A stretch of 64,000 bases of DNA. It comes from Candidatus Adlerbacteria bacterium. GTDB lineage: Bacteria > Patescibacteriota > Minisyncoccia > Phycocordibacterales > SBAW01. Both the position numbers and the translations under genes were made by a program. This document shows positions 1 through 64,000 of the stretch, in pieces. The stretch spans positions 445,863 to 509,862 of the forward strand of contig CAVVLG010000002.1 in NCBI GenBank assembly GCA_963749085.1, given 5' to 3'. Each line of letters begins with the position of its first letter. Position 1 is the first letter of the stretch. The notes below the pieces were generated by a model. It was given only the letters and a program-made list of their open reading frames with translations, was not told the DNA's origin and made no database searches.

Positions 1-398
1 CAGCAGCTTCGGCTAACTGACAATTTGTAACTTCGTGTGCATCAAGTGCACTATAACCGCCTTACAACCCCCTAGATGTACTAGATCCTACACACGACAT
101 TGCTGCCATGCACAGAACCTAGTTTCTAGAGTTTGGGCTTTTTCGCGTTCGCTCGCCGCTACTAACGAAATACTTATTAGTCTCTTTTCCTCCAGGTACT
201 GAGATGTTTCACTTCCCTGGGTTTGCTTCTTTCTTGCGAAAGATAATGGAAATTTCTTTCCAATGAGTTTCCTCATTCGGACATCTCCGGATCGAAGGTT
301 GCTTGGCACCTCCCCGGAGCGTATCGCCGCCACGCCGCGTCCTTCATCGCCTTTTAAAGCCTAGGCATCCACCATACGCCCTTATTTGTTCCTTCTCC
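1..398 (-). rRNA. rrl: 23S rRNA, 5' portion (continues beyond window start)
   Basis: Reverse complement contains GGTGGATGCCTAGGC...GGCGATGAAGGACGCG and GGAAGTGAAACATCTCAGTACC, conserved 23S 5'-domain motifs. No 16S rRNA or tRNA within 700 bp upstream. Confidence 0.85.
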
Positions 399-1121
399 CG
401 TTAGTGAGAGAGAAAGGAAGCTTGAGAACCGCAATAATTTGTTGTTGTTTTCGAACTTTCATTTATTTCTTTACCTGCCCACCTACGCATCCACAAAAAG
501 ACCCACATTGGAAGTGGCTACGTGATGGAATTCGTATGTCAAAAAACACCGGCACCTGTGACAGATTTTTACCATTAAAAAATCCCGCCTCTGAGCGGGA
601 CAACGAGCAACAAAAAAGTCGCCTACTGACGCCGCTTATGAAGATGATTAGTGGTTAACATATCTGTACTGACGAGTATATATGAGAGGGGTGTGGGTGT
701 CAAATAAAGCCTAGAGTGGATTAATACTCTTGCAATATAAGGCTGCTTTGCTAGCATGTGGATACGCCTAGGTTGCTAGGCCAGGAAGGAAGGTTCGTCA
801 TGAACGACTTCGAAACCGATAACGGCTTCATCAGTCCGATCGAGTCGATTATCGAAGATAACGGTAGAATCTTCGGAACCGAAACCAGCGGTCTCGATGG
901 TGATACCAGTCTCATCGAAGGTGTCGACTTAGGCTAAGCAGCCAAAGACCTGCACAGGACCCTGCGAAAACGTGGGGTCATTTTTTATAAATCCAGACGA
1001 TGTGGTAGAGGCAGGAGTAGGTGGTGTGCGAGGTATGGCGATATTGGCCGCCCATATGCATCTCATCATACCAAAGTCTCGGACTAAAGTCCGGAGTTTT
1101 CCTCTCTAAGAAGAATAAAAC

Positions 1122-1150
1122 AAAAACGCCCCGTACGAAGGGCGTTTTTG
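1122..1150. terminator. Rho-independent terminator hairpin (aacgcccc...ggggcgtt + T-run)
   Basis: GC stem-loop followed by TTTTT, immediately 3' of the minus-strand CDS ending at 1170. Confidence 0.6.
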
Positions 1151-1169
1151 AAAACACTTTTGCACATGA

Positions 1170-1859
1170 TTACATTTTGCTATGAATTTGCTCACGGGTG
1201 CGTTCGATAAAACGGGCGGCCGCCTCCTGGCCCCCTAAACCAAATGCGAGACCGAACGCGAGCGAAAGCGCAACAACGATACCGGTGAAGAGCGTCTGGA
1301 AGTACGCGCTCGCGATGCCAAGCTGCGAAAGTGCAACAACAATGGCGAAGATCCAGATGGCCCAGCGTGCGATAGTGCCGGCAAATCCTGCAGAGCGAAT
1401 ACCTGCCGCACGGGCTGAGCCAACAACGACACCGTAGGCCGCTTCAGCAACCACTGCACCCACCAATACGATGAGTACGGCGACAATAACCTGCGGTATG
1501 AACGAGAGGACTATCTGCTGGAGGAAAAATGTCACCTCGGAGAGCCCCAGTATCTGGAGCGCAAACATGAAGAACACAACTATGACAAACCACTTCACCA
1601 AAACTCCCAGGAATTTTCCCGAGTTGAGGTTATAGCCGCTGCGATTGACTATTGATTCAACACCGGCAGTTTTAAGCGCGTGATCAACGCGGATTGCCTT
1701 AACCGCCTGCTCAATGACGTTATCGAGCAGAACGCCTATGGCCCAACCGATGATAAAAATAATAACGGCGGCCAAGAAGTTCGGGAGAAACGTTCCCACC
1801 CCGTACAGCAGAGTGTAAAACGACTGCTGCAGCGCCTGAGTCCATGTCTGTAGATACAT
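1170..1859 (-). CDS. Multi-pass membrane protein with repeated conserved TM helices (possibly MscS-associated); function unknown
   Basis: 229-aa ORF, highly hydrophobic with repeated helix motifs; followed by a terminator. Confidence 0.6.
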   Translation of the reverse strand: MYLQTWTQALQQSFYTLLYGVGTFLPNFLAAVIIFIIGWAIGVLLDNVIEQAVKAIRVDHALKTAGVESIVNRSGYNLNSGKFLGVLVKWFVIVVFFMFALQILGLSEVTFFLQQIVLSFIPQVIVAVLIVLVGAVVAEAAYGVVVGSARAAGIRSAGFAGTIARWAIWIFAIVVALSQLGIASAYFQTLFTGIVVALSLAFGLAFGLGGQEAAARFIERTREQIHSKM

Positions 1860-1977
1860 AGAAAATAAATGACAAATAATACTTGTTTATAATCGACACC
1901 CTAATTGTAGCAAGCGGACAACTCCTCTTTGAGGAGTGTGTGGATAGCCCTTATGCCACCCATGAGTCAAAAAATCA

Positions 1978-2556
1978 TTATTGTAAGCCAATATTTAGCT
2001 TGTCCAGCACGATGCGGTGCGGATAGTCGAGCACATCACGCAGCAGATGGTCGTTCATATTGATGCGGTAGAAAAAATCCTCGCTTGTGAGAAGCGCGTA
2101 GCGCAGTTCTTTGCCGATTTCACTTTCGAGTCGGCGAATGCGTCCCCGTAATGCGCGTTCGTTAACCTTATCCCCCACAATAAAGAGATCGAGCCGTCCT
2201 TCCCATTCACCCAGAAAAATTCCTGATAGTATCAGGAGTTTCAATATCCCAGTCCGTCGAATGCGCTCATAGATATCCTTGCCCCGCTCCGGCGCATTAA
2301 GAAGTAAATTCTGAAGTGCTTGCAGATATACGAATTCTTCGTTAAGTCCATAGCGAGGAGTCTTTGAACGGCGGACGCGTTTGATAAGCCGTATATCCAA
2401 AAAAATGTTCAATTCACGCCTTGCTTCCTTGCCACTGATGCGGGCATGTTCCATAGCCTCGGGGAGACTAAAAGATTCCTGGGGGTTAAAAAGAAAAAGC
2501 CGAAGCAATTTCACTCGCGCCGCGCTCCCGAAGAGTTTCTGTAATCCATCGGTCAT
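1978..2556 (-). CDS. Hypothetical protein, possible winged-helix DNA-binding protein
   Basis: 192-aa ORF, basic N-terminal region; no recognisable catalytic motif. Confidence 0.45.
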   Translation of the reverse strand: MTDGLQKLFGSAARVKLLRLFLFNPQESFSLPEAMEHARISGKEARRELNIFLDIRLIKRVRRSKTPRYGLNEEFVYLQALQNLLLNAPERGKDIYERIRRTGILKLLILSGIFLGEWEGRLDLFIVGDKVNERALRGRIRRLESEIGKELRYALLTSEDFFYRINMNDHLLRDVLDYPHRIVLDKLNIGLQ

Positions 2557-3182
2557 ACAAGGATAATTCAGCGTTACTCGGCCATTCTAGTTGAAGGTGT
2601 CCACCAGTGCAAAGGTGGATAAAAATAGCCGACATCAGATGATGCTGGCTGTAAACAGGAAGAAGGAACGGGATAGAGAAAGTAGGAGACGGAAAACTGT
2701 GGGGATATGAGCGGAATGGAAATGGAAGGAACAAGAGAGTAAGGGCGAGAGGATAAGAGGGACGAGCGTGATAAAAATCAGAGGCTCAAAAAGTGATGTG
2801 GAGTTTGTGTAACGCCAACGTTTTGGTTTTACCCACAGACCTACGCTGTCAGTCCGTCTATGTATGAGTACCTCCCTATGATGTAAAAGGTTACAAAAAA
2901 GGAGCCTCCGATGGTGGAGGCTCGAAAGAACAATTATGCTGCGTTTGCAGGAAGAAGAGGCTCCTCCGTTCTCTCTGGGTGAGAAAAAACTTCTCGTTCA
3001 TCCTCACCATGAAAGTCCTTGACTGGGTTTTTGCTCGGCAGTGGCAAGTATGCTTCCGCCATCCAGAAACCAAGGCGAGATAAGATCTCCAAGCCAAGCA
3101 TGGCAAACTCCCCTATGAGGCGTCCATTCTGCGATTAAGTATGTGCTTGCTTAGACTGTTAGCAAGGTGTCAGGGTGCGCGA

Positions 3183-3207
3183 AAAACCCCGCTTTTGCGG
3201 GGTTTTT
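3183..3207. terminator. Rho-independent terminator after rplL
   Basis: aaaaccccgc-tttt-gcggggtttt hairpin 25 bp downstream of the rplL stop. Confidence 0.7.
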
Positions 3208-3230
3208 GGTTGACCTATTGCATGTGGAAT

Positions 3231-3605
3231 TTATTTCAGCTCAACCTTGCCTCCCGCGGCCTCGACAGCCACTTTAAGCTTGTCTGCATCTTCCTTCTTC
3301 AATCCTTCTTTAAGCACCGTAGGCGCCGCGTCGACAAGGTCCTTAGCCTCTTTGAGGCCAAGCCCCAAGGCATCCTTGACCGCCTTGATGACCTGTACCT
3401 TCTGCGCGCCCGCGTCAATGAGATGAGCGCTGAAGGCACTCTTCTCCTCGCCTGCTGCGGCACCAGCGGCGGCACCGGGCGTTGCGACCGCAACCGGCGC
3501 TGCGCTCACGCCCCAGCGCGACTCGAGAGTTTTGACGAGCTCGTTAAGCTCCAAGACCGACATTTTCTCTACCTGATCGATGATATCTTTGTGTGTATCC
3601 GCCAT
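3231..3605 (-). CDS. rplL: 50S ribosomal protein L7/L12
   Basis: 124 aa; N-terminal dimerisation region, Ala/Gly/Pro hinge and C-terminal [23 protein letters not shown]...[20 protein letters not shown]-like domain. Confidence 0.95.
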
Positions 3606-3620
3606 ATAGTTATTTTTTAT

Positions 3621-4109
3621 TTAGTCTGCTTTTTTTGCTTGCTCACTGAGCACAACCGCGAAGCGCTGCAACGGACTGTTGAGAATTTGCGCGAACTGCG
3701 CTCGTAGCACCTCAAGTCCTGGTATCGTCGCGATGGAAATAATCTTTCCCTTGTCGACATACGCGCCGCCAAAGACACCCCCCACAAATGAAAGCATGCC
3801 GGGAAATTTCTTAACGAAGGCTGCGAGTTCCCGCGCGGGAGCGAGTTCATCCGCTCCGTACGCTATTGCTATCTCCCCCTCAAGCACAGGCGCTTCCCCC
3901 GTGAAGCCCGCACTTCCAAGTGCCCGGCGAAGAAGGGATTTCTTTGCCACGGTGTAACCGACATGCTGTGCGCGAAGTGTTTTGCGCATTTCGTTTTGTG
4001 CAGACACGTTAAGTCCTTTGAAATTGGCAAAGACGATGGTCTTCGACTTGGCAGCGATATCGCCCACTTTTTCTACAATTTCCTCTTTTTTCTTTTGTGT
4101 GATTGCCAT
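3621..4109 (-). CDS. rplJ: 50S ribosomal protein L10
   Basis: MAITQKKKEEIV...TVAKKSLLRRAL...GIAYGADEL pattern; immediately upstream of rplL. Start chosen at the internal Met of the 185-aa ORF. Confidence 0.9.
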   Translation of the reverse strand: MAITQKKKEEIVEKVGDIAAKSKTIVFANFKGLNVSAQNEMRKTLRAQHVGYTVAKKSLLRRALGSAGFTGEAPVLEGEIAIAYGADELAPARELAAFVKKFPGMLSFVGGVFGGAYVDKGKIISIATIPGLEVLRAQFAQILNSPLQRFAVVLSEQAKKAD

Positions 4110-4414
4110 ATATGTTGGGTACAAAAAATACCCATTTAAAGGGCTTGTGTTCGACCTCGGCAGGATGGATTGCTCCAATTAACGCTTCGTGGCTACCTGC
4201 TATCTGTGGCCCTTATGAGGAAAGGCTACTGCGGTGCGGCTACGTTGTCAATGGTTGGTGAGACTTTTGAGGCGGTAAACAGCAAGATACCGAATGCGAC
4301 GCCTATAATGACGAGAAAGGCAAAAAAGAATCTGAAAAACGTCTTGGTAAAAAACCGATCCATGCTATTATTTTAACATAGAGATATATTACGTCGCAGC
4401 CGAAGCGCATATAC

Positions 4415-4450
4415 AAAAACCGCCCCTCGATCTCTCTTGGAGCGGTTTTT
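4415..4450. terminator. Putative terminator hairpin downstream of csp
   Basis: aaaaccgc...gcggttttt stem flanking a loop, 3' of the minus-strand csp. Confidence 0.4.
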
Positions 4451-4464
4451 GCTGCGAGAGCGGC

Positions 4465-4665
4465 TTATGCGCGCGTAACGTTAGTGGCGCTGAGGCCTTT
4501 TGGCCCTTCGACTACGTCAAAAGAAAGCGTATCGCCTTCTTTTAACTCGTCAAACATGACGCCATTGAGCTCCTTGGAGTGGAAGAAGAGGTCCTTCGTC
4601 TCGCCTTCGCGAGCGATGAATCCAAATCCCCTGTCCTTGACGAGCGTTTTGATTGTTCCTGTCAT
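4465..4665 (-). CDS. cspA: Cold-shock protein (CspA family)
   Basis: 66 aa, MTGTIKTLVKDRGFGFIAREGETKDLFFHSKEL... RNP1/RNP2 motifs. Confidence 0.92.
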   Translation of the reverse strand: MTGTIKTLVKDRGFGFIAREGETKDLFFHSKELNGVMFDELKEGDTLSFDVVEGPKGLSATNVTRA

Positions 4666-4758
4666 CTTTTTTTATATTTTCTGTGGGAAACCCGACCCTG
4701 TTTCTTAGTCTTCTAGACCATCTCCACTCTACCACCTAAGGTATTTTATGTCAACCAG

Positions 4759-5767
4759 TTATCCCCTCGTATTTGCCCTTTGGACATTCTGATAGACGAC
4801 TTTTGAAATCTGCGCAATGATGCTCTCAAGCGTCGGCAGGGGTGCCGAGCCCCGCGTCATGACACACAAGAAGATAGGGGTCGTTTGCGTAGACAATGCC
4901 GCAGTCGTGTAGTTCGTGCTCGGTGGTAACGCCGTTGGGCGCGATGCCGACAAGACCGAGCTTATGGGAGACGACGCGTCGAGCTTGCAACCCCCGCCAC
5001 AATTCCTTGCGTAAAACTAACCTGGCTCATCAGTTGAAGGGCTTTTTCAGAATCGTCTCTGCGAGAGATAGGTCGCGTTATACAGTACGCGGAACAGGGT
5101 TGAAATCTGGTGAGCGGTTATAAAGTCGGCATTTGCCAACGTGACGTTATCTTCCGAAGGAATACCGAGGTCGCCGTACACTCGTGCTGAGCGTATCCGG
5201 GTCAATGTTGGCGTCCAAGAGAGCCGTGGCGTTGTTGTCGGAATATTTGATCATATAGCCAAGAAGCTGCTCCACTGTATAGGTGCGTCCTGGCACAATG
5301 GCTTCCGGCGGCGGAATATCCTGCATCTGGTTTAAATCAGTGCTACCTACTGGATAGGTAAGTTCTTTGTTTAAGACACTGGGATTATTTTCGGACTCTT
5401 GATAATAGGCAATGAGTATCGGTATTTTCCCGAGGCTTGAGGGGTAAAATAGTTCATTTCCGTATACGCTTGCCCAAGCGCCGGTGGTAAGATCCGTAAA
5501 ATAAACGGAAGCTTTGCTGATGTCTCCATCGTTTGTGTGAGTATCGATGATACTCTGGATCTCTTTGCCGAGAAGCGTATTTTCGGTATATACATTTGAG
5601 TTATTGATATTGCACGCAAGAAGCGGATCAATAAACTTGTATCCGCTGAGTCGAAGTGACTGCGCAGGTACAGTATAGTCGCGTGCTCCTTTTATAAACC
5701 ATCCCGCTCCAAATCCAGCCGCACCGATGACGACTGCCACTGCCACTAGTAGTACAAGGTTTTTCAT
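4759..5767 (-). pseudogene. Class A beta-lactamase-like serine hydrolase, disrupted by at least 2 frameshifts and an internal stop
   Basis: 206-aa N-terminal ORF has a signal peptide, an SLGK (SxxK) motif and YSDNNATALL (SDN motif). The downstream sequence continues in two other frames (LGIPSEDNVTLANADFITAHQISTLFRVLYNATY...; ...HKLGLVGIAPNGVTTEHELHDCGIVYANDPYLLVCMTRGS), resembling the KTG / C-terminal region. Confidence 0.6.
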
Positions 5768-5772
5768 CCCTT

Positions 5773-6111
5773 TTATTGTGTACCGTTTGATTGCAGTTGC
5801 AGGAGTTCTGAACTATTTGGGTTTGCTTTTAGTCCGGCTTGTAGTATCGCGGTAGCAGCCGCAGGATTGTTATCGTCATAGCGATAGAGGTTATAGAGAT
5901 CGAGGTAGTAATCCGGGACATTCGGATTTATAGCTATTGCCGCTTGATAGCTAGTCACGGCTTTTGCGTAATTGGTGTCAAAGTTTTGATAGAGGTCACC
6001 CAGATTGCCATAGGCAATATAGTTTATGGAAGAAGGTCCTGTTTGCGCCACATAATTCCACGCCGCTATAGCTCCCGCGTAGTCGCCGCCTATCTTTCGG
6101 TCGACGCCCAA
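5773..6111 (-). CDS. TPR-repeat protein (probably TTG start, possibly truncated)
   Basis: Tetratricopeptide-like repeats (AWNY..YGNLGDLY..NYAKAVTSYQAAIAINPN..YYLDLYNLY). Confidence 0.5.
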   Translation of the reverse strand: MGVDRKIGGDYAGAIAAWNYVAQTGPSSINYIAYGNLGDLYQNFDTNYAKAVTSYQAAIAINPNVPDYYLDLYNLYRYDDNNPAAATAILQAGLKANPNSSELLQLQSNGTQ

Positions 6112-6496
6112 CTGTAGCCACAGATCAACGCGGGTTGGCGTTTGCTTAGTTGTGAGATAAGTGTCTCCTCCTGCGTGCGTAGCGCGGCCTGCGCATCGGC
6201 AGGAAGTGAGGAGGAAATCTGTATTGGGCCACTAAGCGACGGCGGAGGCGTTGTGATAACAGCGGTTATCGTGGCACCCGCAGGAAGGGTCGCTGTGATA
6301 CCGTTACCGAGGTATACGGTGGTAGTGGAGCTAGTGCGTTAGTGCTTGTAGATATATTTGATGCCGGAGCCACTGCCGTGTGCGGTCGCAAAAAGAGTAT
6401 ACCGCCTATAAGAGGAGGGCGACAACAACGCCAACTCCCACCCACATATAGTTGTTCTGCATATATAAGTAGTGTACTGAAAAAATAAGAAACACA

Positions 6497-6524
6497 AAAG
6501 CCCCCTCTTTCGAGGGGGCTTTTG
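6497..6524. terminator. Strong rho-independent terminator (aaaagccccctc-tttc-gagggggctttt)
   Basis: Perfect 12-bp stem plus T-run, 3' of the giant minus-strand surface-protein locus. Confidence 0.7.
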
Positions 6525-6594
6525 TTGCCTGCTGCCTGTATTGGCGGGAGGACTTTGGTGTCTAAGCTCGATCAAGACTCCGAGGAATCAGACC

Positions 6595-9500
6595 AGAGGT
6601 TAGCATTCGACTAGAAACCAGTCGACGGGAGACCAGAGACACCGTAACCGTTCGTCCAGTCGTTGCCTGTCTACAGCAGCCGAAGTGGTTGCGTTAGGAG
6701 ACCAGATGAAGTTATCGGCTGTTGAACCGAGACTGGCTGCAACTTGAGCCGCGTACCCATGAGGACCTATGCCCGTCGGATAGGCAGCGTCGCCCTGGAG
6801 CTGTCGAGGTGATGGTCCAGTTGTTCGCAGTAGCGTTCGGCGAAACATTGCCGGTGAGGATGAAGTACATGGTCGTACCTGCACCAATTTCAAGCGGAGA
6901 GTTCGTACCCTGGTTGAAGTACAAGGTCGGGTTTCCGGTGAGCGTAGCCGTGGTGTAGGCCGTGCCTCCACCGCTGGCGGTATCACCGTCAGTTACACCG
7001 AACTGACCGTTGTAGAACCAGGAACATTTGCAAGACCCGTGTCATAAGACGGGGTGTACGCATGAAGCTGAAGGTTGTTTACGCTTGCCGAAGAAGTCGC
7101 GATCGCGATAGCAAGCTGATAGAGACCGACCGAGCCGTTGGAACCAGCAGTGATGCTGAACTCCTTAAGCACCGCATTCGAACCATTCGGATTGGACGTC
7201 GCTGACAGGACCAGCTGCGAGAGTCGGAACAGTCTTGAAGGTGCGGAAGCCTGCGGACGCAGTGCTGCCGGTGCCATTGATGGTCTTGCCGGAGTTTGCA
7301 CCGATTCCTTGTGAGTTGAGGTAGTCAAGCGCTATGAAGCCTCCTTCTTGGCCAGGCTGGCTGGTGCCAATCTGAGCAATGTCGGCCTTCACAACGAGGT
7401 TCGCATCTTGGTTATTCGGCAACTGGACCGGATTGGTAAGCGTCGAGGTCGCGACGGTAGCATTACCCGTGAAGGATGCCGTACCGAGCAGCGTGCCCGG
7501 GCTTATTGCCGTGCCAGTAGTCGTGAAGATGTTACTACCTGCGTAGAGGTAGACCTGCGTCAAGTCAGACGGTGACGAAGATGCCGCGTTGGTGAGCGTG
7601 AGGCCAACCTTCTGAAGATTGACCGGCTCGTTCGTAGCGCGGAACTTGATCACGTTTGCTGTAACACCGGTCGTACCGCCTGCGACAAGGAAGTAGGACG
7701 GTGATGACGGGTCAAGCGAGGCCACGAGAGTCGCGCCGCTAGAAGCCGTCATGCTAGGACCAGTGCCGCCAGCAAGCGTCACAGTAACTGTGCTGCCGGA
7801 GGTTGCACCCGTAGCTGAGAGGCAGAGGCCGCTGAGAACTGGTAGAGAGCGCCTGCAGCCGCAGAGGACGACAGGTTGCACTCAAGATTGAGCGTCGTGA
7901 CGGTGCCTTTCGGTATTGTCAGCGAATTGTCGAGGCTGAAGGTAAGGGCAAGTTCATGCCGCTGGTTATCGAAGTGCGTTGCTGCCGTTATCGAGACGGT
8001 GCTGCGGTGCCAGCAGGACCGCTGCTGCCGTTGAACACGCGAGTACCGGTGTTAAGAGCGGTCGAACCGTTCCACAGCTGGCAAGCACTCAGGTCAGCCT
8101 CAGTACCGCTCCTGCGGTCGACGAGAGTGAGCGGAATAGATGAGAGACGGACATTCTCACCCGATTGCGATGCATCAAGCTGGATGCCAGCGAAGACGAT
8201 ATTGCTGCCGCCTGCGACAATCGTCTGCGAGGTCGGTGACGTCGAGTTGCCGACAGTGAGCGTTGCGGCCTTAACCGTCATCGTATTCATCGAGAAGGTC
8301 CGTCACGCCCGGCGAGATGTTATTGCCAGTCGTTACACCGGTAATGTTTGTCCAGTCGGAAGACGGATTGGTGGATGCGACGATGGTTGCGCCGTTGATG
8401 CCAGTTTGCGCACCAATCTGACCCTCAATGGTGTAGGTGTTGGTTCCTGTCGGGAACGTTGTCGCACCCGAGAAGGTCACAAACTGATAGCGCCAGTGCC
8501 ACAGAGAAGTGCCGAGCGTTGTGACCATTGTTCGTAGTGGCAGTTGCACTAGAAGCACAATCCGCGTTGTACGGACCAGAAATAACTTGGCCGTTCTGGT
8601 TGACAAGCGAGACGTTCGTGAGCGGACAGAGCGGTAGTGCTCGATCGTGAAGTGCACGATGAGTGACTGCACCTGGATAGCCTCACCGGTGAGATTCGTC
8701 TGGAATCCGCCGAGAGGCTGATTGGGGACGTTAATCGCAATGTTCTGCGCACCAACAGATGTTGCATTCTGGATGGTCGAGAACGTACCCGCGGTGACCG
8801 TAACCGTCGAGCCCTGGATCTACGGAGTCGAGTTCGTACCGGAGACGAAGATCGACGCGTGGCGAAGAGGTGCTGCTGTAGCTCGCAGTACCAGCGCCTG
8901 TGGTCGGCGTTATGCCGTAGCCATAGGTGTTGCCGACAAGGTAGATGTCGGTGTTTCGGTAGATGTCGAACTCTGCGTAGGTGTTGGCCGTTACGCTTGC
9001 ACTCAAGGTCACCCTGCACGTAGACGTCAACCGACTGGCCTTCCTGTATGACGATCGGGATCGGGAAGACAGTCGTGTAGTAGCGGCCGGTCGAGTCAAG
9101 TGTCGTCGGGTACGAAGTACCGTTGACAACGGTCACGACATTGGCAAGACCTGAAGCCGAGCCGGACTGATACCACGTTATCGACTTGAAGCTCAGGTTC
9201 TCCTGCGAACCTGCCTGGATGCGGATAGCCGAGAAGCGGTAGCCCGTAGTGCCGATAGGTTGGCTGGAAGCTGAGTTCGGGTCATACGATGACGTGTATA
9301 TCGTTGCCGAGCCGATGAGCGCGGTGTTGTTGAAGGTGTTGCTTGCACCGGTTATCGGGAGCGAGCCCGATACCGTGGAAGCAGTGTTGACTGCCGTCAC
9401 CGCAAACGACGCGATGTCTCCGGAATTGACGGAGCCTGCTGCAGCAACGTTTGCCGCAACCCAGAAGGTCACGGACGTGCCTGCTGGGATGGTTATCGGA

Positions 9501-10202
9501 TTGCCGATAGCTGCAGTGTGGTTGGCGTCAAGTATGTGCGAAATGCCGAGCTGGATACCGGTCGAAGCATTGATAAGTTCAACGCCTGCAATGTCGGTAT
9601 CAACCGACGGACCCTGGCGCACGACTTCGACACTGTTGATTGTTACCGGAGCGCCATTTGCCGATAACGGTGAAAGCCGTAAACGGAACGCGCGCCGCAC
9701 CTGCCGGAGCGACTGTGTTTGCCGGCTGCGTACTTGCAGTAACGACTGCAGTACCAGCGACAGTGCCAGTGGTTGTGGTCGTAGTGGTCGTGGTCGTCTG
9801 AGCGGTGCCGCTGCAAAGCGCATTAGCCTCAGCTCGAGATGCCGAGAAGAAATTGCCCGTCGGGCTCGAAAGACCGAGAGGAGTCAAGATCTGCGCAGCA
9901 TACTTTTGCTGGAAATTGTTGACCGCTGCTTCGGTGAGATTACCGAAATATTCAGTCTCATTTCCTGGAGAACCGGCGCCGGACGATGCAACCATTGTGT
10001 CCGGATCCATGTTCAAGAATTGCTGGAGTGCCAAGACAGCCGGGCCGGACGAACCGTGTCTAAGGTTCACCGAGAACGTCGTGCCAGGGCACACCGCAGC
10101 CTGCGCCGAGCCGGCCATCGCCATACTGAGCGCAATTGCCACGATCGCTGCGACGCCGAGCGTCAGTGCAGTGATACGTGTAGAACTGTGAGTAATAGTC
10201 AT
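6595..10202 (-). pseudogene. Giant secreted/cell-surface protein gene, fragmented into at least 7 reading frames
   Basis: N-terminal ORF (9600-10202) has a signal peptide, a peptidoglycan-binding-like domain (LQQFLN...GNETEYFGNLTEAAVNNFQQKYA) and a poly-Thr linker. The body continues as overlapping minus-strand ORFs (8549-9823, 8731-9129, 8271-8672, 7988-8290, 7165-7881, 6993-7328, 6712-6924) with Thr/Ser/Gly/Asn/Ala-rich beta-repeat sequence and frame switches. Confidence 0.6.
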
Positions 10203-10658
10203 ACTTTATAATTCGAACGTTAATAATTACTTTTAAAACTACGAATAAAAAGAACGCGAACTGAACAGAAATAACCTACCTATTTTCTTCTCCTTTCGTT
10301 TCTCCGCATCTTATAAAGAAGCAAGAAACTGATGGGGAAGAAAAACTGGGTAGCAAGAGGGGATTTTGAGTTTCAACCGGTGCAGCCGTGGTGGGACAAG
10401 GAGTTCGGTATCACACAACTCTAATGACGCCCTAAGCAGCGAGTGCTCACAGCGTCTTCGAACGTTGACTATTCAATTGTCAACGAACTGCTCTCTACCA
10501 GAGCCTAGCACCCAGTATAGATGCTTATCGGCAAGGCTGCAAAAAGGCCTTGTGGATAAGGCTTTGTGGATAAAGGCCTAAGATCGAGCATACATCTCCC
10601 CCAGTCGGGGGTCAACCGGGCTATAAAGCCTATAAGTCCATAGCAGTATACGCAAAGT

Positions 10659-11396
10659 CTAGGCCAACCGGTACACGCTCCAGCGTCTTTCCCCCTCCTT
10701 ACGAACAAGACCCTTCTTAATAAGACTGGCAAGCTCGCGCTGTATGGTCTTCTCGCTGCAATTCTTGACAACTGCAGATATATCCTTTATAGATAGATTA
10801 TCGTTGCGTTTCAATAAATTAAGAATAACGGACACCCTTTCTTCAGCAACCGCAGAGTGTCCTTTTTTGTTATTTGAGTGTCCTTTATAATGTCTTTTAT
10901 CAATGTCCTTTAGACTAGTGCCTGCGCCCAAAGAGCGGGTGGCGTCCGGGGAGAGCATCGGGGACTCGACATCAACTTGAACAGAAGGGACAGAAAAATC
11001 TTCCCGGGTAATAAAAGGGGAAAGCTGACCTGCACCGGCCATTTTCTCTGCTATCTGTTCATATTCTTGAATAAGAATAAGGCTATTTTCATTACTTATC
11101 AGACCTTGCGTGGTACTCAATCTCACCGCTGAAAGCAATCCTAAAATATCGGCAAGCACTACGGCGAGATCCATTTCCCCTGCTACAAAATGAAGCATGG
11201 TTTGAGGCAATTGTATAGCTGAATGAACCAAATTTCTAAAGGTCTGAATGTCCGATGAGCGCGAACGCTCCGCAAGTACAGCGAGCACATGCGCAATTTT
11301 TTCAGCTTTTAAATAACAAAAATACCAATCTGCTCGTCCTTTAAAAAGGATTGATTTTAAAGCGAATTCATGAAATTTTTTCGGTATATCAGACAC
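10659..11396 (-). CDS. Hypothetical protein with C-terminal winged-helix (DeoR/MarR-like) DNA-binding domain
   Basis: 245 aa; C-terminus ...LSIKDISAVVKNCSEKTIQRELASLIKKGLVRKEGERRWSVYRLA. Confidence 0.55.
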   Translation of the reverse strand: MSDIPKKFHEFALKSILFKGRADWYFCYLKAEKIAHVLAVLAERSRSSDIQTFRNLVHSAIQLPQTMLHFVAGEMDLAVVLADILGLLSAVRLSTTQGLISNENSLILIQEYEQIAEKMAGAGQLSPFITREDFSVPSVQVDVESPMLSPDATRSLGAGTSLKDIDKRHYKGHSNNKKGHSAVAEERVSVILNLLKRNDNLSIKDISAVVKNCSEKTIQRELASLIKKGLVRKEGERRWSVYRLA

Positions 11397-11515
11397 GTTT
11401 TGTCTCTTATATGTCTTTAATAATTTAGCTTATTTTATCGGACATTCAGTATGGGACTACTGTCCTTAGCGTAACCGTAAGAGTTGATTGATGCAAGCAG
11501 TGGTATGATGTTGAC

Positions 11516-13702
11516 ATGGTTGCAAGATATTCCAAGAACGGCAAGAAAAATGGCAGGCAATCTAGCATAGTGAACATTCCCCAGGAGACAAAACGGGCCA
11601 TAGGAGCCGTTCTCCTTATCCTAATAGGTCTTTTGTTGGTGCTTGCAGGGTTTGGCGTCGCTGGTACCGGCGGCACGGACATCTATGGCCTTTTTGGCTC
11701 TTTGCTTGGGGCTATTGGGTACTTTCTCTTGCCGCTCCTTTTCTTTATGCTCGCGGGCAATGCTCTGCGTGAAGATTCGACCGGCTTTACGCCTTTGAAA
11801 ATTACCGCGGGAGGTATCTTTGTGCTCTCAGGACTAGGGTTTTTGGCGCTGGTAGCAAATAGTGGCGGACTCGTGGGGACGCTTATTGCAAACCCTGCAG
11901 TGCATTACTTCGACATCTATGCCGCCCTCCTTATACTGGGGAGTGTCTCCCTTATGTCCCTCCTCATTCTCCTTGAAGGAAGGATTTCCTTGCAACCTTT
12001 CTGGGCTTTGAAAAATCTGCTGATGCGACTCTTCGCACGCATGAAAAAGACTGGGGAACCAACAATGACCGGGCTTGAAGTAGATGAGGAGGTGGAAGAG
12101 CCGGTATATGAAGAAGCATACGAAGTAGATGAGGAGGAGCTTCGCGCGGTGGTCGAGGCTCCATCACACGCCGTGAAAGCGAAGCGGGCAGCGGACACGC
12201 TGAAATCCTTGCTCGGAACGTACAATCCTCCGCCGTTGTCCTTGCTTGAGCGTGATCGAGGCCGACCAGGAGTCGGAGATATTAAAGGTAACGCCAATAT
12301 TATTAAACGAACGCTTGCAAACTTCGGCATCACGGTTGAGTTGGATGAAATCTCTATCGGTCCGTCGGTCACGCGCTATGCGATAAAACCAGCCGAGGGC
12401 GTGCGTTTACAAAAAATAGTTTCCCTGCAGACGAACCTTGAGCTCGCACTTGCCGCGCATCCAGTGCGCATCGAGGCGCCTATACCGGGTAAGTCGTTGG
12501 TCGGGATTGAAGTTCCTAATTCTTCGAAAGTAACCGTGGGCCTTGGCACTATGTTGGAGTCGCCGGAATATACCGAGTCAGGAAAACCATTGTTGGTTGC
12601 GCTCGGACGCAATATCGCAGGAGCGTCCATTTTCGGCAACCTCGGGAAGATGCCCCACATGCTCATTGCGGGTGCAACAGGATCCGGAAAGAGCGTCGCC
12701 ATACACGCAATAATCAACTCGCTTTTGTACCGCTGCGGCCCGCAGCAATTGCGCTTCTTGATGATAGATCCCAAGCGTGTTGAGCTCACTATGTATAACC
12801 AGATCCCTCATTTGCTGACCCCAGTCATTACCGATGCCAAACGCACCATTACCGCCCTGCGCTGGGCGGGCAAAGAGATGGAACGGCGCTACAACGTGCT
12901 TGAGGCAGAGCACGTTCGCGATATCGAGTCGTACCATCAAAATATTTTGACTCCGGAGCTTGAAAAAATACGCAAGCGCGGCGGGGTTGAAGAAGGTGAG
13001 AAAATTCCAGAATTGATGCCGTATATCGTCATTATCATTGACGAGCTCGCCGATATCATGCAGGCCTATCCCCGCGAGCTTGAGGCCGTGGTGGTGCGCT
13101 TGGCCCAAATGAGCCGCGCGGTCGGCATACACCTCATACTCTCAACTCAGCGGCCGAGCGTTAACGTCATTACCGGGCTCATCAAGGCAAATATACCCGC
13201 GCGCGTGGCGCTCCAAGTAGCCTCCCAAATAGATTCCCGCACTATCCTTGATCAAGGAGGGGCTGAGAAGCTCCTTGGAGCAGGTGATATGTTATGGCTC
13301 TCCGGCGACATGGGTAAACCAATCCGCCTTCAAAGCGCGTTCATCAGTGAAGGAGAAGTAAAAAAGGTCGCGTCATTCATCGCGAAACATAACGAAGCAG
13401 AAATCCCGATTGATATTGGTACTCCATTGCCCACCACAAGCGGCATGGGCACGGGCGGTGGATTTAGCGATGAGGAGGACGTGGATGATGAGGTATACGA
13501 AGCGGCACGTCAAGCGGTTATTGAGGCTGGTAAGGCCTCAACGTCCTACATCCAGCGCAAGCTGCGCATTGGATATTCGCGCGCTGCACGCATCATGGAC
13601 ATGCTGGAGGAGCGCGGCGTCATCGGCGCCCAAGATGGGTCCAAGCCACGCGACATACTGGAAAAAGGCATGGACATGGCGCCGGAAGGCCGGGAGGAAT
13701 AG
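11516..13702 (+). CDS. ftsK: DNA translocase FtsK/SpoIIIE
   Basis: 728 aa; N-terminal TM segments; Walker A GATGSGKSV; FtsK alpha/beta motor motifs; C-terminal gamma winged helix (YIQRKLRIGYSRAARIMDMLEERGVIG). Confidence 0.95.
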   Translation: MVARYSKNGKKNGRQSSIVNIPQETKRAIGAVLLILIGLLLVLAGFGVAGTGGTDIYGLFGSLLGAIGYFLLPLLFFMLAGNALREDSTGFTPLKITAGGIFVLSGLGFLALVANSGGLVGTLIANPAVHYFDIYAALLILGSVSLMSLLILLEGRISLQPFWALKNLLMRLFARMKKTGEPTMTGLEVDEEVEEPVYEEAYEVDEEELRAVVEAPSHAVKAKRAADTLKSLLGTYNPPPLSLLERDRGRPGVGDIKGNANIIKRTLANFGITVELDEISIGPSVTRYAIKPAEGVRLQKIVSLQTNLELALAAHPVRIEAPIPGKSLVGIEVPNSSKVTVGLGTMLESPEYTESGKPLLVALGRNIAGASIFGNLGKMPHMLIAGATGSGKSVAIHAIINSLLYRCGPQQLRFLMIDPKRVELTMYNQIPHLLTPVITDAKRTITALRWAGKEMERRYNVLEAEHVRDIESYHQNILTPELEKIRKRGGVEEGEKIPELMPYIVIIIDELADIMQAYPRELEAVVVRLAQMSRAVGIHLILSTQRPSVNVITGLIKANIPARVALQVASQIDSRTILDQGGAEKLLGAGDMLWLSGDMGKPIRLQSAFISEGEVKKVASFIAKHNEAEIPIDIGTPLPTTSGMGTGGGFSDEEDVDDEVYEAARQAVIEAGKASTSYIQRKLRIGYSRAARIMDMLEERGVIGAQDGSKPRDILEKGMDMAPEGREE

Positions 13703-13738
13703 ATTTGGAGGTACCTATCTTTGTGCTAAAATCCTCCC

Positions 13739-14086
13739 ATGACACGGTGGCTTATCGCTCTTGTTGCCATAGTAATTATCGGCTACGGGTTATTTGAGGC
13801 GCGCAAGCTTATTGAGGGACCAGTGGTGATCATACAATCGCCTACAGACGGGAGCGCAACGTCGAGTACCGCAGTCGTTATCTCCGGCGAAGCGGAGAAC
13901 ATCTCGTTTTTGACCATCAATGACGCGCCTGCCTATACCGATGAGCAGGGGCACTTTTCCGAGTTGCTATCTCTGCCAGCGGGATTTACCATATTGACCG
14001 TTGCCGCGATAGACCGGTTTGGGCGAAGAGTATCAAAGTCGGTCTCAATAAACGTTCTTGATTATTGTACTATTACTAATGCATAA
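13739..14086 (+). CDS. Small membrane-anchored hypothetical protein
   Basis: 115 aa, N-terminal TM helix then a beta-rich domain; sits between ftsK and recA. Confidence 0.5.
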
Positions 14087-14093
14087 CTATTGT

Positions 14094-15152
14094 ATGGCCA
14101 AAGGAAAAAATAAAAGTGCGGCAAGAAAAGACAGTACCGCGATAGATGCCGCTATTCGCGAGATAAAAACGAAATTCGGCGACGAGGCTATTATGAAGCT
14201 CGGTGATTCACCCAAGGTGGATGTCGACGTCATACCGTCGGGCTCCATCGGCCTTGATTGGGCGCTCGGCATTGGCGGGTATCCGCGCGGCCGTATTATC
14301 GAAATATACGGGCCAGAATCGTCCGGCAAGACAACGCTCGCCCTCCATGCTATTGCTGAAGCGCAAAAAAAAGGAGGCGTATGTGCATTCATTGACGCCG
14401 AACACGCGCTTGATCCAGAGTACGCCAAGAGAATAGGCGTTAAAATAGACGACCTACTCGTGTCGCAACCCGACACGGGCGAACAGGCGCTTGAAATAGT
14501 TGAATCGTTGGTGCGCTCGGGGAAAATAGACATCATTGTGGTTGACTCCGTGGCGGCGCTGACCCCAAAGGATGAAATAGAAGGCGATATGGGCAGCCAG
14601 CAGATGGGCAAACAAGCACGGCTCATGAGCCAGGCGCTGAGGAAGCTGACCGCCATTACCTCTAAATCAAAGACCCTCATCATCTTTATCAACCAGATCC
14701 GCATGCAAATTGGCATGATGTTCGGCAATCCTGAAACGACCACCGGTGGAAAGGCATTAAAATTTTATACCAGCGTCAGACTCGACATACGCCGCATCGC
14801 CCAAATCAAAAAGGGTGAAGAAGTCGTAGGAGGGCGTCATCGCGTCAAAGTAGTGAAAAATAAAATTGCGGCGCCGTTCCGCAAAACCGAATTCGATCTA
14901 CTCTATAACGAGGGCATATCTCGCGAAGGCGAACTGCTTGCGCTCGGCGAGAGCCTCGGCATTATCCACAAATCGGGTTCCGCGTATTCGTTTGGCGAGG
15001 AGAAGCTGGGTCGTGGATACGACGCATCACGCACTACGCTGCACGAAAATAAAAAGCTTGCTAATGATATCCTCAAGGAAATTCGTACACGACTCTCAGA
15101 GGTGGGCATAGCCGGCGGCAAAATAACCGGTGAGGAATCTGGTGAGGGGTAG
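14094..15152 (+). CDS. recA: Recombinase RecA
   Basis: MAKGKNK...[21 protein letters not shown]...[13 protein letters not shown]...[10 protein letters not shown]; start placed at the internal Met of the 364-aa ORF. Confidence 0.96.
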
Positions 15153-15161
15153 ACTCCCTCT

Positions 15162-15491
15162 TTAAAATGCCATTTGGTGCTGAGACGTAAGCGATTTAAC
15201 GATATCTATTACGAGTGCCGTAAAGGCGCATATGGCTATCAGTAGCGTGAATTGGACCGCACTGTTGGTGTGTTCAACTGCAAACAAGAGATAACCGCTC
15301 GTGGCATTGAGACCGCCACGCTCCACCGCAAGAAAATTTTGGAGCACGTGGGTGACACTGACCAGCCGCCACAGGGCTACCGCAGCCAGAATAAGCACAT
15401 AGAACTCAAGCGCTGTGCGCGAAAGGAGCTTGCGCACGGTATAAATGACCGCCACACCTGCCATTACTTGTCGTTCGATAGTCGTTTTCAT
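15162..15491 (-). CDS. Small membrane protein, possible anti-sigma factor partner of the upstream ECF sigma
   Basis: 109 aa, 3 predicted TM helices, directly downstream of the ECF sigma gene on the same strand (positional inference only). Confidence 0.4.
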   Translation of the reverse strand: MKTTIERQVMAGVAVIYTVRKLLSRTALEFYVLILAAVALWRLVSVTHVLQNFLAVERGGLNATSGYLLFAVEHTNSAVQFTLLIAICAFTALVIDIVKSLTSQHQMAF

Positions 15492-15502
15492 ACGGCTTTA
15501 AA

Positions 15503-16108
15503 CTATTGTCTAACACTAATGGTTTCGTAAATCTTTCTGAACTCCTTTTTGGCGCGGTGCACTCGCGTTTTTATAGCACCGACGCTCACCCCCTCTTCTC
15601 TCGCCATCTCCTCTTGGGTTTTCCCGTCTATAAAAAATGACGAGAGTGCCTGAGCAAACATGTACGGCATACGTGAGAGCACCGACGCTACCTCGTCCCT
15701 TAGTTCTTTTTTCTCAAACTGCCTGAGATTTTTATCTGGAATGAGCGCCCAAATTTCATCATCAAGCTCAGCGGTCATGGCCCCTGCTTTCTTCTTCTTT
15801 TGATAGTGCGTGAGCGCGGTATTGATGAGGATTCGATAGCCCCAAGAGGAGAAACTAGCGCCTTCCTGTTTTTTAAATTTCGCCGCGTTGAGATAGATCT
15901 TAGTGAAGGTCTCCTGCACGATATCCTCGGCCTCTTCCCGCTCACGCACTATGCCATGCGCCTTGCGCAAAAAAGGTTCCTCGTACTTGCGCACCAGAAG
16001 CGCGAACAGTGACGGATGCGCTAAAGAAGCCGCGAGCAGCTCTTCGTCGCTTCTTTCAGCCCTTTCCTCTTCTAATGATAGGTACGCCATGCCTACAGGA
16101 TATATCAT
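15503..16108 (-). CDS. ECF-type RNA polymerase sigma factor (sigma-70 family)
   Basis: Region 2 (EDIVQETFTKIY) and region 4 HTH (EEMAREEGVSVGAIKTRVHRAKKEF). Confidence 0.85.
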   Translation of the reverse strand: MIYPVGMAYLSLEEERAERSDEELLAASLAHPSLFALLVRKYEEPFLRKAHGIVREREEAEDIVQETFTKIYLNAAKFKKQEGASFSSWGYRILINTALTHYQKKKKAGAMTAELDDEIWALIPDKNLRQFEKKELRDEVASVLSRMPYMFAQALSSFFIDGKTQEEMAREEGVSVGAIKTRVHRAKKEFRKIYETISVRQ

Positions 16109-16204
16109 AAGAGCCGTCGTTTACAACTACCGAGCTTGCCGAAAGGTTGCATGACCTATGTTTTTATGTACAATGCATCTAATCGCCTGAGGGCGATTTT
16201 ATAT

Positions 16205-16774
16205 ATGCTCGAATATAATGAAATTCTTCCTAAAAAAGTGATACTTCTCGAAGGCGAGCCGTACGAGGTTCTCGACGCTCATGTCTTTCGCAAACAGATG
16301 AGAAAGCCCGTGAACCAGACCAAGTTGCGCCATCTCATCACCGGTAAGGTGACGGAGCAGGCGTTCCATCAATCGGAAAAGGCCGAAGAAGCCGATCTGA
16401 GCCTCAAGCCTATAAAGTATCTCTATACTAACCGCAGTGAATGGTGGTTTGCCTCGCCGGAGAATCCCGCTGAGCGCTTCAAACTTTCTGCTGAGACCGT
16501 GGGCCCCGGAAGTCAGTTTCTCAAACCAAATTCAGTACTGGACGCAAATCTGTTTAACGACAAGATTATTTCGCTGCGTATACCCATTAAAGTAGACCTG
16601 CTCGTGAAAGAAGCGCCGCCTGCAGTAAAGGGAAATACGGTACAAGGAGGTACCAAGCAAATAGTGCTTGAGACCGGTGCTATGGTGCAGGCTCCCCTTT
16701 TCGTCAACGGGGGTGACGTGGTTCGCGTCAACACGGAGCTCGGCACGTACGTCGAGCGGGTTGATAAGAAATAA
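16205..16774 (+). CDS. efp: Elongation factor P
   Basis: KVILLEGEPYEVLDAHVFRKQMRKPVNQTKLRHLITGKV... three OB/KOW-like domains; start trimmed to the internal Met. Confidence 0.88.
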   Translation: MLEYNEILPKKVILLEGEPYEVLDAHVFRKQMRKPVNQTKLRHLITGKVTEQAFHQSEKAEEADLSLKPIKYLYTNRSEWWFASPENPAERFKLSAETVGPGSQFLKPNSVLDANLFNDKIISLRIPIKVDLLVKEAPPAVKGNTVQGGTKQIVLETGAMVQAPLFVNGGDVVRVNTELGTYVERVDKK

Positions 16775-16851
16775 GACGAACTTCATCATAGTTCCATATT
16801 TCTTCTGATACGTTTGGGCGAGTCGAAAATTTAACCGACAAGATAACGAGC

Positions 16852-17175
16852 TTGATGCTCGAACATAGTATGTGGAAACAATGGACAAATGCGATGCTAG
16901 GACTAGCGGTAGTGATCCTTGCCTTTTATAGGCTTTTAAGCCTAAGTGCGTCGTTCACGTGGGTCTTAGTGGCTTTTGGAATTATCATTTCTGTCTTGGC
17001 TATTTGTAGTACCAACGAGGTTATTGCTTCAGAAGATACTCCAAATCTTATACCTGCGGATATGGACGTTATAAAACAAAAGTTCGTACGATCCTACTCT
17101 CAGTCTAGGGAACTTCTTGGGCTGTATGATGTAAAAAAAATAACTATCGGACGATATACGGCAGAAGTGCCATAA
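16852..17175 (+). CDS. Hypothetical small membrane protein
   Basis: 107 aa with two TM helices; overlaps the 3' end of convergent rpsR by about 30 nt, so lower confidence. Confidence 0.35.
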
Positions 17176-17341
17176 AACGCGCGCGCTTAACGGCTTCGGC
17201 CAGTGCCCGCTGGTTGGCAGACGAGAGGCCCGTGCGGCGGCGTGCCATGATTTTGCCATGCGGATTTAGAAACTTCTTGAGAGTCTCAATATCTTTATAA
17301 TCAATCCGCTGGAATTGTGGGCCGTAAAAATCTTTTTTCAT
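17144..17341 (-). CDS. rpsR: 30S ribosomal protein S18
   Basis: 65 aa; ...[42 protein letters not shown]. Confidence 0.93.
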
Positions 17342-17343
17342 AA

Positions 17344-17787
17344 TTAGAAAGGAATATCATCAGGGTTAATATCCTCCTCCGGATACTCTATAGCATCTTC
17401 TTTGGACGCTTTTGGTGGAGCCTCAGCGCTTGAGGGAGCTCCCGAGTAAGCACCCGCGCCGCTTGAGCGAGGGCCGAACTGCACGCGTTCGGCAACTATC
17501 TCAGTCTTGTACTGTTTGCCTTTCTCTCCTTCCCAACTGCGAGTTTGAAGTCTCCCTTCGACATACGCGGAACTGCCTTTTTTAAGATACTGAGCACAGG
17601 TCTCGGCTTGGCGGCCAAAGACGACAATATTGTGAAACTCAACCTGCTCGGCTTTGCTGCCATCAGCTTTTTTGTATACGCGGTTTGTTGCAATGCCAAA
17701 CGAACAAACTTGGCCGCCACTTGGAAGCGCGCGAATCTCCGGGTCGCGGGTGAGGTTACCGAACACCATTGCCTTGTTGAGATACAT
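17344..17787 (-). CDS. ssb: Single-stranded DNA-binding protein
   Basis: OB fold ([19 protein letters not shown]...), C-terminal acidic tail ending DIPF. Confidence 0.93.
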
Positions 17788-17792
17788 AATAT

Positions 17793-18311
17793 CTAGTTTA
17801 CCAATGCGTCTATTGATTTATTGAGTTCCTCTTCGGAGACTTCGCTACTTTGCTCTTTCGTTGAAACGGGTTTTTGTATCGTTTCGCCCTCAAGTCGGTC
17901 AGAGGTGAAGATGAGACGACGGGGACTTTGAACCTCTTCACGCACGGTCTCAATAAGCAGATAACGCAACGTATCTTTGCTTCCGCGCAGATACGAGTCA
18001 ATGGCCGAGATGTCCTCCCGCTCAAGTGCAAATTTTATCGCTCCAAAATATGCGTTGACGTATTTCTCGTGCTTGCCTGCGGCCGCACGCTCAATGGTGT
18101 AGGCGAGCACTAGTTTGCGCGGAAAATCTTCTTTGATGATCTCAGCGTTATGCTTCAGAAGCTCAGCACGCAGTTTTTCGACAATACCAAGAATACCCTC
18201 TTCTCCAACGGTGGGCACGATATGAAAACCGATCTCATAGACCGGCTGTTTGCTGTGCTCCGCTTGAGATGAGGTCTGAGTGACCTGCGGCGACTCTGCC
18301 ATGCGTGGCAC
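17793..18311 (-). CDS. rpsF: 30S ribosomal protein S6 with N- and C-terminal extensions
   Basis: YEIGFHIVP...core typical of S6; classical rpsF-ssb-rpsR order. Confidence 0.8.
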   Translation of the reverse strand: MPRMAESPQVTQTSSQAEHSKQPVYEIGFHIVPTVGEEGILGIVEKLRAELLKHNAEIIKEDFPRKLVLAYTIERAAAGKHEKYVNAYFGAIKFALEREDISAIDSYLRGSKDTLRYLLIETVREEVQSPRRLIFTSDRLEGETIQKPVSTKEQSSEVSEEELNKSIDALVN

Positions 18312-18329
18312 TATAGCAGAGCAGGCTTT

Positions 18330-19109
18330 TTATTGCAACTTGAAAATTCGTTGTGAATTAAGGACGATTTGGTGACTTAGTTCTTCAACTGACATATGTT
18401 TGATCGCGGCCATTTTTTTTACTACTTCTTCCACATAAATCGGCTCGTTGCGCTTCCCCCTAAACGGCACAGGTGCGGCAAAGGGCGAGTCAGTTTCACT
18501 TAATATTTTATCGAGCGGGGTAATCCGTATAGATGCATCATACATATTGGTGTAAGTTATCGGCCCGGGAAAGGAAAGAAAGAAACCGAGGTCGAGATAT
18601 TTTTGAGCAAGATCGGCAGAACCCGTAAAAAAATGTATGACGGCTTGTAATGTATTATATTCTTTTTTATAACTTCCTAAAATCTCAAGCATGTCATCGT
18701 GTGCATTTCTACAATGAATGATGAGTGGTTTCTTTACTTTCAAAGAAAGTTTGATTTGCAATATAAAGTGCTGCTTCTGTACAATTTTTTCTTCATCAGT
18801 GCTGCCAGAGCGAAAATAGTCGAGGCCACACTCCCCTATTGCGACAACGTGGCGCTCGCCTGCAAGCTTCTCGTACTTTGCTATATCAAAATGCTCTTTT
18901 TTATTATCATTGGGGTGCAAACCAACTGAGGCCCATAAAAAATCGTGTTGTTTTGCGAGTTCAAGCCCCGCCATGCTGGTGTCTATATCCGTCCCGACAA
19001 CAATGCCTCCAACCTCCCTTTCCTGCATTCGCAGGAGTACCGCCGCCTGATCAACGTTAAACTGCGGCAACTGCAAATGACAGTGCGAGTCAAAGGATTT
19101 CAGCCTCAT
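18330..19109 (-). CDS. tatD: TatD-family metal-dependent DNase/hydrolase
   Basis: SHCHLQ...GLHP...AIGECGLDY...motifs of the TatD amidohydrolase fold. Confidence 0.88.
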   Translation of the reverse strand: MRLKSFDSHCHLQLPQFNVDQAAVLLRMQEREVGGIVVGTDIDTSMAGLELAKQHDFLWASVGLHPNDNKKEHFDIAKYEKLAGERHVVAIGECGLDYFRSGSTDEEKIVQKQHFILQIKLSLKVKKPLIIHCRNAHDDMLEILGSYKKEYNTLQAVIHFFTGSADLAQKYLDLGFFLSFPGPITYTNMYDASIRITPLDKILSETDSPFAAPVPFRGKRNEPIYVEEVVKKMAAIKHMSVEELSHQIVLNSQRIFKLQ

Positions 19110-20557
19110 TCTTTGCGGGGGAAAAGGTTATCCGGTTTTTTATTTTTAATAACCGCCTGTCTAATTTTTTCTGAAGTCTCAGGCATGAACACTTGAAGCT
19201 CATTCGCCAGCAAATACACTTCTTTGACTAAATCCGTTATGAGTAGAATGCCTTTTTTCTTGTCTTCTTTCACGAGTTTGAAGGGCTGGTGAAGCTGTAT
19301 GGTTTGATCGATCTTTTGTATGTACGACCACAAAATGTTCATCACCCCCGGTATATCAAACGTCTCCATCTCTCGGTGATAGTCTATACGCGGATATACG
19401 TTGCCACTCACGTCAACCGGCCCGGTAAGATTGCCTTCGGCCATTTTCATGACGCGACTCACGACATTACCTAAACCATTGGCGAGTTCCCCGTTATAAA
19501 TCTTCTTAAACCCTTCGCGCGTGATATCGCCATCTTCAAATGGCGAGATATGTCGTGCGAGGTAGTAGCGCACTGCATCGCTACCATACTCCCCCAAGAG
19601 ATCAAAGGGATCAATGACATTCCCTAACGTTTTGCTCATTTTTTTGCCCCCCGAGGTAATAAAACCATGAACCAAAAGGGATTTAGGCAGCGGCAGCCTA
19701 GCCGAGAGCAGCATCCCCGGCCAAATCGCGGCATGAAAACGCAAAATATCTTTGCCGATGACGTGCATCCTCATTTCAGCACCTTCCCAAAACTCCTTAT
19801 ACAGTTGATCGTCCGATCTACCGAAACCGAGCGCGGTAATATAATTTGCCAGTGCATCACACCATACATACATAATCTGCGAGTCATCGCCAGGAACCGG
19901 AACGCCCAAACCGGCAGGCCAATCGCGTTTCCGCGGCCGCGAAAAACTCACGTCCTCCAGACCCTCCGAAATAAAGGACAAAATTTCGTGCCTGCGAGTT
20001 GCGGGAGCAATGAGAAGTTCGTCTGTTTCTATTTTTTCTCTTATAACGTCGGAGTATTTTGAGAGGCGGAAAAAATAATTCTCTTCTTTTATTCGCTCGG
20101 GAACGGTGCCGTGCTCAGGACATTTACCGTCAACTAATTCTTTCTCGGTAATAAACGACTCATGACCGACACAATAGAGTCCTTCATACTCCTTTTTATA
20201 AATATCGCCCGCTGCATCGAGTTTTTTCCACAGAGCAATTGCACCAGGCCAGTGTATGGCGCGGTCGGTTGTACGAACAAATTGGTCGTAGGAAATGTTA
20301 AGGGCCGTGTACAAATCAGAAAAATTATTGACTATCTCGTCAAGAAATACGAGCGGATCTTTTTTTTCTTTTTTTGCGGCATCTACCATTTTTTGTGTAT
20401 TCTCATCCGAACCGGTCAAAAAATACGTCTTGCGCGTTAGACGATGATAGCGAACAAGAATGTCGCTTAAGGTTGTGGTATAGGCATGCCCCAAATGCAA
20501 CTTAGCATTGGGATAAAAAATCGGCGTGGTGAGATAAAAAGTTTTGTTATCGGACAT
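19106..20557 (-). CDS. metG: Methionyl-tRNA synthetase (compact form)
   Basis: HLGHAY (HIGH) and KMSKTLGN (KMSKS) motifs; 483 aa. Confidence 0.95.
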   Translation of the reverse strand: MSDNKTFYLTTPIFYPNAKLHLGHAYTTTLSDILVRYHRLTRKTYFLTGSDENTQKMVDAAKKEKKDPLVFLDEIVNNFSDLYTALNISYDQFVRTTDRAIHWPGAIALWKKLDAAGDIYKKEYEGLYCVGHESFITEKELVDGKCPEHGTVPERIKEENYFFRLSKYSDVIREKIETDELLIAPATRRHEILSFISEGLEDVSFSRPRKRDWPAGLGVPVPGDDSQIMYVWCDALANYITALGFGRSDDQLYKEFWEGAEMRMHVIGKDILRFHAAIWPGMLLSARLPLPKSLLVHGFITSGGKKMSKTLGNVIDPFDLLGEYGSDAVRYYLARHISPFEDGDITREGFKKIYNGELANGLGNVVSRVMKMAEGNLTGPVDVSGNVYPRIDYHREMETFDIPGVMNILWSYIQKIDQTIQLHQPFKLVKEDKKKGILLITDLVKEVYLLANELQVFMPETSEKIRQAVIKNKKPDNLFPRKE

Positions 20558-20566
20558 GCATTGAAA

Positions 20567-21676
20567 CTACTTGGCTTCGCCGTCGGGTGCAAGCCCTTGG
20601 CGAGCAAGCGCGCGCGTCTTTTCCTTGTCGATATCGGAGACAAATTCTTGAATAGCACCTGCGATAGGCACTGACAAAAGAACGCCCAAAAATCCCACTA
20701 GTTGGAAACCAACCAGGAGGGCAAGAATAACGAGAAGCGGCGGTACGCCGACCACTTTTTTGACGACCACGGGATAAATAAGATTGGCTTCAAATTGCTG
20801 AACAATAATGAAAAGCCCTGCAACCAAAAGTGCTTCGGTGAGTCCGGCATTCGCAAGCGCGACGGCAATGGCAGGTATTGCGGCAAGAAACTGTCCGAAA
20901 ACGGGGATAAGCTCAAAGACCGCTGCCAAAACGGCCAAAAGGAGGGCATATTTAACACCTAGAATAACGAGACCGAGGTAGAGCAGCACACCAACGATGA
21001 CCGCAAGCACAATCTGTCCTTGCATCCACTTGCCTATTTTCACCTGAGAGCGCTTCCACAAATGGAGCACATATGCCTGCTCCTTGATAGGAGTGACCAG
21101 ACGAAGAAAATCATCGACCCCCGTCTCCTGGACCGAAAAATAAAAAGAAAAAACGACTACCAGCACGAAGGATACGATGCCACCGAAAAAGGCGGCCACC
21201 GTGGTGAAAACCCCGCCAGTTGAATTAGTGAGGGTGGTTGAAATATTTTGCAATAAGTCCGCCGAGTTGAAGGTCTGAGCTACCGTGCCCCACGGCAAGA
21301 GACCGTGCGTGGTATCGGATATATTGAGCGAGGAAAGAGTTTGGGGAAGCTGCTGGAGGAACGTGGCTGCATCGTTAAGCACCGGCGGTATAAAGAAAAA
21401 CAGTACGGCAAAAAATACAATCGCAACTATAAGATAGACCAGTATTACTGATACGAGCCGTGGTATACGCTGTTTCGTAAAAAAACGAATTGCTGGCTCC
21501 ATCGCCGACGCAATGACCACCCCCGTGAGGAGGACCAATACAATGTCGCGCAAATACCACAACAATCCCACCAGTAGCACAAAAAGTACCGCAGTGATTA
21601 TGGTACCCGGCGTTACAGTTACCGAGATGTTTCGATCGGCCATACGCACATGATAGCACAATGCCTCAACCGCCAA
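20567..21676 (-). CDS. AI-2E family transporter (PerM/UPF0118-like permease)
   Basis: 369 aa, 8 TM segments, typical AI-2E topology and C-terminal conserved block. Confidence 0.75.
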   Translation of the reverse strand: MAVEALCYHVRMADRNISVTVTPGTIITAVLFVLLVGLLWYLRDIVLVLLTGVVIASAMEPAIRFFTKQRIPRLVSVILVYLIVAIVFFAVLFFFIPPVLNDAATFLQQLPQTLSSLNISDTTHGLLPWGTVAQTFNSADLLQNISTTLTNSTGGVFTTVAAFFGGIVSFVLVVVFSFYFSVQETGVDDFLRLVTPIKEQAYVLHLWKRSQVKIGKWMQGQIVLAVIVGVLLYLGLVILGVKYALLLAVLAAVFELIPVFGQFLAAIPAIAVALANAGLTEALLVAGLFIIVQQFEANLIYPVVVKKVVGVPPLLVILALLVGFQLVGFLGVLLSVPIAGAIQEFVSDIDKEKTRALARQGLAPDGEAK

Positions 21677-21983
21677 TTTCGAGAAGTACTATGGCGATAC
21701 CGGCCGCGATAAGTCCGAGTATTTCCACAAATCCGATTCGCTCCTTAAAAAAGAGCCAGCCGACGATAGCCAGAATCGTAATATTAAAAAGTACCAGAAG
21801 TGCCGAGGCGACCTCAATATTCTCAAACTTATAGCTTTCAATAAGCGGAATGAGTCCCCCTATATACAGAAGCATACCAAGCCCATAGAGATACGGATTG
21901 TAATGCCCTGCATAATATTTAAAAACGATGTCGCCAAGTGTGAGCAATACTCCCCCGCCCAATAAAAGTACTGTAACGTACAT
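21666..21983 (-). CDS. Small 4-TM membrane protein (SMR/DMT-like)
   Basis: 105 aa, four hydrophobic helices; overlaps the next gene by 11 nt. Confidence 0.5.
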   Translation of the reverse strand: MYVTVLLLGGGVLLTLGDIVFKYYAGHYNPYLYGLGMLLYIGGLIPLIESYKFENIEVASALLVLFNITILAIVGWLFFKERIGFVEILGLIAAGIAIVLLEIGG

Positions 21984-21989
21984 ATAGTT

Positions 21990-23306
21990 TTATGCTATTT
22001 TTTCCTTGAGCAAAGCCTCGAGATCGGCTGTGGCGACGCGTTCCTGTTGCCCTGAATCGCGATAGCGCAAGGTTACGGTGTCTTTAAGTTCGGGTTTCTC
22101 GCCGAGCGTGTCGAAGTCTATAGTGATGCAAAAGGGCGTTCCTATCTCATCTTGCCGACGATAGCGTTTGCCGATATTACCGTTATCGTCCCACATAATG
22201 TGTGGGATTTCTTTTTTAAGCGATTCGTAAATGTCGCGTGCCTTAGCAACAAGCTCAGGTTTATTTTTGAGCAACGGAAATACGGCCGCTTTGATCGGGG
22301 CAACCACAGGCTTAAATTTCAGATACACACGGGGCTCTCCGCCGAGTTCATCTTCGGTATATGCAGAGGCAAGCACTGCAAGCACGGTGCGGCCCAAACC
22401 AAAGGTCGGCTCGATAACATGGGGAATAAATTTCGCACCATCTTCATCAACATAGGCAAGGTCAACTCCTGATTTTTCTGTGTGTTGAGAAAGATCAAAA
22501 TCCGTACGGTAGGCAAGACCGTAAAGTTCTTTGCGTCCAAAAGGAAAGTCGAACTCAAAATCAATCGTGCGTTTGCTGTAGTGGGCCCGTTCTCCATCAG
22601 GTACTTCAAGCTCGTGCACTTGTTCTTTGTAAATACCTATTGATTCCAGCCATGCCCACATCTCAACTCTCCAATACTCAAACCATTTCTGCCACTCCGA
22701 CTCTTTAACAAAATATTCAAACTCCATGAGATCAAATTCCCTCACTCGAAAAATGAAGTCGCGCGGCGCGATTTCATTGCGAAACGCTCTCCCGCTTTGC
22801 GCAATGCCAAAGGGGAGCTTGGGATGGAAGGAATCGATAATGTTTTTAAAATTGACGAACATACCTTGCGCTATCTCCCCACGCAAATAGCCGCGCGAGC
22901 TGCCTGCAGTGCTCCCCATGTCAATTGGGAACAGTAAGTTGAACATTTTCGGTTCGCCCAAGGTTCCTCCACATTCAGGACACGCGTGTCCTTCTATATG
23001 ATCGGCACGAAAACGTCGTTTACATTTTTTACATTCAACCATAGGATCTGCAAAACCTTCGAGGTGCCCGCTGGCCGCCCACACTGCCTCAGGCATGACG
23101 ACGCTAGAATCGAGTCCGTACATATCATCACGGCTTTCGACAAAGTTTCGCCACCATAGTTGCTCTATATTTTTTTTGAGCGAAGTGCCAAGTGGCCCGT
23201 AATCCCAGGTACCCGCAAGACCGCCATAAATTTCAGAGCCTTGATAGATGAACCCGCGCCGCTTGCACAGTGACACAATTTTTTCCATTAAGTCATTTTT
23301 TTCCAT
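21990..23306 (-). CDS. glyQS: Glycyl-tRNA synthetase (dimeric class II type)
   Basis: MEKIVSLCKRRGFIYQGSEIYGGLAGTWDYGPLG... class II motifs and anticodon-binding C-terminus. Confidence 0.93.
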   Translation of the reverse strand: MEKNDLMEKIVSLCKRRGFIYQGSEIYGGLAGTWDYGPLGTSLKKNIEQLWWRNFVESRDDMYGLDSSVVMPEAVWAASGHLEGFADPMVECKKCKRRFRADHIEGHACPECGGTLGEPKMFNLLFPIDMGSTAGSSRGYLRGEIAQGMFVNFKNIIDSFHPKLPFGIAQSGRAFRNEIAPRDFIFRVREFDLMEFEYFVKESEWQKWFEYWRVEMWAWLESIGIYKEQVHELEVPDGERAHYSKRTIDFEFDFPFGRKELYGLAYRTDFDLSQHTEKSGVDLAYVDEDGAKFIPHVIEPTFGLGRTVLAVLASAYTEDELGGEPRVYLKFKPVVAPIKAAVFPLLKNKPELVAKARDIYESLKKEIPHIMWDDNGNIGKRYRRQDEIGTPFCITIDFDTLGEKPELKDTVTLRYRDSGQQERVATADLEALLKEKIA

Positions 23307-23310
23307 ATAG

Positions 23311-25257
23311 TTAATTCGGTGCGACTACCCCCATCGCGCTCTGAAACCCGGTATCACTGGTGAGATCGATCGTGGGTGCCTGTGCAGTGGCATTTACACT
23401 GACTTGTGCAAAACGATCCTGGCCTGACAACTCAGTATCTCCGGTAAGCTCAGGCACCGAGCCAACCTGGCTGGTGCTCGGGGTCAACACTACCTGAAAG
23501 TTGGCTGTTTGTGCAGGTGAACTATACCCCACGCCGGGACTGACGTTGCCGAGGTTCCAGGTCACCGTCCGGTTGCCGTCATCATAACTTATACCGCTTG
23601 CTCCGGTGGAGGCGTAGGTCACGTATGGTGGTAGTACAGTAGACACCGTGGTATTGGCGAGAGGATTTGAAGAGTTGGTCACCGTCCAGGCTATGGTGTA
23701 GGAGGTATTTTGTCCGGGCACCGGGGGCATCGGCCCCGTGTTAGTTATGGGCCCCGTAAAGTGGAGCGCTTGCGCAGTGAGCGATACGACCGACGCCAGC
23801 GAGACAGTGGCCGAAGCGGCAGAAGTCACTTGCTGGGACGTCCCCGAGCCGCCCACTTCGTTGCCAGTAACACTAAGGTTAAGCGTAATAGTAGGATTCG
23901 TGACCAAGACGCTTCCAGAGCCGGCCGGCAGTGTGTTGAAGCTAAACTCGAGGGTTCCTGTCTGTCCTGGTTGTATGGTGGCAAGCGACGGATCTTGGCT
24001 GCTTCCCCACGTAATAGTGTTATCCTGCGATTGGTAGAAACCTGTTTGCGAGGAAATGGAAGTGGGATCGAGCGCCGGCCCCGACAACGATAGGCTGAAC
24101 TGAGCGTTCGATACCGCAGTCGGCAGATTGTTCTGCCAGGTGATGGCACCTTGCAAAGACGCTCCAGAAGTAACCGATATGTTTGGACCAGCCTGTCCGT
24201 TAACTGAAATGGTACCGGTGATAAACGGCTGACTGAGCGTCACGGTCACCGGGACGCTGAGGAGTGGCACGTCGACCGTGGTGTCGGTCGGATCGGCATT
24301 TGAACCCGAAAGAAATGTAAAGACGAGCGATTGGCCGTTTTGGCCCGCTATCGAACCCAGAAGATTAATAACCTGGGATGCGCCGGGCGCCAAAGTACCC
24401 AAGTTCCAGAACGTCCCGCCCGCTTGTGCCGCAGGATTGGAACTTGCGAATGAATAGCCGAACGGGTACTCCCCCTGTACAACGACACCATCAAGCGGCG
24501 TGGTCGCATTATTTTCGACCGTTATCGCTATCGGGAACTGCTGGCCCACAATGGCCTGGGTCGGTGCGTTTATGGAAAGCGAAATCGGGGAGGAACCGAT
24601 GACGAATTGCGCTTGGGCCTGTTTTTCGAAAATAGCGTTGGAGCCGGTGAGACTATACTCCAACGTCACACTGACGGTCTCCTGGGCGCCTTCCTGACCA
24701 TAAAAGAGCGCGTCCGCAGTTTGTGTAACGGACTGCCCTGCATTTATAGTGCCGACGGATTGCTGATTGTTCGAAAGCGTTTGCGTGGGATCAGAGGGAT
24801 CGCGCGTGCCAGCGGGATACGTGATGAGGAGATTGACCAGATTGAGCGAGGAAGTGTTGCGATTGTCTATTACGATTTGGAACGAAGTGTCTTTGCCGCT
24901 ATCGACGAGAGAGGGTATGACCACTTGCAGGTCGATATTTTGTGGAGAGATGAGATTGTTACCAATAAAGAATACGTATGCGGCGACGCCGGTCGCGCAC
25001 ACAAAGAACAGCAGTGACCAAATAAGGAATTTCCCGGCAAGTGACATCTTCTTTTTAGGCTCAAACTGCGCAAGCGGCGGTCTTTTTGGGCCAGAAGGTT
25101 TGGCCTTTTCTTCCTCCTGCCACGACACAGGCGCTTCGGGCCGCTCGCTTGAGAGCGGTGTGCGTATGTCGTTCATGGGGTTCCCCTCTTTTTGTCGTGA
25201 ATAGAGCTTACGTTTGAGCTCTTCTATATCATCCTTATCCTCCGAAGGCATGCACAA
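23311..25257 (-). CDS. Large membrane-anchored surface protein with Ser/Thr/Asn-rich DUF11/CARDB-like repeats
   Basis: 648 aa: cytoplasmic N-terminus, one TM helix (FLIWSLLFFVCATGVAAYVFF), then repetitive beta-rich extracellular region. Confidence 0.7.
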   Translation of the reverse strand: MCMPSEDKDDIEELKRKLYSRQKEGNPMNDIRTPLSSERPEAPVSWQEEEKAKPSGPKRPPLAQFEPKKKMSLAGKFLIWSLLFFVCATGVAAYVFFIGNNLISPQNIDLQVVIPSLVDSGKDTSFQIVIDNRNTSSLNLVNLLITYPAGTRDPSDPTQTLSNNQQSVGTINAGQSVTQTADALFYGQEGAQETVSVTLEYSLTGSNAIFEKQAQAQFVIGSSPISLSINAPTQAIVGQQFPIAITVENNATTPLDGVVVQGEYPFGYSFASSNPAAQAGGTFWNLGTLAPGASQVINLLGSIAGQNGQSLVFTFLSGSNADPTDTTVDVPLLSVPVTVTLSQPFITGTISVNGQAGPNISVTSGASLQGAITWQNNLPTAVSNAQFSLSLSGPALDPTSISSQTGFYQSQDNTITWGSSQDPSLATIQPGQTGTLEFSFNTLPAGSGSVLVTNPTITLNLSVTGNEVGGSGTSQQVTSAASATVSLASVVSLTAQALHFTGPITNTGPMPPVPGQNTSYTIAWTVTNSSNPLANTTVSTVLPPYVTYASTGASGISYDDGNRTVTWNLGNVSPGVGYSSPAQTANFQVVLTPSTSQVGSVPELTGDTELSGQDRFAQVSVNATAQAPTIDLTSDTGFQSAMGVVAPN

Positions 25258-25269
25258 AAGTATAGCACT

Positions 25270-25851
25270 TTAGAGGCCCGTGGCGCCGAGAGATTCGTTA
25301 ATGGTGCGCACCAAAAGACTCCGTGAACGCGCCGCGGCGGCGGCCAATTCTAGAGAAAAAAAGCTCTCTGATATGAATGGCTCGAGTTCGGGACGCTTGG
25401 GCAGATATCCTAAATGTGAGAGAATGCGCAGAACGATCACGCACTCTATAGCTTCGGCATCGGCATCATTGAGAGCCTGAGCCAAAGACATGAGGCCTTC
25501 CGTGACACTTCGATAAAGATTCGCCGTAGGTTCCTCCCCTTGGAGAAGACGGAGGAGTAATTTCAGCACTTGGCCGGCGCGTCTGCGACGTGGCGCCGAA
25601 AGCGGTATGCATTCTCTGGAAACAGTTTCAGCACCGGTAAGCTTCCATTCGTGTTTGCCGCGTACGAAACTGAATCGTCCACGAGTCAGCGGTTCAAGAC
25701 CGTAGCGCAATTTTGAGCGCTCAAGCCGGGTGCTTTTGGCCGATGCTTTTAGCAGACCAAACTCCACGGTGAGCACGGTGAGGAGACTGCTGGCCTCGCC
25801 CGTGGCGCGCTTCCCCAACACCAGTCCTTCGGTAATATAAATTTTATGCAT
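25270..25851 (-). CDS. recO: DNA repair protein RecO
   Basis: N-terminal OB fold (KIYITEGLVLGKRATGEASSLLTVLTVEFGLLKASAKSTR...); start trimmed to the second Met. Confidence 0.7.
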   Translation of the reverse strand: MHKIYITEGLVLGKRATGEASSLLTVLTVEFGLLKASAKSTRLERSKLRYGLEPLTRGRFSFVRGKHEWKLTGAETVSRECIPLSAPRRRRAGQVLKLLLRLLQGEEPTANLYRSVTEGLMSLAQALNDADAEAIECVIVLRILSHLGYLPKRPELEPFISESFFSLELAAAAARSRSLLVRTINESLGATGL

Positions 25852-28800
25852 CACTCGTTTGCGATTCGACCTCAAGTGAGCCAAGGCCAGCCTGCTCGAT
25901 GATTTCAGCCCTAAATTTCTCCGCTATGCGTGCTTCCTCTACAGCAAATACTTTCAGTGTATAGGTCGGCCTGTCAATTATCTGCATCTTTTGCTCTTTG
26001 CGCCACTCTTGTATGCGACGGACGATGTCGCGTACCAGACCTTCTTCTTTTAACTCCAGGGTAAGCGCGGTATCGAGCCATACTTTCTCCTCAAGCACCG
26101 TGTCTTCAACGATAGATTTGACGTTTACCTCCTCGACAATAAGTTGCTGGAGTTCAGGACGTATCGCCAGCATGCGAACTTTAAGGGTGGCGAGCGGCTG
26201 ACGGATCTTGATGCCTGCTTTCTCGCGCATATGTAGTGCCTCAGAGGCAATAGTTCTAGTTTCGCGCATGTCAGCCACCAGAGGCAGATCAATAGGAAGA
26301 ATGTCCGGCCAGTCGCACAGATGAACGCTTTCTTTATCATCTGCGCTTCTCATGGCCCTAAATAGCTCCTCAGCAAAAAACGGCATGACCGGTGCCATTA
26401 CTTTAGATAGCGTATAAAGCACGAATCGAAGCGTCTTTAGGGCATCATCTTTATCTACCTGTTTGGTCTTAAACCGATCGCGCGAGCGGCGCAGATACCA
26501 GGTCGAGAGATCGTCGATAAAATCCGCAAGCGGCCGCGTCGCAGCATCCAGTTCATAGCGCTCGAATCCTTCGGTCGTCTTCTGTATCAACTCGCCGAGT
26601 CTGGAAAGTATCCAACGATCCAGAATATGAACTGATGAAGCGGAGATTTCTAGACTTGGTTTTTTAGAATCATACAGCTCATAAAAACTACGAACGTTAC
26701 TTAAACGCATCAACAATTTTTTCGATACCTCCTCCACCCCGCGCGCTGAGAAGCGCAAGTCCTCTCCGCGTATGACTGAAGAGGAAAGGAGGTAATAACG
26801 GAGGGCGTCAGCGCTGAACCGCTCGACCAGCTCCATAGGATCGGGATAATTCTTCAGCTTTTTGGACATCTTCCGGCCATCCTCGGCGAGCACGAGCCCG
26901 TTGGTTACCACCGCCTTATAAGGGCTCCTTCCAAACAACCCTACCCCAAGGACAATGAGCGAGTAGAACCACCCGCGGGTCTGGTCGATGCTTTCGGCAA
27001 TAAAATCCGCTGGATATCCTTTAGGAAATAGACCCAAAAGACGCTTGGGATTAAATGAGTGCTTGTCGTTGAATGGATAATGATTACTCGCAAAAGGCAT
27101 CGAGCCGGACTCAAACCAACAGTCAAACACATCAGGCACCCGTTGCCATATACCGTTTATTGAATCGCCAAGCGCGATATCATCGATGTACGGGCGGTGC
27201 AAATCAAGTTCGTAGTTAGCATTGTGCGGAAAGGGAACAAAATGAAGCCTCATATACTGACCTTTGTCGAGGTAATTATCTTGTTTCCTCAGATGTTTTA
27301 AATCGGGAAGTGAAGTCCTATCCGCAACACGAGCCAAACACCAGGCAGGGTCTCCATGGGTCACCATGAGAATATTTTTATTAGTATAACGTCGCTCTAT
27401 ATCGAAAAGAAATTCTGCAACCCGACTACGCAGTTGCATAAGTGTCTCTGCGCCTCCCGGAGACTTCACAAAGTGATCACTAAAAGAAGGAAATTCGTCA
27501 TGCCATTTCTCTAGAGATGCTCCACTGAAGGTCCCCAATCGACGTTCCCCTAGACGCTCATCGGTCATTACTACTGAGGGAGGGAGCCCGAAGGTAGCTT
27601 GTGCAATAGCAGCAGTTTCCTGGGCGCGAGCGAGGGGAGAAACAACTATGACGTCAATGTTTACTTCCCTCTTCAGTTGCTCAACACTTCTTTTAATGTC
27701 AATTTTTCCTTTTTCGGTTAAATGATTCTCGATGACATTGTCTGAACTTACAAAATTCTCGATGTTACTGCGCGCCTCTCCGTGCCGTAATATAAAGTAT
27801 GTGTTCCCGCTTCGGCGAACCATCGAGAGCAATTCATTGACTGAGCTGACTATTTTTTGTTCTTTCGTTTTACTGTGGTGCCACACTGGCAGAGGAGCTC
27901 CCCAAAAACGACTGCGCGAAATCGCCCAATCGGGCGCGGTCTCAAGCCCTTTGCGGAATCGTCCCGCTCCAACATATCGGGGTACCCAGCGAATTTTTTC
28001 GTTCTCTGAAATAAGTTTGTTTTTTATTTTTTGTACACTGACGAACCACGAATTGGCCGCCCAATTGAGAAGTGGGGTCTCGCAGCGCCAGCAATGCGGG
28101 TATGCGTGTTTTATTTTTTCCTCTGTAAACAGGAGCCCATGCACACGTAACCACTCGGCAATTTTTTGATCGGTCTCCTTCGGGTTGCCTTTCGGTTTGA
28201 CTGGAAGGTGTGCGAAGTCGGTGACGGTCGCGATGAATTTACCTTCATCGGTCACGTGATGAATGAGCGGTATTTTTTCCTTTTGCGCGAGTGTAAGATC
28301 ATCCTCTCCAAACACCGGAGCAATGTGCACTATACCGGTGCCTTCGGTGAGCGTTACGAACGGTGCGGCATAGACCCGCCATGCGTGCGTCTTGTGTTTG
28401 TGGAGTTCATCTTTAAAGTAAGCAAACGGCGGCTCATAGCGCTTGCCTACCAACTCTTTGCCTTTGAACTCTTCGACTATATCTGGAGAAGAAAGAGCGG
28501 GAATCTTTTCTAGAAGGTCCTTGGCGACGATGACATATGCATCCCCTGCCTTTACTTTCACATAGTTGGCATCAGCGTTTACTGCGACGGCAGTGTTGCC
28601 TGGAAGAGTCCACGGCGTGGTTGTCCATATAAGAAGAGCGGTTTGCGGCTCATCCACAAGCGGCAACCTCACAGTGACGGCAATATCATCGATATCCTTA
28701 TACCCTTGCGCCACCTCGAAATTCGAGAGGGTCGTCCCGCAGCGCGGACACAGTTGCATGGACTTGAACCCCTCGTAGATGAACCCGCGGTCGTAGAGAT

Positions 28801-29329
28801 TCTTGAAAGCCCACCATACTGACTCGGTATAGCTCGCATCCATGGTGCGGTAGTCATTTTCCATATCAATCCAGCGCCCGAAACGCGGAATGATCCTTCT
28901 CCAATCATCCGCATAGCGCAAAACAGCATTCCTCGCCGCGGCATTAAACTTCTCTATCCCGAACTTCTCGATATCGCGCTTGGTCTTGATGCCAAGTTCC
29001 TGCTCTATCTGGTTCTCCAAGGGCAACCCGTGACAGTCCCACCCCCAGCGGCGTTCAACGTGAAAGCCCCGCATGGTTTGATAACGCGGTATTGCATCTT
29101 TAAGAGCACTCTGGAGCAAATGTCCATAATGGGGCAGTCCTGTTGCGAACGGCGGTCCATCATAAAAGATATAGTCGCCTTGTGGTGAAGGCTTATCAAG
29201 CGATTTCTCAAAGATTTTCTCGCGATTCCAAAATTCAAGAATTTCCTCCTCTCGATGTGCTGCTGGGGATTTGGCCAAGTACGGAGGTACATCCCGCTCC
29301 TCCCCACCCTGTTTGAGGTCATCAACCAT
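25844..29329 (-). CDS. ileS: Isoleucyl-tRNA synthetase (type 2) carrying an inserted histidine-phosphatase (PGAM-like) domain
   Basis: HYGH (HIGH), editing CP1, KMSKKLKN (KMSKS). Between PVWHHS and LHRPYIDD there are about 220 aa instead of about 45, including FILRHGEARSN...VVSPLARAQETA...MVTHGD, the signature of the histidine phosphatase superfamily. Confidence 0.92.
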   Translation of the reverse strand: MVDDLKQGGEERDVPPYLAKSPAAHREEEILEFWNREKIFEKSLDKPSPQGDYIFYDGPPFATGLPHYGHLLQSALKDAIPRYQTMRGFHVERRWGWDCHGLPLENQIEQELGIKTKRDIEKFGIEKFNAAARNAVLRYADDWRRIIPRFGRWIDMENDYRTMDASYTESVWWAFKNLYDRGFIYEGFKSMQLCPRCGTTLSNFEVAQGYKDIDDIAVTVRLPLVDEPQTALLIWTTTPWTLPGNTAVAVNADANYVKVKAGDAYVIVAKDLLEKIPALSSPDIVEEFKGKELVGKRYEPPFAYFKDELHKHKTHAWRVYAAPFVTLTEGTGIVHIAPVFGEDDLTLAQKEKIPLIHHVTDEGKFIATVTDFAHLPVKPKGNPKETDQKIAEWLRVHGLLFTEEKIKHAYPHCWRCETPLLNWAANSWFVSVQKIKNKLISENEKIRWVPRYVGAGRFRKGLETAPDWAISRSRFWGAPLPVWHHSKTKEQKIVSSVNELLSMVRRSGNTYFILRHGEARSNIENFVSSDNVIENHLTEKGKIDIKRSVEQLKREVNIDVIVVSPLARAQETAAIAQATFGLPPSVVMTDERLGERRLGTFSGASLEKWHDEFPSFSDHFVKSPGGAETLMQLRSRVAEFLFDIERRYTNKNILMVTHGDPAWCLARVADRTSLPDLKHLRKQDNYLDKGQYMRLHFVPFPHNANYELDLHRPYIDDIALGDSINGIWQRVPDVFDCWFESGSMPFASNHYPFNDKHSFNPKRLLGLFPKGYPADFIAESIDQTRGWFYSLIVLGVGLFGRSPYKAVVTNGLVLAEDGRKMSKKLKNYPDPMELVERFSADALRYYLLSSSVIRGEDLRFSARGVEEVSKKLLMRLSNVRSFYELYDSKKPSLEISASSVHILDRWILSRLGELIQKTTEGFERYELDAATRPLADFIDDLSTWYLRRSRDRFKTKQVDKDDALKTLRFVLYTLSKVMAPVMPFFAEELFRAMRSADDKESVHLCDWPDILPIDLPLVADMRETRTIASEALHMREKAGIKIRQPLATLKVRMLAIRPELQQLIVEEVNVKSIVEDTVLEEKVWLDTALTLELKEEGLVRDIVRRIQEWRKEQKMQIIDRPTYTLKVFAVEEARIAEKFRAEIIEQAGLGSLEVESQTSDA

Positions 29330-29343
29330 ATTTAAAAACTATA

Positions 29344-31017
29344 CTACATCTCCTCAGGAGCGGGGATGCCGAGTACTTGCAAACCTTTTGACAACGTGTG
29401 CTCAACCGCGCTTGCAAGCAAAAGACCGTAAGACGGATGTGCTCCACCAATGACGCGTTCGCTTGCATACCAACTATTAAATGCCGAGGCAAGTTCCGTA
29501 AGATAGGTGGTAACGTAGTGAGGATCAAGTTCCCGCGCCGCGCGGGCGAGCACTTCCGGATAGTGCACGAGCATGCGCTCAGGTATAGTGGGAGTATTCG
29601 GTGCATCGGCAATGGAAATTCTAATTCCTGCTGCTTTGGCGGCCTGTACCAGCGAGTGAGCCCGTGTGTGTGCGTATTGCAGATACGGTCCTGAGTCTCC
29701 CTCAAGCGAAAGTGATTTTTCAGGATCAAATATAATATCCTTTCCTCTTCCCTGCTTGAGGACCGCGTATTTAATCGCGCCAACCGCCACTTGCTCGGCA
29801 ATCAAATCCGGACGTTTTAACTCGCGCAAAGACATTTTACCTTTCGCCACCTCCCTCAAATCCATCAAAAGAGACTCGCCGCTTATAACATTACCCTTAC
29901 GAGAAGACATTCTTCCAGTGGTCAGCCGCAGAAACCCGTGTGCGATATGCCGGAGCGTTCTTCCGTCAGTTTTTTCGGGAAAGACTTTCTTGACAGCAGC
30001 AAACACTACCTTAAAGAAGGCTTCTTGTTCAAGCCCGGTCACCGTTATCGAAGTTTCGAAGTACGGGAACTTTTCGCTTTTGAGCTCAAAAAGGCCTATT
30101 TCTTTGGCTTCGTATGCGGGGAGACCTTGCGAGTTGAGAAACACCCGGGTGTGGAGTCCCTCCTGTTCGCCACGATACACAACCGCTCCTTCGCTCTCTT
30201 CGAACACGCTTCCGGTATGTTTTTGCACTATGTCTTTGCCCAACGGTCCGGAATCACTTTCAAAAAACTCCGCATCAAACTTTGTGCCTAACCGCTCGCA
30301 CAATGCATCGAGATGTCTGCGCGACGTCTCCACACCTTTCTTACGCAACCCAGACCAAACCGCATTTTTATTTATGTAGAGCGCTTCGTTTATTTCCTCG
30401 ATTTCCTTTTTTTGCGATACATTGGTTTCATAGGCTTCGTTGCCAGCGACATAGGCCTGACCGAGTTGTACAATATCCGCGGGATCGAGATTATTTTTCC
30501 ACAAGCCCCAGACGCCTTTTGCAACCGTCAGACCGATATCAGAAGGGTAATTCAATCGTTTCACTCCTGCCCCCGCATGTTCAAGAACTCGGGTGATAGA
30601 CTCGCCCAAAATATTACCTATAAGGTTGCCTATATGCAGTGGTTTGAAAAGATTAGGACTTGTGTATTCGACTAACACGATTTTTCCTTCATATATGTCA
30701 GAATCTCCCCAGGCTTTATTACTCGCTGCAGCTTGTATCCCCTCTATAGTTATTTCTCTCGAAAGAAAAAAATTAACAAAGCCTCCCATTGGAACCATGT
30801 TATCTACCCCGACAATTTTCCCCCTTAGGTACCCCACTAACTCTTGAGCAAGATGATCAGGATTCTTCTTTAAAAGTTGAGCGGCAGAAAACGCCGCATT
30901 TGTCGCGTAGTCACCGTGCTCCAATGAATCAGGGCGATCAACACTAAATGACACTTCGGGGGCACCGAGCGAAATAAGTTCCTCCTTTATCGCTGCATGT
31001 ATGTCGTCTCTGATCAT
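29344..31017 (-). CDS. argS: Arginyl-tRNA synthetase
   Basis: N-terminal Arg-tRNA add-1 domain, HIGNLIGNILGES (HIGH-like), DALK anticodon-binding domain. Confidence 0.93.
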   Translation of the reverse strand: MIRDDIHAAIKEELISLGAPEVSFSVDRPDSLEHGDYATNAAFSAAQLLKKNPDHLAQELVGYLRGKIVGVDNMVPMGGFVNFFLSREITIEGIQAAASNKAWGDSDIYEGKIVLVEYTSPNLFKPLHIGNLIGNILGESITRVLEHAGAGVKRLNYPSDIGLTVAKGVWGLWKNNLDPADIVQLGQAYVAGNEAYETNVSQKKEIEEINEALYINKNAVWSGLRKKGVETSRRHLDALCERLGTKFDAEFFESDSGPLGKDIVQKHTGSVFEESEGAVVYRGEQEGLHTRVFLNSQGLPAYEAKEIGLFELKSEKFPYFETSITVTGLEQEAFFKVVFAAVKKVFPEKTDGRTLRHIAHGFLRLTTGRMSSRKGNVISGESLLMDLREVAKGKMSLRELKRPDLIAEQVAVGAIKYAVLKQGRGKDIIFDPEKSLSLEGDSGPYLQYAHTRAHSLVQAAKAAGIRISIADAPNTPTIPERMLVHYPEVLARAARELDPHYVTTYLTELASAFNSWYASERVIGGAHPSYGLLLASAVEHTLSKGLQVLGIPAPEEM

Positions 31018-31637
31018 GATTGCAAAATATCTTCAACCATTTTTTTTACGTCCTTATACACTTCCTCGATTGTACGATTGGCATCTATTACCTTAGCCTG
31101 CGGGAGAGTTTTCGCGACTTCTAAAAAACCTTGCCGAACACGCTCATGAAGCTCAAGGGGCATCTTCTCCATAGTGTCGAGTACTTTCCCCGCCAACTTT
31201 TGCCGTTGTTGGCCGACCTCCACCGGAACGTCAAGCACGATCGCAAGATCAAGTGGACACCCGCGATAGATAAAATCGAGGCACTCCTGCATCAAAGAAG
31301 TGAGTTCCAAATATTGCCTACCATAGAGTTGGTATGCATAGGTAGAGAGCCACGAACGGTTGGAGATTACGTTTTTGCCGCTTTGGAGGGCAGGACGAAC
31401 GACTTCTTCAATATGTTGGGCGCGATCGGCCAAAACTAAAAAAAATTCCGCGGGGATTGAAACCGATCCCGCAGCCTCATGAAAAAGTGCTTGGCGAATA
31501 TATTGTCCAAGCGGCGTACCGCCTGTTTCGCGCGTATAAACGAACTGTGGTCCAGAAAAATCTTTTTTTAGTAGTTTGATCTGCGTGTCCTTCCCGGCAC
31601 CATCCCCACCCTCAATGACGAGAAACTTTCCATGCAT
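31014..31637 (-). CDS. tmk: Thymidylate kinase
   Basis: MHGKFLVIEGGDGAGKDTQ P-loop, DRY/LID motifs. Confidence 0.92.
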   Translation of the reverse strand: MHGKFLVIEGGDGAGKDTQIKLLKKDFSGPQFVYTRETGGTPLGQYIRQALFHEAAGSVSIPAEFFLVLADRAQHIEEVVRPALQSGKNVISNRSWLSTYAYQLYGRQYLELTSLMQECLDFIYRGCPLDLAIVLDVPVEVGQQRQKLAGKVLDTMEKMPLELHERVRQGFLEVAKTLPQAKVIDANRTIEEVYKDVKKMVEDILQS

Positions 31638-31660
31638 TGAGTTACTGTAACATGACGATA

Positions 31661-32773
31661 TTAAAGTGTCGTTGTCTTAAATTGCGGCGTGGTTGAGCTC
31701 AAAACCGCAGTAAACGAAATGCGACCGATAAGCTGGCCGTCTGCCGTTTCGACGTCACAACGCCACTGCCCTGGCGTCATCACCACGTAGCTATAGCCGC
31801 GATAGCCCCCCGCACGGCCTCCTACGAGCGAAAAGGATACGCGAAAGACGGTGTTCCAGGTTTTTGTCGCATCGTCATACTGTTCCCAACGGTGATAGAT
31901 GGGGGTATCGAAGTTAGGAGGCGCATATACCGCCGAGAAACAGTACGCGGTTTGTCCCTCTCCGTAGGTATAGGTTGTGCTAGTGTCCTGCCAAAATTCG
32001 TACCATGGAGGCGGTTCATACGTGGCGGTGTAATTACCTGCTACGTCGCGAGAAAGCGAGTGGTAGACGCCTATATCCTTAAGCGAGAGCGGTACGGGTG
32101 GAATGATGTTCAAAAAATAAAGGACGTTAAAAAATACAAAGATTGATATAACTATGATGTACGCTTCCCAGAGAAGTCTTCTCTCGCGTTTACCTCGCGA
32201 CACGGCAATACGCAGCATGATGAAAAACGGGATCATCAACACCAGGCTTATACCGCCAGTGATTAAAAAAACTTCCGGACCTATCGCGTGCAATATAAAA
32301 GTTGGGATGGAGATAGTGAGGTAGGAAAAAAGAAGAGTGTAATAGATTGCGATATTGAAGCGCAATTGTGCATAGCGCGATCGCATGTACTCGTTCCCGA
32401 AAACCATGCATAGGAGCAAACCGACGAATATGAGATCGCCTGCTGGCGTACCGCTTTTGCCATAGAGCACCAGTAAATTGCTCGCAAGACCGCCGAAACA
32501 AAATTGCAGTATGAGAAGGAGAGCGAGCGGCTCGACGGGATGACCTCCCACGAGCTCCCGTCTGCTGCGCACATTGAAGAGAATAATTATGGTTCCAGAT
32601 GTCAGAAGATACGTGCATAGAAGAATGTTATCGATGATATTGTTAGGCGTCTTTGCGAGAAATAGATCAAAAATAAAACCCGTACACAACGCGCCCACGC
32701 CGAGCCAATGCTCGTAGCGCTTCCAAAAACTGACCGCGCGGGAGAAAAGCGGTTTCATGACCTTATTGTACAA
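31661..32773 (-). CDS. Multi-pass membrane protein with C-terminal extracytoplasmic beta domain (DUF2157/DUF2914-like)
   Basis: 370 aa; about 9 TM helices then a soluble Tyr/Thr-rich domain. Confidence 0.6.
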   Translation of the reverse strand: MYNKVMKPLFSRAVSFWKRYEHWLGVGALCTGFIFDLFLAKTPNNIIDNILLCTYLLTSGTIIILFNVRSRRELVGGHPVEPLALLLILQFCFGGLASNLLVLYGKSGTPAGDLIFVGLLLCMVFGNEYMRSRYAQLRFNIAIYYTLLFSYLTISIPTFILHAIGPEVFLITGGISLVLMIPFFIMLRIAVSRGKRERRLLWEAYIIVISIFVFFNVLYFLNIIPPVPLSLKDIGVYHSLSRDVAGNYTATYEPPPWYEFWQDTSTTYTYGEGQTAYCFSAVYAPPNFDTPIYHRWEQYDDATKTWNTVFRVSFSLVGGRAGGYRGYSYVVMTPGQWRCDVETADGQLIGRISFTAVLSSTTPQFKTTTL

Positions 32774-32776
32774 GCA

Positions 32777-34057
32777 TTATGTGAATGATTCCGGAATGGG
32801 AAAAGCGGCACATAACTTTTTTATTTCCTGATGAATAGCGTCGAGCCTTGCCTCATCAGAGCGATTCTTCAGCGCCTCTATCATAAGCTCGGCGACACGC
32901 TCACATTCTCTTTCCGTAAACCCGCGAGTAGTTATTGCCGGTGTGCCAAAACGGATGCCCGAGGGATCCATCGGCTTTCGGGTATCGTCAGCTATGGCAT
33001 TTTTGTTGAGTGTAATGCCGACGCGATCAAGCACTTCTTCGGCCTCCTTTCCCGCTATCCCAAGCGAGCCAAACACATCAGCCAAAATAAGGTGGTTACT
33101 TGTGCCGCCGGCTATCATGCGCACGTCATGTGCACTGAACACTTTCTCCATTGCTTTCGCGTTCTTGAGAATTTTTGCGGCATACACTTTGAACAAAGGA
33201 TGCAAAGCTTCGCCGAAAGCCACCGCCTTAGCCGCGATGACATGCATCAAGGGACCCCCTTGCAGGCCCGGGAAGACCGCTTTGTCTATTTTTTTCGCGA
33301 TTTCTTCATTGTCACGGGTGAGAATGAGCCCCCCGCGCGGTCCGCGCAGGGTCTTGTGCGTGGTCGAGGTCATCACATCAAATCCGAAATCAAAAGGGTT
33401 TTTGGCTACATGACCGGCAATGAGCCCTGCGATGTGCGCAACGTCTATAACCGAGTATGCGCCGACTTCTTTGGCGATGGAGACGAATTTCGCATAATCA
33501 AGCTCGCGGGAATAGGCAGAAAAGCCGGCCAAAATTATCTTGGGTTTTTCTCTCTTAGCGACCTCCCGCATCTCCTCGTAGTCTATCTCTCCTGTCTCAA
33601 CGTTCTTCATCTTATAGCGAACGAAGTTGAAAAACTTGGTGATATAGGTGACCGGATGGCCATGCGTTAAGTGTCCGCCGTGGCTTAAATCCATACCCAA
33701 CACGGTGTCGTGGGGTTCAAGCAACGCGAAGTACATCGCGATATTGGCGTTCGCTCCAGAGTGCGGCTGTACGTTGGCGAACTGGGCGCCGAATAACTTT
33801 TTCGCGCGGTTTATCGCCAGCACCTCCGCCTCGTCGGTATAGGTCTGACCTCCGTAGTAGCGTCTGCCGGGGTATCCTTCGGAATATTTATTGGTGAGTA
33901 TGGAGCCCTGCGCCTCACGCACAGCTTTCGAAACGTAATTTTCGGAGGGAATGAGTTCCAGTCCTTCGCGTTCTCGAGTCTCCTCACCTTCAAGCGTTTC
34001 AAAAACTTCTGTGTCTTGTTTTTTTATAGATTCGTAGAGATTCATGGCAGTTTCCAT
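32777..34057 (-). CDS. glyA: Serine hydroxymethyltransferase
   Basis: ...GGHLTHGHPV..., PLP-lysine region TTHKTLRGPRGG. Confidence 0.96.
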   Translation of the reverse strand: METAMNLYESIKKQDTEVFETLEGEETREREGLELIPSENYVSKAVREAQGSILTNKYSEGYPGRRYYGGQTYTDEAEVLAINRAKKLFGAQFANVQPHSGANANIAMYFALLEPHDTVLGMDLSHGGHLTHGHPVTYITKFFNFVRYKMKNVETGEIDYEEMREVAKREKPKIILAGFSAYSRELDYAKFVSIAKEVGAYSVIDVAHIAGLIAGHVAKNPFDFGFDVMTSTTHKTLRGPRGGLILTRDNEEIAKKIDKAVFPGLQGGPLMHVIAAKAVAFGEALHPLFKVYAAKILKNAKAMEKVFSAHDVRMIAGGTSNHLILADVFGSLGIAGKEAEEVLDRVGITLNKNAIADDTRKPMDPSGIRFGTPAITTRGFTERECERVAELMIEALKNRSDEARLDAIHQEIKKLCAAFPIPESFT

Positions 34058-34108
34058 TACCTAAATAATCGGCCATGTGAATCGCTAGATCATACTTTTT
34101 AACTCCTA

Positions 34109-35089
34109 CTATACTTTAATTTTCCCACTTGGTTTATTATCGAGACTACGAAAACCGGCGACGGTAAACTCGGCTTTAATCGTATCATGCGGCTCATAGC
34201 CCTCTCGGGTCACATACGCGGGGCGGAAAGTCTCAAGATTTGTAACTACATCATTGATAGAGACTTTAGGAAATGGCTTCGGTTCGCGAGTGAGTTGTTC
34301 TTTAATGGCATCGACATGATCTTCGTAAAAATGTACGTCACCAAAGGTATGTATAAACTCTCCCGCATCCCGTCCAATTATTTTTGCTACCACCAGACAT
34401 AAAAGTGCATAGCTCGCGATATTAAATGGTACCCCAAGAAAAATATCGGCACTACGCTGATAAAGGTGGAGAGAGAGCTTGCCATGTTTGATATTGAATT
34501 GATACATGTTGTGACAAATAGGAAAATGACTAACCTCCTCCGGTTTTGCCATTGAATAGAGATACTCCGGATTCCATGAAGTCACAATCGCGTTATGACA
34601 AGAAGGATCGGTAATGAGCTCGTTTACCGCCCAAGCAAGCTGATCTATACTTCGGCCATCTTTTGCTGGCCAATGTCGCCACATGTCACCATAAATGTTC
34701 GGGAGTGTACCGTGTTCTCTCGAAAATGTGCCGTTAGTCTTTATTTTTTCAATAAATTCTTCCTTAGTCATTTCAGGCCATTCCCCTTGCTTTGCATATT
34801 CCATGTACGTCCGATATGGATAGTCATCCCAAATATGAACGTCGTTATCGACTAAGTATTTGATATTATTCTGCCCAGATAAAAACCAATAGAGTTCATG
34901 CAGTACACCCTTCCAATAAACCCGCTTGGTAGTGAGGAGAGGAAATCCTTCTGAAAGATCAAACCGGATTTGCTTGCCAAAAAGACCGACGGTCGTCTTA
35001 CCATGACCCGCATCAACCTGCTGGTCTCCCTTCTGTAAGAGTTCGCTCATTAAATCCAAATACTGATATTCAGGATGTTTTTTATTCAT
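34109..35089 (-). CDS. thyA: Thymidylate synthase (ThyA type)
   Basis: FPLLTTKRVYWKGVLHELYWFLSG...PCH..QF motifs. Confidence 0.95.
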   Translation of the reverse strand: MNKKHPEYQYLDLMSELLQKGDQQVDAGHGKTTVGLFGKQIRFDLSEGFPLLTTKRVYWKGVLHELYWFLSGQNNIKYLVDNDVHIWDDYPYRTYMEYAKQGEWPEMTKEEFIEKIKTNGTFSREHGTLPNIYGDMWRHWPAKDGRSIDQLAWAVNELITDPSCHNAIVTSWNPEYLYSMAKPEEVSHFPICHNMYQFNIKHGKLSLHLYQRSADIFLGVPFNIASYALLCLVVAKIIGRDAGEFIHTFGDVHFYEDHVDAIKEQLTREPKPFPKVSINDVVTNLETFRPAYVTREGYEPHDTIKAEFTVAGFRSLDNKPSGKIKV

Positions 35090-35095
35090 ATGTCT

Positions 35096-35656
35096 CTATC
35101 GCTTGGCGATTTTACGGCGCTTCGCGGGAATGATGCTTTTGAAATTATCTTTGGAATAACGGCCGACTTCCTTGTAGTTTTGTCGTGGCGAACTCGAAAG
35201 TCTTGAGAACGTAAGCTGCGCAATTGCCATATTGGGTCGCAAGAGAATTGGCACGGAATTGAGATTACATAGCTCAAGTGCTACATTTAGAAAATGTCCG
35301 GGATTGATGAGGGCGGCCGAGTTATGCACGAGAAGACCTATGCGCGCGAGTGAACTCTTTCCATTGACCTCAATAAGGTGCGTGTCGGAGCCAAAATAAT
35401 CCTTTGAATAACCGAGAATGGAGACGCCAGGGTGAAGCACAAACACGTCGTCTTCGCTGATCGTTATCTCGTTCATCTTCGGATAAATCTTTTTGACCGG
35501 ATCGATGAAAGTGGAGGAGTGCGCATCAGTGACAAAGAAGGTGTTGCCGAGCAAAATATCGTAGCTCGCGGGCTGTAGGCGCGACTCATCGAAAGGACGA
35601 AGGACTATCTCCCCTTTCTCAACCGCTTTTTTTATATCAACATCAGAGAGAAACAT
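35096..35656 (-). CDS. dcd: dCTP deaminase
   Basis: MFLSDVDIKKAVEKGEIVLRPFDESRLQPASYDILLGN... dUTPase-like fold. Confidence 0.9.
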   Translation of the reverse strand: MFLSDVDIKKAVEKGEIVLRPFDESRLQPASYDILLGNTFFVTDAHSSTFIDPVKKIYPKMNEITISEDDVFVLHPGVSILGYSKDYFGSDTHLIEVNGKSSLARIGLLVHNSAALINPGHFLNVALELCNLNSVPILLRPNMAIAQLTFSRLSSSPRQNYKEVGRYSKDNFKSIIPAKRRKIAKR

Positions 35657-35662
35657 ACGTAT

Positions 35663-36334
35663 TCAAGCGACTGTAAACATTTTGTCGGTTCCATAATATT
35701 CGCTCCAGTGCGCATTGTAAAACGCAAACATCCGCTCCAATCTGTCCTGCTGAAGCTCTTGTACCCCGCATTGCTCCATAAGCGCGCGGATGTCTTGGCG
35801 CGCATTCTCAACTTGCGTTTCGTCCGATACTACCTTCTCGAATTCAGCGAGCCAGCCGTAGCCTGCGTTGCGGTCAAGGCAGATTGAAATGCCACTGCAC
35901 AGATACTCTTCGCGCTCGCGCGACCACTTGGCTTGGTATTGAAAGCCGGAGGAGATAAGAAGCTGGTCGAGATCATCGAGCGATAGATCGACTTCCTCCT
36001 CAAATTCCATGCGCGCAACACCATTGGCGCTGGTATCGTCGCCTACGGACGCTTTCATCACCAAAAGCACGCTGCTGTCTTTATCGCGGGTACGAATGGA
36101 AAATTCTTTGCCCTGGGCAACCATATCCTGGAATTTCTTGAGTGCTTGAGGTGAGAGGTGCGGCGCAATCAGTCCTTTAAGTTTGGAGAAATCGCCGCCG
36201 GTAAAATAGTGATTGAGCTGTTTGTTGCGGGAAGTGAGCTTAGAGTTCGAGTCAACTTGTTTCATTCGCTCGCGCAGATTTTGAGCACTTTCTTCGCTTC
36301 CCAAGAGCGACTTTACTTCGACTTCGTATTGCAT
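35663..36334 (-). CDS. CYTH-domain protein (triphosphate tunnel metalloenzyme/CyaB-like)
   Basis: N-terminal EVEVKSLL motif (ExExK), acidic conserved glutamates across an 8-strand pattern; 223 aa. Confidence 0.55.
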   Translation of the reverse strand: MQYEVEVKSLLGSEESAQNLRERMKQVDSNSKLTSRNKQLNHYFTGGDFSKLKGLIAPHLSPQALKKFQDMVAQGKEFSIRTRDKDSSVLLVMKASVGDDTSANGVARMEFEEEVDLSLDDLDQLLISSGFQYQAKWSREREEYLCSGISICLDRNAGYGWLAEFEKVVSDETQVENARQDIRALMEQCGVQELQQDRLERMFAFYNAHWSEYYGTDKMFTVA

Positions 36335-36415
36335 CGCTTTATACTACCGCAGATGATAATCCCCATTCTATCCACATGATATCTACAGTATGAGATACTA
36401 CAAATGTAAAACTAC

Positions 36416-36931
36416 ATGCCAAAAAAACCTCGTATTAGCATAGTCGTTGCCATGGGCCGAGACCGCAAACACAATCGAGTCATCGGCAAGACTAACGAGC
36501 TTTTGTGGCCCATACCCGATGATTTGAGGCGGTTTAAGCAATTGACCCTTGGGCATCCTGTCATTATGGGGCGCAAGACTTTCCAATCTATCGTTGGAAG
36601 GCTTGGCAAACCTCTTCCTGACCGGACGAATGTGGTCATAAGCCGGGACAAACACTGGTCGCATAAAGGAGCGCTTATTGCCCATTCGCTTGAAGAAGCA
36701 ATAAAAAAAGCGAGCGATATTGATAGTGAGGAGATATTCATCGGTGGGGGCTCACAAATTTATGAGCAGGCGCTCCCTCTTGTTGATCGTTTATATCTCA
36801 CGCTCATCGACGACGAAAAAGAAGGGGATTCCTACTTTCCTCCGTATGAATCCCTCTTTACCAGGATGATCCGTCACGAGCACCGCGAGCACGAAGGGCT
36901 GCGCTACACATGGGTGGATTTTGAAAGGTAA
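36416..36931 (+). CDS. folA: Dihydrofolate reductase
   Basis: ISIVVAMGRDRKHNRVIGKTNELLWPIPDDLRRFKQLTLGHPVIMGRKTF... Confidence 0.93.
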   Translation: MPKKPRISIVVAMGRDRKHNRVIGKTNELLWPIPDDLRRFKQLTLGHPVIMGRKTFQSIVGRLGKPLPDRTNVVISRDKHWSHKGALIAHSLEEAIKKASDIDSEEIFIGGGSQIYEQALPLVDRLYLTLIDDEKEGDSYFPPYESLFTRMIRHEHREHEGLRYTWVDFER

Positions 36932-37279
36932 TCAATGAGTGCGGAGAATAGTGATACCAGGAACGCCGTTATCCCAGACTTCTGCCTTTTTGATAGTTAT
37001 TTCTGCAGACGTAATTCTTTTGTCTTCGAGAATTTTCTGCGCGATATCTTCTGCCAACGTCTCTATGAGATAGCGGCTTGATCCTTCAATAACCTGCTGA
37101 ATTTTATCCTTCACCTCCGCATAATCCACCGTGTCGGCAAGCTTATTGCTTTTGCCGGCTCGGGAAAGGTCAACGCCAAGTCGCACCTCAATTGAAAATT
37201 CCTGTTCCACCTTGCGCTCAGCGGCGTAGGCTCCATGTTTGCCCTTGAAAAACAGGCTGTCGATGTGTATGTAATCCAT
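36932..37279 (-). CDS. folB: Dihydroneopterin aldolase
   Basis: MDYIHIDSLFFKGKHGAYAAERKVEQEFSIEVRLGVDL...; 115 aa. Its stop abuts the folA stop. Confidence 0.8.
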   Translation of the reverse strand: MDYIHIDSLFFKGKHGAYAAERKVEQEFSIEVRLGVDLSRAGKSNKLADTVDYAEVKDKIQQVIEGSSRYLIETLAEDIAQKILEDKRITSAEITIKKAEVWDNGVPGITILRTH

Positions 37280-37314
37280 AACAATTTAAAAACCCCGCTT
37301 TCGCGGGAGTTCCT

Positions 37315-37737
37315 TTATTTAACGTCCACGCCCATGCTCCGTGCCGAGCCAGCGACGATTTTCATCGCCTCGTCTATCGTGTGCGCATTGAGGTCCGGCA
37401 TCTTCTTTTCGGCAATTTCCCTCAACTGCGCTTTAGAGAGAACTCCGATTTTACTGGTGTTGGGCTTACCGCTTCCTTTCTCCTTGCCAAGGGTTTTGAG
37501 AATCAGGGAGGAGGCCGGGGGAGTTTTGAGGATGAAAGAGTAGGAGCGGTCTTCGTACACTGAAATTTCAGCGGGCACCATGTCGCCGCGCATGTCTTTG
37601 CTCGCGTCGTTGAACTTCTTGAGAAACTCGCCAATGTTGATGCCGGCGGGGCCCAGCACCTGGCCCATAGCAGGAGTCATCGCGGCCGCGCCGCCGTTGG
37701 CGATTATCTTTATTTTTTTTACTATCTTTTTTGCCAT
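37315..37737 (-). CDS. rplK: 50S ribosomal protein L11
   Basis: MAKKIVKKIKIIANGGAAAMTPAMGQVLGPAGINIGEF... Confidence 0.95.
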   Translation of the reverse strand: MAKKIVKKIKIIANGGAAAMTPAMGQVLGPAGINIGEFLKKFNDASKDMRGDMVPAEISVYEDRSYSFILKTPPASSLILKTLGKEKGSGKPNTSKIGVLSKAQLREIAEKKMPDLNAHTIDEAMKIVAGSARSMGVDVK

Positions 37738-37774
37738 AGAGATTGAGGAGAATACCGCAATTTGTATATTTTTG

Positions 37775-38326
37775 CTAGATGCGCTTCACCTGGAGAAAGT
37801 CGAGTTCGACGGGAGTCTCGCGGCCGAACATGGCCACCAGGACCTTCACCTTGCCGCGACTTTCATCGACTTCGCCGATTTTGCCGTCGAGTTCTTTGAA
37901 GGGCCCATCTACAATGACTACCGAATCGCCTATGGAGAGATCTATCGCATGTTTGACGATACCCTCAGTTGCCTGCATGCGGCCAAGCAGCGTGTCAACT
38001 TCGTGCTGCTGAAGCGGCACTGGGTTGACGCCGGAGCCAACGAATCCGGTGACTCGCGGCGTATTGCGCACCACAAACCATGACTGATCGTCGACTACCA
38101 TATCAACGAGCACATAGCCCGGATAAACTTTTTCCTCCTCCTCCACACGACGGCCGCCTTTTATCTTGACGGTACGCTCCGTCGGCACTACCACGTTGAA
38201 TATTTTGTCGCCGAGACCGAGCGACTCAATGCGCTGCTTTAAATTGCGCGCGACCGCGTTCTCGTATCCCGCATAGGTATGTATGGCGTACCAGGCCCGT
38301 CCGACGCTTGTGTCTTGTTTTGCCAT
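37775..38326 (-). CDS. nusG: Transcription termination/antitermination factor NusG
   Basis: WYAIHTYAGYENAV... NGN domain and C-terminal KOW (GDSVVIVDGPFKELDGKIGEVD). Confidence 0.93.
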   Translation of the reverse strand: MAKQDTSVGRAWYAIHTYAGYENAVARNLKQRIESLGLGDKIFNVVVPTERTVKIKGGRRVEEEEKVYPGYVLVDMVVDDQSWFVVRNTPRVTGFVGSGVNPVPLQQHEVDTLLGRMQATEGIVKHAIDLSIGDSVVIVDGPFKELDGKIGEVDESRGKVKVLVAMFGRETPVELDFLQVKRI

Positions 38327-38330
38327 ACTA

Positions 38331-38501
38331 TTAGATAATTTTTTGAATAAGTGCCGAGAGTATGTAGTCCCACGCTCCGAGATAGATAGCGGTCGCGAGC
38401 GAGACTGCCACCACGACAATGGTATAGATAATAGTCTGCTGGCGTGTGGGCCAGGACACATGCTTCATCTCCGCCCGCACTTCTTTAAAATAGTTCCACA
38501 T
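38331..38501 (-). CDS. secE: Preprotein translocase subunit SecE
   Basis: Short protein with KEVRAEMKHVSWPTRQQTIIYTIVVVAVSLATAIYLGAWD TM helix, upstream of nusG. Confidence 0.85.
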   Translation of the reverse strand: MWNYFKEVRAEMKHVSWPTRQQTIIYTIVVVAVSLATAIYLGAWDYILSALIQKII

Positions 38502-38582
38502 ACTATATGGTAATTTTGGCAATTTTAAAAGCCCTCGCGGGCCGTCGTTGAGCATCTTATCTTACCGTTGGTAGAAAGTCAA

Positions 38583-39401
38583 CTACTTAATTTCGTACGT
38601 AATGGTCACATCGTCAGTGACTGTATTTTGACCAGCGGAGATGGTGGGCGCTGCAGGAGCACTAGAGATACTTGCACCCGAGGCCGTGGCATAGAGCGGC
38701 AGGGGCTCTATACCGCCGGTGTTTTCGTTGAAGGAGACCACCTGCACCAGCGAGACTCCGAGTTCGCTTGCGAGCACCTGCGCTTTTTGTTTTGCGTCGG
38801 CAATCGCCATGGCACGCGCCTGATCCTGAGGCGCATTCGGATCGGCAAAGGTAAAGGTAAGCCCGCTCACTTGGGTAGCGCCATTGCTGCCCACACCTGA
38901 AAGTAGCGCCCCCGCCTTGGAAGTGTCTTCCACCTTGACTGTGGTCGTTTGACTTACTTCATATCCGGTAAGCATCTGTTTACCCGATGGACACGGGTAC
39001 GGAGCGCCGCTACTCGTTTCTAGCATGGGACATGCTTGCTGGTACTCATACTGCGGCTCTATGGAATAATCGGTCGTTTGAATATCAGCGGCACTTATTC
39101 CCTGGCCCGTGAGGTAGTTGGTTATCGTGTTTATTTCTGCCGTTGCCTTTGCTTGCGCACCAGCGACAGTTGCATTATCGGCTACCACACTAAAAGTGAA
39201 GGTAGCAATATTAGGTACCGCGAGCACTTGTCCGTGGCCGGTAACTTCTATGGTATTCGCCGCCGCAACACCGGTGCCGATGTACCGTAGCCCCTCAAGA
39301 CCCGAGACAACCTGGACTGCCAGAAACGCAACGAGAAGCCATAGTGCCACGACAGCCGCACAACGCATCTGCCTATTCTCCGGTCCTTCAAGAAAAGCCA
39401 T
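38583..39401 (-). CDS. SIMPL-domain (BP26/DUF541-like) secreted protein
   Basis: Signal/TM, then SIMPL-like beta-sandwich sequence (TGHGQVLAVPNIATFTFSVV...AKQKAQVLASELGVSLVQVVSFNE). Confidence 0.7.
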   Translation of the reverse strand: MAFLEGPENRQMRCAAVVALWLLVAFLAVQVVSGLEGLRYIGTGVAAANTIEVTGHGQVLAVPNIATFTFSVVADNATVAGAQAKATAEINTITNYLTGQGISAADIQTTDYSIEPQYEYQQACPMLETSSGAPYPCPSGKQMLTGYEVSQTTTVKVEDTSKAGALLSGVGSNGATQVSGLTFTFADPNAPQDQARAMAIADAKQKAQVLASELGVSLVQVVSFNENTGGIEPLPLYATASGASISSAPAAPTISAGQNTVTDDVTITYEIK

Positions 39402-39432
39402 GGGTATATTGTATTACAATCTAGACAAATGC

Positions 39433-40140
39433 CTATTGTCCGCTCTGCGCCTGGCTTATGATGGCCTCTATCTGTGCCTCAGGCAGAGCGCCGGCAATGG
39501 GATATTGCTTGCCGGTTTTGGTGTTTACGATGACGGTAAAGGGCGTGCCGGTTCCCCCGCTGGTTTCAGCATCAGCTATCTGCTGCTCGATTTTTGTTTG
39601 ATAGGTGCTCGCGGAGACGCACGCATTATATTCGGTCATATTGACACCTAATTTTTGCGCCTCTGCGCTATAAAAAGCGGAGCCGATGTCGCTTTGGTTG
39701 GCAAAATCATCGTCAGCAAATTGCCACCAGCCGGCGTTGCCTAGCTGCGCCGCGATGCACTCGGCGGCGTTTGCCGCGGGCAGTGCTTGTGGATGGATTT
39801 GATAGAGCGGGAAGTTGCGCATCACCCATGCTATTTGCCCGTTACTTTTGGCAACAATGTCTTTGAGTTCAGGGTAAATAAGTTGGCAAAAGGGGCATTC
39901 AAAGTCGGAGTACTCGACGATGACGATAGGAGCGGTTGGAGAGCCCGTGATGTGATCGCTTAAGGAAGGCGCGGGTACGTTAGCGCTCGCAGTGGTACTT
40001 CCTGCCGCTGCAAGGGCCGCAGGCTGTGCGGCGGGATAACGGTTCACAAAGACAATAGCGCCAGCGATAAGGACACCAGCGATAAGGATGGAGACCGAAG
40101 GCGTAAGTTCTATCTTAAAAGGTATTTTTTCCTCGGACAT
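39433..40140 (-). CDS. Membrane-anchored thioredoxin-fold protein (DsbA family, CPFC active site)
   Basis: N-terminal TM, EYSDFECPFCQ active-site motif. Confidence 0.85.
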   Translation of the reverse strand: MSEEKIPFKIELTPSVSILIAGVLIAGAIVFVNRYPAAQPAALAAAGSTTASANVPAPSLSDHITGSPTAPIVIVEYSDFECPFCQLIYPELKDIVAKSNGQIAWVMRNFPLYQIHPQALPAANAAECIAAQLGNAGWWQFADDDFANQSDIGSAFYSAEAQKLGVNMTEYNACVSASTYQTKIEQQIADAETSGGTGTPFTVIVNTKTGKQYPIAGALPEAQIEAIISQAQSGQ

Positions 40141-40210
40141 AGCTGAAGAGTACCATGCAGGTGCTCAAAAAAGGAAGGGCTCCATACGTTCGAGCACGCA
40201 TCCCACTAGC

Positions 40211-40588
40211 TTAAGACTTTCTTCCTTTCAAGAGATCGCGGATTTCTTCAAGGAGGCGCTCTTCGGCGGCTTGCACGGGGGTTGCGGGGGGACCCTTGAA
40301 GCGCTCCATGAGTTTGTTAACCGGAAGGACGACGAAGAAATAGATGGTGACCGAAACAATTAAAAATGCAATGAACGCATTGAAAAAATCGCCATACAGA
40401 AACTGACTCCCGTTGATAGTAAAGGTGAGCGCCGAAAAATTGGGCTGCTTTATCAGCGCAGCAATAAACGGCGTCATTAGATCCTTAACTAATGAGGTGA
40501 CCACCGTCCCAAATGCCGCACCGACCATCACGCCGACCGCTAGGTCGACAACATTGCCTCGCAAAATGAAATCTCTAAACCCTTTCAT
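40211..40588 (-). CDS. mscL: Large-conductance mechanosensitive channel
   Basis: MKGFRDFILRGNVVDLAVGVMVGAAFGTVVTSLVKDLMTPFIA... canonical MscL. Confidence 0.92.
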   Translation of the reverse strand: MKGFRDFILRGNVVDLAVGVMVGAAFGTVVTSLVKDLMTPFIAALIKQPNFSALTFTINGSQFLYGDFFNAFIAFLIVSVTIYFFVVLPVNKLMERFKGPPATPVQAAEERLLEEIRDLLKGRKS

Positions 40589-40661
40589 ACACGTACTGTA
40601 CGTCCTGTTATACAATTTTTCAACTTCTAATCTTCCTATGTAGATAGGTTACTCTTTTTCG

Positions 40662-40790
40662 TATGCAGATAAAAGATAAGGTGGCGGTGGTAACGGGTGC
40701 ATCCGGAGGTATAGGACTGGCGATGGCACGGGAACTGGCAAAGCGTGGCGCACAACTAGAGTCTGAGGTTGCGGAAGCACACATGTAAAG
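40662..40790 (+). pseudogene. Remnant of a short-chain dehydrogenase/reductase gene (N-terminal 42 codons only)
   Basis: MQIKDKVAVVTGASGGIGLAMARELAKRGAQLE... (TGxxxGxG Rossmann motif) followed by a stop; marks the edge of the GC-rich islet. Confidence 0.6.
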
Positions 40791-41068
40791 CGGGGCGGCG
40801 TAACGGAGGTGGTATCTCCCACCTTCATTGACATCTCATACTGCTTTGTATATTATTCAACTATATGGTTGAACATAATGCCAAATTATCCTATCAGATC
40901 CTGAGTACATGGCGGGGATTAAAGAGAAGTTGACACTTATTACCACCCTTTCAAATACAGAAGCCGCCCATTAAAGAGCGGCTTTTAGTTTGCGCGTTCT
41001 GTTCCGAGGTGCGCTAACCCGGGTGGTTCGTAACGACCTTGCGGTCTCCCACCAGACGCCGAAGGGGC

Positions 41069-41257
41069 TTAGCCCTTCTTCGGCGGACGGGGCTTGGTAG
41101 CGCCCGTCGAGCCAGTGTTTGCACCGGCCATGTTTCTCACCTCCTTTCTGGGTTGAGTTGCGGAATCCTTGGGACGGCGTGGTGTGGTTGCACCTGCCGA
41201 ACCTGTATTTGCTCCAGTGGCATGGGCGCCAACAGAGCCCGTGTTCGCTCCAGACAT
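41069..41257 (-). CDS. Small repeat peptide (62 aa) with three GANTGSxGA repeats separated by Pro/Lys/Arg-rich segments
   Basis: MSGANTGSVGAHATGANTGSAGATTPRRPKDSATQPRKEVRNMAGANTGSTGATKPRPPKKG. RBS AAAGGAAA 7 nt upstream of the ATG. The three DNA repeats differ mainly at synonymous positions, implying selection on the peptide. Directly downstream of the radical-SAM gene. Confidence 0.6.
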   Translation of the reverse strand: MSGANTGSVGAHATGANTGSAGATTPRRPKDSATQPRKEVRNMAGANTGSTGATKPRPPKKG

Positions 41258-41485
41258 GAGGTTTCCTTTCACAAAGATCTTCACACAAGGGACTCCCAAA
41301 CCGTTCTAGGAATCCCATAGTGTGCCGGAAAGAAGTTCCGGCGGCTTGTCACTTTTATATTCCGTCCGACAAACCAAACGGAGATAGATTTTGTTTTTAT
41401 TTCTGTTGCCAAGTTGGATATCAGCCAACTCCGAATCCGCAGCTGTGTCCTGTCACTTCCGCATATCGCGTTGTGATCTTTAGGA

Positions 41486-42730
41486 CTATGCAACCGCTTT
41501 TTCATTCCCCTGGCTCCGTTCTTTCCGACCATTAAGTTTGCCGGTTAAGAACCGCTGCACAGTCGCACGCTCGGCGTTGAGACAGTCTCTCCCGATAGCC
41601 TTCCACCACGTCTTAGCGGCTTCGACATATCGAGAAGAAACGTCCAACTCCTGTGACACTGGCGCGACGTTGAAGTGGGAGATGTCTTGTCCCATCTGAT
41701 CCACACCGGCTTGGAGTTCATCCAGCCTGTGATGGATACAGAAAGGCAGACGCCACCAACTATCAGCATCGACTGCCAATGTTTCGTTGACTTGCAGAGA
41801 CTTCGGATAGAAGTAGAGCGGGACTCCGATATCGAGCACGATGGCGTTGTACGTCACCCGTGCCTTCATCAGAGCTTTCCGCGCTGTCTCCTTTCCGAGA
41901 ATCTCAAGCAGCCAAACGAAGTCCGGTGTGGAGTAAGTCCGCAAGAATACGGGCTTCTCCTTCCGAACCGACAAGAGTTGTTCCAATGCAGAGTCGAGCG
42001 CTCGCTTACTTGCTCGCATATGCTCGAGTCCTGGCCTCAACGACATAGTCGTGAGATGCCATTCATCGACGAGGGGCATGACGGTTTCAGCCGTCTCCCG
42101 CACACATGAGTAGTTGAGCGAGGTGAGCGTATAGAGGGAGGTCAGCTTGCCCGTCGGAGTTAAAATCCGTCGCGCATGCTTCATTCCGTCCATCGCCCAC
42201 GTCCAAGCTTGTTTGCTTGAACGCTGTGCATTGTGGATTGCGGGTGTCCCGTCGACCGATACATCAAGTGCATCGACCGCAAGACCTTCCCGCTCACAGA
42301 GCGATAGCAAGGCTGGCTGAGTGTAAGTCCCATTGTTAATGAGAGATACACCAAACCCTGCCTGCTTGATCGCTGCGAGGACTGGCACTTGGGACTTGAG
42401 CAGTTGCCTGCCCTCGTGCACCAAGGTCCGAGGTCCACAGAGTTGCTGAAAGCGCGTCCGCGCCTTCGCACCTCCTGTGAGCTGCCGAAGCATGGAGAGC
42501 ATTGTCTCCACACTTGGCTGTTCGAGTTGGCCTTTCGGCCCCTCGAACGGGAAGATGCAGTGTTGGCACTGCACCGCGCAACCACCGCGTACGATCCAGG
42601 AAAGTAGGGGTGGAATTTCCCGCTGCAATAGCAGAGGGATTTTCTCGCTCCTGTCCTCTCCAAGAATCGCGTGACTCCGCCAGGAGTCGATTGCCGCCGC
42701 GTCGGCGGGTAGCTTGGCCCTTGCTGTCAT
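41486..42730 (-). CDS. Radical SAM enzyme (CX3CX2C at residues about 51-58; no SPASM Cys cluster)
   Basis: 414 aa; GGCAVQCQHC motif; AGGAGG RBS; local GC clearly higher than neighbouring genes. Confidence 0.8.
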   Translation of the reverse strand: MTARAKLPADAAAIDSWRSHAILGEDRSEKIPLLLQREIPPLLSWIVRGGCAVQCQHCIFPFEGPKGQLEQPSVETMLSMLRQLTGGAKARTRFQQLCGPRTLVHEGRQLLKSQVPVLAAIKQAGFGVSLINNGTYTQPALLSLCEREGLAVDALDVSVDGTPAIHNAQRSSKQAWTWAMDGMKHARRILTPTGKLTSLYTLTSLNYSCVRETAETVMPLVDEWHLTTMSLRPGLEHMRASKRALDSALEQLLSVRKEKPVFLRTYSTPDFVWLLEILGKETARKALMKARVTYNAIVLDIGVPLYFYPKSLQVNETLAVDADSWWRLPFCIHHRLDELQAGVDQMGQDISHFNVAPVSQELDVSSRYVEAAKTWWKAIGRDCLNAERATVQRFLTGKLNGRKERSQGNEKAVA

Positions 42731-42929
42731 GGCAGCCTCCTGGGGTTGGGTTGAGGGGGTTTACAAGGTACAGAATAACTGCGCAATATTATGAGTGATT
42801 TAGCAAGAGTAGTCCAAAATCCTGTCTATACTGAGTAATAAAAAGCCTTATTTGTAGGCTTATAAAGATTATAAATAGTTTGTTGTCAAAACTATTGACA
42901 GAAATAGAGTTTGGCCCTATACTGGAGCT

Positions 42930-43667
42930 ATGCCTAATCAAGCAAATACCCTTCAAAAGCTAGGTTTGAGCGATAAAGAAAGCCGGGTTTACCTGGGGAT
43001 TCTCACCCTTGGCCAAGGGTCAGCCAATGCCATAGCGCGTGCCGCAGGGCTAAAACGCCCTACTACTTATGTCGTCCTTGAAGATCTCCGTAAGCGGGGA
43101 CTGGTATTGAAAATGCCCGGTTCTAAAAAACAGATGTTTAGCGCTCGTTCGCCAGAGGAGCTCGTCTATGAAATGAAGAAAAATGTAGCTGAGGCTGAAC
43201 ATGCCCTGCCGGAGTTGATGAACGCATATAGCAGCAACACACCGCATGTTCGCACGATTCACTTCGAAGGCTTGGCGGGTATGCGGGAGGCATTGTGGTA
43301 TCGCATCGAAACACTCAAGGATAAAGAAATAACTGCTTTCTACGGCAGCGCGGAGGAGGCAAGCCCCGAGCTTGTTGCTCTGTTCCATGAATGGAATGAA
43401 AAGCTTGCCAAGCAGGGTACTAAAGTTAAATCGCTCGTACCAGATAATAAGAGCTTGAAAGAATTTAGAGAGAAAGATTTGGCCTATGGTTTTTTGCCTA
43501 AAATCCTTCCTGCCTCAATGTATACATCGGAGGTATCTATAGACATAACGGATAACTTCGTACGTATTCTCATGTTTCAAGAACAGCAGGCGACTATAAT
43601 TGAAAACCCGAAAGTTGCTAAAGCCATGCGCGAAATATTTGAAATCATATGGGAAGGCAAAAAGTAA
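42930..43667 (+). CDS. TrmB-family transcriptional regulator
   Basis: N-terminal HTH LGLSDKESRVYLGILTLGQGSANAIARAAGLKRPTTYVVLEDLRKRGLV plus C-terminal TrmB-like effector domain; divergent from the radical-SAM gene. Confidence 0.8.
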   Translation: MPNQANTLQKLGLSDKESRVYLGILTLGQGSANAIARAAGLKRPTTYVVLEDLRKRGLVLKMPGSKKQMFSARSPEELVYEMKKNVAEAEHALPELMNAYSSNTPHVRTIHFEGLAGMREALWYRIETLKDKEITAFYGSAEEASPELVALFHEWNEKLAKQGTKVKSLVPDNKSLKEFREKDLAYGFLPKILPASMYTSEVSIDITDNFVRILMFQEQQATIIENPKVAKAMREIFEIIWEGKK

Positions 43668-43735
43668 ATTGCTTCAAGGTTCGATTCCCGTCACCCCATC
43701 GTCAAAACGACGCCTTAAACAAAGGCTCGAAAAAT

Positions 43736-43810
43736 CTGGGCGCCGTAGTCGAGGACGTTAGAACCGTGTTTGAGAGGAGGAATGATACGACGATTTATAT
43801 TCCTGCGTTC
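43736..43810. repeat. 75-bp direct repeat, copy 1 (95% identical to 45078-45152)
   Basis: ctgggcgccgtagtcgaggacgttagaaccgtgtttgagaggaggaatgatacgacgatttatattcctgcgttc vs copy 2, 4 mismatches. Confidence 0.85.
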
Positions 43811-43862
43811 CTACCTATCCCATGACTCACTAAATCTAAGATAATGCCGCCTTGGAGGGCGG

Positions 43863-44468
43863 CTAGTTGAACTGTATTCTTGGGCTTTTGAAAGTGAATG
43901 GACTCTCGTTCTTTGCTCCTCTGAAAACGACGAAATGAAGATGGTCACGGTCAGTCCACCCGGTCTTACCAACAATGGCGATTTGCTGGCCGCATTTCAC
44001 TAAACTCCCCACCGCAATCCCGCTCTCTTTTACTGACTGTGAAGCAAGATGACAGTACTGACTGAATTCGCCGTTCACATGTGCAATAGTGGTGTAGTTC
44101 AGCATGTCACGATATTCGCTCGTTGGCCCCCACTGAGTGGAATGCTCCTGTACCTCAACAACTTTTCCGTCTAGAGCGGCGAGCACAGGAGTTCCATCGG
44201 GCACGAGGAAGTCGATTGCCCAGCGGAATGGGCCGAGGTGCGACTGTGGACTCTTTGCGCAGACGAAACAATCCAGCTCATATGTCTCATCGATAGGATT
44301 TCCTGTGGCGAGCCGCCAACCTTCTTTTTTTGCTTTGACCGGTTCTATCGAGAGAGGATAGGCATATTTATTTCTGCTTTTCTCCTCATCCCACAAAGAA
44401 CTGCCAGCCCAACGTTGGAATTCTTCCATTTCGAAGCTCCTGAATTTGCCGCGTGAAGTTGCGTTCAT
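43863..44468 (-). CDS. M23-family metallopeptidase (LytM-like)
   Basis: HxxxD ... VKCGQQIAIVGKTGWTDRDHLHFVVF motifs. Confidence 0.8.
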   Translation of the reverse strand: MNATSRGKFRSFEMEEFQRWAGSSLWDEEKSRNKYAYPLSIEPVKAKKEGWRLATGNPIDETYELDCFVCAKSPQSHLGPFRWAIDFLVPDGTPVLAALDGKVVEVQEHSTQWGPTSEYRDMLNYTTIAHVNGEFSQYCHLASQSVKESGIAVGSLVKCGQQIAIVGKTGWTDRDHLHFVVFRGAKNESPFTFKSPRIQFN

Positions 44469-44528
44469 CTTGAGACTACAACAGCTTATTAAGCTAAAAG
44501 GTTAACTCGCTTGTCAGGTCCAATTTCA

Positions 44529-45008
44529 TTATTTTTCTATTTGCTCCGTATATACAGGGATACTTTTAGTAATAGCGTCTAGGGATGCGCGAATACGGTA
44601 ACTCAATCGAGGTCGTAAAAGCTTGAGTGCTTCTTCTATTGAACAAAATTTATACTCCTCAAGTTCTTCCTTCTGCAAAATAATTTTTGAAGTCTGCCCT
44701 TCTGTCAGAATACCGCCATAGAAGGTGCACTGGATGGAATCATATAATTCGCCTTCATCAGAAAGATTACGATTGTACTGGATACCCAAGAACTTCAATT
44801 CAGGTATATCAAGCCCTATTTCTTCTTTGATTTCACGAACACAGCCTTCCAATGGAGATTCAAGGGCTTCTATTGAACCACCAGGCACAAGCCAACCGCT
44901 TTGATAGCTCGGCTTAACAATTAACAGTTCTTTCTTATCATTGAAGAATATGGCTGCGGAACCTATGAGCTTTTTCGGACGTGATTTTATGTAATCGATT
45001 TTTGCCAT
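44529..45008 (-). CDS. NUDIX hydrolase
   Basis: Nudix box GGSIEALESPLEGCVREIKEEIGL. Confidence 0.88.
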   Translation of the reverse strand: MAKIDYIKSRPKKLIGSAAIFFNDKKELLIVKPSYQSGWLVPGGSIEALESPLEGCVREIKEEIGLDIPELKFLGIQYNRNLSDEGELYDSIQCTFYGGILTEGQTSKIILQKEELEEYKFCSIEEALKLLRPRLSYRIRASLDAITKSIPVYTEQIEK

Positions 45009-45077
45009 ATTGAAAAGTATACCAAGTTCGAACTGAAAAGCCCTTACATGGTAAAGGATTTTTAACTAAAAGTATCG

Positions 45078-45152
45078 CTGGGCGCCGTAGTCGAGGACGT
45101 TAGAACTGTGTTTGAGAGGAAGAATGATACGACGATTTACATTCCTGTGTTC
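45078..45152. repeat. 75-bp direct repeat, copy 2
   Basis: See copy 1; the two copies bracket the M23 peptidase-NUDIX pair. Confidence 0.85.
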
Positions 45153-45157
45153 GAATC

Positions 45158-45847
45158 TCACTCATCAAATACCACGAGCGTACTGGTGTCCAAATTGTAT
45201 TGAGCCCCGCCGTAAAGATTTGCATCTTCTTTTTGAGGTAGGATTTTCTTTTTCCATTGGTAGATGTCTGAGAGAAGAGGCTCCCCTGGGTAAGCGATGA
45301 GACGCCAAGCATCCGTGCGGACAAGCGTTCTCGGTAGCTCGACCAGCTTCTGTCTTAAGATGTGAGCCACTGCTATTTCTTCTACCAGGAAATTAGCATT
45401 TGCCTCAGTGGGCTCTCTCCCGTCAGCGTCTTTGGATAGACTATCCTTAAATGTCGCGTCCTCTGCCTCAAGCTTTTTTAAGAGGTCGAAGCATTCCTTG
45501 AATTGAGGGGAGTTTACCATCACATAGTCTATGGGTAGATAGTGAATGGCGTTGGGGATGAACTGTTTCCTGCTTTCAATCAGATGACGTAAGGCGGAGA
45601 CGTGATTGAGTATCTGCTGATTGGTTTTCTTCCTGTTTTCAGAAGATACTTCATCGGAGTTGAAATAGAGACCATTGGTGTACAGAAAGACCACATCATT
45701 GGAGAACGTTTCTATCTTTTGTAGAAACTTGCTCAACACTTCATAACAAAACTGGGGTGTCTGGCCTTTTGCTAAACGGCTCATGGAAAGGGGTAAAATG
45801 AGATAGCCGTCTTCTTGAATCCTGTTGATATCGAATCCCGATTTCAT
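45158..45847 (-). CDS. Hypothetical protein
   Basis: 229-aa ORF without recognisable motifs; ends 5 nt from repeat copy 2. Confidence 0.5.
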   Translation of the reverse strand: MKSGFDINRIQEDGYLILPLSMSRLAKGQTPQFCYEVLSKFLQKIETFSNDVVFLYTNGLYFNSDEVSSENRKKTNQQILNHVSALRHLIESRKQFIPNAIHYLPIDYVMVNSPQFKECFDLLKKLEAEDATFKDSLSKDADGREPTEANANFLVEEIAVAHILRQKLVELPRTLVRTDAWRLIAYPGEPLLSDIYQWKKKILPQKEDANLYGGAQYNLDTSTLVVFDE

Positions 45848-45944
45848 TGCTTGAAATTATATCTTACTTCTTGAGAGCGGCGCCCAGTTCTAATTTTCAC
45901 TAGGGTAGTAAAATCACCCTTGAAAAATAAAGTCCAAAAACCTG

Positions 45945-46017
45945 GGCGGCTACAGGGAATCGAACCCTGATCGAGAGCTCCACAAGCTCCAGTGTTAACC
46001 GTTACACCATAGCCGCC
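45945..46017 (-). tRNA. tRNA-His (anticodon GTG) with encoded G-1, no encoded CCA
   Basis: Reverse complement folds as g-GCGGCTA tg GTGT aacggtta ACAC t GGAGC ttGTGga GCTCT cgat CAGGG ttcgatt CCCTG TAGCCGC c; G-1:C73 pair typical of tRNA-His. Confidence 0.85.
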
Positions 46018-46044
46018 ATACACTGACTCGCACGTTATAGCATT

Positions 46045-47091
46045 TTAGGGGTGAAAAAAGAAGGCGAAACCGATGATGGCGTAGGCGCCGAGGAGTTGTA
46101 CGCCTTCAAGCCAGTTGCTCTCGCCGTCGGCGATAATAAGATTTAGTATGAGCACGGACAGGACGATTGAAACAAGTTCGAAGGTGTTAAAAATAAGGTT
46201 CATTGGTTGATGCAACACCAATCCCGCGAGCACCAAGACGGGCGCTACGACCATTGCTATTTGTGTTGCCGAGCCGATAGCAATCTGAAGTGAAAGATCC
46301 ATACGATTTTTTCGCGCTACAATGACCGCCGATAGATTCTCAGCGGCATTACCAATAATAGCCAGGAAGATAACGCCTACAAAAAGCTCTGACCATCCGA
46401 GCGTGGCAACCAAAGGCTGTATGGAATTCACCAATAACTCGCTTATCCATGCGACTACGAGCGTTGCGACACACAATGTAAGCAGACTGCGCGAGATACT
46501 CCAACGTGGTTCAAACTTTCCTGCCTCCTCCATATAGAGGTGCTTGTGCGTGTGGAGGGAAAAAAAGAGGCTGGCAGCATAGAGTGCTAAAAGTGCGAAC
46601 GACACCCACACGCTCAGATATTCAACGACGCTATTGCTAAGTAGAGGCACGCTTTGCGATAAAATCGCAGGCATGACGAGCGCTATGACGGCGATAAAAA
46701 GCGTCGAGCCACCAATAAGTACGGCAGTCTTGTTGAACATCTGCTTCTCGCGCGACCATCCTCCCGCGAGCATCGAGAGTCCGAGTACCAAAAGCAAATT
46801 GCCGATGATCGAACCGGTGATGGACGCTTTGACCACTTCAATGAGTCCGGCGCGTAGCGCAAAAAAACCGATAATAAGTTCTGTCGCATTGCCAAAGGTT
46901 GCTGAGAGAAGTTCGCCTACGGCAGGCGACGTGCGTGTTGCGAGTTCCTCAGTCGATTCGCCGATGAATTTGGCAAGCGGCACGATGGCGAGCGCACAGA
47001 GAAAAAACACAATGGTTGGCGATACACCAAGCACCTGCGCCACAATGGCGACTGGCACGAAAATAAGCAGGATGAGAAAAAATTTATCCAT
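46045..47091 (-). CDS. Ca2+/H+ antiporter (CaCA family), copy 1
   Basis: Two alpha-repeat signature regions: GNATELIIGFFALRAG and GNAAENLSAVIVARKNRMDLSLQIAIGS; 348 aa. Confidence 0.9.
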   Translation of the reverse strand: MDKFFLILLIFVPVAIVAQVLGVSPTIVFFLCALAIVPLAKFIGESTEELATRTSPAVGELLSATFGNATELIIGFFALRAGLIEVVKASITGSIIGNLLLVLGLSMLAGGWSREKQMFNKTAVLIGGSTLFIAVIALVMPAILSQSVPLLSNSVVEYLSVWVSFALLALYAASLFFSLHTHKHLYMEEAGKFEPRWSISRSLLTLCVATLVVAWISELLVNSIQPLVATLGWSELFVGVIFLAIIGNAAENLSAVIVARKNRMDLSLQIAIGSATQIAMVVAPVLVLAGLVLHQPMNLIFNTFELVSIVLSVLILNLIIADGESNWLEGVQLLGAYAIIGFAFFFHP

Positions 47092-47393
47092 TAGTTCAGG
47101 TTTGAGTGCATTTCAAATACGTGTTGGGTTGGGTTGTGTTCGGCATGAAAGACTGTGGTGTGAATTTTATCGCCTCGCATTTCATAAAGCGGATGGGCAC
47201 TTTTACCTTCGGGATGAAATTCAGTCGCATACCACTTGCCGTCATGCACGCTGTAGAGCGGCTTGTCGGCAGAAGCGGTGTGGTTGAAGCGAGTCGCATA
47301 GACCTGACCTCCCCTCAGTTCATACTGCGGCCGCATAGAGTGAACTTCACCCGCATGACCATAGTGAGCCTGATGAATATACTGGGTATCCAT
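47091..47393 (-). CDS. Small repeat protein (3.5 x 16-aa Y-x-x-R-G-x-x-x-Y-x-T-x-F-H repeats), translationally coupled to the antiporter, copy 1
   Basis: PQYELRGGQVYATRFN / PLYSVHDGKWYATEFH / PLYEMRGDKIHTTVFH; stop overlaps the antiporter start; a paralogous pair exists at 56735-57070. Confidence 0.65.
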   Translation of the reverse strand: MDTQYIHQAHYGHAGEVHSMRPQYELRGGQVYATRFNHTASADKPLYSVHDGKWYATEFHPEGKSAHPLYEMRGDKIHTTVFHAEHNPTQHVFEMHSNLN

Positions 47394-47562
47394 TGTCCAT
47401 ATTTTACACCCAAATAATAGTATGGATCACACTGCGGGGTTAGAACCCCACACATGGACGGTACAAAGCGGGGCTGGAACTTGTCCCCAATAGAAAACGA
47501 CGCAGAATAGCTGGATAAATCGCGACAAAAATTGGAAGCAAGCTCTGAACTTTTTTGGGGGA

Positions 47563-48156
47563 TTACGGGGTCAATATATTGCCAGGAGTCGGCGGCAGAA
47601 GCGGTTGGTTGAGTACATAGATGATACCGTTGCTCGCTTTGTATTCCTCCAGTGCAAACGAGCTATTGACCTCGACTAAGCCGTTGGGCTGGACCTTAAA
47701 GTTGAGCTCGTCACCGGAGAGCGCCTTAACCGAGCCATTGTTGGTGGCATCGATATCAAGTGCCTTGCCGGAAACAATGCTGTACTGGATCAGCCGTTTT
47801 TGCTCGGCGGCGGTCATATTGCTGATAGTACCCGGCTTCAAAAGTGCATATCCTGCGTCGGTTGAAACGAACACTGTATAAGGACCGCGAGCGCCGAGGG
47901 TGGCGCCCACACCCGTGCTGTTGAACAAACTCGTATACGTCGAGACACCGGGAAGGCTTGCCAAAACCTCTGCTATGCTGCTGGAGGTTTGATTCACAAC
48001 GGTCACTTGGTCAGTGGCGCCGGTAGTCGTGGTTGTCTCAGTAGTCGCCTGGGTTGGTGCGGATGTATTTGACTGGTCAATCCACCACCAGATGCCCGCG
48101 ATTACGACGAGGACAAGTACGATGACTACTACCCAAACCCATGTATTATTTTTCAT
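47563..48156 (-). CDS. Fasciclin (FAS1) domain protein, membrane anchored
   Basis: N-terminal TM, Thr-rich linker, FAS1 motifs (YTVFVSTDAGYA...IIYVLNQPLLP). Confidence 0.8.
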   Translation of the reverse strand: MKNNTWVWVVVIVLVLVVIAGIWWWIDQSNTSAPTQATTETTTTTGATDQVTVVNQTSSSIAEVLASLPGVSTYTSLFNSTGVGATLGARGPYTVFVSTDAGYALLKPGTISNMTAAEQKRLIQYSIVSGKALDIDATNNGSVKALSGDELNFKVQPNGLVEVNSSFALEEYKASNGIIYVLNQPLLPPTPGNILTP

Positions 48157-48236
48157 ATATATATTATTTAAATCTTCATCAAACTAACGCACGTAGCTTA
48201 CGACTCTCTTCATGAAAAGCAAGTGAAGATTTGAAG

Positions 48237-49087
48237 TAGAACCAATCTCAAAAATACCGTTGTAGACTAAAGGCACAGGGCGTTACCCGTAATTTGCCTG
48301 CCCATGCCTCTCACCAACGAGCAGTGGAGCGTCATCGCTCCGTTTGTCACACCCCTCAAGCGTTTGGAAACCCGCGGCCGTCCCCGGCAGGACGACCGCA
48401 AGATACTGGAAGGTATCCTCTGGGCACTGAAGACCGGCGCCCAGTGGAAGCACCTGCCGAAAGACTACCCGCCCTACCAGACCTGCCATCGCAGGTTCCA
48501 GCAGTGGGTGGAGAGCGGCGCCTTTGACCGCATCGTCGAAGCCCTGGCCATGGACATGGAATACCGGGGGCGCATCAAGCTCAGGAGCTGCTTTCTCGAT
48601 GCCACCTTCGCGGGGGCAAAAAAGGGGGTCTTGGCGTGGGACCCACGAAGCGTGGGAAAGGCACCAAGATCATGGCGATTGCGGACGAAGGCTCTCTTCC
48701 AGTCGCCGTCTATGTGGCCTCTGCTTCTCCGAGCGAAGTCCGGTTGGTTGAAGACACGCTTGCCCGGCGATTTACCCGACAGAATCCGCTTCGCCTCACG
48801 GCTGACCGAGCATATGATTCCGATCCGCTGGATGGAACGCTCCTGAACAAATACCGCATCAAACTCATTTCACCGCATCGCAGAGGCCGGGTGCGCAGAG
48901 CAACACAGGACGGCAGGGCGCTGCGCTCCTACAAGCGCCGGTGGAAGATTGAGCGGCTGTTCGCGTGGATGCACAACTGGAGAAAGCTCGTGACTCGCTA
49001 CGAATACAAACTGCAGAACTTTGCCGCCTTCGTGAAGCTCGCGTGCATCATGCTATTACTCAAACATTATTTTTGAGACTGGTTCTA
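48237..49087 (+). mobile_element. IS5-family (IS427-group-like) insertion sequence, copy 1, 851 bp
   Basis: 17-bp terminal inverted repeats (TAGAACCAATCTCAAAA / TAGAACCAGTCTCAAAA). Two overlapping transposase ORFs with an A_AAA_AAG slippery site at 48617-48623. 100% identical to the copy at 49937-50787. About 60% GC versus about 50% for the host. Confidence 0.9.
48304..49076 (+). CDS. IS5/IS427-like DDE transposase (orfA-orfB fusion by -1 programmed frameshift)
   Basis: orfA HTH region then orfB ...GPTKRGKGTKIMAI...TADRAYDSD...KRRWKIERLFAWM DDE motifs. Confidence 0.85.
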
Positions 49088-49286
49088 GTCTTAATTTTGT
49101 TGACACATAGCGAAATAAACAACCTGAGACGTGCCCATGGTTGTTTATTTTCAAAACGTCCGACTCAGTGAAGCCTTCAAAAAAATAATGACTTTTCTGC
49201 CGGTGCGGAACATACGGCGGAGTCAGAACTCCGCATACGGGCAGTATACCTCTCGCAAAAGAAGAGGCCGTCTTTTTAGAGGCGGC

Positions 49287-49625
49287 CTAAGAATCGGGAC
49301 TGGAATCAAGTTCATCTAGTTGGGCAAGTTTCCGATATAGCGTCGATCGCCCTATGCCAAGTCTTCGGGCGACTTTGGTCATTTTGCCCTCATAGAACCT
49401 GATTGCGAAGCGAATGATTTTCAGCTCGATTTCTGCCAGAGTATAGATTTCACCCGCCTTATTGATTAACCTTATCCGGTCAACATCGATGTCAGCTTGA
49501 GCGATGTCATCGGGTGCCGGGCGGACTTCGTTCCCGTACGCATTACGCCGAGGTTTTACGCTTGAACTTTTCTTACCTGCTGTCTCGCCTCGCATGGCAA
49601 GTCTAGCGTCTGCTGTTGCACCCAT
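49287..49625 (-). CDS. Fis-family HTH DNA-binding protein (or C-terminal remnant of a sigma-54 activator)
   Basis: C-terminal KMTKVARRLGIGRSTLYRKLAQL; sits in the 849-bp segment between the two IS copies. Confidence 0.6.
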   Translation of the reverse strand: MGATADARLAMRGETAGKKSSSVKPRRNAYGNEVRPAPDDIAQADIDVDRIRLINKAGEIYTLAEIELKIIRFAIRFYEGKMTKVARRLGIGRSTLYRKLAQLDELDSSPDS

Positions 49626-49936
49626 GGCACGTGGTCCTCAAAAGTTATCCGGAATGGATATTACAGCGTATTTATTCAGAAGTCATTAGCTGGGAGCGTG
49701 GGACGATATTGGAACTTTGCTCAATAAAAACCTTATTGCTCCGTCCGACCATTCATACTAAGATACCATTCGGAGTTGCTTGAAAAGCTCGGTTATATGC
49801 CGTGCACCCGATAGACTCGGGTTCTGTAGGCACTCCAGGAGAACAAAGTGAAAAGATGGAACCAGACGACCATTGTATGGCCCATGTGGAGCTATCACGT
49901 AGACGGATACAACGACATCGGATATGGAGAAAAGAC

Positions 49937-50787
49937 TAGAACCAATCTCAAAAATACCGTTGTAGACTAAAGGCACAGGGCGTTACCCGTAATTTGCCTG
50001 CCCATGCCTCTCACCAACGAGCAGTGGAGCGTCATCGCTCCGTTTGTCACACCCCTCAAGCGTTTGGAAACCCGCGGCCGTCCCCGGCAGGACGACCGCA
50101 AGATACTGGAAGGTATCCTCTGGGCACTGAAGACCGGCGCCCAGTGGAAGCACCTGCCGAAAGACTACCCGCCCTACCAGACCTGCCATCGCAGGTTCCA
50201 GCAGTGGGTGGAGAGCGGCGCCTTTGACCGCATCGTCGAAGCCCTGGCCATGGACATGGAATACCGGGGGCGCATCAAGCTCAGGAGCTGCTTTCTCGAT
50301 GCCACCTTCGCGGGGGCAAAAAAGGGGGTCTTGGCGTGGGACCCACGAAGCGTGGGAAAGGCACCAAGATCATGGCGATTGCGGACGAAGGCTCTCTTCC
50401 AGTCGCCGTCTATGTGGCCTCTGCTTCTCCGAGCGAAGTCCGGTTGGTTGAAGACACGCTTGCCCGGCGATTTACCCGACAGAATCCGCTTCGCCTCACG
50501 GCTGACCGAGCATATGATTCCGATCCGCTGGATGGAACGCTCCTGAACAAATACCGCATCAAACTCATTTCACCGCATCGCAGAGGCCGGGTGCGCAGAG
50601 CAACACAGGACGGCAGGGCGCTGCGCTCCTACAAGCGCCGGTGGAAGATTGAGCGGCTGTTCGCGTGGATGCACAACTGGAGAAAGCTCGTGACTCGCTA
50701 CGAATACAAACTGCAGAACTTTGCCGCCTTCGTGAAGCTCGCGTGCATCATGCTATTACTCAAACATTATTTTTGAGACTGGTTCTA
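49937..50787 (+). mobile_element. IS5-family (IS427-group-like) insertion sequence, copy 2 (identical, direct orientation)
   Basis: Same TIRs and ORFs as copy 1. Confidence 0.9.
50004..50776 (+). CDS. IS5/IS427-like DDE transposase (frameshifted orfAB), copy 2
   Basis: Identical to 48304-49076. Confidence 0.85.
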
Positions 50788-50867
50788 ATCTAAGGGTATC
50801 CGTTTCGGAAGAAGTAGCTTTTCTTCGTTGCGTATCTATCACCGCTCAATCAGATCTTTCACATCAA

Positions 50868-51248
50868 ATGAGGATCTACATATCTCTTAAGCCTGAAGGC
50901 AAAGAGAAATGGCCTAACCCAAAAGATCTTCAAAACGCCGCCTCGGTGGTTACGAGGGCTCTGTACTTCCAGAATTTTCAAGAAGAGAGAGCCGAAGCAG
51001 TGCACGACCACATCGTCATTACCATGAAATTGTCGCCGGGCGAGCAATTCTGCGAAAAGGCGATTGCATTAGTTGGCAGAATTATGTATCTGTTCGGGAT
51101 ACAAGACAAAGATGGTCGGCTCGTTGGAAATTTCAACATAAGCCAAACGACTCACATTTTGCGCAACGGTCGTTGGGAAACTTATGCGGACGTGTTGCGT
51201 AAAAAGCTTAGGCTCCAAGGCCCATATATCTATTGTTGGACCAACTAA
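50868..51248 (+). CDS. Hypothetical protein
   Basis: 126-aa ORF followed by a clean terminator. Confidence 0.5.
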   Translation: MRIYISLKPEGKEKWPNPKDLQNAASVVTRALYFQNFQEERAEAVHDHIVITMKLSPGEQFCEKAIALVGRIMYLFGIQDKDGRLVGNFNISQTTHILRNGRWETYADVLRKKLRLQGPYIYCWTN

Positions 51249-51263
51249 CACTTTCTACTCAAG

Positions 51264-51290
51264 AGTAGCTCCACTTCGGTGGAGCTTTTT
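51264..51290. terminator. Rho-independent terminator (gagtagctccac-ttcg-gtggagcttttt)
   Basis: Hairpin plus T-run 16 bp after the stop of 50868-51248. Confidence 0.7.
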
Positions 51291-51465
51291 GTTGGCTTAG
51301 CTGGGAAGATTAGAAATCGAACTTTTAATGACAGATTAGGAGAATGGCTCGAACCTTACCAAATCCTTATTCTTAGGTCTATTTTATAAATCTACTCAAA
51401 ACCAGAGGTTCTAACCGCCAAAAACCTGGCTCAACAAAGCCTTGAAAAATAACGGTTTTTAGGCA

Positions 51466-51551
51466 GGTGCCCAGGAGAGGACTCGAACCTCCATGCCCTT
51501 GCGGGCGCTACCACCTCAAGGTAGTACGTCTACCAGTTTCGCCACCTGGGC
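51466..51551 (-). tRNA. tRNA-Leu (anticodon GAG), type II with long variable arm
   Basis: Reverse complement GCCCAGG tg GCG aaactggtaga CGT a CTACC ttGAGgt GGTAG cgcccgcaagggcat GGAGG ttcgagt CCTCT CCTGGGC a. Confidence 0.85.
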
Positions 51552-51557
51552 GTTCGT

Positions 51558-52031
51558 CTACTTTACAGCAGCTTCCTCTTTTTGAGGAGTAGTTTCTTCG
51601 GGAGCACGCGATCCTTCTTGAGAAGACTGCGGCGTAAAGGCAAGCTGCTTTCGCATAGCGCGCTTGACGTCGTGCGCGGCCTTGCGGCGGATAAAGTAAA
51701 GTTTTGCGCGACGAGTACGCGTGCGGCGCAGCACCTCTATCTCCTGGATCATCGGAGAATAAAGTGGAAATATTTTTTCAACCCCTACTCCGCTTGCCAC
51801 GCGGCGCACCGTGAACATGGCACCCGGCTCCGTGCCATGCTTGACCGCAAGTACCAGACCTTCAAATGCCTGTTTGCGGACGTTCTTGGTCGTTACTTCT
51901 TTTTTATTGGCTGCTTTGCCTTTTTTAAGCTCGACGATGTTTTGCCAGACACGCACCGTGTCCCCAGCACGCAGTCCCAGGTCCGCTCGCTCCTTCATAT
52001 TTACGGGGGAGATTTTGACTCCAGATTTCAT
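51558..52031 (-). CDS. rplS: 50S ribosomal protein L19 with C-terminal extension
   Basis: ...RAGDTVRVWQNIVELKKGK...RKQAFEGLVLAVKHGTEPGAMFTVRRVASGVGVEKIFPLYSPMIQEIEVLRR... Confidence 0.9.
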   Translation of the reverse strand: MKSGVKISPVNMKERADLGLRAGDTVRVWQNIVELKKGKAANKKEVTTKNVRKQAFEGLVLAVKHGTEPGAMFTVRRVASGVGVEKIFPLYSPMIQEIEVLRRTRTRRAKLYFIRRKAAHDVKRAMRKQLAFTPQSSQEGSRAPEETTPQKEEAAVK

Positions 52032-52060
52032 GACTTGTGTGCAAGGACTTTATCACAGAG

Positions 52061-52810
52061 CTACTCTTTGCGCAATTCATTTTCTGCTCTTACAAAATCT
52101 TCCGGCAGCGGGGCTTGAAACATCATCTCCTTTCCATTCGGATGAATAAAGGTAAGTGAGTGAGCATGGAGTGCGAGGCGGTTGAATCCGAGAAGCGGCG
52201 GACGAGTGGGCGCATAGAGTTGATCGCACACGATAGGGTGTTGTATCGCCGAGAAGTGCACTCTGATTTGGTGCGTGCGGCCGGTTTTTGGAAACGCTTC
52301 CACGTAGGAAACGCCAGCACCTCTCTGTATTACCCGATAGAGAGTTTCGGCTTGGCGCCGAGTGCCGTGCGGACGCGTGGCTGAGCGAGGCCCTAAGCCC
52401 CCGCGTGCAGAGCCGATAGGCCTCTCAATTATGCCGCGGTCATCTTTTAATATGCCGTATACGAAGGCACGGTAGGTCTTTTTTATTTCTCGGTCTTGAA
52501 ATTGCCTTTTTAAAAATTCGTAGGCTTTCTCGGTTTTTGCAATCAGTAAGATACCAGAAGTTTCTCTGTCGATTCGATGTACGAAATGAAACTCCGAATA
52601 TTTCTTCCCAAGCCACGCATCAAGCGCCGGGTAGTCATGCTTGCCGTCCGGATACACGATCATCCCGCTCGGTTTATCGATGACTACGACAGAGTCGTCC
52701 TCAAAAATAATCTTCGGTTCCATGTGCACCCTCACGGTAGCGCACCAGTCCAAGTGAAGCAACGTAAGGGTTCTTCGGGCACCATTGATCGTATTGTCAC
52801 GAGGTCTCAT
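52061..52810 (-). CDS. RluA-family pseudouridine synthase
   Basis: VIDKPSGMIVYP...HRIDRETSGILLIAKT motif (catalytic Asp); start position uncertain (52723-52900). Confidence 0.8.
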   Translation of the reverse strand: MRPRDNTINGARRTLTLLHLDWCATVRVHMEPKIIFEDDSVVVIDKPSGMIVYPDGKHDYPALDAWLGKKYSEFHFVHRIDRETSGILLIAKTEKAYEFLKRQFQDREIKKTYRAFVYGILKDDRGIIERPIGSARGGLGPRSATRPHGTRRQAETLYRVIQRGAGVSYVEAFPKTGRTHQIRVHFSAIQHPIVCDQLYAPTRPPLLGFNRLALHAHSLTFIHPNGKEMMFQAPLPEDFVRAENELRKE

Positions 52811-52816
52811 GGTCAG

Positions 52817-52880
52817 CGGCAAAACCGAACAAACCGAACACCAAAAGGCATAGTTTGAAGTGTTCGGTTTTTGTTCGTTT
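52817..52880. repeat. Hairpin repeat element A (ggcaaaaccgaacaaaccgaacac...gtgttcggtttttgttcg), related copy at 62507-62565
   Basis: 24-nt identical 5' arm plus complementary 3' arm in both copies; flanking 100-150 bp is also about 70% similar. Confidence 0.7.
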
Positions 52881-53419
52881 TTTGGCGTTCCAGCAAGCAC
52901 CCCAAGGGTATTCGCTGGATGGAAGGCTCAAAAAGCACCGTTCGCTTGGAGCCTCGTGGTTGCGAACCAAAAATGGACGAATTGGACGAAAAAACCGGGG
53001 TATTTGGATGTCCAATTTTTCAGCATAGTGTTACAAACTGTTACACTTTTCTAAGGGTACAAAAAATGAGGCGGTTGCAGAATACGCCTAAGGAAAAGAA
53101 CATTCTACTGAAGGAGGTGCATAACACTATTCGGAGGGCTGTACCACTGTAGCAAAAATCCATTGGACGGATGGATTGGACACAAAATCGTCCAATGGAG
53201 AACGTCCTACCACAGCGGGCAGTGAAATGCCAAGAAATGCCTAAAAATTGGGTGAGTTGTGCTTAAGAAGGTCGACATTTTGGCATTTGCCGCTCCAGCG
53301 ATTTTATACCGAATGGGACACGGAATGACGTGTCATATGTGTAATTTCAAGCCCTTTACCCCTGCAGCCCGGGGCCAATGATACCGAATGAGACTCCAAA
53401 ATAGGGCTTCATTTGGGAG

Positions 53420-53593
53420 CTATCTAATTTTCTGCTCAGCATTATCTCTGGACTGAGGCAACTCTGTAGTTACCCACGCGTCGTCCGCCTTGCAAACATA
53501 AACCGTGCGAGCATATGTCTTCCCATTATCAGAATTATGACTACTATCCGACCGCTTAATTTCCATTGAGAGATCGCAAACAGGACATTTCAT
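53420..53593 (-). CDS. Small zinc-ribbon-like protein (57 aa, MKCPVCD...YVCK)
   Basis: Found by manual translation (below the ORF-track cutoff); CxxC near the N-terminus plus a third Cys; TATAAT box 8 nt upstream suggests a leaderless transcript; sits in an 830-bp intergenic region full of repeats. Confidence 0.3.
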   Translation of the reverse strand: MKCPVCDLSMEIKRSDSSHNSDNGKTYARTVYVCKADDAWVTTELPQSRDNAEQKIR

Positions 53594-53733
53594 ATGTCGC
53601 CATTATATACCCTGCGCGTGGTGTACCATAATCAACAATTGCCTTCCAACTAAAAATTGCAGGGTATACTATCCTAAAGAGGGTCAGCAACCTTTTTTAT
53701 ACAATAAGCGCGATTCCAATTAACACTATTGCC

Positions 53734-54486
53734 ATGAGCAACAGCACAAGAAATTCCTTACTATGGGTTATAGGGTTCGTGGTGGTGTACTCGATTTTTG
53801 TCATAAAGGTCTCATCAACGGTCAGCGATTACTCGGATATCATCGTCGGCACGACCTTCTTTTTCACGTTGTTTATCGGTTACTTTATTGGGCGTCAAAA
53901 TGATCGATACTCAGAAATCTCTGACCAGCTCACTTCCAACGATGGCTGGTTCTCGTATCTATATCGCATTAGCGGTCTTGTGCCGCGCATCCAAGGTGAG
54001 GTGCGGGATATTCTCAAGGATCATTACTCAAAAATCATCGAGAGTAAGAATCTCGCATATCATGTCACGCACCCCTCCAACACACTTACAAGAATGACAA
54101 AAGCTTTGGGAAGCATCACAGAAGAAGAGAGTGGTAATCCAGCTGCGGGAGAGGCGTGGCCTTTTACTTTTGAGGTTATTTCTGACTTGCAGATAACTCG
54201 CAAAAAAATACTTAATCTATATGGAGAAAAATTGGTGCCGTTCCAATGGTCCATCGTTTACATACTGGCTGCCCTGTTGGTGGTCTCCTTTAATTTTGTT
54301 CCATCAACGTCTTGGCTCGTCACTATTTTGAAAATATGTTTTGGTACTGCCGTCTTCATTTCGATCATATTATTGCATCAGCTCGATAATCTGACGCTTT
54401 TTGGAGACAGCGCTGGAATGGATTCGGCGCACGATGTTATGCGTATTGTCGAAGAAAAAGATGCGGCCGAGCTTGGGAAAAAATAG
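53734..54486 (+). CDS. Hypothetical membrane protein
   Basis: 250 aa, 4 TM helices. Confidence 0.55.
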   Translation: MSNSTRNSLLWVIGFVVVYSIFVIKVSSTVSDYSDIIVGTTFFFTLFIGYFIGRQNDRYSEISDQLTSNDGWFSYLYRISGLVPRIQGEVRDILKDHYSKIIESKNLAYHVTHPSNTLTRMTKALGSITEEESGNPAAGEAWPFTFEVISDLQITRKKILNLYGEKLVPFQWSIVYILAALLVVSFNFVPSTSWLVTILKICFGTAVFISIILLHQLDNLTLFGDSAGMDSAHDVMRIVEEKDAAELGKK

Positions 54487-54495
54487 CTTGTATTT

Positions 54496-55686
54496 TTATC
54501 GGATATCCTGTAGCGCGAAAGAATACTTAAGTCCGAGCGCCATCACAACCGCCAGTACCAAAAAACTCCATTGTAGTGAGAACAGTTGGAGCGAGATCGA
54601 TGCGACTACGGCCGCGGCGACATACGTTGCAGGACGTGCGACACGGAAAAGGCTGATGGTGTCGGAGAAGGAGCTGTCGACGTGTTTGAAGAAATAGCTC
54701 TCCGTTGCTATCTCAGTGCAGCTTGCTCCAACGCGGCTGACAAACAAGACCACAGTCCAGAAGAGAAATACAGGTGTCGTAAGAAACGGCATGAGAGCAA
54801 CCATAAGCGCCATGAGCACAAAGCCGACTATCATTATTTCTTTTTCGTCGTATCGCATATCCGCAATTCTGCCAAGCGGCAGCTCAAGCAGTAGGAACGG
54901 CAGAAGCATGATGGCAAACATTATCCCTATCTGCGCCCACGTAAACCCAACGTAGCGGAATAAATAGAGCGGTGTATAGATGACCATCCACGCGTAGAAA
55001 AAGCGTAGAAGGAATTGCGCCGCGAATACGTTATATAGATTGGGACGCTTAAAAACGTATGCGAGGGATTCCCGCAAGGAACGGTGATTGTACGAAGCAT
55101 CATGGAATGTTCGCAGCCGCGAAACAATGACCGCCAGTCCTATCAGTAAAAAGGCCACTGACACGAGGTATACTTTCCAAAACGCATCGGTAGAATCGAG
55201 TAGCAGTCCAGCTATGAGCGGACATACTACCTGCGCGATATTGATCATGGTGAGAAAAAGCCCGCGCATCCCGCCAGTGACTCGCTCATCCTTTATGAAT
55301 TTCTCGAGAAAAATGTCGAGGTTGAGGTAAATCACCGGCGAGATAGCGAGAAAGACAGTGAAGAAAAACAATACCGCCATAGAGCCGTGCGCGAACGCGA
55401 GACCCACAAGCGATAGGGCTTCGAGCAGGATGAAAAATGATATCAGCCTGTAATTTCCGATCCTTTTTAAGATGCGGGAGAAATACGCAAAGAAAAGGAG
55501 ACTTATAAGCGAGCCTATGATGTAAAGTATGCTGATTCCGCTGTCGCTGAGATACTGGCTTAAAAAAGAGGAGTTTATGTAGATGATTAGGAAGTAGTGA
55601 AAAGAGACGAACAGATTGGCAATATATACCGCGCTTACATCCGAGTCCTTACGCCTCCACAAAAAATCAGCCATTGACGTGCGCAT
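54496..55686 (-). CDS. MFS-type transporter
   Basis: 396 aa, 12 predicted TM helices, MFS-like loop motifs. Confidence 0.65.
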   Translation of the reverse strand: MRTSMADFLWRRKDSDVSAVYIANLFVSFHYFLIIYINSSFLSQYLSDSGISILYIIGSLISLLFFAYFSRILKRIGNYRLISFFILLEALSLVGLAFAHGSMAVLFFFTVFLAISPVIYLNLDIFLEKFIKDERVTGGMRGLFLTMINIAQVVCPLIAGLLLDSTDAFWKVYLVSVAFLLIGLAVIVSRLRTFHDASYNHRSLRESLAYVFKRPNLYNVFAAQFLLRFFYAWMVIYTPLYLFRYVGFTWAQIGIMFAIMLLPFLLLELPLGRIADMRYDEKEIMIVGFVLMALMVALMPFLTTPVFLFWTVVLFVSRVGASCTEIATESYFFKHVDSSFSDTISLFRVARPATYVAAAVVASISLQLFSLQWSFLVLAVVMALGLKYSFALQDIR

Positions 55687-55688
55687 GT

Positions 55689-56735
55689 TTAGGGATGAAA
55701 AAAGAAGGCGATGCCGATGATCGCGTAGGAGCCGAGGAGCTGCACGCCTTCAAGCCAATTGCTCTCGCCGTCGGCGATTATGAGGTTGACGATAAGCACG
55801 GAGAGAACGATCGAAACGAGTTCGAAGATATTGAATATAAGGTTCATCGGCTGGTGGATTACCAATCCCGCGAGCACCAACACCGGCGCCACGACCATCG
55901 CTATCTGTGTTGCAGAGCCCATGGCGATTTGGAGCGAGAGATCCATGCGATTTTTACGCGCTACGATAACTGCAGAGAGATTCTCCGCGGCATTGCCGAT
56001 GATGGCCAAGAAAATAACGCCGACGAACAGCTCAGACCATCCCAGTGTGGCAACCAGCGGTTGAATGGAATTAACCAATAATTCGCTTACCCATGCGACT
56101 ACGAGCGTCGCGGCACACAAAGTAAGAAGACTGCGTGAGACGCTCCAGCGCGGTTCATACTTTCCCGCTTCTTCCAGATATAGATGCTTGTGGGTATGCA
56201 AAGAGAAAAAGAGGGTGGCGCCGTAGAGCACGAGGAGCGCTACTGATACCCACAGACTCATGTCTTCGACAATGCCGCCCGTGAGAAGCGGAGCGGTCTG
56301 CGACAAAATGGCTGGCATCACAAGTGCTATAGCGGCGATAAAAAGGGTTGAACCGCTGGCAAGCACGGCGGTTTTGTTGAACGTCTGCTTCTCGCGCGAC
56401 CAACCGCCTGCGAGCATTGAGAGCCCGAGCACCAAAAGCAAATTACCGATAATGGAGCCAGTAATCGATGCCTTGACCACTTCTATAAGCCCTGCGCGCA
56501 GGGCAAAAAAACCGATAATAAGCTCAGTCGCGTTACCGAACGTCGCTGAAAGAAGCCCGCCTACGGCGGGCGATGTACGTGTCGCCAGTTCCTCAGTTGA
56601 TTCCCCGATGAATTTGGCGAGCGGCACTATGGCGAGCGCGCAGAGAAAAAATATAATAGTGGGCGATATGCCAAGAGCCTGCGCTGCGATGGCGACGGGC
56701 ACGAACACCAGCAGGATGAGAAAAAATTTATCCAT
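55689..56735 (-). CDS. Ca2+/H+ antiporter (CaCA family), copy 2
   Basis: About 85% aa identity to copy 1, same alpha-repeat motifs; DNA differences concentrated at third codon positions. Confidence 0.9.
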   Translation of the reverse strand: MDKFFLILLVFVPVAIAAQALGISPTIIFFLCALAIVPLAKFIGESTEELATRTSPAVGGLLSATFGNATELIIGFFALRAGLIEVVKASITGSIIGNLLLVLGLSMLAGGWSREKQTFNKTAVLASGSTLFIAAIALVMPAILSQTAPLLTGGIVEDMSLWVSVALLVLYGATLFFSLHTHKHLYLEEAGKYEPRWSVSRSLLTLCAATLVVAWVSELLVNSIQPLVATLGWSELFVGVIFLAIIGNAAENLSAVIVARKNRMDLSLQIAMGSATQIAMVVAPVLVLAGLVIHQPMNLIFNIFELVSIVLSVLIVNLIIADGESNWLEGVQLLGSYAIIGIAFFFHP

Positions 56736-57070
56736 TAGTGCAGATTTGCCCTCACTTCAAATGAGTGCTGGGTCGGATTGTAATCGGGATGAAAGGTAGT
56801 TGTGTGGATTTTATCGCCCCGCATCTCGTAAAGCGCATGCGGCGATTTTCCTCCTGGATGGAATTCCGTCGCGTACCACTTGCCGTCGCGCACGGTGTAG
56901 AGCGGCTTGTCGGCGGGAGCCTCGCGATTGAAGCGGGTCGCATACACCTGACCTCCCCGCAGCTCATACTGAGGCCGGAGTGAGTGCTCCCCGCCCGCAT
57001 GGCCATATTCAGCCTGATGAATGTATTGGATATCCATAGCTAAAACTCTAACATTTAAGAGGTTTTTCAA
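56735..57070 (-). CDS. Small Y-x-x-R-G...T-x-F-H repeat protein, copy 2, coupled to antiporter copy 2
   Basis: PQYELRGGQVYATRFN / PLYTVRDGKWYATEFHP / ALYEMRGDKIHTTTFHP repeats. Confidence 0.65.
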   Translation of the reverse strand: MKNLLNVRVLAMDIQYIHQAEYGHAGGEHSLRPQYELRGGQVYATRFNREAPADKPLYTVRDGKWYATEFHPGGKSPHALYEMRGDKIHTTTFHPDYNPTQHSFEVRANLH

Positions 57071-57100
57071 AACTCAGTTACCAACAGCTTGCCAACTCAC

Positions 57101-57141
57101 CCCTACTGGACTCTTAGGAGGGTTGGCGTCATCCATTGACC
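57101..57141. promoter_or_regulatory. Conserved inverted-repeat element upstream of serine recombinase 1 (putative recombination/operator site)
   Basis: ccctactggactcttaggagggttggcgtcatccattgacc, homologous to 60921-60962 upstream of recombinase 2. Confidence 0.5.
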
Positions 57142-57177
57142 TGTCGAAATTAGCAGACACATAACAGGCCTAGACAT

Positions 57178-58509
57178 ATGGAAGCACATATAGCAGAAGG
57201 TTTGGAGCAGATGGGCGTAGCCGCTCCGCAGGAGAAAGCAGCAGTGCAAATTAAATATTGCCTCTATGCTCGAAAGAGCACCGAGGACGATGAGCATCAA
57301 GCGCTCTCCATTGATAGTCAAATCAAGGAGATGACCACGCTGGCGGTGAGAGAGAAATTAGACGTAGTCGAAGTGCGGTCGGAAAAACACTCCGCCAAGG
57401 CCGCTGGGCAGCGTCCGGTGTTTCGGCAGCTGCTCGCTGATCTGAGGACAGGTGTATTTAACGGCATACTCACCTGGGCACCCGACAGGTTGTCGCGCAA
57501 CGGCGGCGATCTTGGCGTAGTAGTCGATCTCATGGATCAGAAGTGTTTGGCAGAGATACGGACGTACACGCAGAAGTTCACCAATAACCCCAATGAGAAA
57601 TTTCTGCTCATGATATTGGGTAGCCAGGCTAAACTCGAGAACGACAACAAGAGCCTGAACATAAAACGCGGGCTCAAAGCTCGCGCCGAGATGGGGCTGT
57701 GGCCTGGCATAGCGCCTACGGGCTACCTCAATGACAAGAGGAGTGACCACAAGTGCGAAGTGCTGGTGGACCCCCTGCGTTCCTCAGTGGTGAAGCAAAT
57801 ATTCGAGAAGGTCGGACGCGACAGGTTGAGCGGAAGAAAAGTCTATGCGTGGTTGCGGGGTGATGTCCGCTTCACCACACGGTATGGCAAACCGCTGAGT
57901 TTGAGCAACATCTACAATATGCTGAGAAATCCCTTCTACTGCGGCATGTACGAGTTCCCCCGCAGGTCGGGACAGTGGTACACCGGCAAACACACGCCCC
58001 TCATCACCAAGGAGCTGTTCCAGTTGGCGCAGGAGAAACTGGCGGAGGAGAATAGGCCACGGAAGAAGTTCCAGGACTTCACCTTCACCCGTCTCATGAC
58101 CTGCGGGTATTGCGGGTCAGGTATCACAGCCCAGGAGAAGGCCAAGAACCTCAAAGACGGCTCGGTGCGTTGGTACATTTACTACAGCTGCAACAAGCAC
58201 AAAGATCACCACTGCAAGAATCCATATATCAGGGAGGACAATCTCATATCCCTCCTCCTAGAGATATTGAACCAAGTATCCATAGATGAGATAGGGGCAC
58301 GCCATCTCATCGAGCGAGAGGTGGCGCGGTACAACAAACTCAGAACCGCTATGGGTTATACCGACAAAGACACGGCGAAGGATATGGACACCAGAAAATA
58401 TGCTAAGTATCTCCTTCAGCATGGGACGCCTCAGGAGAAACGCGAACTGCTTGAACACCTCAGAAACAGGATTGTGATGAAGGACAGGAAAATATCCATA
58501 TCAGATTAG
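57178..58509 (+). CDS. Large serine recombinase (resolvase catalytic domain + recombinase domain + zinc ribbon)
   Basis: [19 protein letters not shown] (catalytic Ser), recombinase domain, [10 protein letters not shown]...CNKHKDHHC zinc-ribbon; 443 aa. Confidence 0.88.
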
Positions 58510-59216
58510 TTGCCTTTTTCACACATACGCACCTCACCGGTCTCAGGATCTTGTATGACGTTTTCAGCCCATGTTCTGCCTCCTAAAGGAGAAAGCGGCT
58601 TATCCAGTGAATACAGTGGGGCAAGACCACGACCCGCATACTCGAGTGTTTTGAAAACGTATCCCAAAAAGGAACCCGTGAATCGATAGCGACGAATACA
58701 TGCGGCAATTTGTTCTTCTAGAATGTCGCCAAAGCCACCCCAGCGCTGAAGTACATAATATTTCTCAACCCAGTCGTCGACTGCATATCTGATGAGTGTC
58801 ACGGCCTCTTGCCGTGCAAGCACATTGCCCTTTTGAGCGACTCGTACGAAGGCGACAAGTATGCGATCCCGCGTCCGGCGGTCTTGGTCATCCAACGCAG
58901 TAATCAAAGTATAGATTTTGTCACGATATTTAGTGAGTACCAGATCAACCTCACCTTGATTCTCATACGGTTTCTTTGCTCTACGTCTGCGGCCATTCCA
59001 TTTAGGTTGAAGCGATCGATCAAGAACGCTAGTGACCGCATCCCAATCAATATTGCCCGTTGGTGTTCTGAGATTGAGTCGGATGAATCGGTATGCTCGG
59101 GGAGCGTGCTGATATACCCAAGTGCCGGAGAACGACTTAGGATTCTTTTTGGAGAGAACGGTGCTTAAGATGTAAATCGCCTTGTCAAAGTTCACACTGT
59201 GTAAGTGTAAGACCAA
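58506..59216 (-). CDS. Hypothetical protein (mobile-element associated)
   Basis: 236 aa, convergent with and overlapping the recombinase 1 stop. Confidence 0.5.
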
Positions 59217-59296
59217 AAAGTTTTGTTCGTTGACCCCTCTAGGTTGCGAACCAACCTCGAGATATTTCGAGGCCTAGTGGACGGCTAGATGGGCCG

Positions 59297-59369
59297 CTGA
59301 CTGCTGTGCACGCTGCAGGACTCGAACCTGCGACCTTCCCCGTGTAAAGGGGTTGCTCTACCAACTGAG
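59297..59369 (-). tRNA. tRNA-Val (anticodon TAC)
   Basis: Reverse complement GCACGCT ta GCTC agttggtag GAGC a ACCCC ttTACac GGGGA aggtc GCAGG ttcgagt CCTGC AGCGTGC a. Confidence 0.85.
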
Positions 59370-59912
59370 CTAAGCGTGCGTGCCCCTCCACGGTATCGCA
59401 CCGTACCAAGCGAGGCAACGCAAGGGCCGTTTGGCCCATCAGCGACCTCTTGATTCGATGCCTCACGGTAGGGTTGTAAATGAGACATAATGAGACACTA
59501 CTCGCGCATATCTGTAACTGTCTCATTTACGGCATTCCGGCAAGCAGAATAAGGGGATTCGAGGATTTAGGTGCTGTCTCAGGAGCTTTTCGAGCGCGCC
59601 GCACGGTATCGCACCAGAATCTTACAAATCTGACAGGGGGTCAGGGTTCAAAATGCTACAAAAGTGACACGAGAACGATACGTTCAGCTGTAACTTTTCG
59701 GGATCAAAATGCCACGAATGCGACAGTCGAAATGGCACACTTTGGCACACAGATACGGTGTGTGCCGAACGTATGATTTTCACCCCTTTCTACTGCCCGA
59801 CTCAAGGCAGACCCTTGCTCGTTTAACGAAAATGGCATAGCACACTGTTCGGGGAGAGTGTGCCCTTTCTTAAACGCTAAAAACGCCGATCGTGAGAAAT
59901 CGCTAGGTGTAG

Positions 59913-60842
59913 TTATTTCTTTAGCGACAAAGTACGTCTTAAGGAAGCTAGGGCTTTCTCTTGAGCATCCATGTCCTCGTTGATATTTCCAGACGACTCA
60001 GCAAAGGCCATCTCGATAAGTCTTAAATCCTGCTCCGAAGAAGCACTTTCAACCATATTTAGCATATGCGCTTCATAAGGAGCCCAAGGTAGTTCCTTTG
60101 AGCCTTGTCTCATTTTCTCTGCTTTCTTTGTCCCGAGCAACGAGTCGACTTTTTCCTGAAGTTGTATCGCTTCGGTCGTTTGAGTCTCGTAACGCTCCTT
60201 GAGCTCGCCAAAGATACGCTTAATGTCTGTCGACAACTTTTCCTTGCCTTCTTCCAAAGAATCGAGTTCTTCCTGACTAAATGACCGTGGTTGATTTGCT
60301 CGAACTGCTAAAAAATCTACGACATTATTTTCTCGACTAACGCCGCCTTCTTCCTGTCCCGTTTCTGCCGGATGGACTTCACCGTAAAGCGAAGATCCAA
60401 GAAGATTCATTCTGTTCTGAAATTCCAGAAACTTATCAGGAGGAATTCCTCCTTTTTTTTTCCAATCACGGAGCCTTGTTTGCGCGTCAGCGTGCCAAGA
60501 TTTTGCTGAAGCGATATCTTGTGTCGCGAAAAAACCGTCAGCTCGCGCAAGCACGTTAGAGATTTCAGCACTCGGGAGTTGAGCAATCATTTCGCGCGCC
60601 TCATCATTAAAAGCAGACACGTCTACTCCCGCCTCTTCAGCGGAGGTTAAATTTTTCTGAAGATCTTCCCACACGGTATCTCCAAACATACGCTCCCCTC
60701 GCAAGGTCTTGCGAGCATGAGCCATTCTTGACTTAAGCACTTGAATTTCCCGAGAATCCTCAGGACTGCTTTCCAAGTCTTGATCTGGAGCGACTTCAGG
60801 TTTTTTCTTGGGTGGCGAATTAAAAGGATTTTCAGCTGACAT
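59913..60842 (-). CDS. Hypothetical acidic coiled-coil protein
   Basis: 309-aa ORF, no recognisable motif. Confidence 0.5.
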   Translation of the reverse strand: MSAENPFNSPPKKKPEVAPDQDLESSPEDSREIQVLKSRMAHARKTLRGERMFGDTVWEDLQKNLTSAEEAGVDVSAFNDEAREMIAQLPSAEISNVLARADGFFATQDIASAKSWHADAQTRLRDWKKKGGIPPDKFLEFQNRMNLLGSSLYGEVHPAETGQEEGGVSRENNVVDFLAVRANQPRSFSQEELDSLEEGKEKLSTDIKRIFGELKERYETQTTEAIQLQEKVDSLLGTKKAEKMRQGSKELPWAPYEAHMLNMVESASSEQDLRLIEMAFAESSGNINEDMDAQEKALASLRRTLSLKK

Positions 60843-60917
60843 GGCTCGTTCGGTTAGAGTTTATAAAGCAAGATGGACTTTCAATATTATAACTCATTTC
60901 CGTGTTTTTGATGTCTC

Positions 60918-60962
60918 CAGACCCTCCTGGACTCCCAGGAGGGTCTGCGTCATCCATTAGAC
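60918..60962. promoter_or_regulatory. Perfect 13-bp inverted repeat with 4-bp spacer (cagaccctcctgg-actc-ccaggagggtctg) plus conserved gcgtcatccatt box, 23 nt upstream of recombinase 2
   Basis: Palindrome seen directly; shares about 75% identity with the element upstream of recombinase 1. Confidence 0.6.
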
Positions 60963-60984
60963 CGTTAACAATTAACGGCAATAT

Positions 60985-62310
60985 ATGGAAACAGCAACGA
61001 TTCAAGGTGGTTTTGGGGCGGCAGTCGCTCCCGCAGAGGCCGTGTCTCTTAAGTACTGTCTGTACGCGAGAAAAAGCACGGAATCGGAAGAACAGCAGGT
61101 GTTGAGCATCGATAGCCAGATAAAGGAGATGCTAGCCTTAGCTGAGAAAGAGAAGTTAGAGATCGTAGAGATCAAGCGCGAAAGCCATTCCGCCAAAGAA
61201 GCCGGAGCGCGTCCGGTCTTCAACGAGATTGTGGACGAGATACGCACTGGGAAGTTCAACGGGATATTAACGTGGGCACCCGATCGTATATCACGCAATG
61301 CCGGAGACTTGGGACGCATAGTGGACTTGATGGATAGTAAGCACCTCGTCGACATCCGCACCTATGGCCAGCGCTTCGGCAACAATCCGAATGAGAAGTT
61401 TCTTCTGATGATTCTCGGGAGCCAAGCGAAGCTCGAGAACGACAACAAGCGCATTAACGTAAAGCGCGGATTGAAGGCGAGAGCGGAGATGGGGTTGTTC
61501 CCGTGCACCGCGCCGACGGGATACTTCAACGACAACCGAAGTGACCATCGCTGCGAGATTGTCATCGATCCGATTCGCGCGCCCTTGATGAAGCAGATGT
61601 TCGAGAAGGTTGGTCAGGAACGGTGGAGCGGGAGAAAGACCTACTTGTGGCTCAAGAACGATGCTCGATTTACGAGCAAGAGCGGCAAGGCCTTGAGCTT
61701 GAGCAATGTATACAACTTGCTTCGCAATCCCTTCTTCTGCGGCGTGTTCGAGTATCCAAGAGGCAGTGGGAGCTGGTATACCGGCAAGCATCAGTCGCTC
61801 ATCTCACAGGAGCTGTTCCAAGCAGTCCAAGAAAAGCTCGCCGAGGAAACGCGCAAGAAAACCGCCCGCAACGACTTCACCTTCACCAAGCTCATGACCT
61901 GCGGTCTCTGCGGCTCCGGCATCACGGCTCAGGAGAAATCGAAAGCGCTCAAGGACGGTTCGACCAACTGGTACATCTATTACTCCTGCACCAAGAGCCG
62001 AGACAAATCCTGCAAGAACCCATTTGTACGTGAGGACTACCTTGTCACACAACTTCTCGGTATCATCGACCAAATCAGTATCGACGAGATTGGGGCACGC
62101 TCACTGATTGAACGTGAGGTTGCGAGATACAACACGCTGCGTGCGGAGGTGGAGGGTGTGCCGGAAACCCTTAAAGCCAATGAAATGGACTTCAGAAAGT
62201 ATGCGAAGTATCTTCTCAAGAACGGGAGTCCAACTGAGCAACGAGAATTGCTTGAGCACTTGCGGAACCGACTTGTGCTGAAAGACCGACAAATCGCACT
62301 CGAGAGCTAA
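60985..62310 (+). CDS. Large serine recombinase, paralog 2
   Basis: [19 protein letters not shown]..., [10 protein letters not shown]...CTKSRDKSC zinc ribbon; about 70% identical to 57178-58509. Confidence 0.88.
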
Positions 62311-62313
62311 CGC

Positions 62314-62340
62314 AAAAGCCGGAGCGAATCTCCGGCTTTT
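62314..62340. terminator. Rho-independent terminator after recombinase 2 (aaagccggag-cgaat-ctccggctttt)
   Basis: Hairpin plus T-run. Confidence 0.7.
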
Positions 62341-62506
62341 ACGGGCAAACACCCTGCACGGTATCGCACTTTTTACGATGCCTCACGGACGTTAATTAGG
62401 TCTCTGACTGCGGTGCCCCTGCTCGGTCTCGACCCTGTGTGGGTGAGACCCTGTAAGGCTTCTTTAGGGGATTCCAGTATAGCAGAGCGAGGCCGCTCGG
62501 TCTGGG

Positions 62507-62565
62507 GCAAAACCGAACAAACCGAACACGGAAACAGGGTGTTTGAGTGTTCGCTTTTTGTTCAG
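62507..62565. repeat. Hairpin repeat element B (related to 52817-52880)
   Basis: ggcaaaaccgaacaaaccgaacac...gtgttcgctttttgttc. Confidence 0.7.
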
Positions 62566-62758
62566 AAATGGGACGAATGGGACACTTTTTGCATGATTTT
62601 GAAGTGTCCCATTTTGAGAGACAGGTGTCTTATTCGCCTCTAGAAAATGGCTCAGCCATATAAAAATGAGACAAATGAGACACTATTTGAGGGTATTTGA
62701 GGAGTGCCCCATTTTCAGGAGGCTCCAAAATATGCCTTAATCGCAGGACCTTGATGGC

Positions 62759-62787
62759 TTGACAAAACCGTTTTTTGGGTATATAAT
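62759..62787 (+). promoter_or_regulatory. Consensus sigma-70 promoter (TTGACA-17 nt-TATAAT) with structured about 120-nt leader
   Basis: ttgacaaaaccgttttttgggtatataat; the leader contains a perfect 10-bp inverted repeat cgccatagcg...cgctatggcg (62822-62879) and an AAAGGAA RBS before the ATG at 62919. Confidence 0.65.
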
Positions 62788-62918
62788 TGCCAACAAAGTT
62801 CCTTTATAACCTACTTGTAATCGCCATAGCGTAGAGATGCTTATTGATAGGCATTTGTGCGCTATGGCGAAACGCAATACCGTGTTAGCCCGCTAGCGTA
62901 GTCCGAAAGGAACTGACC

Positions 62919-63311
62919 ATGTCAGAACATGCTCAGCTGATGGTCCGCGACATTCGCGGCCCGTTCTCGCAACTGCTCGTCAACCTCTCTGGAGACAACG
63001 GTCAGGAATGGCTCAATGCGCTCCAGTGGTTTCTCCGTAAGGAGAACCCGTGGTCTCATTGCACCGATACGTCCATTCTGGACAAGTTAATTAAGGACGT
63101 TTTTACGTCAGAAGTCGTTATGAAGCAGGGGATTAAGAATGGCCGTCGTGTAATCTCGGACCGTCTTGCTCTTGATCAAATTCTCACTATCGGAGATCTT
63201 GTCAAGCTTTCGGAAAGAGAACTGTTTCGTATTCCATTTTTCGGCAAAAAGTATGTCGGCGTCATTAAGGAAGTGCTCGCCGGCTACGGACTCCATCTCG
63301 CTAACGACTGA
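62919..63311 (+). CDS. Small protein with RNA polymerase alpha-subunit C-terminal-domain-like (helix-hairpin-helix) region
   Basis: C-terminal LDQILTIGDLVKLSERELFRIPFFGKKYVGVIKEVLAGYGLHL resembles the alphaCTD consensus (IGDL...TExELL...NFGKKSL.EI...L...GL.L). Confidence 0.55.
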   Translation: MSEHAQLMVRDIRGPFSQLLVNLSGDNGQEWLNALQWFLRKENPWSHCTDTSILDKLIKDVFTSEVVMKQGIKNGRRVISDRLALDQILTIGDLVKLSERELFRIPFFGKKYVGVIKEVLAGYGLHLAND

Positions 63312-63325
63312 TGCAATCTGTTCGC

Positions 63326-63354
63326 AACCCCACGCAATTCGGCGTGGGGTTTTA
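63326..63354. terminator. Rho-independent terminator (aaccccacgc-aattc-ggcgtggggtttt), first of a tandem pair
   Basis: Second related hairpin at 63405-63435 (gaaccccacacaatttggtgtgggggttttt); the pair lies between convergent genes. Confidence 0.7.
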
Positions 63355-63449
63355 CTTTGAAAATTGAGCCTTTGAATGAAGGCATCGAATAGCCTCTCAA
63401 ACGGGAACCCCACACAATTTGGTGTGGGGGTTTTTACTTTACATAGATT

Positions 63450-63998
63450 TTATTCTACAGGAGGTACGGGATAACCCACAGCCTCAGCCAGTTCCCAAAA
63501 ATCCATTTTCTTCCTCTCAATAAGCACCTTTTGACACTCTGCCACTGCCTCGTCATAAGTAGTGAAAAGAGCACGGACAGCCTTCTTTTGTTTCTCATCT
63601 AAGCCTTCAAGTTCAGTCTCGATTTGACCTTGTCTCTCACGGGCGTACTCGGCCTGTCGCTCTATCCAACCGAGCATTTTCTTTCTGAACATTTCTTGCA
63701 TCTGAGGGTCAAGTTCCTCGCGAGTCTTTAGGCCCCGCATTTTCCTTGTCATATCAATTTGAAACTCTCTAAAGAGTGCGTCGGCTTCGCGCGTAAATAC
63801 CACTCCATCCATGCCCGAGGTGTTAAGGTCTGCAAGCGCCACACTACGTTCTACAAGACTCGATTCCGGTTTTAGATTTGGCTGGTATAAAACCTGCTTT
63901 TTTTGAGTAAGGCTAAAAATATGTCCGGGCACTGTTACCAATATTGCCTTCCTTACTAGCTCGCATTCTGCATCAGTAAACACTTTTTGCTCTTTCAT
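63450..63998 (-). CDS. Hypothetical coiled-coil protein (N-terminus may lie beyond window end)
   Basis: 182-aa ORF reaching the window edge. Confidence 0.45.
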   Translation of the reverse strand: MKEQKVFTDAECELVRKAILVTVPGHIFSLTQKKQVLYQPNLKPESSLVERSVALADLNTSGMDGVVFTREADALFREFQIDMTRKMRGLKTREELDPQMQEMFRKKMLGWIERQAEYARERQGQIETELEGLDEKQKKAVRALFTTYDEAVAECQKVLIERKKMDFWELAEAVGYPVPPVE

Positions 63999-64000
63999 CC

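Follow-up and report, generated by a model that had tools for sequence, protein, structure and literature searches.

Within the window, by which we mean the whole stretch of 64 kb that was analysed, two copies of one insertion sequence (IS) lie in direct orientation on either side of a spacer that carries a small gene for a helix-turn-helix (HTH) protein. The features of the locus are given below with window coordinates, strand and description; where applicable, the counterpart in copy 2 follows in brackets.

47563..48156, minus: fasciclin-domain protein to the left of the IS pair, with a membrane anchor at its N-terminus; 80 bp separate its start codon from the upstream IS copy 1
48237..49087, plus: IS copy 1, 851 bp when the TA at either end is counted; the IS itself has 847 bp (48239-49085)
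48237..48256, plus: left terminal inverted repeat of copy 1, TAGAACCAATCTCAAAAATA (49937-49956)
48304..48624, plus: orfA part of the transposase, with DUF4096 N-terminal domain and first catalytic Asp, D99 (50004-50324)
48618..48624, plus: slippery heptamer A_AAA_AAG, in register, encoding the invariant AKKG motif (50318-50324)
48624..49076, plus: orfB part of the transposase in the -1 frame, with D168, E217 and DDE_Tnp_1 (50324-50776)
48627..48671, plus: stem-loop, probable frameshift stimulator, beginning 2 nt 3′ of the slippery site
49068..49087, minus: right terminal inverted repeat of copy 1, TAGAACCAGTCTCAAAAATA, 1 mismatch versus the left one (50768-50787)
49088..49936, no strand: spacer between the IS copies, 849 bp, host-like GC of 47.5%
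49287..49625, minus: 112-aa stand-alone NtrC/ZraR/Fis-type HTH gene (Pfam HTH_8, E = 6e-11)
49937..50787, plus: IS copy 2, same sequence as copy 1, direct orientation
50868..51248, plus: right neighbour, 126-aa hypothetical protein; IS copy 2 ends 80 bp upstream (50788-50867)
51267-51286: terminator-like hairpin after the 126-aa gene
51466..51551, minus: tRNA-Leu(GAG), conserved edge of the variable segment 47430-51465

The IS pair and its surroundings

Over 851 bp the two copies show 0 mismatches (100% identity), and the identity stops exactly at 48237-49087 and 49937-50787 with 0 extra matching bases on either side. Self-BLAST of the window recovered the same pair, so that the lengths, the direct orientation and the distance given in the first-pass annotation are all borne out. 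A search for other copies revealed no further IS copy or solo end in the 64 kb. In the protein record, 2 contigs carry the exact orfB product and a further contig (12,459 bp) has a form of it that is cut at residue 114, which points to more copies or more assemblies. The terminal inverted repeat, TAGAACCA[A/G]TCTCAAAAATA, is matched at 19 of 20 positions, or at 17 of 18 if the terminal TA is left out, in agreement with the 17-bp repeats noted earlier; the repeats sit at the exact ends of the repeated unit, where 0 matches were expected by chance. All four IS junctions read TA, and both copies are intergenic.

The IS has a GC content of 57.7%, compared with 49.5% for the window and 47.5% for the spacer. 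At third codon positions (GC3), orfA reaches 81% and orfB 65%, whereas the neighbouring genes range from 47 to 61%. The element is thus compositionally foreign, and of the earlier statement that its GC is about 60% and above that of the host, the excess is correct but not the figure. A higher-GC donor, which had also been proposed, could not be named, since the best relatives of the transposase are only 59-66% identical and spread over many phyla.

The variable segment, which adjoins tRNA-Leu, is part of a wider plasticity zone with a segmental duplication and two large serine recombinases, the latter located 7-11 kb from the IS block. The closest syntenic relative, and the only one found by a CaCA-based scan, is the MAG REEB120. 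There, the HTH, fasciclin and 126-aa genes are missing, and a class II ribonucleotide reductase cluster takes the place of the whole segment from tRNA-Leu to a 100-aa gene; therefore REEB120 offers no empty site. The 112-aa gene was absent from all fetched related loci. An integrative island at tRNA-Leu was ruled out, as the 3′ end of the tRNA has no direct repeat, and a phage origin of the neighbours was rejected because matches to PHROGs were only marginal.

Homologues of the CaCA protein are named Patescibacteria, Paceibacterota or Kaiserbacteria, and the contig measures 518,058 bp, which confirms the small-genome host as a Paceibacterota (CPR) bacterium. Patescibacteria genomes of about 0.5 Mb are generally considered poor in mobile DNA. 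The statement of the first-pass annotation that IS elements are uncommon in such genomes has to be qualified, given the plasticity zone described here and a transposase of 58% identity annotated in a MAG of Saccharimonadales (also CPR); on the IS frequency in CPR genomes, the literature gave nothing directly usable.

Transposase, frameshift signals and relatives

In frame 0, the orfA reading frame continues beyond the slippery site to 48846. By a predicted -1 shift, orfA (start 48304) and orfB (stop 49076) would be joined to a 257-aa fused protein, which in an alignment with 17 uninterrupted homologues is colinear with them and shows no gap at the slippery site. D99, D168, E217 and AKKG are invariant columns of this alignment. 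The fused product is matched by Pfam DUF4096 (E = 4.2e-27) and DDE_Tnp_1 (E = 1.8e-15) and by NCBIfam NF033580 (transpos_IS5_3), the latter with 222 bits versus a cut-off of 110 and covering positions 5-258 of 258 of the model. The stem-loop downstream of the heptamer has a predicted minimum free energy (MFE) of -29.8 kcal/mol (z = -3.6), and 0 of 200 shuffled sequences fold as well. The motif GCN-AAA-AAG-G occurs somewhere in the locus in 31 of 80 related loci. Among 15 loci examined, its position was checked in 7, and there it is the equivalent one. Scores and architecture agree with the earlier description of an IS5/IS427-like element, and the register of the heptamer and the colinearity of the fusion with intact homologues argue for the frameshifted transposase that had been read from A_AAA_AAG.

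Accordingly to this anatomy, the DDE transposase would be made only upon a -1 ribosome slip at the heptamer, aided by the downstream hairpin, and the slip would link the DNA-binding DUF4096 domain and D99 of orfA to D168 and E217 of orfB. As the frameshift would be needed for the transposase, its supply would be limited. The transposase would target TA, with a preference for the context aC|TA|Gt, and TA would be duplicated. We infer that the IS is active.

Judged by its sequence, the element is a complete IS5-family IS of IS427-group architecture with 847 bp and 18-nt imperfect inverted repeats; its probable placement in the IS427 rather than the IS1031 group is based on architecture and the 2-bp TA. 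A search of 5.8 billion proteins gave a best identity of 59% for the transposase, and one of JGI metagenomes gave 66%; the element is therefore a new IS within the databases searched. Its nearest named relative is ISDds9 (51% identity). A plasmid DNA search gave no match beyond 145 nt at 75%, and plasmid proteins were at most 55% identical to the transposase, by which a known plasmid-borne IS was ruled out. The exact IS end had no match in GTDB representative genomes, and looking up the exact proteins (HTH protein, orfA, orfB, truncated orfB, 126-aa protein) brought up no record.

The termini TA-GAAsCyATCTCAwAA are common to 38 related metagenome elements, where the TA is present by construction, as the search accepted only elements with a TA 7 nt ahead of the conserved core on either end. 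No empty site was found, and the reading of TA as a 2-bp duplication rather than as the tip of the IS follows what is known of the family (PMC3281130). In the related half-sites, base -1 is C or T in 75 of 76 cases and base -2 is A in 47 of 76.

The HTH_8 gene in the spacer

The presence of a 112-aa protein with an HTH of the Fis/NtrC-C-terminal type in the spacer, as previously described, was confirmed by a match to HTH_8 (PF02954) with 42.3 bits versus a gathering score of 22. Residues 1-47 are predicted to be disordered, with a beta-hairpin and three helices after them (residues 52-107). The AF2 model has a pLDDT of 84-97 over residues 51-100, and its best PDB matches are the DNA-binding domains of ZraR, NtrC4, Fis and NtrC1. 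The GC3 of the gene is host-like (47%). The closest homologues, with 45-51% identity, are C-termini of NtrC-family sigma-54 activators, the next best homologue is 51% identical over 71% of the length, and the 90% cluster of the protein has a single member among 15 billion proteins. A Fis orthologue was ruled out, because the Fis equivalog model NF001659 gave 22.5 bits versus a cut-off of 99, with a match limited to residues 60-103, and because the N-terminus is predicted to be disordered. A sigma-54 enhancer-binding protein was ruled out as well, as HTH_8 occurs alone and no AAA+ domain is present.

The first-pass annotation had considered the gene a possible truncated sigma-54-activator remnant, and one may ask whether it is the leftover of a full-length enhancer-binding protein gene cut in place by IS copy 2. 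The homology to activator C-termini and the structural matches to ZraR and NtrC4 fit such an origin, as does the fact that two seemingly stand-alone homologues proved to belong to split activator genes, of which they form the final fragment. However, neither Sigma54_activat nor AAA_lid was detected, even at E <= 5, in stop-free pieces of the 311 bp between the start codon and IS copy 2 or beyond this copy, and tblastn with ten activator fragments or homologues matched the window only at 49281-49601. Furthermore, the gene has its own GAGGA 9 nt upstream of the ATG and an in-frame stop 4 codons above it. With its own Shine-Dalgarno sequence, start codon and in-frame stop, and with no AAA+ remnant, the gene was not truncated in place by these IS copies, and we regard the in-place cut as barely tenable; what stands of the earlier proposal is the homology to the C-terminal linker and HTH of activators.

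Origin of the pair and comparison with known systems

In our best explanation, to which we assign a probability of roughly 60%, the pair represents two separate insertions by recent local hopping, with the HTH_8 gene as a resident between them. One IS copy would recently have transposed to a nearby intergenic TA site, 849 bp away, and the two insertions would thereby flank a small regulator gene in the variable segment next to tRNA-Leu; the look of a composite transposon is then accidental. As the copies are identical, the duplication is recent, in line with the first-pass annotation. Independent insertion is the most likely order of events, favoured by the composition, which is host-like in the spacer but not in the IS; furthermore, closely spaced IS pairs normally come about when selfish IS copies transpose by chance, and such pairs are unstable (PMC1676026). 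Against it stand the left junction of copy 1, which has G at -1, a base found in 0 of 76 related half-sites, and the inner flanks, which when joined read AAGAC-TA-GTCTT, a perfect consensus target that is also predicted by an origin from a cointegrate or circle. It is possible, though unlikely in our view, that IS, spacer and IS came as one piece with the HTH gene as mobilised cargo, the piece being a composite transposon, a cointegrate or a translocatable unit; in one variant, a small circle of one IS and the 849-bp spacer would have been integrated into the chromosome, through either replicative transposition or recombination with an IS copy already there. Direct IS repeats bracketing inserted DNA are the signature of a cointegrate, exactly such cointegrates have been seen for IS1248 of the IS427 group (PMC3281130), and the outer flanks, gaaG-TA-Atct, fit the clade target more poorly than the joined inner ones. 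Yet the four half-sites are the same under either pairing, so that the likelihoods from target preference are equal. The inner-flank palindrome gtctt...aagac was rejected as proof of a circle, since positions -1 and -2 are explained by the target preference of the clade and only the remaining three, -3 to -5, need chance (about 1 in 64, noticed post hoc), which leaves a weak pointer. Target-site duplications were inspected at the four junctions but rejected as a test, because with TA at all of them they cannot separate two insertions from block arrival. The two readings differ in their empty sites, which would read GAAGATTTGAAGTAGTCTTAATTT (gaagTAgtctt) and AAAAGACTAATCTAAGGG (agacTAatcta) for independent insertions around a resident HTH gene, and GAAGATTTGAAGTAATCTAAGGG (gaagTAatcta) for arrival as a unit. 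The HTH gene has no close homologue and is missing at the syntenic locus of REEB120, as would suit mobilised cargo, but so are the fasciclin and 126-aa genes, which lie outside the block; therefore the absence says little, and REEB120 likewise provides no empty-site evidence that the HTH gene predated the IS. Arrival as a block is also opposed by the host-like GC and GC3 of the spacer and its gene and by the missing replication function of an 851-bp circle. The IS-spacer-IS unit was not found at another locus or genome among 15 billion proteins, the GTDB representatives and the fetched related loci. As the databases contain no second instance of the spacer gene, nothing shows movement as a composite transposon: the resemblance noted earlier stands in its structure, i.e. 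two copies of one IS around passenger DNA, but not in its movement as a unit.

The arrangement left flank-IS-spacer-IS-right flank rests on the deposited assembly, and it might be an artefact in which the IS is a repeat node and the path through it is wrong, with a single chromosomal IS and a spacer from another locus, a circle or another strain. An exact repeat of 851 bp exceeds short-read length, and a Logan contig of run ERR12036785 (L001) that carries the fasciclin flank ends exactly 30 nt inside the left end of the IS, which marks the IS end as a branching node in that data set. This break is the behaviour of a k=31 graph at a repeat, and the contig gives independent support for the left junction of copy 1. 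The HTH and 126-aa proteins are not recorded from Logan, while the fasciclin and CaCA proteins are, but Logan contigs are short and such an absence is therefore weak evidence. On the other side, there are four distinct junction sequences, and the spacer is bordered by a right IS end and, opposite to it, by a left IS end, so that at least two direct IS copies around the spacer, or a circle, were present in the sample. The 518-kb contig suggests a long-read or curated assembly, and the composition of the spacer matches the host. We therefore consider an artefact improbable. A decidedly improbable idea is that an IS427-type element captured the HTH segment and moves circles of IS plus cargo, the block being a cointegrate or translocatable unit resolved in place and the HTH protein perhaps a recombination accessory. 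If true, the protein might assist the IS or the two large serine recombinases, and the locus would give a first indication that an IS mobilises genes, and possibly that DNA is exchanged with the host bacterium, in the genome of an ultra-small episymbiont.

The analysis establishes the host, the anatomy and family of the IS, its intact catalytic residues and frameshift signals, and the termini and target preference of the clade. The element is a previously uncatalogued IS whose mechanism would otherwise be as known for the IS427 group; as there is no mechanistic departure from this group, its value lies in cataloguing and genome dynamics, not in a new concept. It documents an apparently recently active, compositionally foreign IS in a Patescibacteria genome of about 0.5 Mb. 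Its two exact repeats are a ready substrate for deletion or mobilisation of the regulator gene, and the block could in principle move as a unit or equally collapse to a single IS via the 851-bp direct repeats; they also represent a practical trap for assemblers and binners. The clade-wide termini, together with the target preference, could aid the annotation of hundreds of similar metagenomic elements without names.

Functional IS427-group elements trapped in Paracoccus, a group with IS1248, ISPaes1, ISPbe2 and ISPze1, measure 832-865 bp (847-851 bp here) and have inverted repeats of 13-21 bp (imperfect, 18 nt here). All those listed make 2-bp duplications except ISPha1 (4 bp), all but one have two overlapping ORFs with a frameshift motif, and the complete DDE motif is found in the fusion protein only (PMC3281130). 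The element described here is alike in its 2-bp flanking repeat, two overlapping ORFs, -1 motif, DDE motif complete only in the predicted fusion, and multicopy state. It differs in its transposase, whose best matches in the databases searched reach only 59-66% identity, and in its host, a CPR bacterium with a genome of about 0.5 Mb. With an IS5-family clade without a name from soil, sediment and peat metagenomes and MAGs (loci L084-L163), which includes copies from Leptospira weilii and Deinococcus plasmids such as ISDds9, it shares the termini, the size (837-925 bp), the position of the frameshift at AKKG (motif in 31 of 80 loci), the TA flanks and the aC|TA|Gt preference, but the amino-acid identity is only 44-66% and many genes of the clade are fused and unframeshifted. 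The 112-aa protein resembles the DNA-binding domains of sigma-54 activators (ZraR 1OJL, NtrC4 3E7L/4FTH, NtrC1 4L5E) and Fis in its HTH_8 domain, in the conserved motif ARRLGIGRSTLYRKL and, in the model, in a three-helix fold (rmsd 0.8-1.2 Å over about 41-44 residues). Unlike the activators, it has neither a receiver nor an AAA+ domain, and unlike Fis, it lacks the N-terminal arm and helix A, its first ~47 residues being predicted to be disordered. Composite transposons with direct IS, such as Tn9 with IS1, and IS-bordered cointegrates likewise consist of an identical direct IS pair around a short gene without a function in transposition. Compared with these, however, the block has no selectable cargo and no distinctive outer target duplication, it was seen at no other locus, and the inside ends are intact, so that each IS could move alone.

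The locus and the two IS copies

Homologues of the neighbouring Ca2+/H+ exchanger were named Patescibacteria, Paceibacterota or Kaiserbacteria, and the source contig comprises 518,058 bp, in line with the small streamlined host genome assumed in the first-pass annotation. The nearest syntenic relative was the MAG REEB120 (exchanger 78% identical). Both share the order RluD, L19, tRNA-Leu, a variable segment, a 100-aa gene, the exchanger and tRNA-His. The segment and the features in it are as follows:

Window, 47430-51465: variable segment with fasciclin gene, IS copy 1, HTH gene, IS copy 2 and 126-aa gene
Window, 48237-49087: IS copy 1
Window, 49088-49936: spacer, 849 bp
Window, 49287-49625, minus strand: HTH gene, 112-aa ORF with HTH_8 match (42 bits, cut-off 22)
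Window, 49937-50787: IS copy 2
REEB120 (loci L002/L004), 4605-9467: variable segment with 166-aa ORF, class II ribonucleotide reductase, Cob_adeno_trans, DUF4430 and ECF component

None of the REEB120 segment genes (ribonucleotide reductase cluster) occurs at this position in the window; the stretch that runs from tRNA-Leu to the 100-aa gene is a replacement hotspot. A search for an att-like copy of the tRNA-Leu end found none, and an integrative island at this tRNA was rejected.

Self-comparison of the window confirmed the annotated pair of 851-bp direct copies, identical at all bases and 849 bp apart, with identity stopping precisely at their boundaries. Both are intergenic; copy 1 is located 80 bp upstream of the fasciclin start and copy 2 311 bp upstream of the HTH gene, its right end being 80 bp upstream of the 126-aa gene. 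The ends form an imperfect inverted repeat, TAGAACCA[A/G]TCTCAAAAATA, matched at 19/20 positions and found in the window at the four IS ends only (chance expectation: none). The IS proper thus spans 48239-49085 (847 bp) with TA on either flank. These TA flanks are presumably the target duplication, a reading that follows the family, as the searches turned up no empty site. The GC content of the repeat is 57.7% (rounded up to about 60% in the first-pass annotation), higher than that of the window (49.5%) and the spacer (47.5%). GC3 reaches 81% in orfA and 65% in orfB versus 47-61% in neighbouring genes, so that the claimed foreign composition holds.

The exchanger (348 aa) and the adjoining 100-aa hypothetical gene are duplicated (46040-47393 and 55683-57037; ~9.6 kb apart, 80% nucleotide and 90% protein identity), the copy at 46045 being the syntenic one beside tRNA-His as in REEB120. 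Two paralogous large serine recombinases with Resolvase, Recombinase and Zn_ribbon_recom domains (57178-58509 and 60985-62310, both plus strand; 66% nucleotide identity) enclose tRNA-Val (59306-59379), the first abutting the duplicated exchanger block; this region may be an integrated element or remains of one. Also detected were an intergenic 75-bp direct repeat (43736-43810 and 45078-45152; 94.7% identity, ~1.3 kb apart), a 23S rRNA gene that is cut by the window start, leaving its 5' part (1-395, minus strand), and the 13-nt motif CCTTGAAAAATAA just downstream of tRNA-His (45918-45930) and tRNA-Leu (51440-51452), a possible processing or terminator signal common to both.

Transposase, frameshift and relatives

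The transposase is encoded by two overlapping ORFs, orfA and orfB. Frame 0 starts with ATG at 48304 and reads through GC-A_AAA_AAG-G (48618-48624), and a -1 slip at A_AAA_AAG enters the orfB frame with its stop at 49076, yielding a 257-aa protein. This fusion matched Pfam DUF4096 and DDE_Tnp_1 and, end to end, NCBIfam NF033580 (IS5 family transposase; 222 bits, cut-off 110). In its alignment with 17 uninterrupted homologues the orfA-orfB junction was gap-free, and D99, D168, E217 and the AKKG peptide that the slippery site specifies were invariant. Of the catalytic residues, D99 is located in orfA and D168 and E217 in orfB; therefore, a catalytically complete enzyme requires the frameshift. 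A stable stem-loop beginning 2 nt past the heptamer (MFE -29.8 kcal/mol, z = -3.6, 0/200 shuffles as good) is predicted as the probable frameshift stimulator. With the fusion colinear to uninterrupted homologues, the frameshifted transposase of the first-pass annotation stands, and the repeat is a complete IS5-family element.

Among 5.8 billion proteins, the closest full-length relatives showed 59% identity and came from Anaerolineales, Terriglobales, Acidobacteriota, Bacteroidota and one Saccharimonadales MAG. The top JGI metagenome transposase was 66% identical, and the top plasmid transposases, copies from Leptospira weilii and Deinococcus, 51-55%. No near DNA match was found in GTDB representative genomes or plasmids, and the IS is a new element inside a large unnamed clade. 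Of the proposed recent gain from a higher-GC donor, recency and foreign composition were retained; the best relatives, 59-66% identical and from many phyla, point to no donor. The recency of the duplication is borne out by identity at all 851 bp.

In 80 related metagenome loci, a terminus search demanding a TA 7 nt ahead of the conserved core at each end yielded 38 elements with nearly the same termini as here (TA-GAAsCyATCTCAwAA, the TA being given by search construction). Directly before TA, their 76 half-sites have C (57), T (18) or A (1) and never G, and at -2 A is present in 47/76, from which aC-TA-Gt follows as preferred target. At the left junction of copy 1 (48233-48238), G directly precedes TA; either the target was unusual or the base changed afterwards. 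The motif GCN-AAA-AAG-G was present in 31 of the 80 loci, and at the equivalent place in 7 of 15 loci checked for position.

The bracketed HTH gene

The HTH protein scored 22.5 bits against the Fis equivalog, below the cut-off of 99, and matched no full-length activator model. In an AF2 model (41-sequence alignment) residues 1-47 are disordered, followed by a short beta-hairpin and three helices (residues 52-107; pLDDT 84-97 over 51-100). In the PDB, the fold best matched ZraR, NtrC4, Fis and NtrC1 in their DNA-binding domains (41-44 residues, rmsd ~1 A); the Foldseek E-values were weak, none <0.001, as can be expected of such a small domain. The nearest sequences were C-terminal parts of NtrC-family activators (45-51% identity), the similarity extending into the linker preceding the HTH, and its 90% cluster, in a set of 15 billion proteins, contains this protein alone. 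An in-frame stop precedes the ATG of the ORF by 4 codons, GAGGA is located 9 nt upstream, and a hairpin with T-tract can be seen by eye after the stop codon. All frames of the spacer and of the DNA on the far side of copy 2 were free of AAA+ or lid remnants, and tblastn of ten activator fragments/homologues against the whole window matched the HTH ORF only. In-place truncation by the IS copies was thus not supported; of the truncated sigma-54-activator remnant suggested before, the homology to an activator C-terminus holds. The protein is read as a free-standing derivative of the C-terminal domain of an activator.

Two seemingly stand-alone homologues on long contigs were the last fragment of split activator genes (L164, 3524-4276; L165, 2811-4312), with many fragmented genes at both loci. 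Short HTH_8 database proteins can thus be ends of sigma-54 activator genes frameshift-split in error-prone assemblies, which calls for caution when counting them. A possible terminator in the spacer, where copy 1 faces the 3' end of the HTH gene, is a hairpin with a 14-nt loop and a perfect A/T-rich stem of 12 bp (AAATAAACAACC / GGTTGTTTATTT; 49113-49150).

Origin of the pair and comparison with the IS427 group

Half-sites at the four IS junctions
Copy 1 left: gaaG-TA
Copy 1 right: TA-Gtctt
Copy 2 left: aagaC-TA
Copy 2 right: TA-Atcta

Target-site duplications had been proposed as a check, and TA at all four junctions fits both pairings, so that they cannot tell two insertions from arrival as a block. 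As either pairing draws on one set of four half-sites, the target preference of the clade cannot discriminate either. The favoured origin (probability about 0.6) is that a selfish IS inserted twice, independently, at intergenic TA sites close to each other, because the spacer composition is host-like, the unit is absent elsewhere and closely spaced IS pairs are mostly chance products that do not last (PMC1676026). Arrival of IS-spacer-IS as a unit of cointegrate or circle origin is a rather doubtful alternative: the joined inner flanks give AAGAC-TA-GTCTT, the perfect consensus site such an origin would leave, and IS1248 of the IS427 group makes cointegrates that carry an IS copy at each border, in direct orientation (PMC3281130), but target preference accounts for palindrome positions -1 and -2, and the three remaining positions, spotted post hoc, have a chance of ~1/64. 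With the unit found nowhere else and TA at all junctions, the 'composite transposon' is reduced to a resemblance. A mis-join in the assembly is unlikely, since the four distinct junctions imply that the sample contains at least two genuine spacer-flanking IS ends. The left junction is also present on an independent Logan contig (ERR12036785) that ends 30 nt inside the IS, the behaviour expected at a true repeat. The linear order of flanks, copies and spacer is provisional, as given by the deposited assembly.

The pair points to IS activity in the recent past of a CPR genome and is a substrate for deletion or mobilisation of a regulator gene. Functional IS427-group members of the IS5 family have 832-865 bp, 13-21-bp inverted repeats, 2-bp direct repeats in all but one listed, and two overlapping ORFs with a frameshift motif in all but ISPha1, a natural mutant that has one ORF and a 4-bp repeat; the DDE motif is complete in the fusion protein only (PMC3281130). 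The IS described here shares this architecture, and the IS5/IS427-like assignment holds: it is a new IS427-type element of the IS5 family in a Paceibacterota genome, with the ordinary mechanics of its group.

Follow-up and report, generated by a model that had tools for sequence, protein, structure and literature searches.

The window, i.e. the whole stretch of 64,000 nucleotides analysed, carries two large serine recombinase genes on the forward strand, rec1 (57178..58509, 443 aa) and rec2 (60985..62310, 441 aa). Sizes and common orientation were as stated in the original prediction, while the identity between the two proteins resulted to be 67% over 430 aa, just under the claimed value of about 70%. 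The Resolvase, Recombinase and Zn_ribbon_recom domains were all detected in both proteins with scores exceeding the Pfam cut-offs. The N-terminal resolvase catalytic domain with its catalytic serine (PF00239) returned 82 and 77 bits in the two recombinases, PF07508 and PF13408 are located C-terminal to it, and about 80 residues follow the zinc ribbon, the domain that in large serine integrases contains the coiled-coil motif governing directionality. Both ORFs are intact and contain the Y-A-R-K-S (YARKS) catalytic motif. The proteins matched PHROG 95, annotated as integrase, with E = 6e-68, and the closest solved structure was that of SPbeta SprA. The three domains and the PHROG match confirmed both proteins as genuine large serine recombinases. 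A hairpin followed by a T-run occurs 3' of rec2 (62318..62340, + strand) and is likely the intrinsic terminator of this gene, as judged from the sequence; analogous hairpins were observed 3' of the recombinase gene at many other loci.

At least 8,000 homologues were scored, every one with E <= 1e-20, and the best 120 of these showed 60-100% identity. The family accounts for 589 loci in species-representative genomes and 33 loci in IMG/VR, with several copies on single contigs among its loci. Rec1 and Rec2 are members of one very large and apparently undescribed family of Patescibacteria large serine recombinases, and the idea that such elements would be unusual in a small streamlined genome proved wrong on the basis of these numbers.

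The region on the left of rec1 begins with R1 (52724..53050, + strand), the far end region of a first putative island, whose homologues lie left of the cargo in three loci carrying rec1 orthologues (L002, L115 and L116). R1 opens with a pseudo-tRNA 3'-half box, GTGCACCCTCACGGTAGCGCACC (52724-52746), directly adjoining the rluA start codon, and also includes a second box and two copies of the iteron AACCGAACA at 52823. The cargo of island 1 (53734..57070) consists of four genes according to Pfam and gene calls, encoding a bestrophin-like protein (53734-54486, +), an MFS transporter (54496-55686, -), a Na/Ca exchanger (55689-56735, -) and orf111 (56735-57070, -). The last two are paralogues of sequences found at 46048-47417. 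On the other side of rec1, the hypothetical orf236 (58506..59216, -) is unrelated cargo placed between rec1 and the block named T1; it is missing in L002 and L115, and a non-homologous 292-aa ORF is present instead in L116. T1 (59230..59305, +) is an island-borne block with a hairpin and two boxes, the first a pseudo-tRNA half box (TTGACCCCTCTAGGTTGCGAACC) and the second CCTAGTGGACGG; it reads GCTGACTGCT where it meets the 3' end of tRNA-Val(tac) (59306..59379, -). This tRNA gene, the putative target of island 1, has its 3' end oriented toward rec1.

The tRNA gene is immediately followed by B (59380..59770, +), an R-type left end of a second putative island, with a pseudo-tRNA half box at 59380-59402, AATGAGACA repeats at 59479-59497 and a further box at 59597-59614. 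The hypothetical orf309 (59913..60842, -) is the cargo of island 2, which ends downstream of rec2 with the right-end block T2 (62345..62412, +), 85% identical to the T block of L012 that abuts tRNA-Arg(tct). Next to T2, R2 (62413..62790, +) contains a pseudo-tRNA-Arg half box (62413-62435), which occupies the exact position of the tRNA in L012 and L003, followed by iterons (62511, 62665) and by a perfect TTGACA-17-TATAAT promoter (62759-62787). The junction between T2 and R2 has the form predicted for an attP or for the boundary of two tandem islands. At 62413-62442 the Logan contigs are interrupted and overlap one another, and an independent Logan assembly (L001) showed the same arrangement from 51466 to 62442.

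The two hypothetical genes, the tRNA-Val and the repeat motifs previously described between the recombinases were thus all located, the repeats being real: CACGGTATCGCAC occurs three times against 0.04 expected. The likely junctions place island 1 at about 52724-59305, ending at tRNA-Val, and island 2 at 59380-62412, with a third island starting at 62413. The T and R boundaries support the earlier suggestion of tandem integrative elements, arranged here around tRNA-Val.

The association with tRNA genes was evaluated across the family. The first tRNA downstream of the recombinase gene was convergent in 60 cases and co-directional in none, whereas a tRNA anywhere upstream occurred in only 10 of 117 recombinase copies. 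The linked tRNAs belong to 21 species and lie at a median distance of 1.0 kb, 17 of them within 150 nt; T boxes were detected at 22/58 recombinase-proximal tRNAs versus 0/37 other tRNAs. Orthologues of rec1 (75-89% nucleotide identity) have the U-rec-T unit in common, U being the element 5' of the recombinase gene described below, and their T block abuts four different tRNAs, namely Val(tac), Arg(tct), Arg(cct) and Val(cac). T1 is 76-83% identical in L002, L115 and L116, and these loci also share R, beyond differing cargo. Similarly, B showed 82% identity to positions 1484-1738 of L012 and 73% to positions 3542-3819 of L003, both located left of rec2-like genes. In L075, the tRNA-Ser 3' end is repeated exactly and in direct orientation over 17 nt at a site 300 nt left of U; the only repeats flanking island 1 in the window are GTGCAC and a degenerate pseudo-tRNA half (15/23 positions).

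Occupied and unoccupied sites were compared at two tRNA genes, with orthology on the tRNA-side flank only. An island occupies the tRNA-Leu(gag)-rplS site in L017 but not in the window, and the tRNA-Val(tac) site in the window but not in L118, where T1 is missing; in both cases sequence similarity is lost at the 3' end of the tRNA. The distance from the rluA start to tRNA-Val is about 100 nt in L012 versus about 6.6 kb in the window. The left flank of L118 is not orthologous, with acyP instead of rluA, and L012 and L003 have tRNA-Val in inverted orientation; further rearrangement therefore took place in the history of this site in the window. The search returned neither an excised circle nor a strictly orthologous empty site with both flanks, and the predicted joint between T and R gave no match in metagenome contigs. 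The conserved T and R flanks are built of direct-repeat boxes, not inverted ones, and no dyad was seen at the T/tRNA and T2/R2 junctions. From sequence comparison, the best candidates for the island junctions are the T/tRNA boundary and the R box, both distant from the palindromes that precede the recombinase genes.

The presence of a homologous element before each recombinase gene was verified, 57101-57137 and 60922-60958 being 86% identical over 37 nt. The complete element, designated U, spans 57078..57137 (+) upstream of rec1 and 60910..60958 (+) upstream of rec2. U1 includes TTACCAAC (57078-57085) and TTGCCAAC (57089-57096), followed by block 1, ACTGGACT (57105-57112), a 12-nt spacer and block 2, GGCGTCAT (57125-57132). 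In U2, block 1, CCTGGACT (60926-60933), is separated by the spacer 60934-60945 from block 2, TGCGTCAT (60946-60953). The end of the GCGTCAT motif lies 45 nt (rec1) and 31 nt (rec2) from the ATG, and within the 64 kb the core pattern of U occurs at U1 and U2 only, with 0.12 occurrences expected by chance. The palindrome reported upstream of rec2 is indeed perfect, its 13-bp arms (60918-60930 and 60935-60947) being 100% complementary around an ACTC spacer (60918-60947); in the rec1 copy the arms match only in part, with pairing at about 8 of 12 positions.

Across Patescibacteria, U precedes 82 of 114 recombinase copies. Alignment of 77 elements without gaps revealed that the conserved part consists of two asymmetric blocks, TCTGGACT-N12-TGCGTCAT, with a spacer of 12 nt in 56/66 elements and phased TTAYCWAC repeats 5' of the two blocks. 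GCGTCAT ends 10-12 nt 5' of the start codon in 30/66 elements, and a Shine-Dalgarno-like sequence was present in just 2/66 loci with U. The pattern T[GA]GAC-N13-14-[GCA][CG]GTCAT returned 84 matches in 1.3 Mb, all on the same strand as the recombinase gene; 78 precede recombinase genes and six precede other genes (a 110-aa ORF in five cases and a DNA methyltransferase in one). No sigma-70-type promoter was predicted at U, the perfect one being that at 62759. Block 1 of U with its left flank weakly resembles the pseudo-tRNA boxes. According to the comparative boundaries, U is located inside the islands, away from their edges. An att core or res-type dimer site at the boundary of the mobile unit was considered for U and rejected, R lying 0.3-4 kb further left and being conserved with the recombinase gene.

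Dyad symmetry is not a property of the family, since at least 9 of 12 complementary arm positions were found in only 2/87 elements and the mean arm pairing was 4.3 within loci against 3.9 in a cross-locus control. The proposal that the palindromes are att cores is not supported, in view of this lack of symmetry, of the occurrence of U before non-recombinase genes and of its position inside the islands. The other proposal, an autoregulatory operator, is close to the reading favoured by the evidence: the most likely role of U is that of a dedicated promoter or operator, not of a recombination site. The recombinase may bind at block 1 and its left flank. The 13-bp palindrome is an elaboration of U2 specific to its lineage, and might represent an operator that overlaps the upstream block.

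From the anatomy, conservation, tRNA linkage and comparative boundaries observed, we infer that rec1 and rec2 probably encode active integrases of two adjacent islands inserted at tRNA 3' ends, with junctions at T/tRNA and at R and with U as promoter or operator. The general plan of an island would comprise R (a pseudo-tRNA half plus iterons), cargo, U and the recombinase gene, optional further cargo and T, followed by a convergent tRNA with its 3' end toward the recombinase gene. Upon integration, the T end would most likely be joined to the last few bases of the tRNA gene, and the R end to the DNA that once followed that tRNA, the putative crossover falling at these junctions. U would act as a bipartite promoter/operator driving the genes of the integration module as leaderless or near-leaderless mRNAs, with a predicted transcription start close to the start codon and an alternative sigma factor and/or the recombinase itself as probable binder. 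A broader and improbable extension of this model assumes that the clade of about 440-aa integrases recognizes the conserved acceptor/T-arm DNA of tRNA genes, and that decoys in the form of pseudo-tRNA halves are arrayed in T, in R and at the left of U; U would also serve as an internal docking site for self-repression and for the capture of modules or islands, generating an integron-like accretion platform in Patescibacteria. Recognition of this universally conserved end would explain the use of at least 21 tRNA species.

Different readings of U were weighed against that of a promoter or operator. U might be a recombination site, either a secondary att or a res-like one, allowing integron-fashion exchange or capture of modules or the excision of the 3.8 kb that separate U1 from its direct repeat U2. 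The 13-4-13 geometry of U2 is that of a site for a serine-recombinase dimer, the left part of U weakly recalls the pseudo-tRNA half boxes of T and R, and homology between close relatives commonly begins 5-31 nt left of the core, a pattern also explainable by a recombination site at U. Moreover, in five loci two copies, U' and U, form direct repeats around a single 110-aa gene that is missing in the close relative L071. However, the left flank of U in L071 matches that of U in L050 and not that of U', which indicates that the indel of the 110-aa gene did not arise from crossover at the U core. As the dyad is not conserved, the island boundaries lie elsewhere, and a promoter accounts better for the constant orientation of U and for its spacing of 10-12 nt from the starts of three gene families, we consider this reading improbable. 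A function of U within the recombinase mRNA, as a structured 5'-UTR or a translational element, is very improbable. A hairpin is possible in U2 and in a few relatives (L004, L003), and longer leaders show a second hairpin whose pairing is kept while the sequence changes (CCGTTAA/TTAACGG in U2, CCTGT/ACAGG in U1), but the RNAalifold consensus of the 77 elements returned only 3 pairs at -0.39 kcal/mol with neither covariation nor compensatory change, Rfam gave no match for U, and the element is only 10-12 nt from the ATG in 30/66 loci.

As for the islands, they might be old immobile relics with domesticated or inactive recombinases, the flanking blocks being kept for reasons unrelated to present recombination. 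This is unlikely, given that close orthologues are found beside four different tRNAs and the family uses 21 tRNA species, that multiple copies occur per contig and cargo differs between close relatives, and that both recombinases of the window retain intact ORFs with the YARKS motif. On the other side, no excision products or polymorphism were seen in the Logan assembly and in the metagenome-contig joint search, protein conservation is very high phylum-wide (54-86%), and decayed copies exist, the recombinase gene being split by an IS in L017 and partial in L118. A role of the recombinases as invertases shuffling neighbouring genes, for instance in phase variation of type I restriction-modification (R-M) hsdS, would account for several loci with type I R-M genes upstream of U, including a half-length hsdS adjoining the recombinase gene. 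Such association is not general, and the 60:0 convergent-tRNA bias fits integration. No evidence was found for the inversion module originally suggested, the window containing neither R-M genes nor inverted copies of U or T, and this role is highly improbable here.

Integration at tRNA 3' ends, the reading we prefer, would have several consequences. Serine integrases are highly valued in genome engineering, and tRNA genes are regarded as nearly absent from their targets (PMC7192596). A family of small tRNA-targeting enzymes spread over a whole phylum, with its 60:0 orientation signature, would contradict this general view and offer many compact integrases with predictable attB (the tRNA 3' end) and attP (the joint of T and R). 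Targets of this kind have been described as essentially unreported for serine integrases, which gives the family a moderate interest. It would also explain how the ultra-small Patescibacteria genomes gain transporters, restriction-modification systems and other accessory genes, and would provide a rule for locating island boundaries and integration-module promoters in the many CPR MAGs that simply label these genes "recombinase family protein".

Rec1 and Rec2 share their three domains (Resolvase, Recombinase, Zn ribbon) with the SPbeta SprA/YokA, TP901-1, phiC31, Bxb1 and A118 integrases and, as in the phages and integrative elements encoding serine integrases, the gene lies at one end of the integrated element. 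Compared with these enzymes, however, Rec1 and Rec2 are short (about 440 aa), the family targets the 3' ends of many tRNA genes and not one protein-coding or intergenic site, and no recombination directionality factor was identified. The att sites of known large serine integrases are about 40-50 bp long, with an imperfect dyad centred on a 2-bp crossover, whereas the conserved flanks of the islands are made up of direct repeats and reach about 75 nt in T and more than 300 nt in R. Islands and prophages inserted in tRNA genes by tyrosine integrases (P4-like, "Islander"-type) show the same integrase gene beside the tRNA 3' end, the same mark at the far boundary, i.e. a tRNA 3' fragment or pseudo-tRNA half (17 nt in L075), and the same tandem arrays with variable cargo, often including defence genes; the enzyme here is instead a serine recombinase. 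Mageeney et al. (2020) described the use of t(m)RNA genes by serine integrases as previously unreported and found it in only 14/297 elements (PMC7192596).

The position of U immediately 5' of a serine recombinase gene recalls the res site/tnpR promoter of the Tn3 family, which makes autoregulation by the enzyme plausible. Unlike res, U has no conserved dyad subsites and also heads non-recombinase genes, and the enzymes are large integrase-type proteins, in contrast to the Tn3 resolvases. U resembles the promoters of ECF-type sigma factors in its two blocks (GGAC ... CGTC) and in a spacer fixed in length and variable in sequence. In classical ECF-type promoters this spacer measures 16-17 nt, and that of U (GGAC-N15-CGTC, about 15 nt) is about 1-2 nt shorter. 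Finally, like the promoters of leaderless mRNAs, U is located just before start codons devoid of a Shine-Dalgarno sequence.

The two paralogous large serine recombinases of the original prediction, each with a homologous upstream element and with a tRNA-Val gene between them, were recovered in full. The recombinase genes rec1 (57178-58509) and rec2 (60985-62310), both on the forward strand, are intact ORFs of 443 and 441 aa sharing 67% identity across 430 residues, and in both proteins the Resolvase, Recombinase and Zn_ribbon_recom domains exceeded the Pfam cut-offs; by every sequence criterion tested, they belong to the large serine recombinases. The tRNA-Val(tac) gene lies between them on the reverse strand (59306-59379), and the two hypothetical ORFs of the same interval, orf236 and orf309, returned no Pfam or PHROG match. 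The upstream repeats (57101-57137 and 60922-60958) are 86% identical, and the copy before rec2 contains a perfect 13-bp palindrome (arms 60918-60930 and 60935-60947, spacer ACTC), which is imperfect before rec1. Since these features were all verified and the arrangement from 51466 to 62442 was reproduced by an independent Logan assembly, the description is real.

A protein search returned at least 8,000 scored homologues, all with E <= 1e-20, the best 120 of which were 60-100% identical; the source-named homologues among the matches listed are Patescibacteria (Minisyncoccia, Kaiserbacteria and others). Species-representative genomes, scanned once, gave 589 loci in Kaiserbacteria, Paceibacteria, Doudnabacteria, Magasanikbacteria, Komeilibacteria and others, IMG/VR contigs added 33 recombinase loci, and several contigs carry two copies. 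Such elements had been expected to be unusual in a small streamlined genome, an expectation that the size of the family contradicts: the recombinase gene belongs to the standard accessory genes of these bacteria. Among characterised proteins, phage-type serine integrases are the nearest (PHROG 95, E = 6e-68), and the best solved-structure match is SPbeta SprA (E = 2e-13). In two of the fetched comparison loci, L049 (87-2721) and L090 (9992-12653), recombinase genes form tail-to-tail pairs with a gap of 47-62 nt and no tRNA called between them, and in L017 (3871-4990) the recombinase is cut at residue ~95 by a possibly IS3-like insertion with two transposase-like ORFs.

A tRNA gene was found downstream of 60 of the 117 recombinase copies, and in 60/60 cases it is convergent, with its 3' end toward the recombinase. 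Upstream, a tRNA of any kind accompanied only 10 of the 117 copies, despite the greater amount of upstream sequence available. Altogether 21 tRNA species are used. Against the tRNA 3' end lies a conserved block of 60-75 nt, T, whose simple box motifs occur at 22/58 recombinase-proximal tRNAs versus 0/37 other tRNAs, the latter including the tRNA-His and tRNA-Leu of the window. The rec1 orthologues in L002, L115 and L116 (75-89% nucleotide identity) have the upstream element (U), the recombinase gene and T in common with the window, T adjoining tRNA-Arg(tct), tRNA-Arg(cct) and tRNA-Val(cac), respectively, versus tRNA-Val(tac) in the window. Because these orthologues keep T beside different tRNAs, the block moves with the recombinase and not with the tRNA.

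The same four loci have in common a noncoding region, R, located left of U, past unrelated cargo (window 52724-53050; L002 1222-1767; L115 8028-8476; L116 545-1108). R opens with a 23-nt box resembling a tRNA 3' half, followed by a second box and by iteron modules, each consisting of two direct repeats of AATGNNACA, 9-mers in tandem, some with an inverted copy about 20 nt further on; the central bases vary between modules. Modules lie in the window at 52823, 59479, 62511 and 62665 and also occur in L002, L015, L018, L038, L040, L066, L075, L077, L115 and L116. The loci contain 37 iteron matches, 36 of them on the recombinase strand and nearly all left of the recombinase, and the modules may serve as sites of the operator, origin or partition type. 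Locus L075, a distant one, carries an exact 17-nt copy of the tRNA-Ser 3' end (GCGGAGAGGGCGAGATT) at a distance of 300 nt to the left of U; next come an R-type iteron, U, the recombinase gene, cargo of 2.7 kb, T and finally the tRNA, so that attB and attP can be reconstructed. Homology break-points initially favoured U, recombinase and T as the entire mobile element, bounded on the left by U; this minimal unit was dropped because island DNA proved to extend further left, as seen from the R regions, from the repeat in L075 and from the contexts in viral contigs.

Two pairs of occupied and unoccupied sites define the tRNA-side junction, with divergence at no more than 3 nt from the tRNA 3' end in both. 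L017 carries the split recombinase gene, T, tRNA-Leu(gag) and rplS; the same tRNA-Leu and rplS recur in the window, where T is missing. In L118, from the same MAG as L116, a gene start abuts tRNA-Val(tac), which is followed by the counterpart of region B, the R-type left end of the second island of the window, without T or the rec1 island. The left flanks of both pairs are non-orthologous. From the rluA start to tRNA-Val the distance is ~100 nt in L012 versus ~6.6 kb in the window; with respect to the shared flanks, the tRNA-Val of the window and that of L012 and L003 have opposite orientations. The window tRNA-Val(tac) is 74-78% identical to the copies in L012 (1354-1433) and L003 (3333-3422) and 88-89% identical to those in L017 (9097-9162) and L118. 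A search of metagenome contigs for the predicted T|R joint gave no match, and the excised circle was not found.

Mapping these parts onto the window supported the tandem integrative elements of the original prediction: two islands lie side by side with their own R-type and T ends. Island 1 begins with R1 (52724-53050), which directly abuts the rluA start codon, and continues with cargo (a bestrophin-like protein, an MFS transporter, a Na/Ca exchanger and orf111), U1 (57078-57137), rec1, orf236 and T1 (59230-59305), followed by tRNA-Val; GTGCAC occurs at both ends (52724-52729 and 59306-59311). Island 2 begins right after the tRNA-Val 5' end with B (59380-59770), followed by orf309, U2, rec2, a terminator hairpin and T2 (62345-62412), a homologue of which abuts tRNA-Arg(tct) in L012 and L003. 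R2 (62413 onward) continues directly from T2, its first box occupying the position of the tRNA, and the join looks as a tandem-island junction or an intact attP would. The iteron-like motif families noticed between the recombinases correspond to the boxes and iterons of T1, B, T2 and R2.

The Logan assembly of ERR12036785 breaks exactly at the tRNA-Leu 3' end (51466) and at the T2|R2 junction (62413-62442), where its contigs L001 and L117 overlap by ~30 nt; the cause could be a repeated sequence, or heterogeneity of structure, at that junction. A promoter with the perfect sigma-70 consensus lies at the right edge of R2 and points into orf130, in which a weak domain like the RNA polymerase alpha-CTD was recognised. 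When flanking window proteins were looked up to reach past 64 kb, one had no record and one occurred only on a 2.4-kb Logan contig. Positions 1-395 hold, on the reverse strand, a 23S rRNA 5' end interrupted by the window start.

No neighbouring gene is conserved with the recombinase, orf236 being unrelated to the ORF in the same slot of L116, and the cargo is variable on both sides of the recombinase gene. The Na/Ca exchanger and the 111-aa ORF are duplicated in the window (46048-47417 versus 55692-57070, with 90% and 74% amino acid identity), one copy standing beside tRNA-His (45944-46016), whose 3' side is unoccupied, and the other being cargo of island 1. In L028, L029, L031 (~3100-4900), L084, L086 and L089, the genes immediately upstream of U, divergent from the recombinase, encode type I restriction-modification proteins and an OLD/AAA ATPase; the L029 hsdM has, by eye, an apparent N-terminal helix-turn-helix, and a half-length hsdS adjoins the recombinase in L089. 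Reverse transcriptase genes stand near islands in L050 (3004-4408), inserted just left of U' (the copy of U before a 110-aa ORF) relative to L042, and in L115 (14736-16117), where the pairing of an RVT_1 gene with bAvd suggests a diversity-generating retroelement.

When the DNA preceding the start codons was aligned across all loci, the upstream element emerged as the hallmark of the recombinase family. A profile search detected U before 82 of the 114 copies with enough upstream sequence. It consists, in order, of one to three TTAYCWAC repeats with 11-nt phasing, ~10 nt, TCTGGACT, a 12-nt spacer and TGCGTCAT. The spacer is variable in sequence and fixed in length (12 nt in 56/66), and 77 elements were aligned without gaps, the invariant positions being GAC and the C, T, C, A and T of the TGCGTCAT block. 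In the window the core pattern occurs at two sites in 64 kb, before rec1 and rec2, versus 0.12 expected. In 1.3 Mb of fetched loci, T[GA]GAC-N13-14-[GCA][CG]GTCAT gave 84 matches, all on the recombinase strand, 78 of them immediately before a recombinase and 6 before other genes (in five loci the conserved 110-aa ORF, in L009 a DNA methyltransferase of the N6/N4 type). The palindrome is not part of this conserved pattern. Over 12 arm positions, mean pairing was 4.3 within a locus versus 3.9 for arms drawn from different loci, and only U2 of the window (12/12) and L004 (9/12) reached at least 9. The consensus RNA fold of the 77 elements showed neither structure nor compensatory changes, and Rfam searches of the region at a permissive threshold and of the whole window at gathering scores matched tRNA and rRNA only.

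The palindromes had been put forward as att cores or autoregulatory operators. The former role is not supported, given their position outside the conserved pattern and the candidate junctions, which lie at tRNA 3' ends; the operator alternative gained support. The two asymmetric blocks, the fixed spacer, the fixed orientation and the lack of a ribosome-binding site point to a DNA-level transcription signal, as does the location of U close ahead of the start codons in three mutually unrelated gene families. The end of TGCGTCAT lies 10-12 nt from the start codon in 30/66 loci, and the GTG with which the 110-aa ORF starts is likewise 10 nt away; only 2/66 loci show a Shine-Dalgarno-like sequence. 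On these grounds U is probably a dedicated promoter/operator, which, as promoter with or without operator, would drive leaderless or near-leaderless mRNAs, and the U2 palindrome would be an operator-like embellishment. The GGAC...CGTC blocks recall promoters of ECF-type sigma factors, but the U spacer is 1-2 nt shorter.

Other readings of U fared less well. Spacing and key bases misfit a sigma-70 or sigma-54 promoter, and the promoter scan found no sigma-70-type promoter at U, though a perfect TTGACA-17-TATAAT exists at 62759-62787. The acceptor sequences mismatch the left arm as a displaced 3' end of the local tRNA, a small minus-strand ORF from the CAT of GCGTCAT is, by eye, broken after ~6 codons in L004, and the likeness of block 1 to the pseudo-tRNA boxes (~13/23 positions, with a gap) is too weak to rely on. 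U may conceivably take part in module exchange, because homology between close relatives frequently begins just left of it; however, the one testable case fails, as the indel of U' with its 110-aa ORF between L050 and L071 does not derive from a crossover at the U core.

What we observed comprises the protein family, the way in which U, T and R are built and conserved, a tRNA linkage specific in its orientation, a target tRNA that changes between close orthologues, cargo that varies, and the comparative junctions. Judged from the sequences, the recombinases are very probably the integrases of tRNA-targeting islands. The recombinase would integrate a circular form whose T|R joint is recombined with the last bases of the tRNA gene. 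The use of t(m)RNA genes by serine integrases was described as previously unreported by Mageeney et al. 2020 (PMC7192596), who found it in only 14/297 elements and called for experimental proof, and our literature search on serine recombinases in Patescibacteria found no paper. For these reasons, the compact serine integrases of this large clade, with tRNA 3' ends as their dedicated target, appear to be new, as do the conserved promoter-like element and the unusually elaborate flanking DNA of these enzymes. The window islands would work like classical tRNA-targeting islands, although with a serine enzyme in place of the tyrosine integrases found there. Known serine integrases, in turn, act on simple dyad att sites, whereas here the boxes of T and R are direct repeats.
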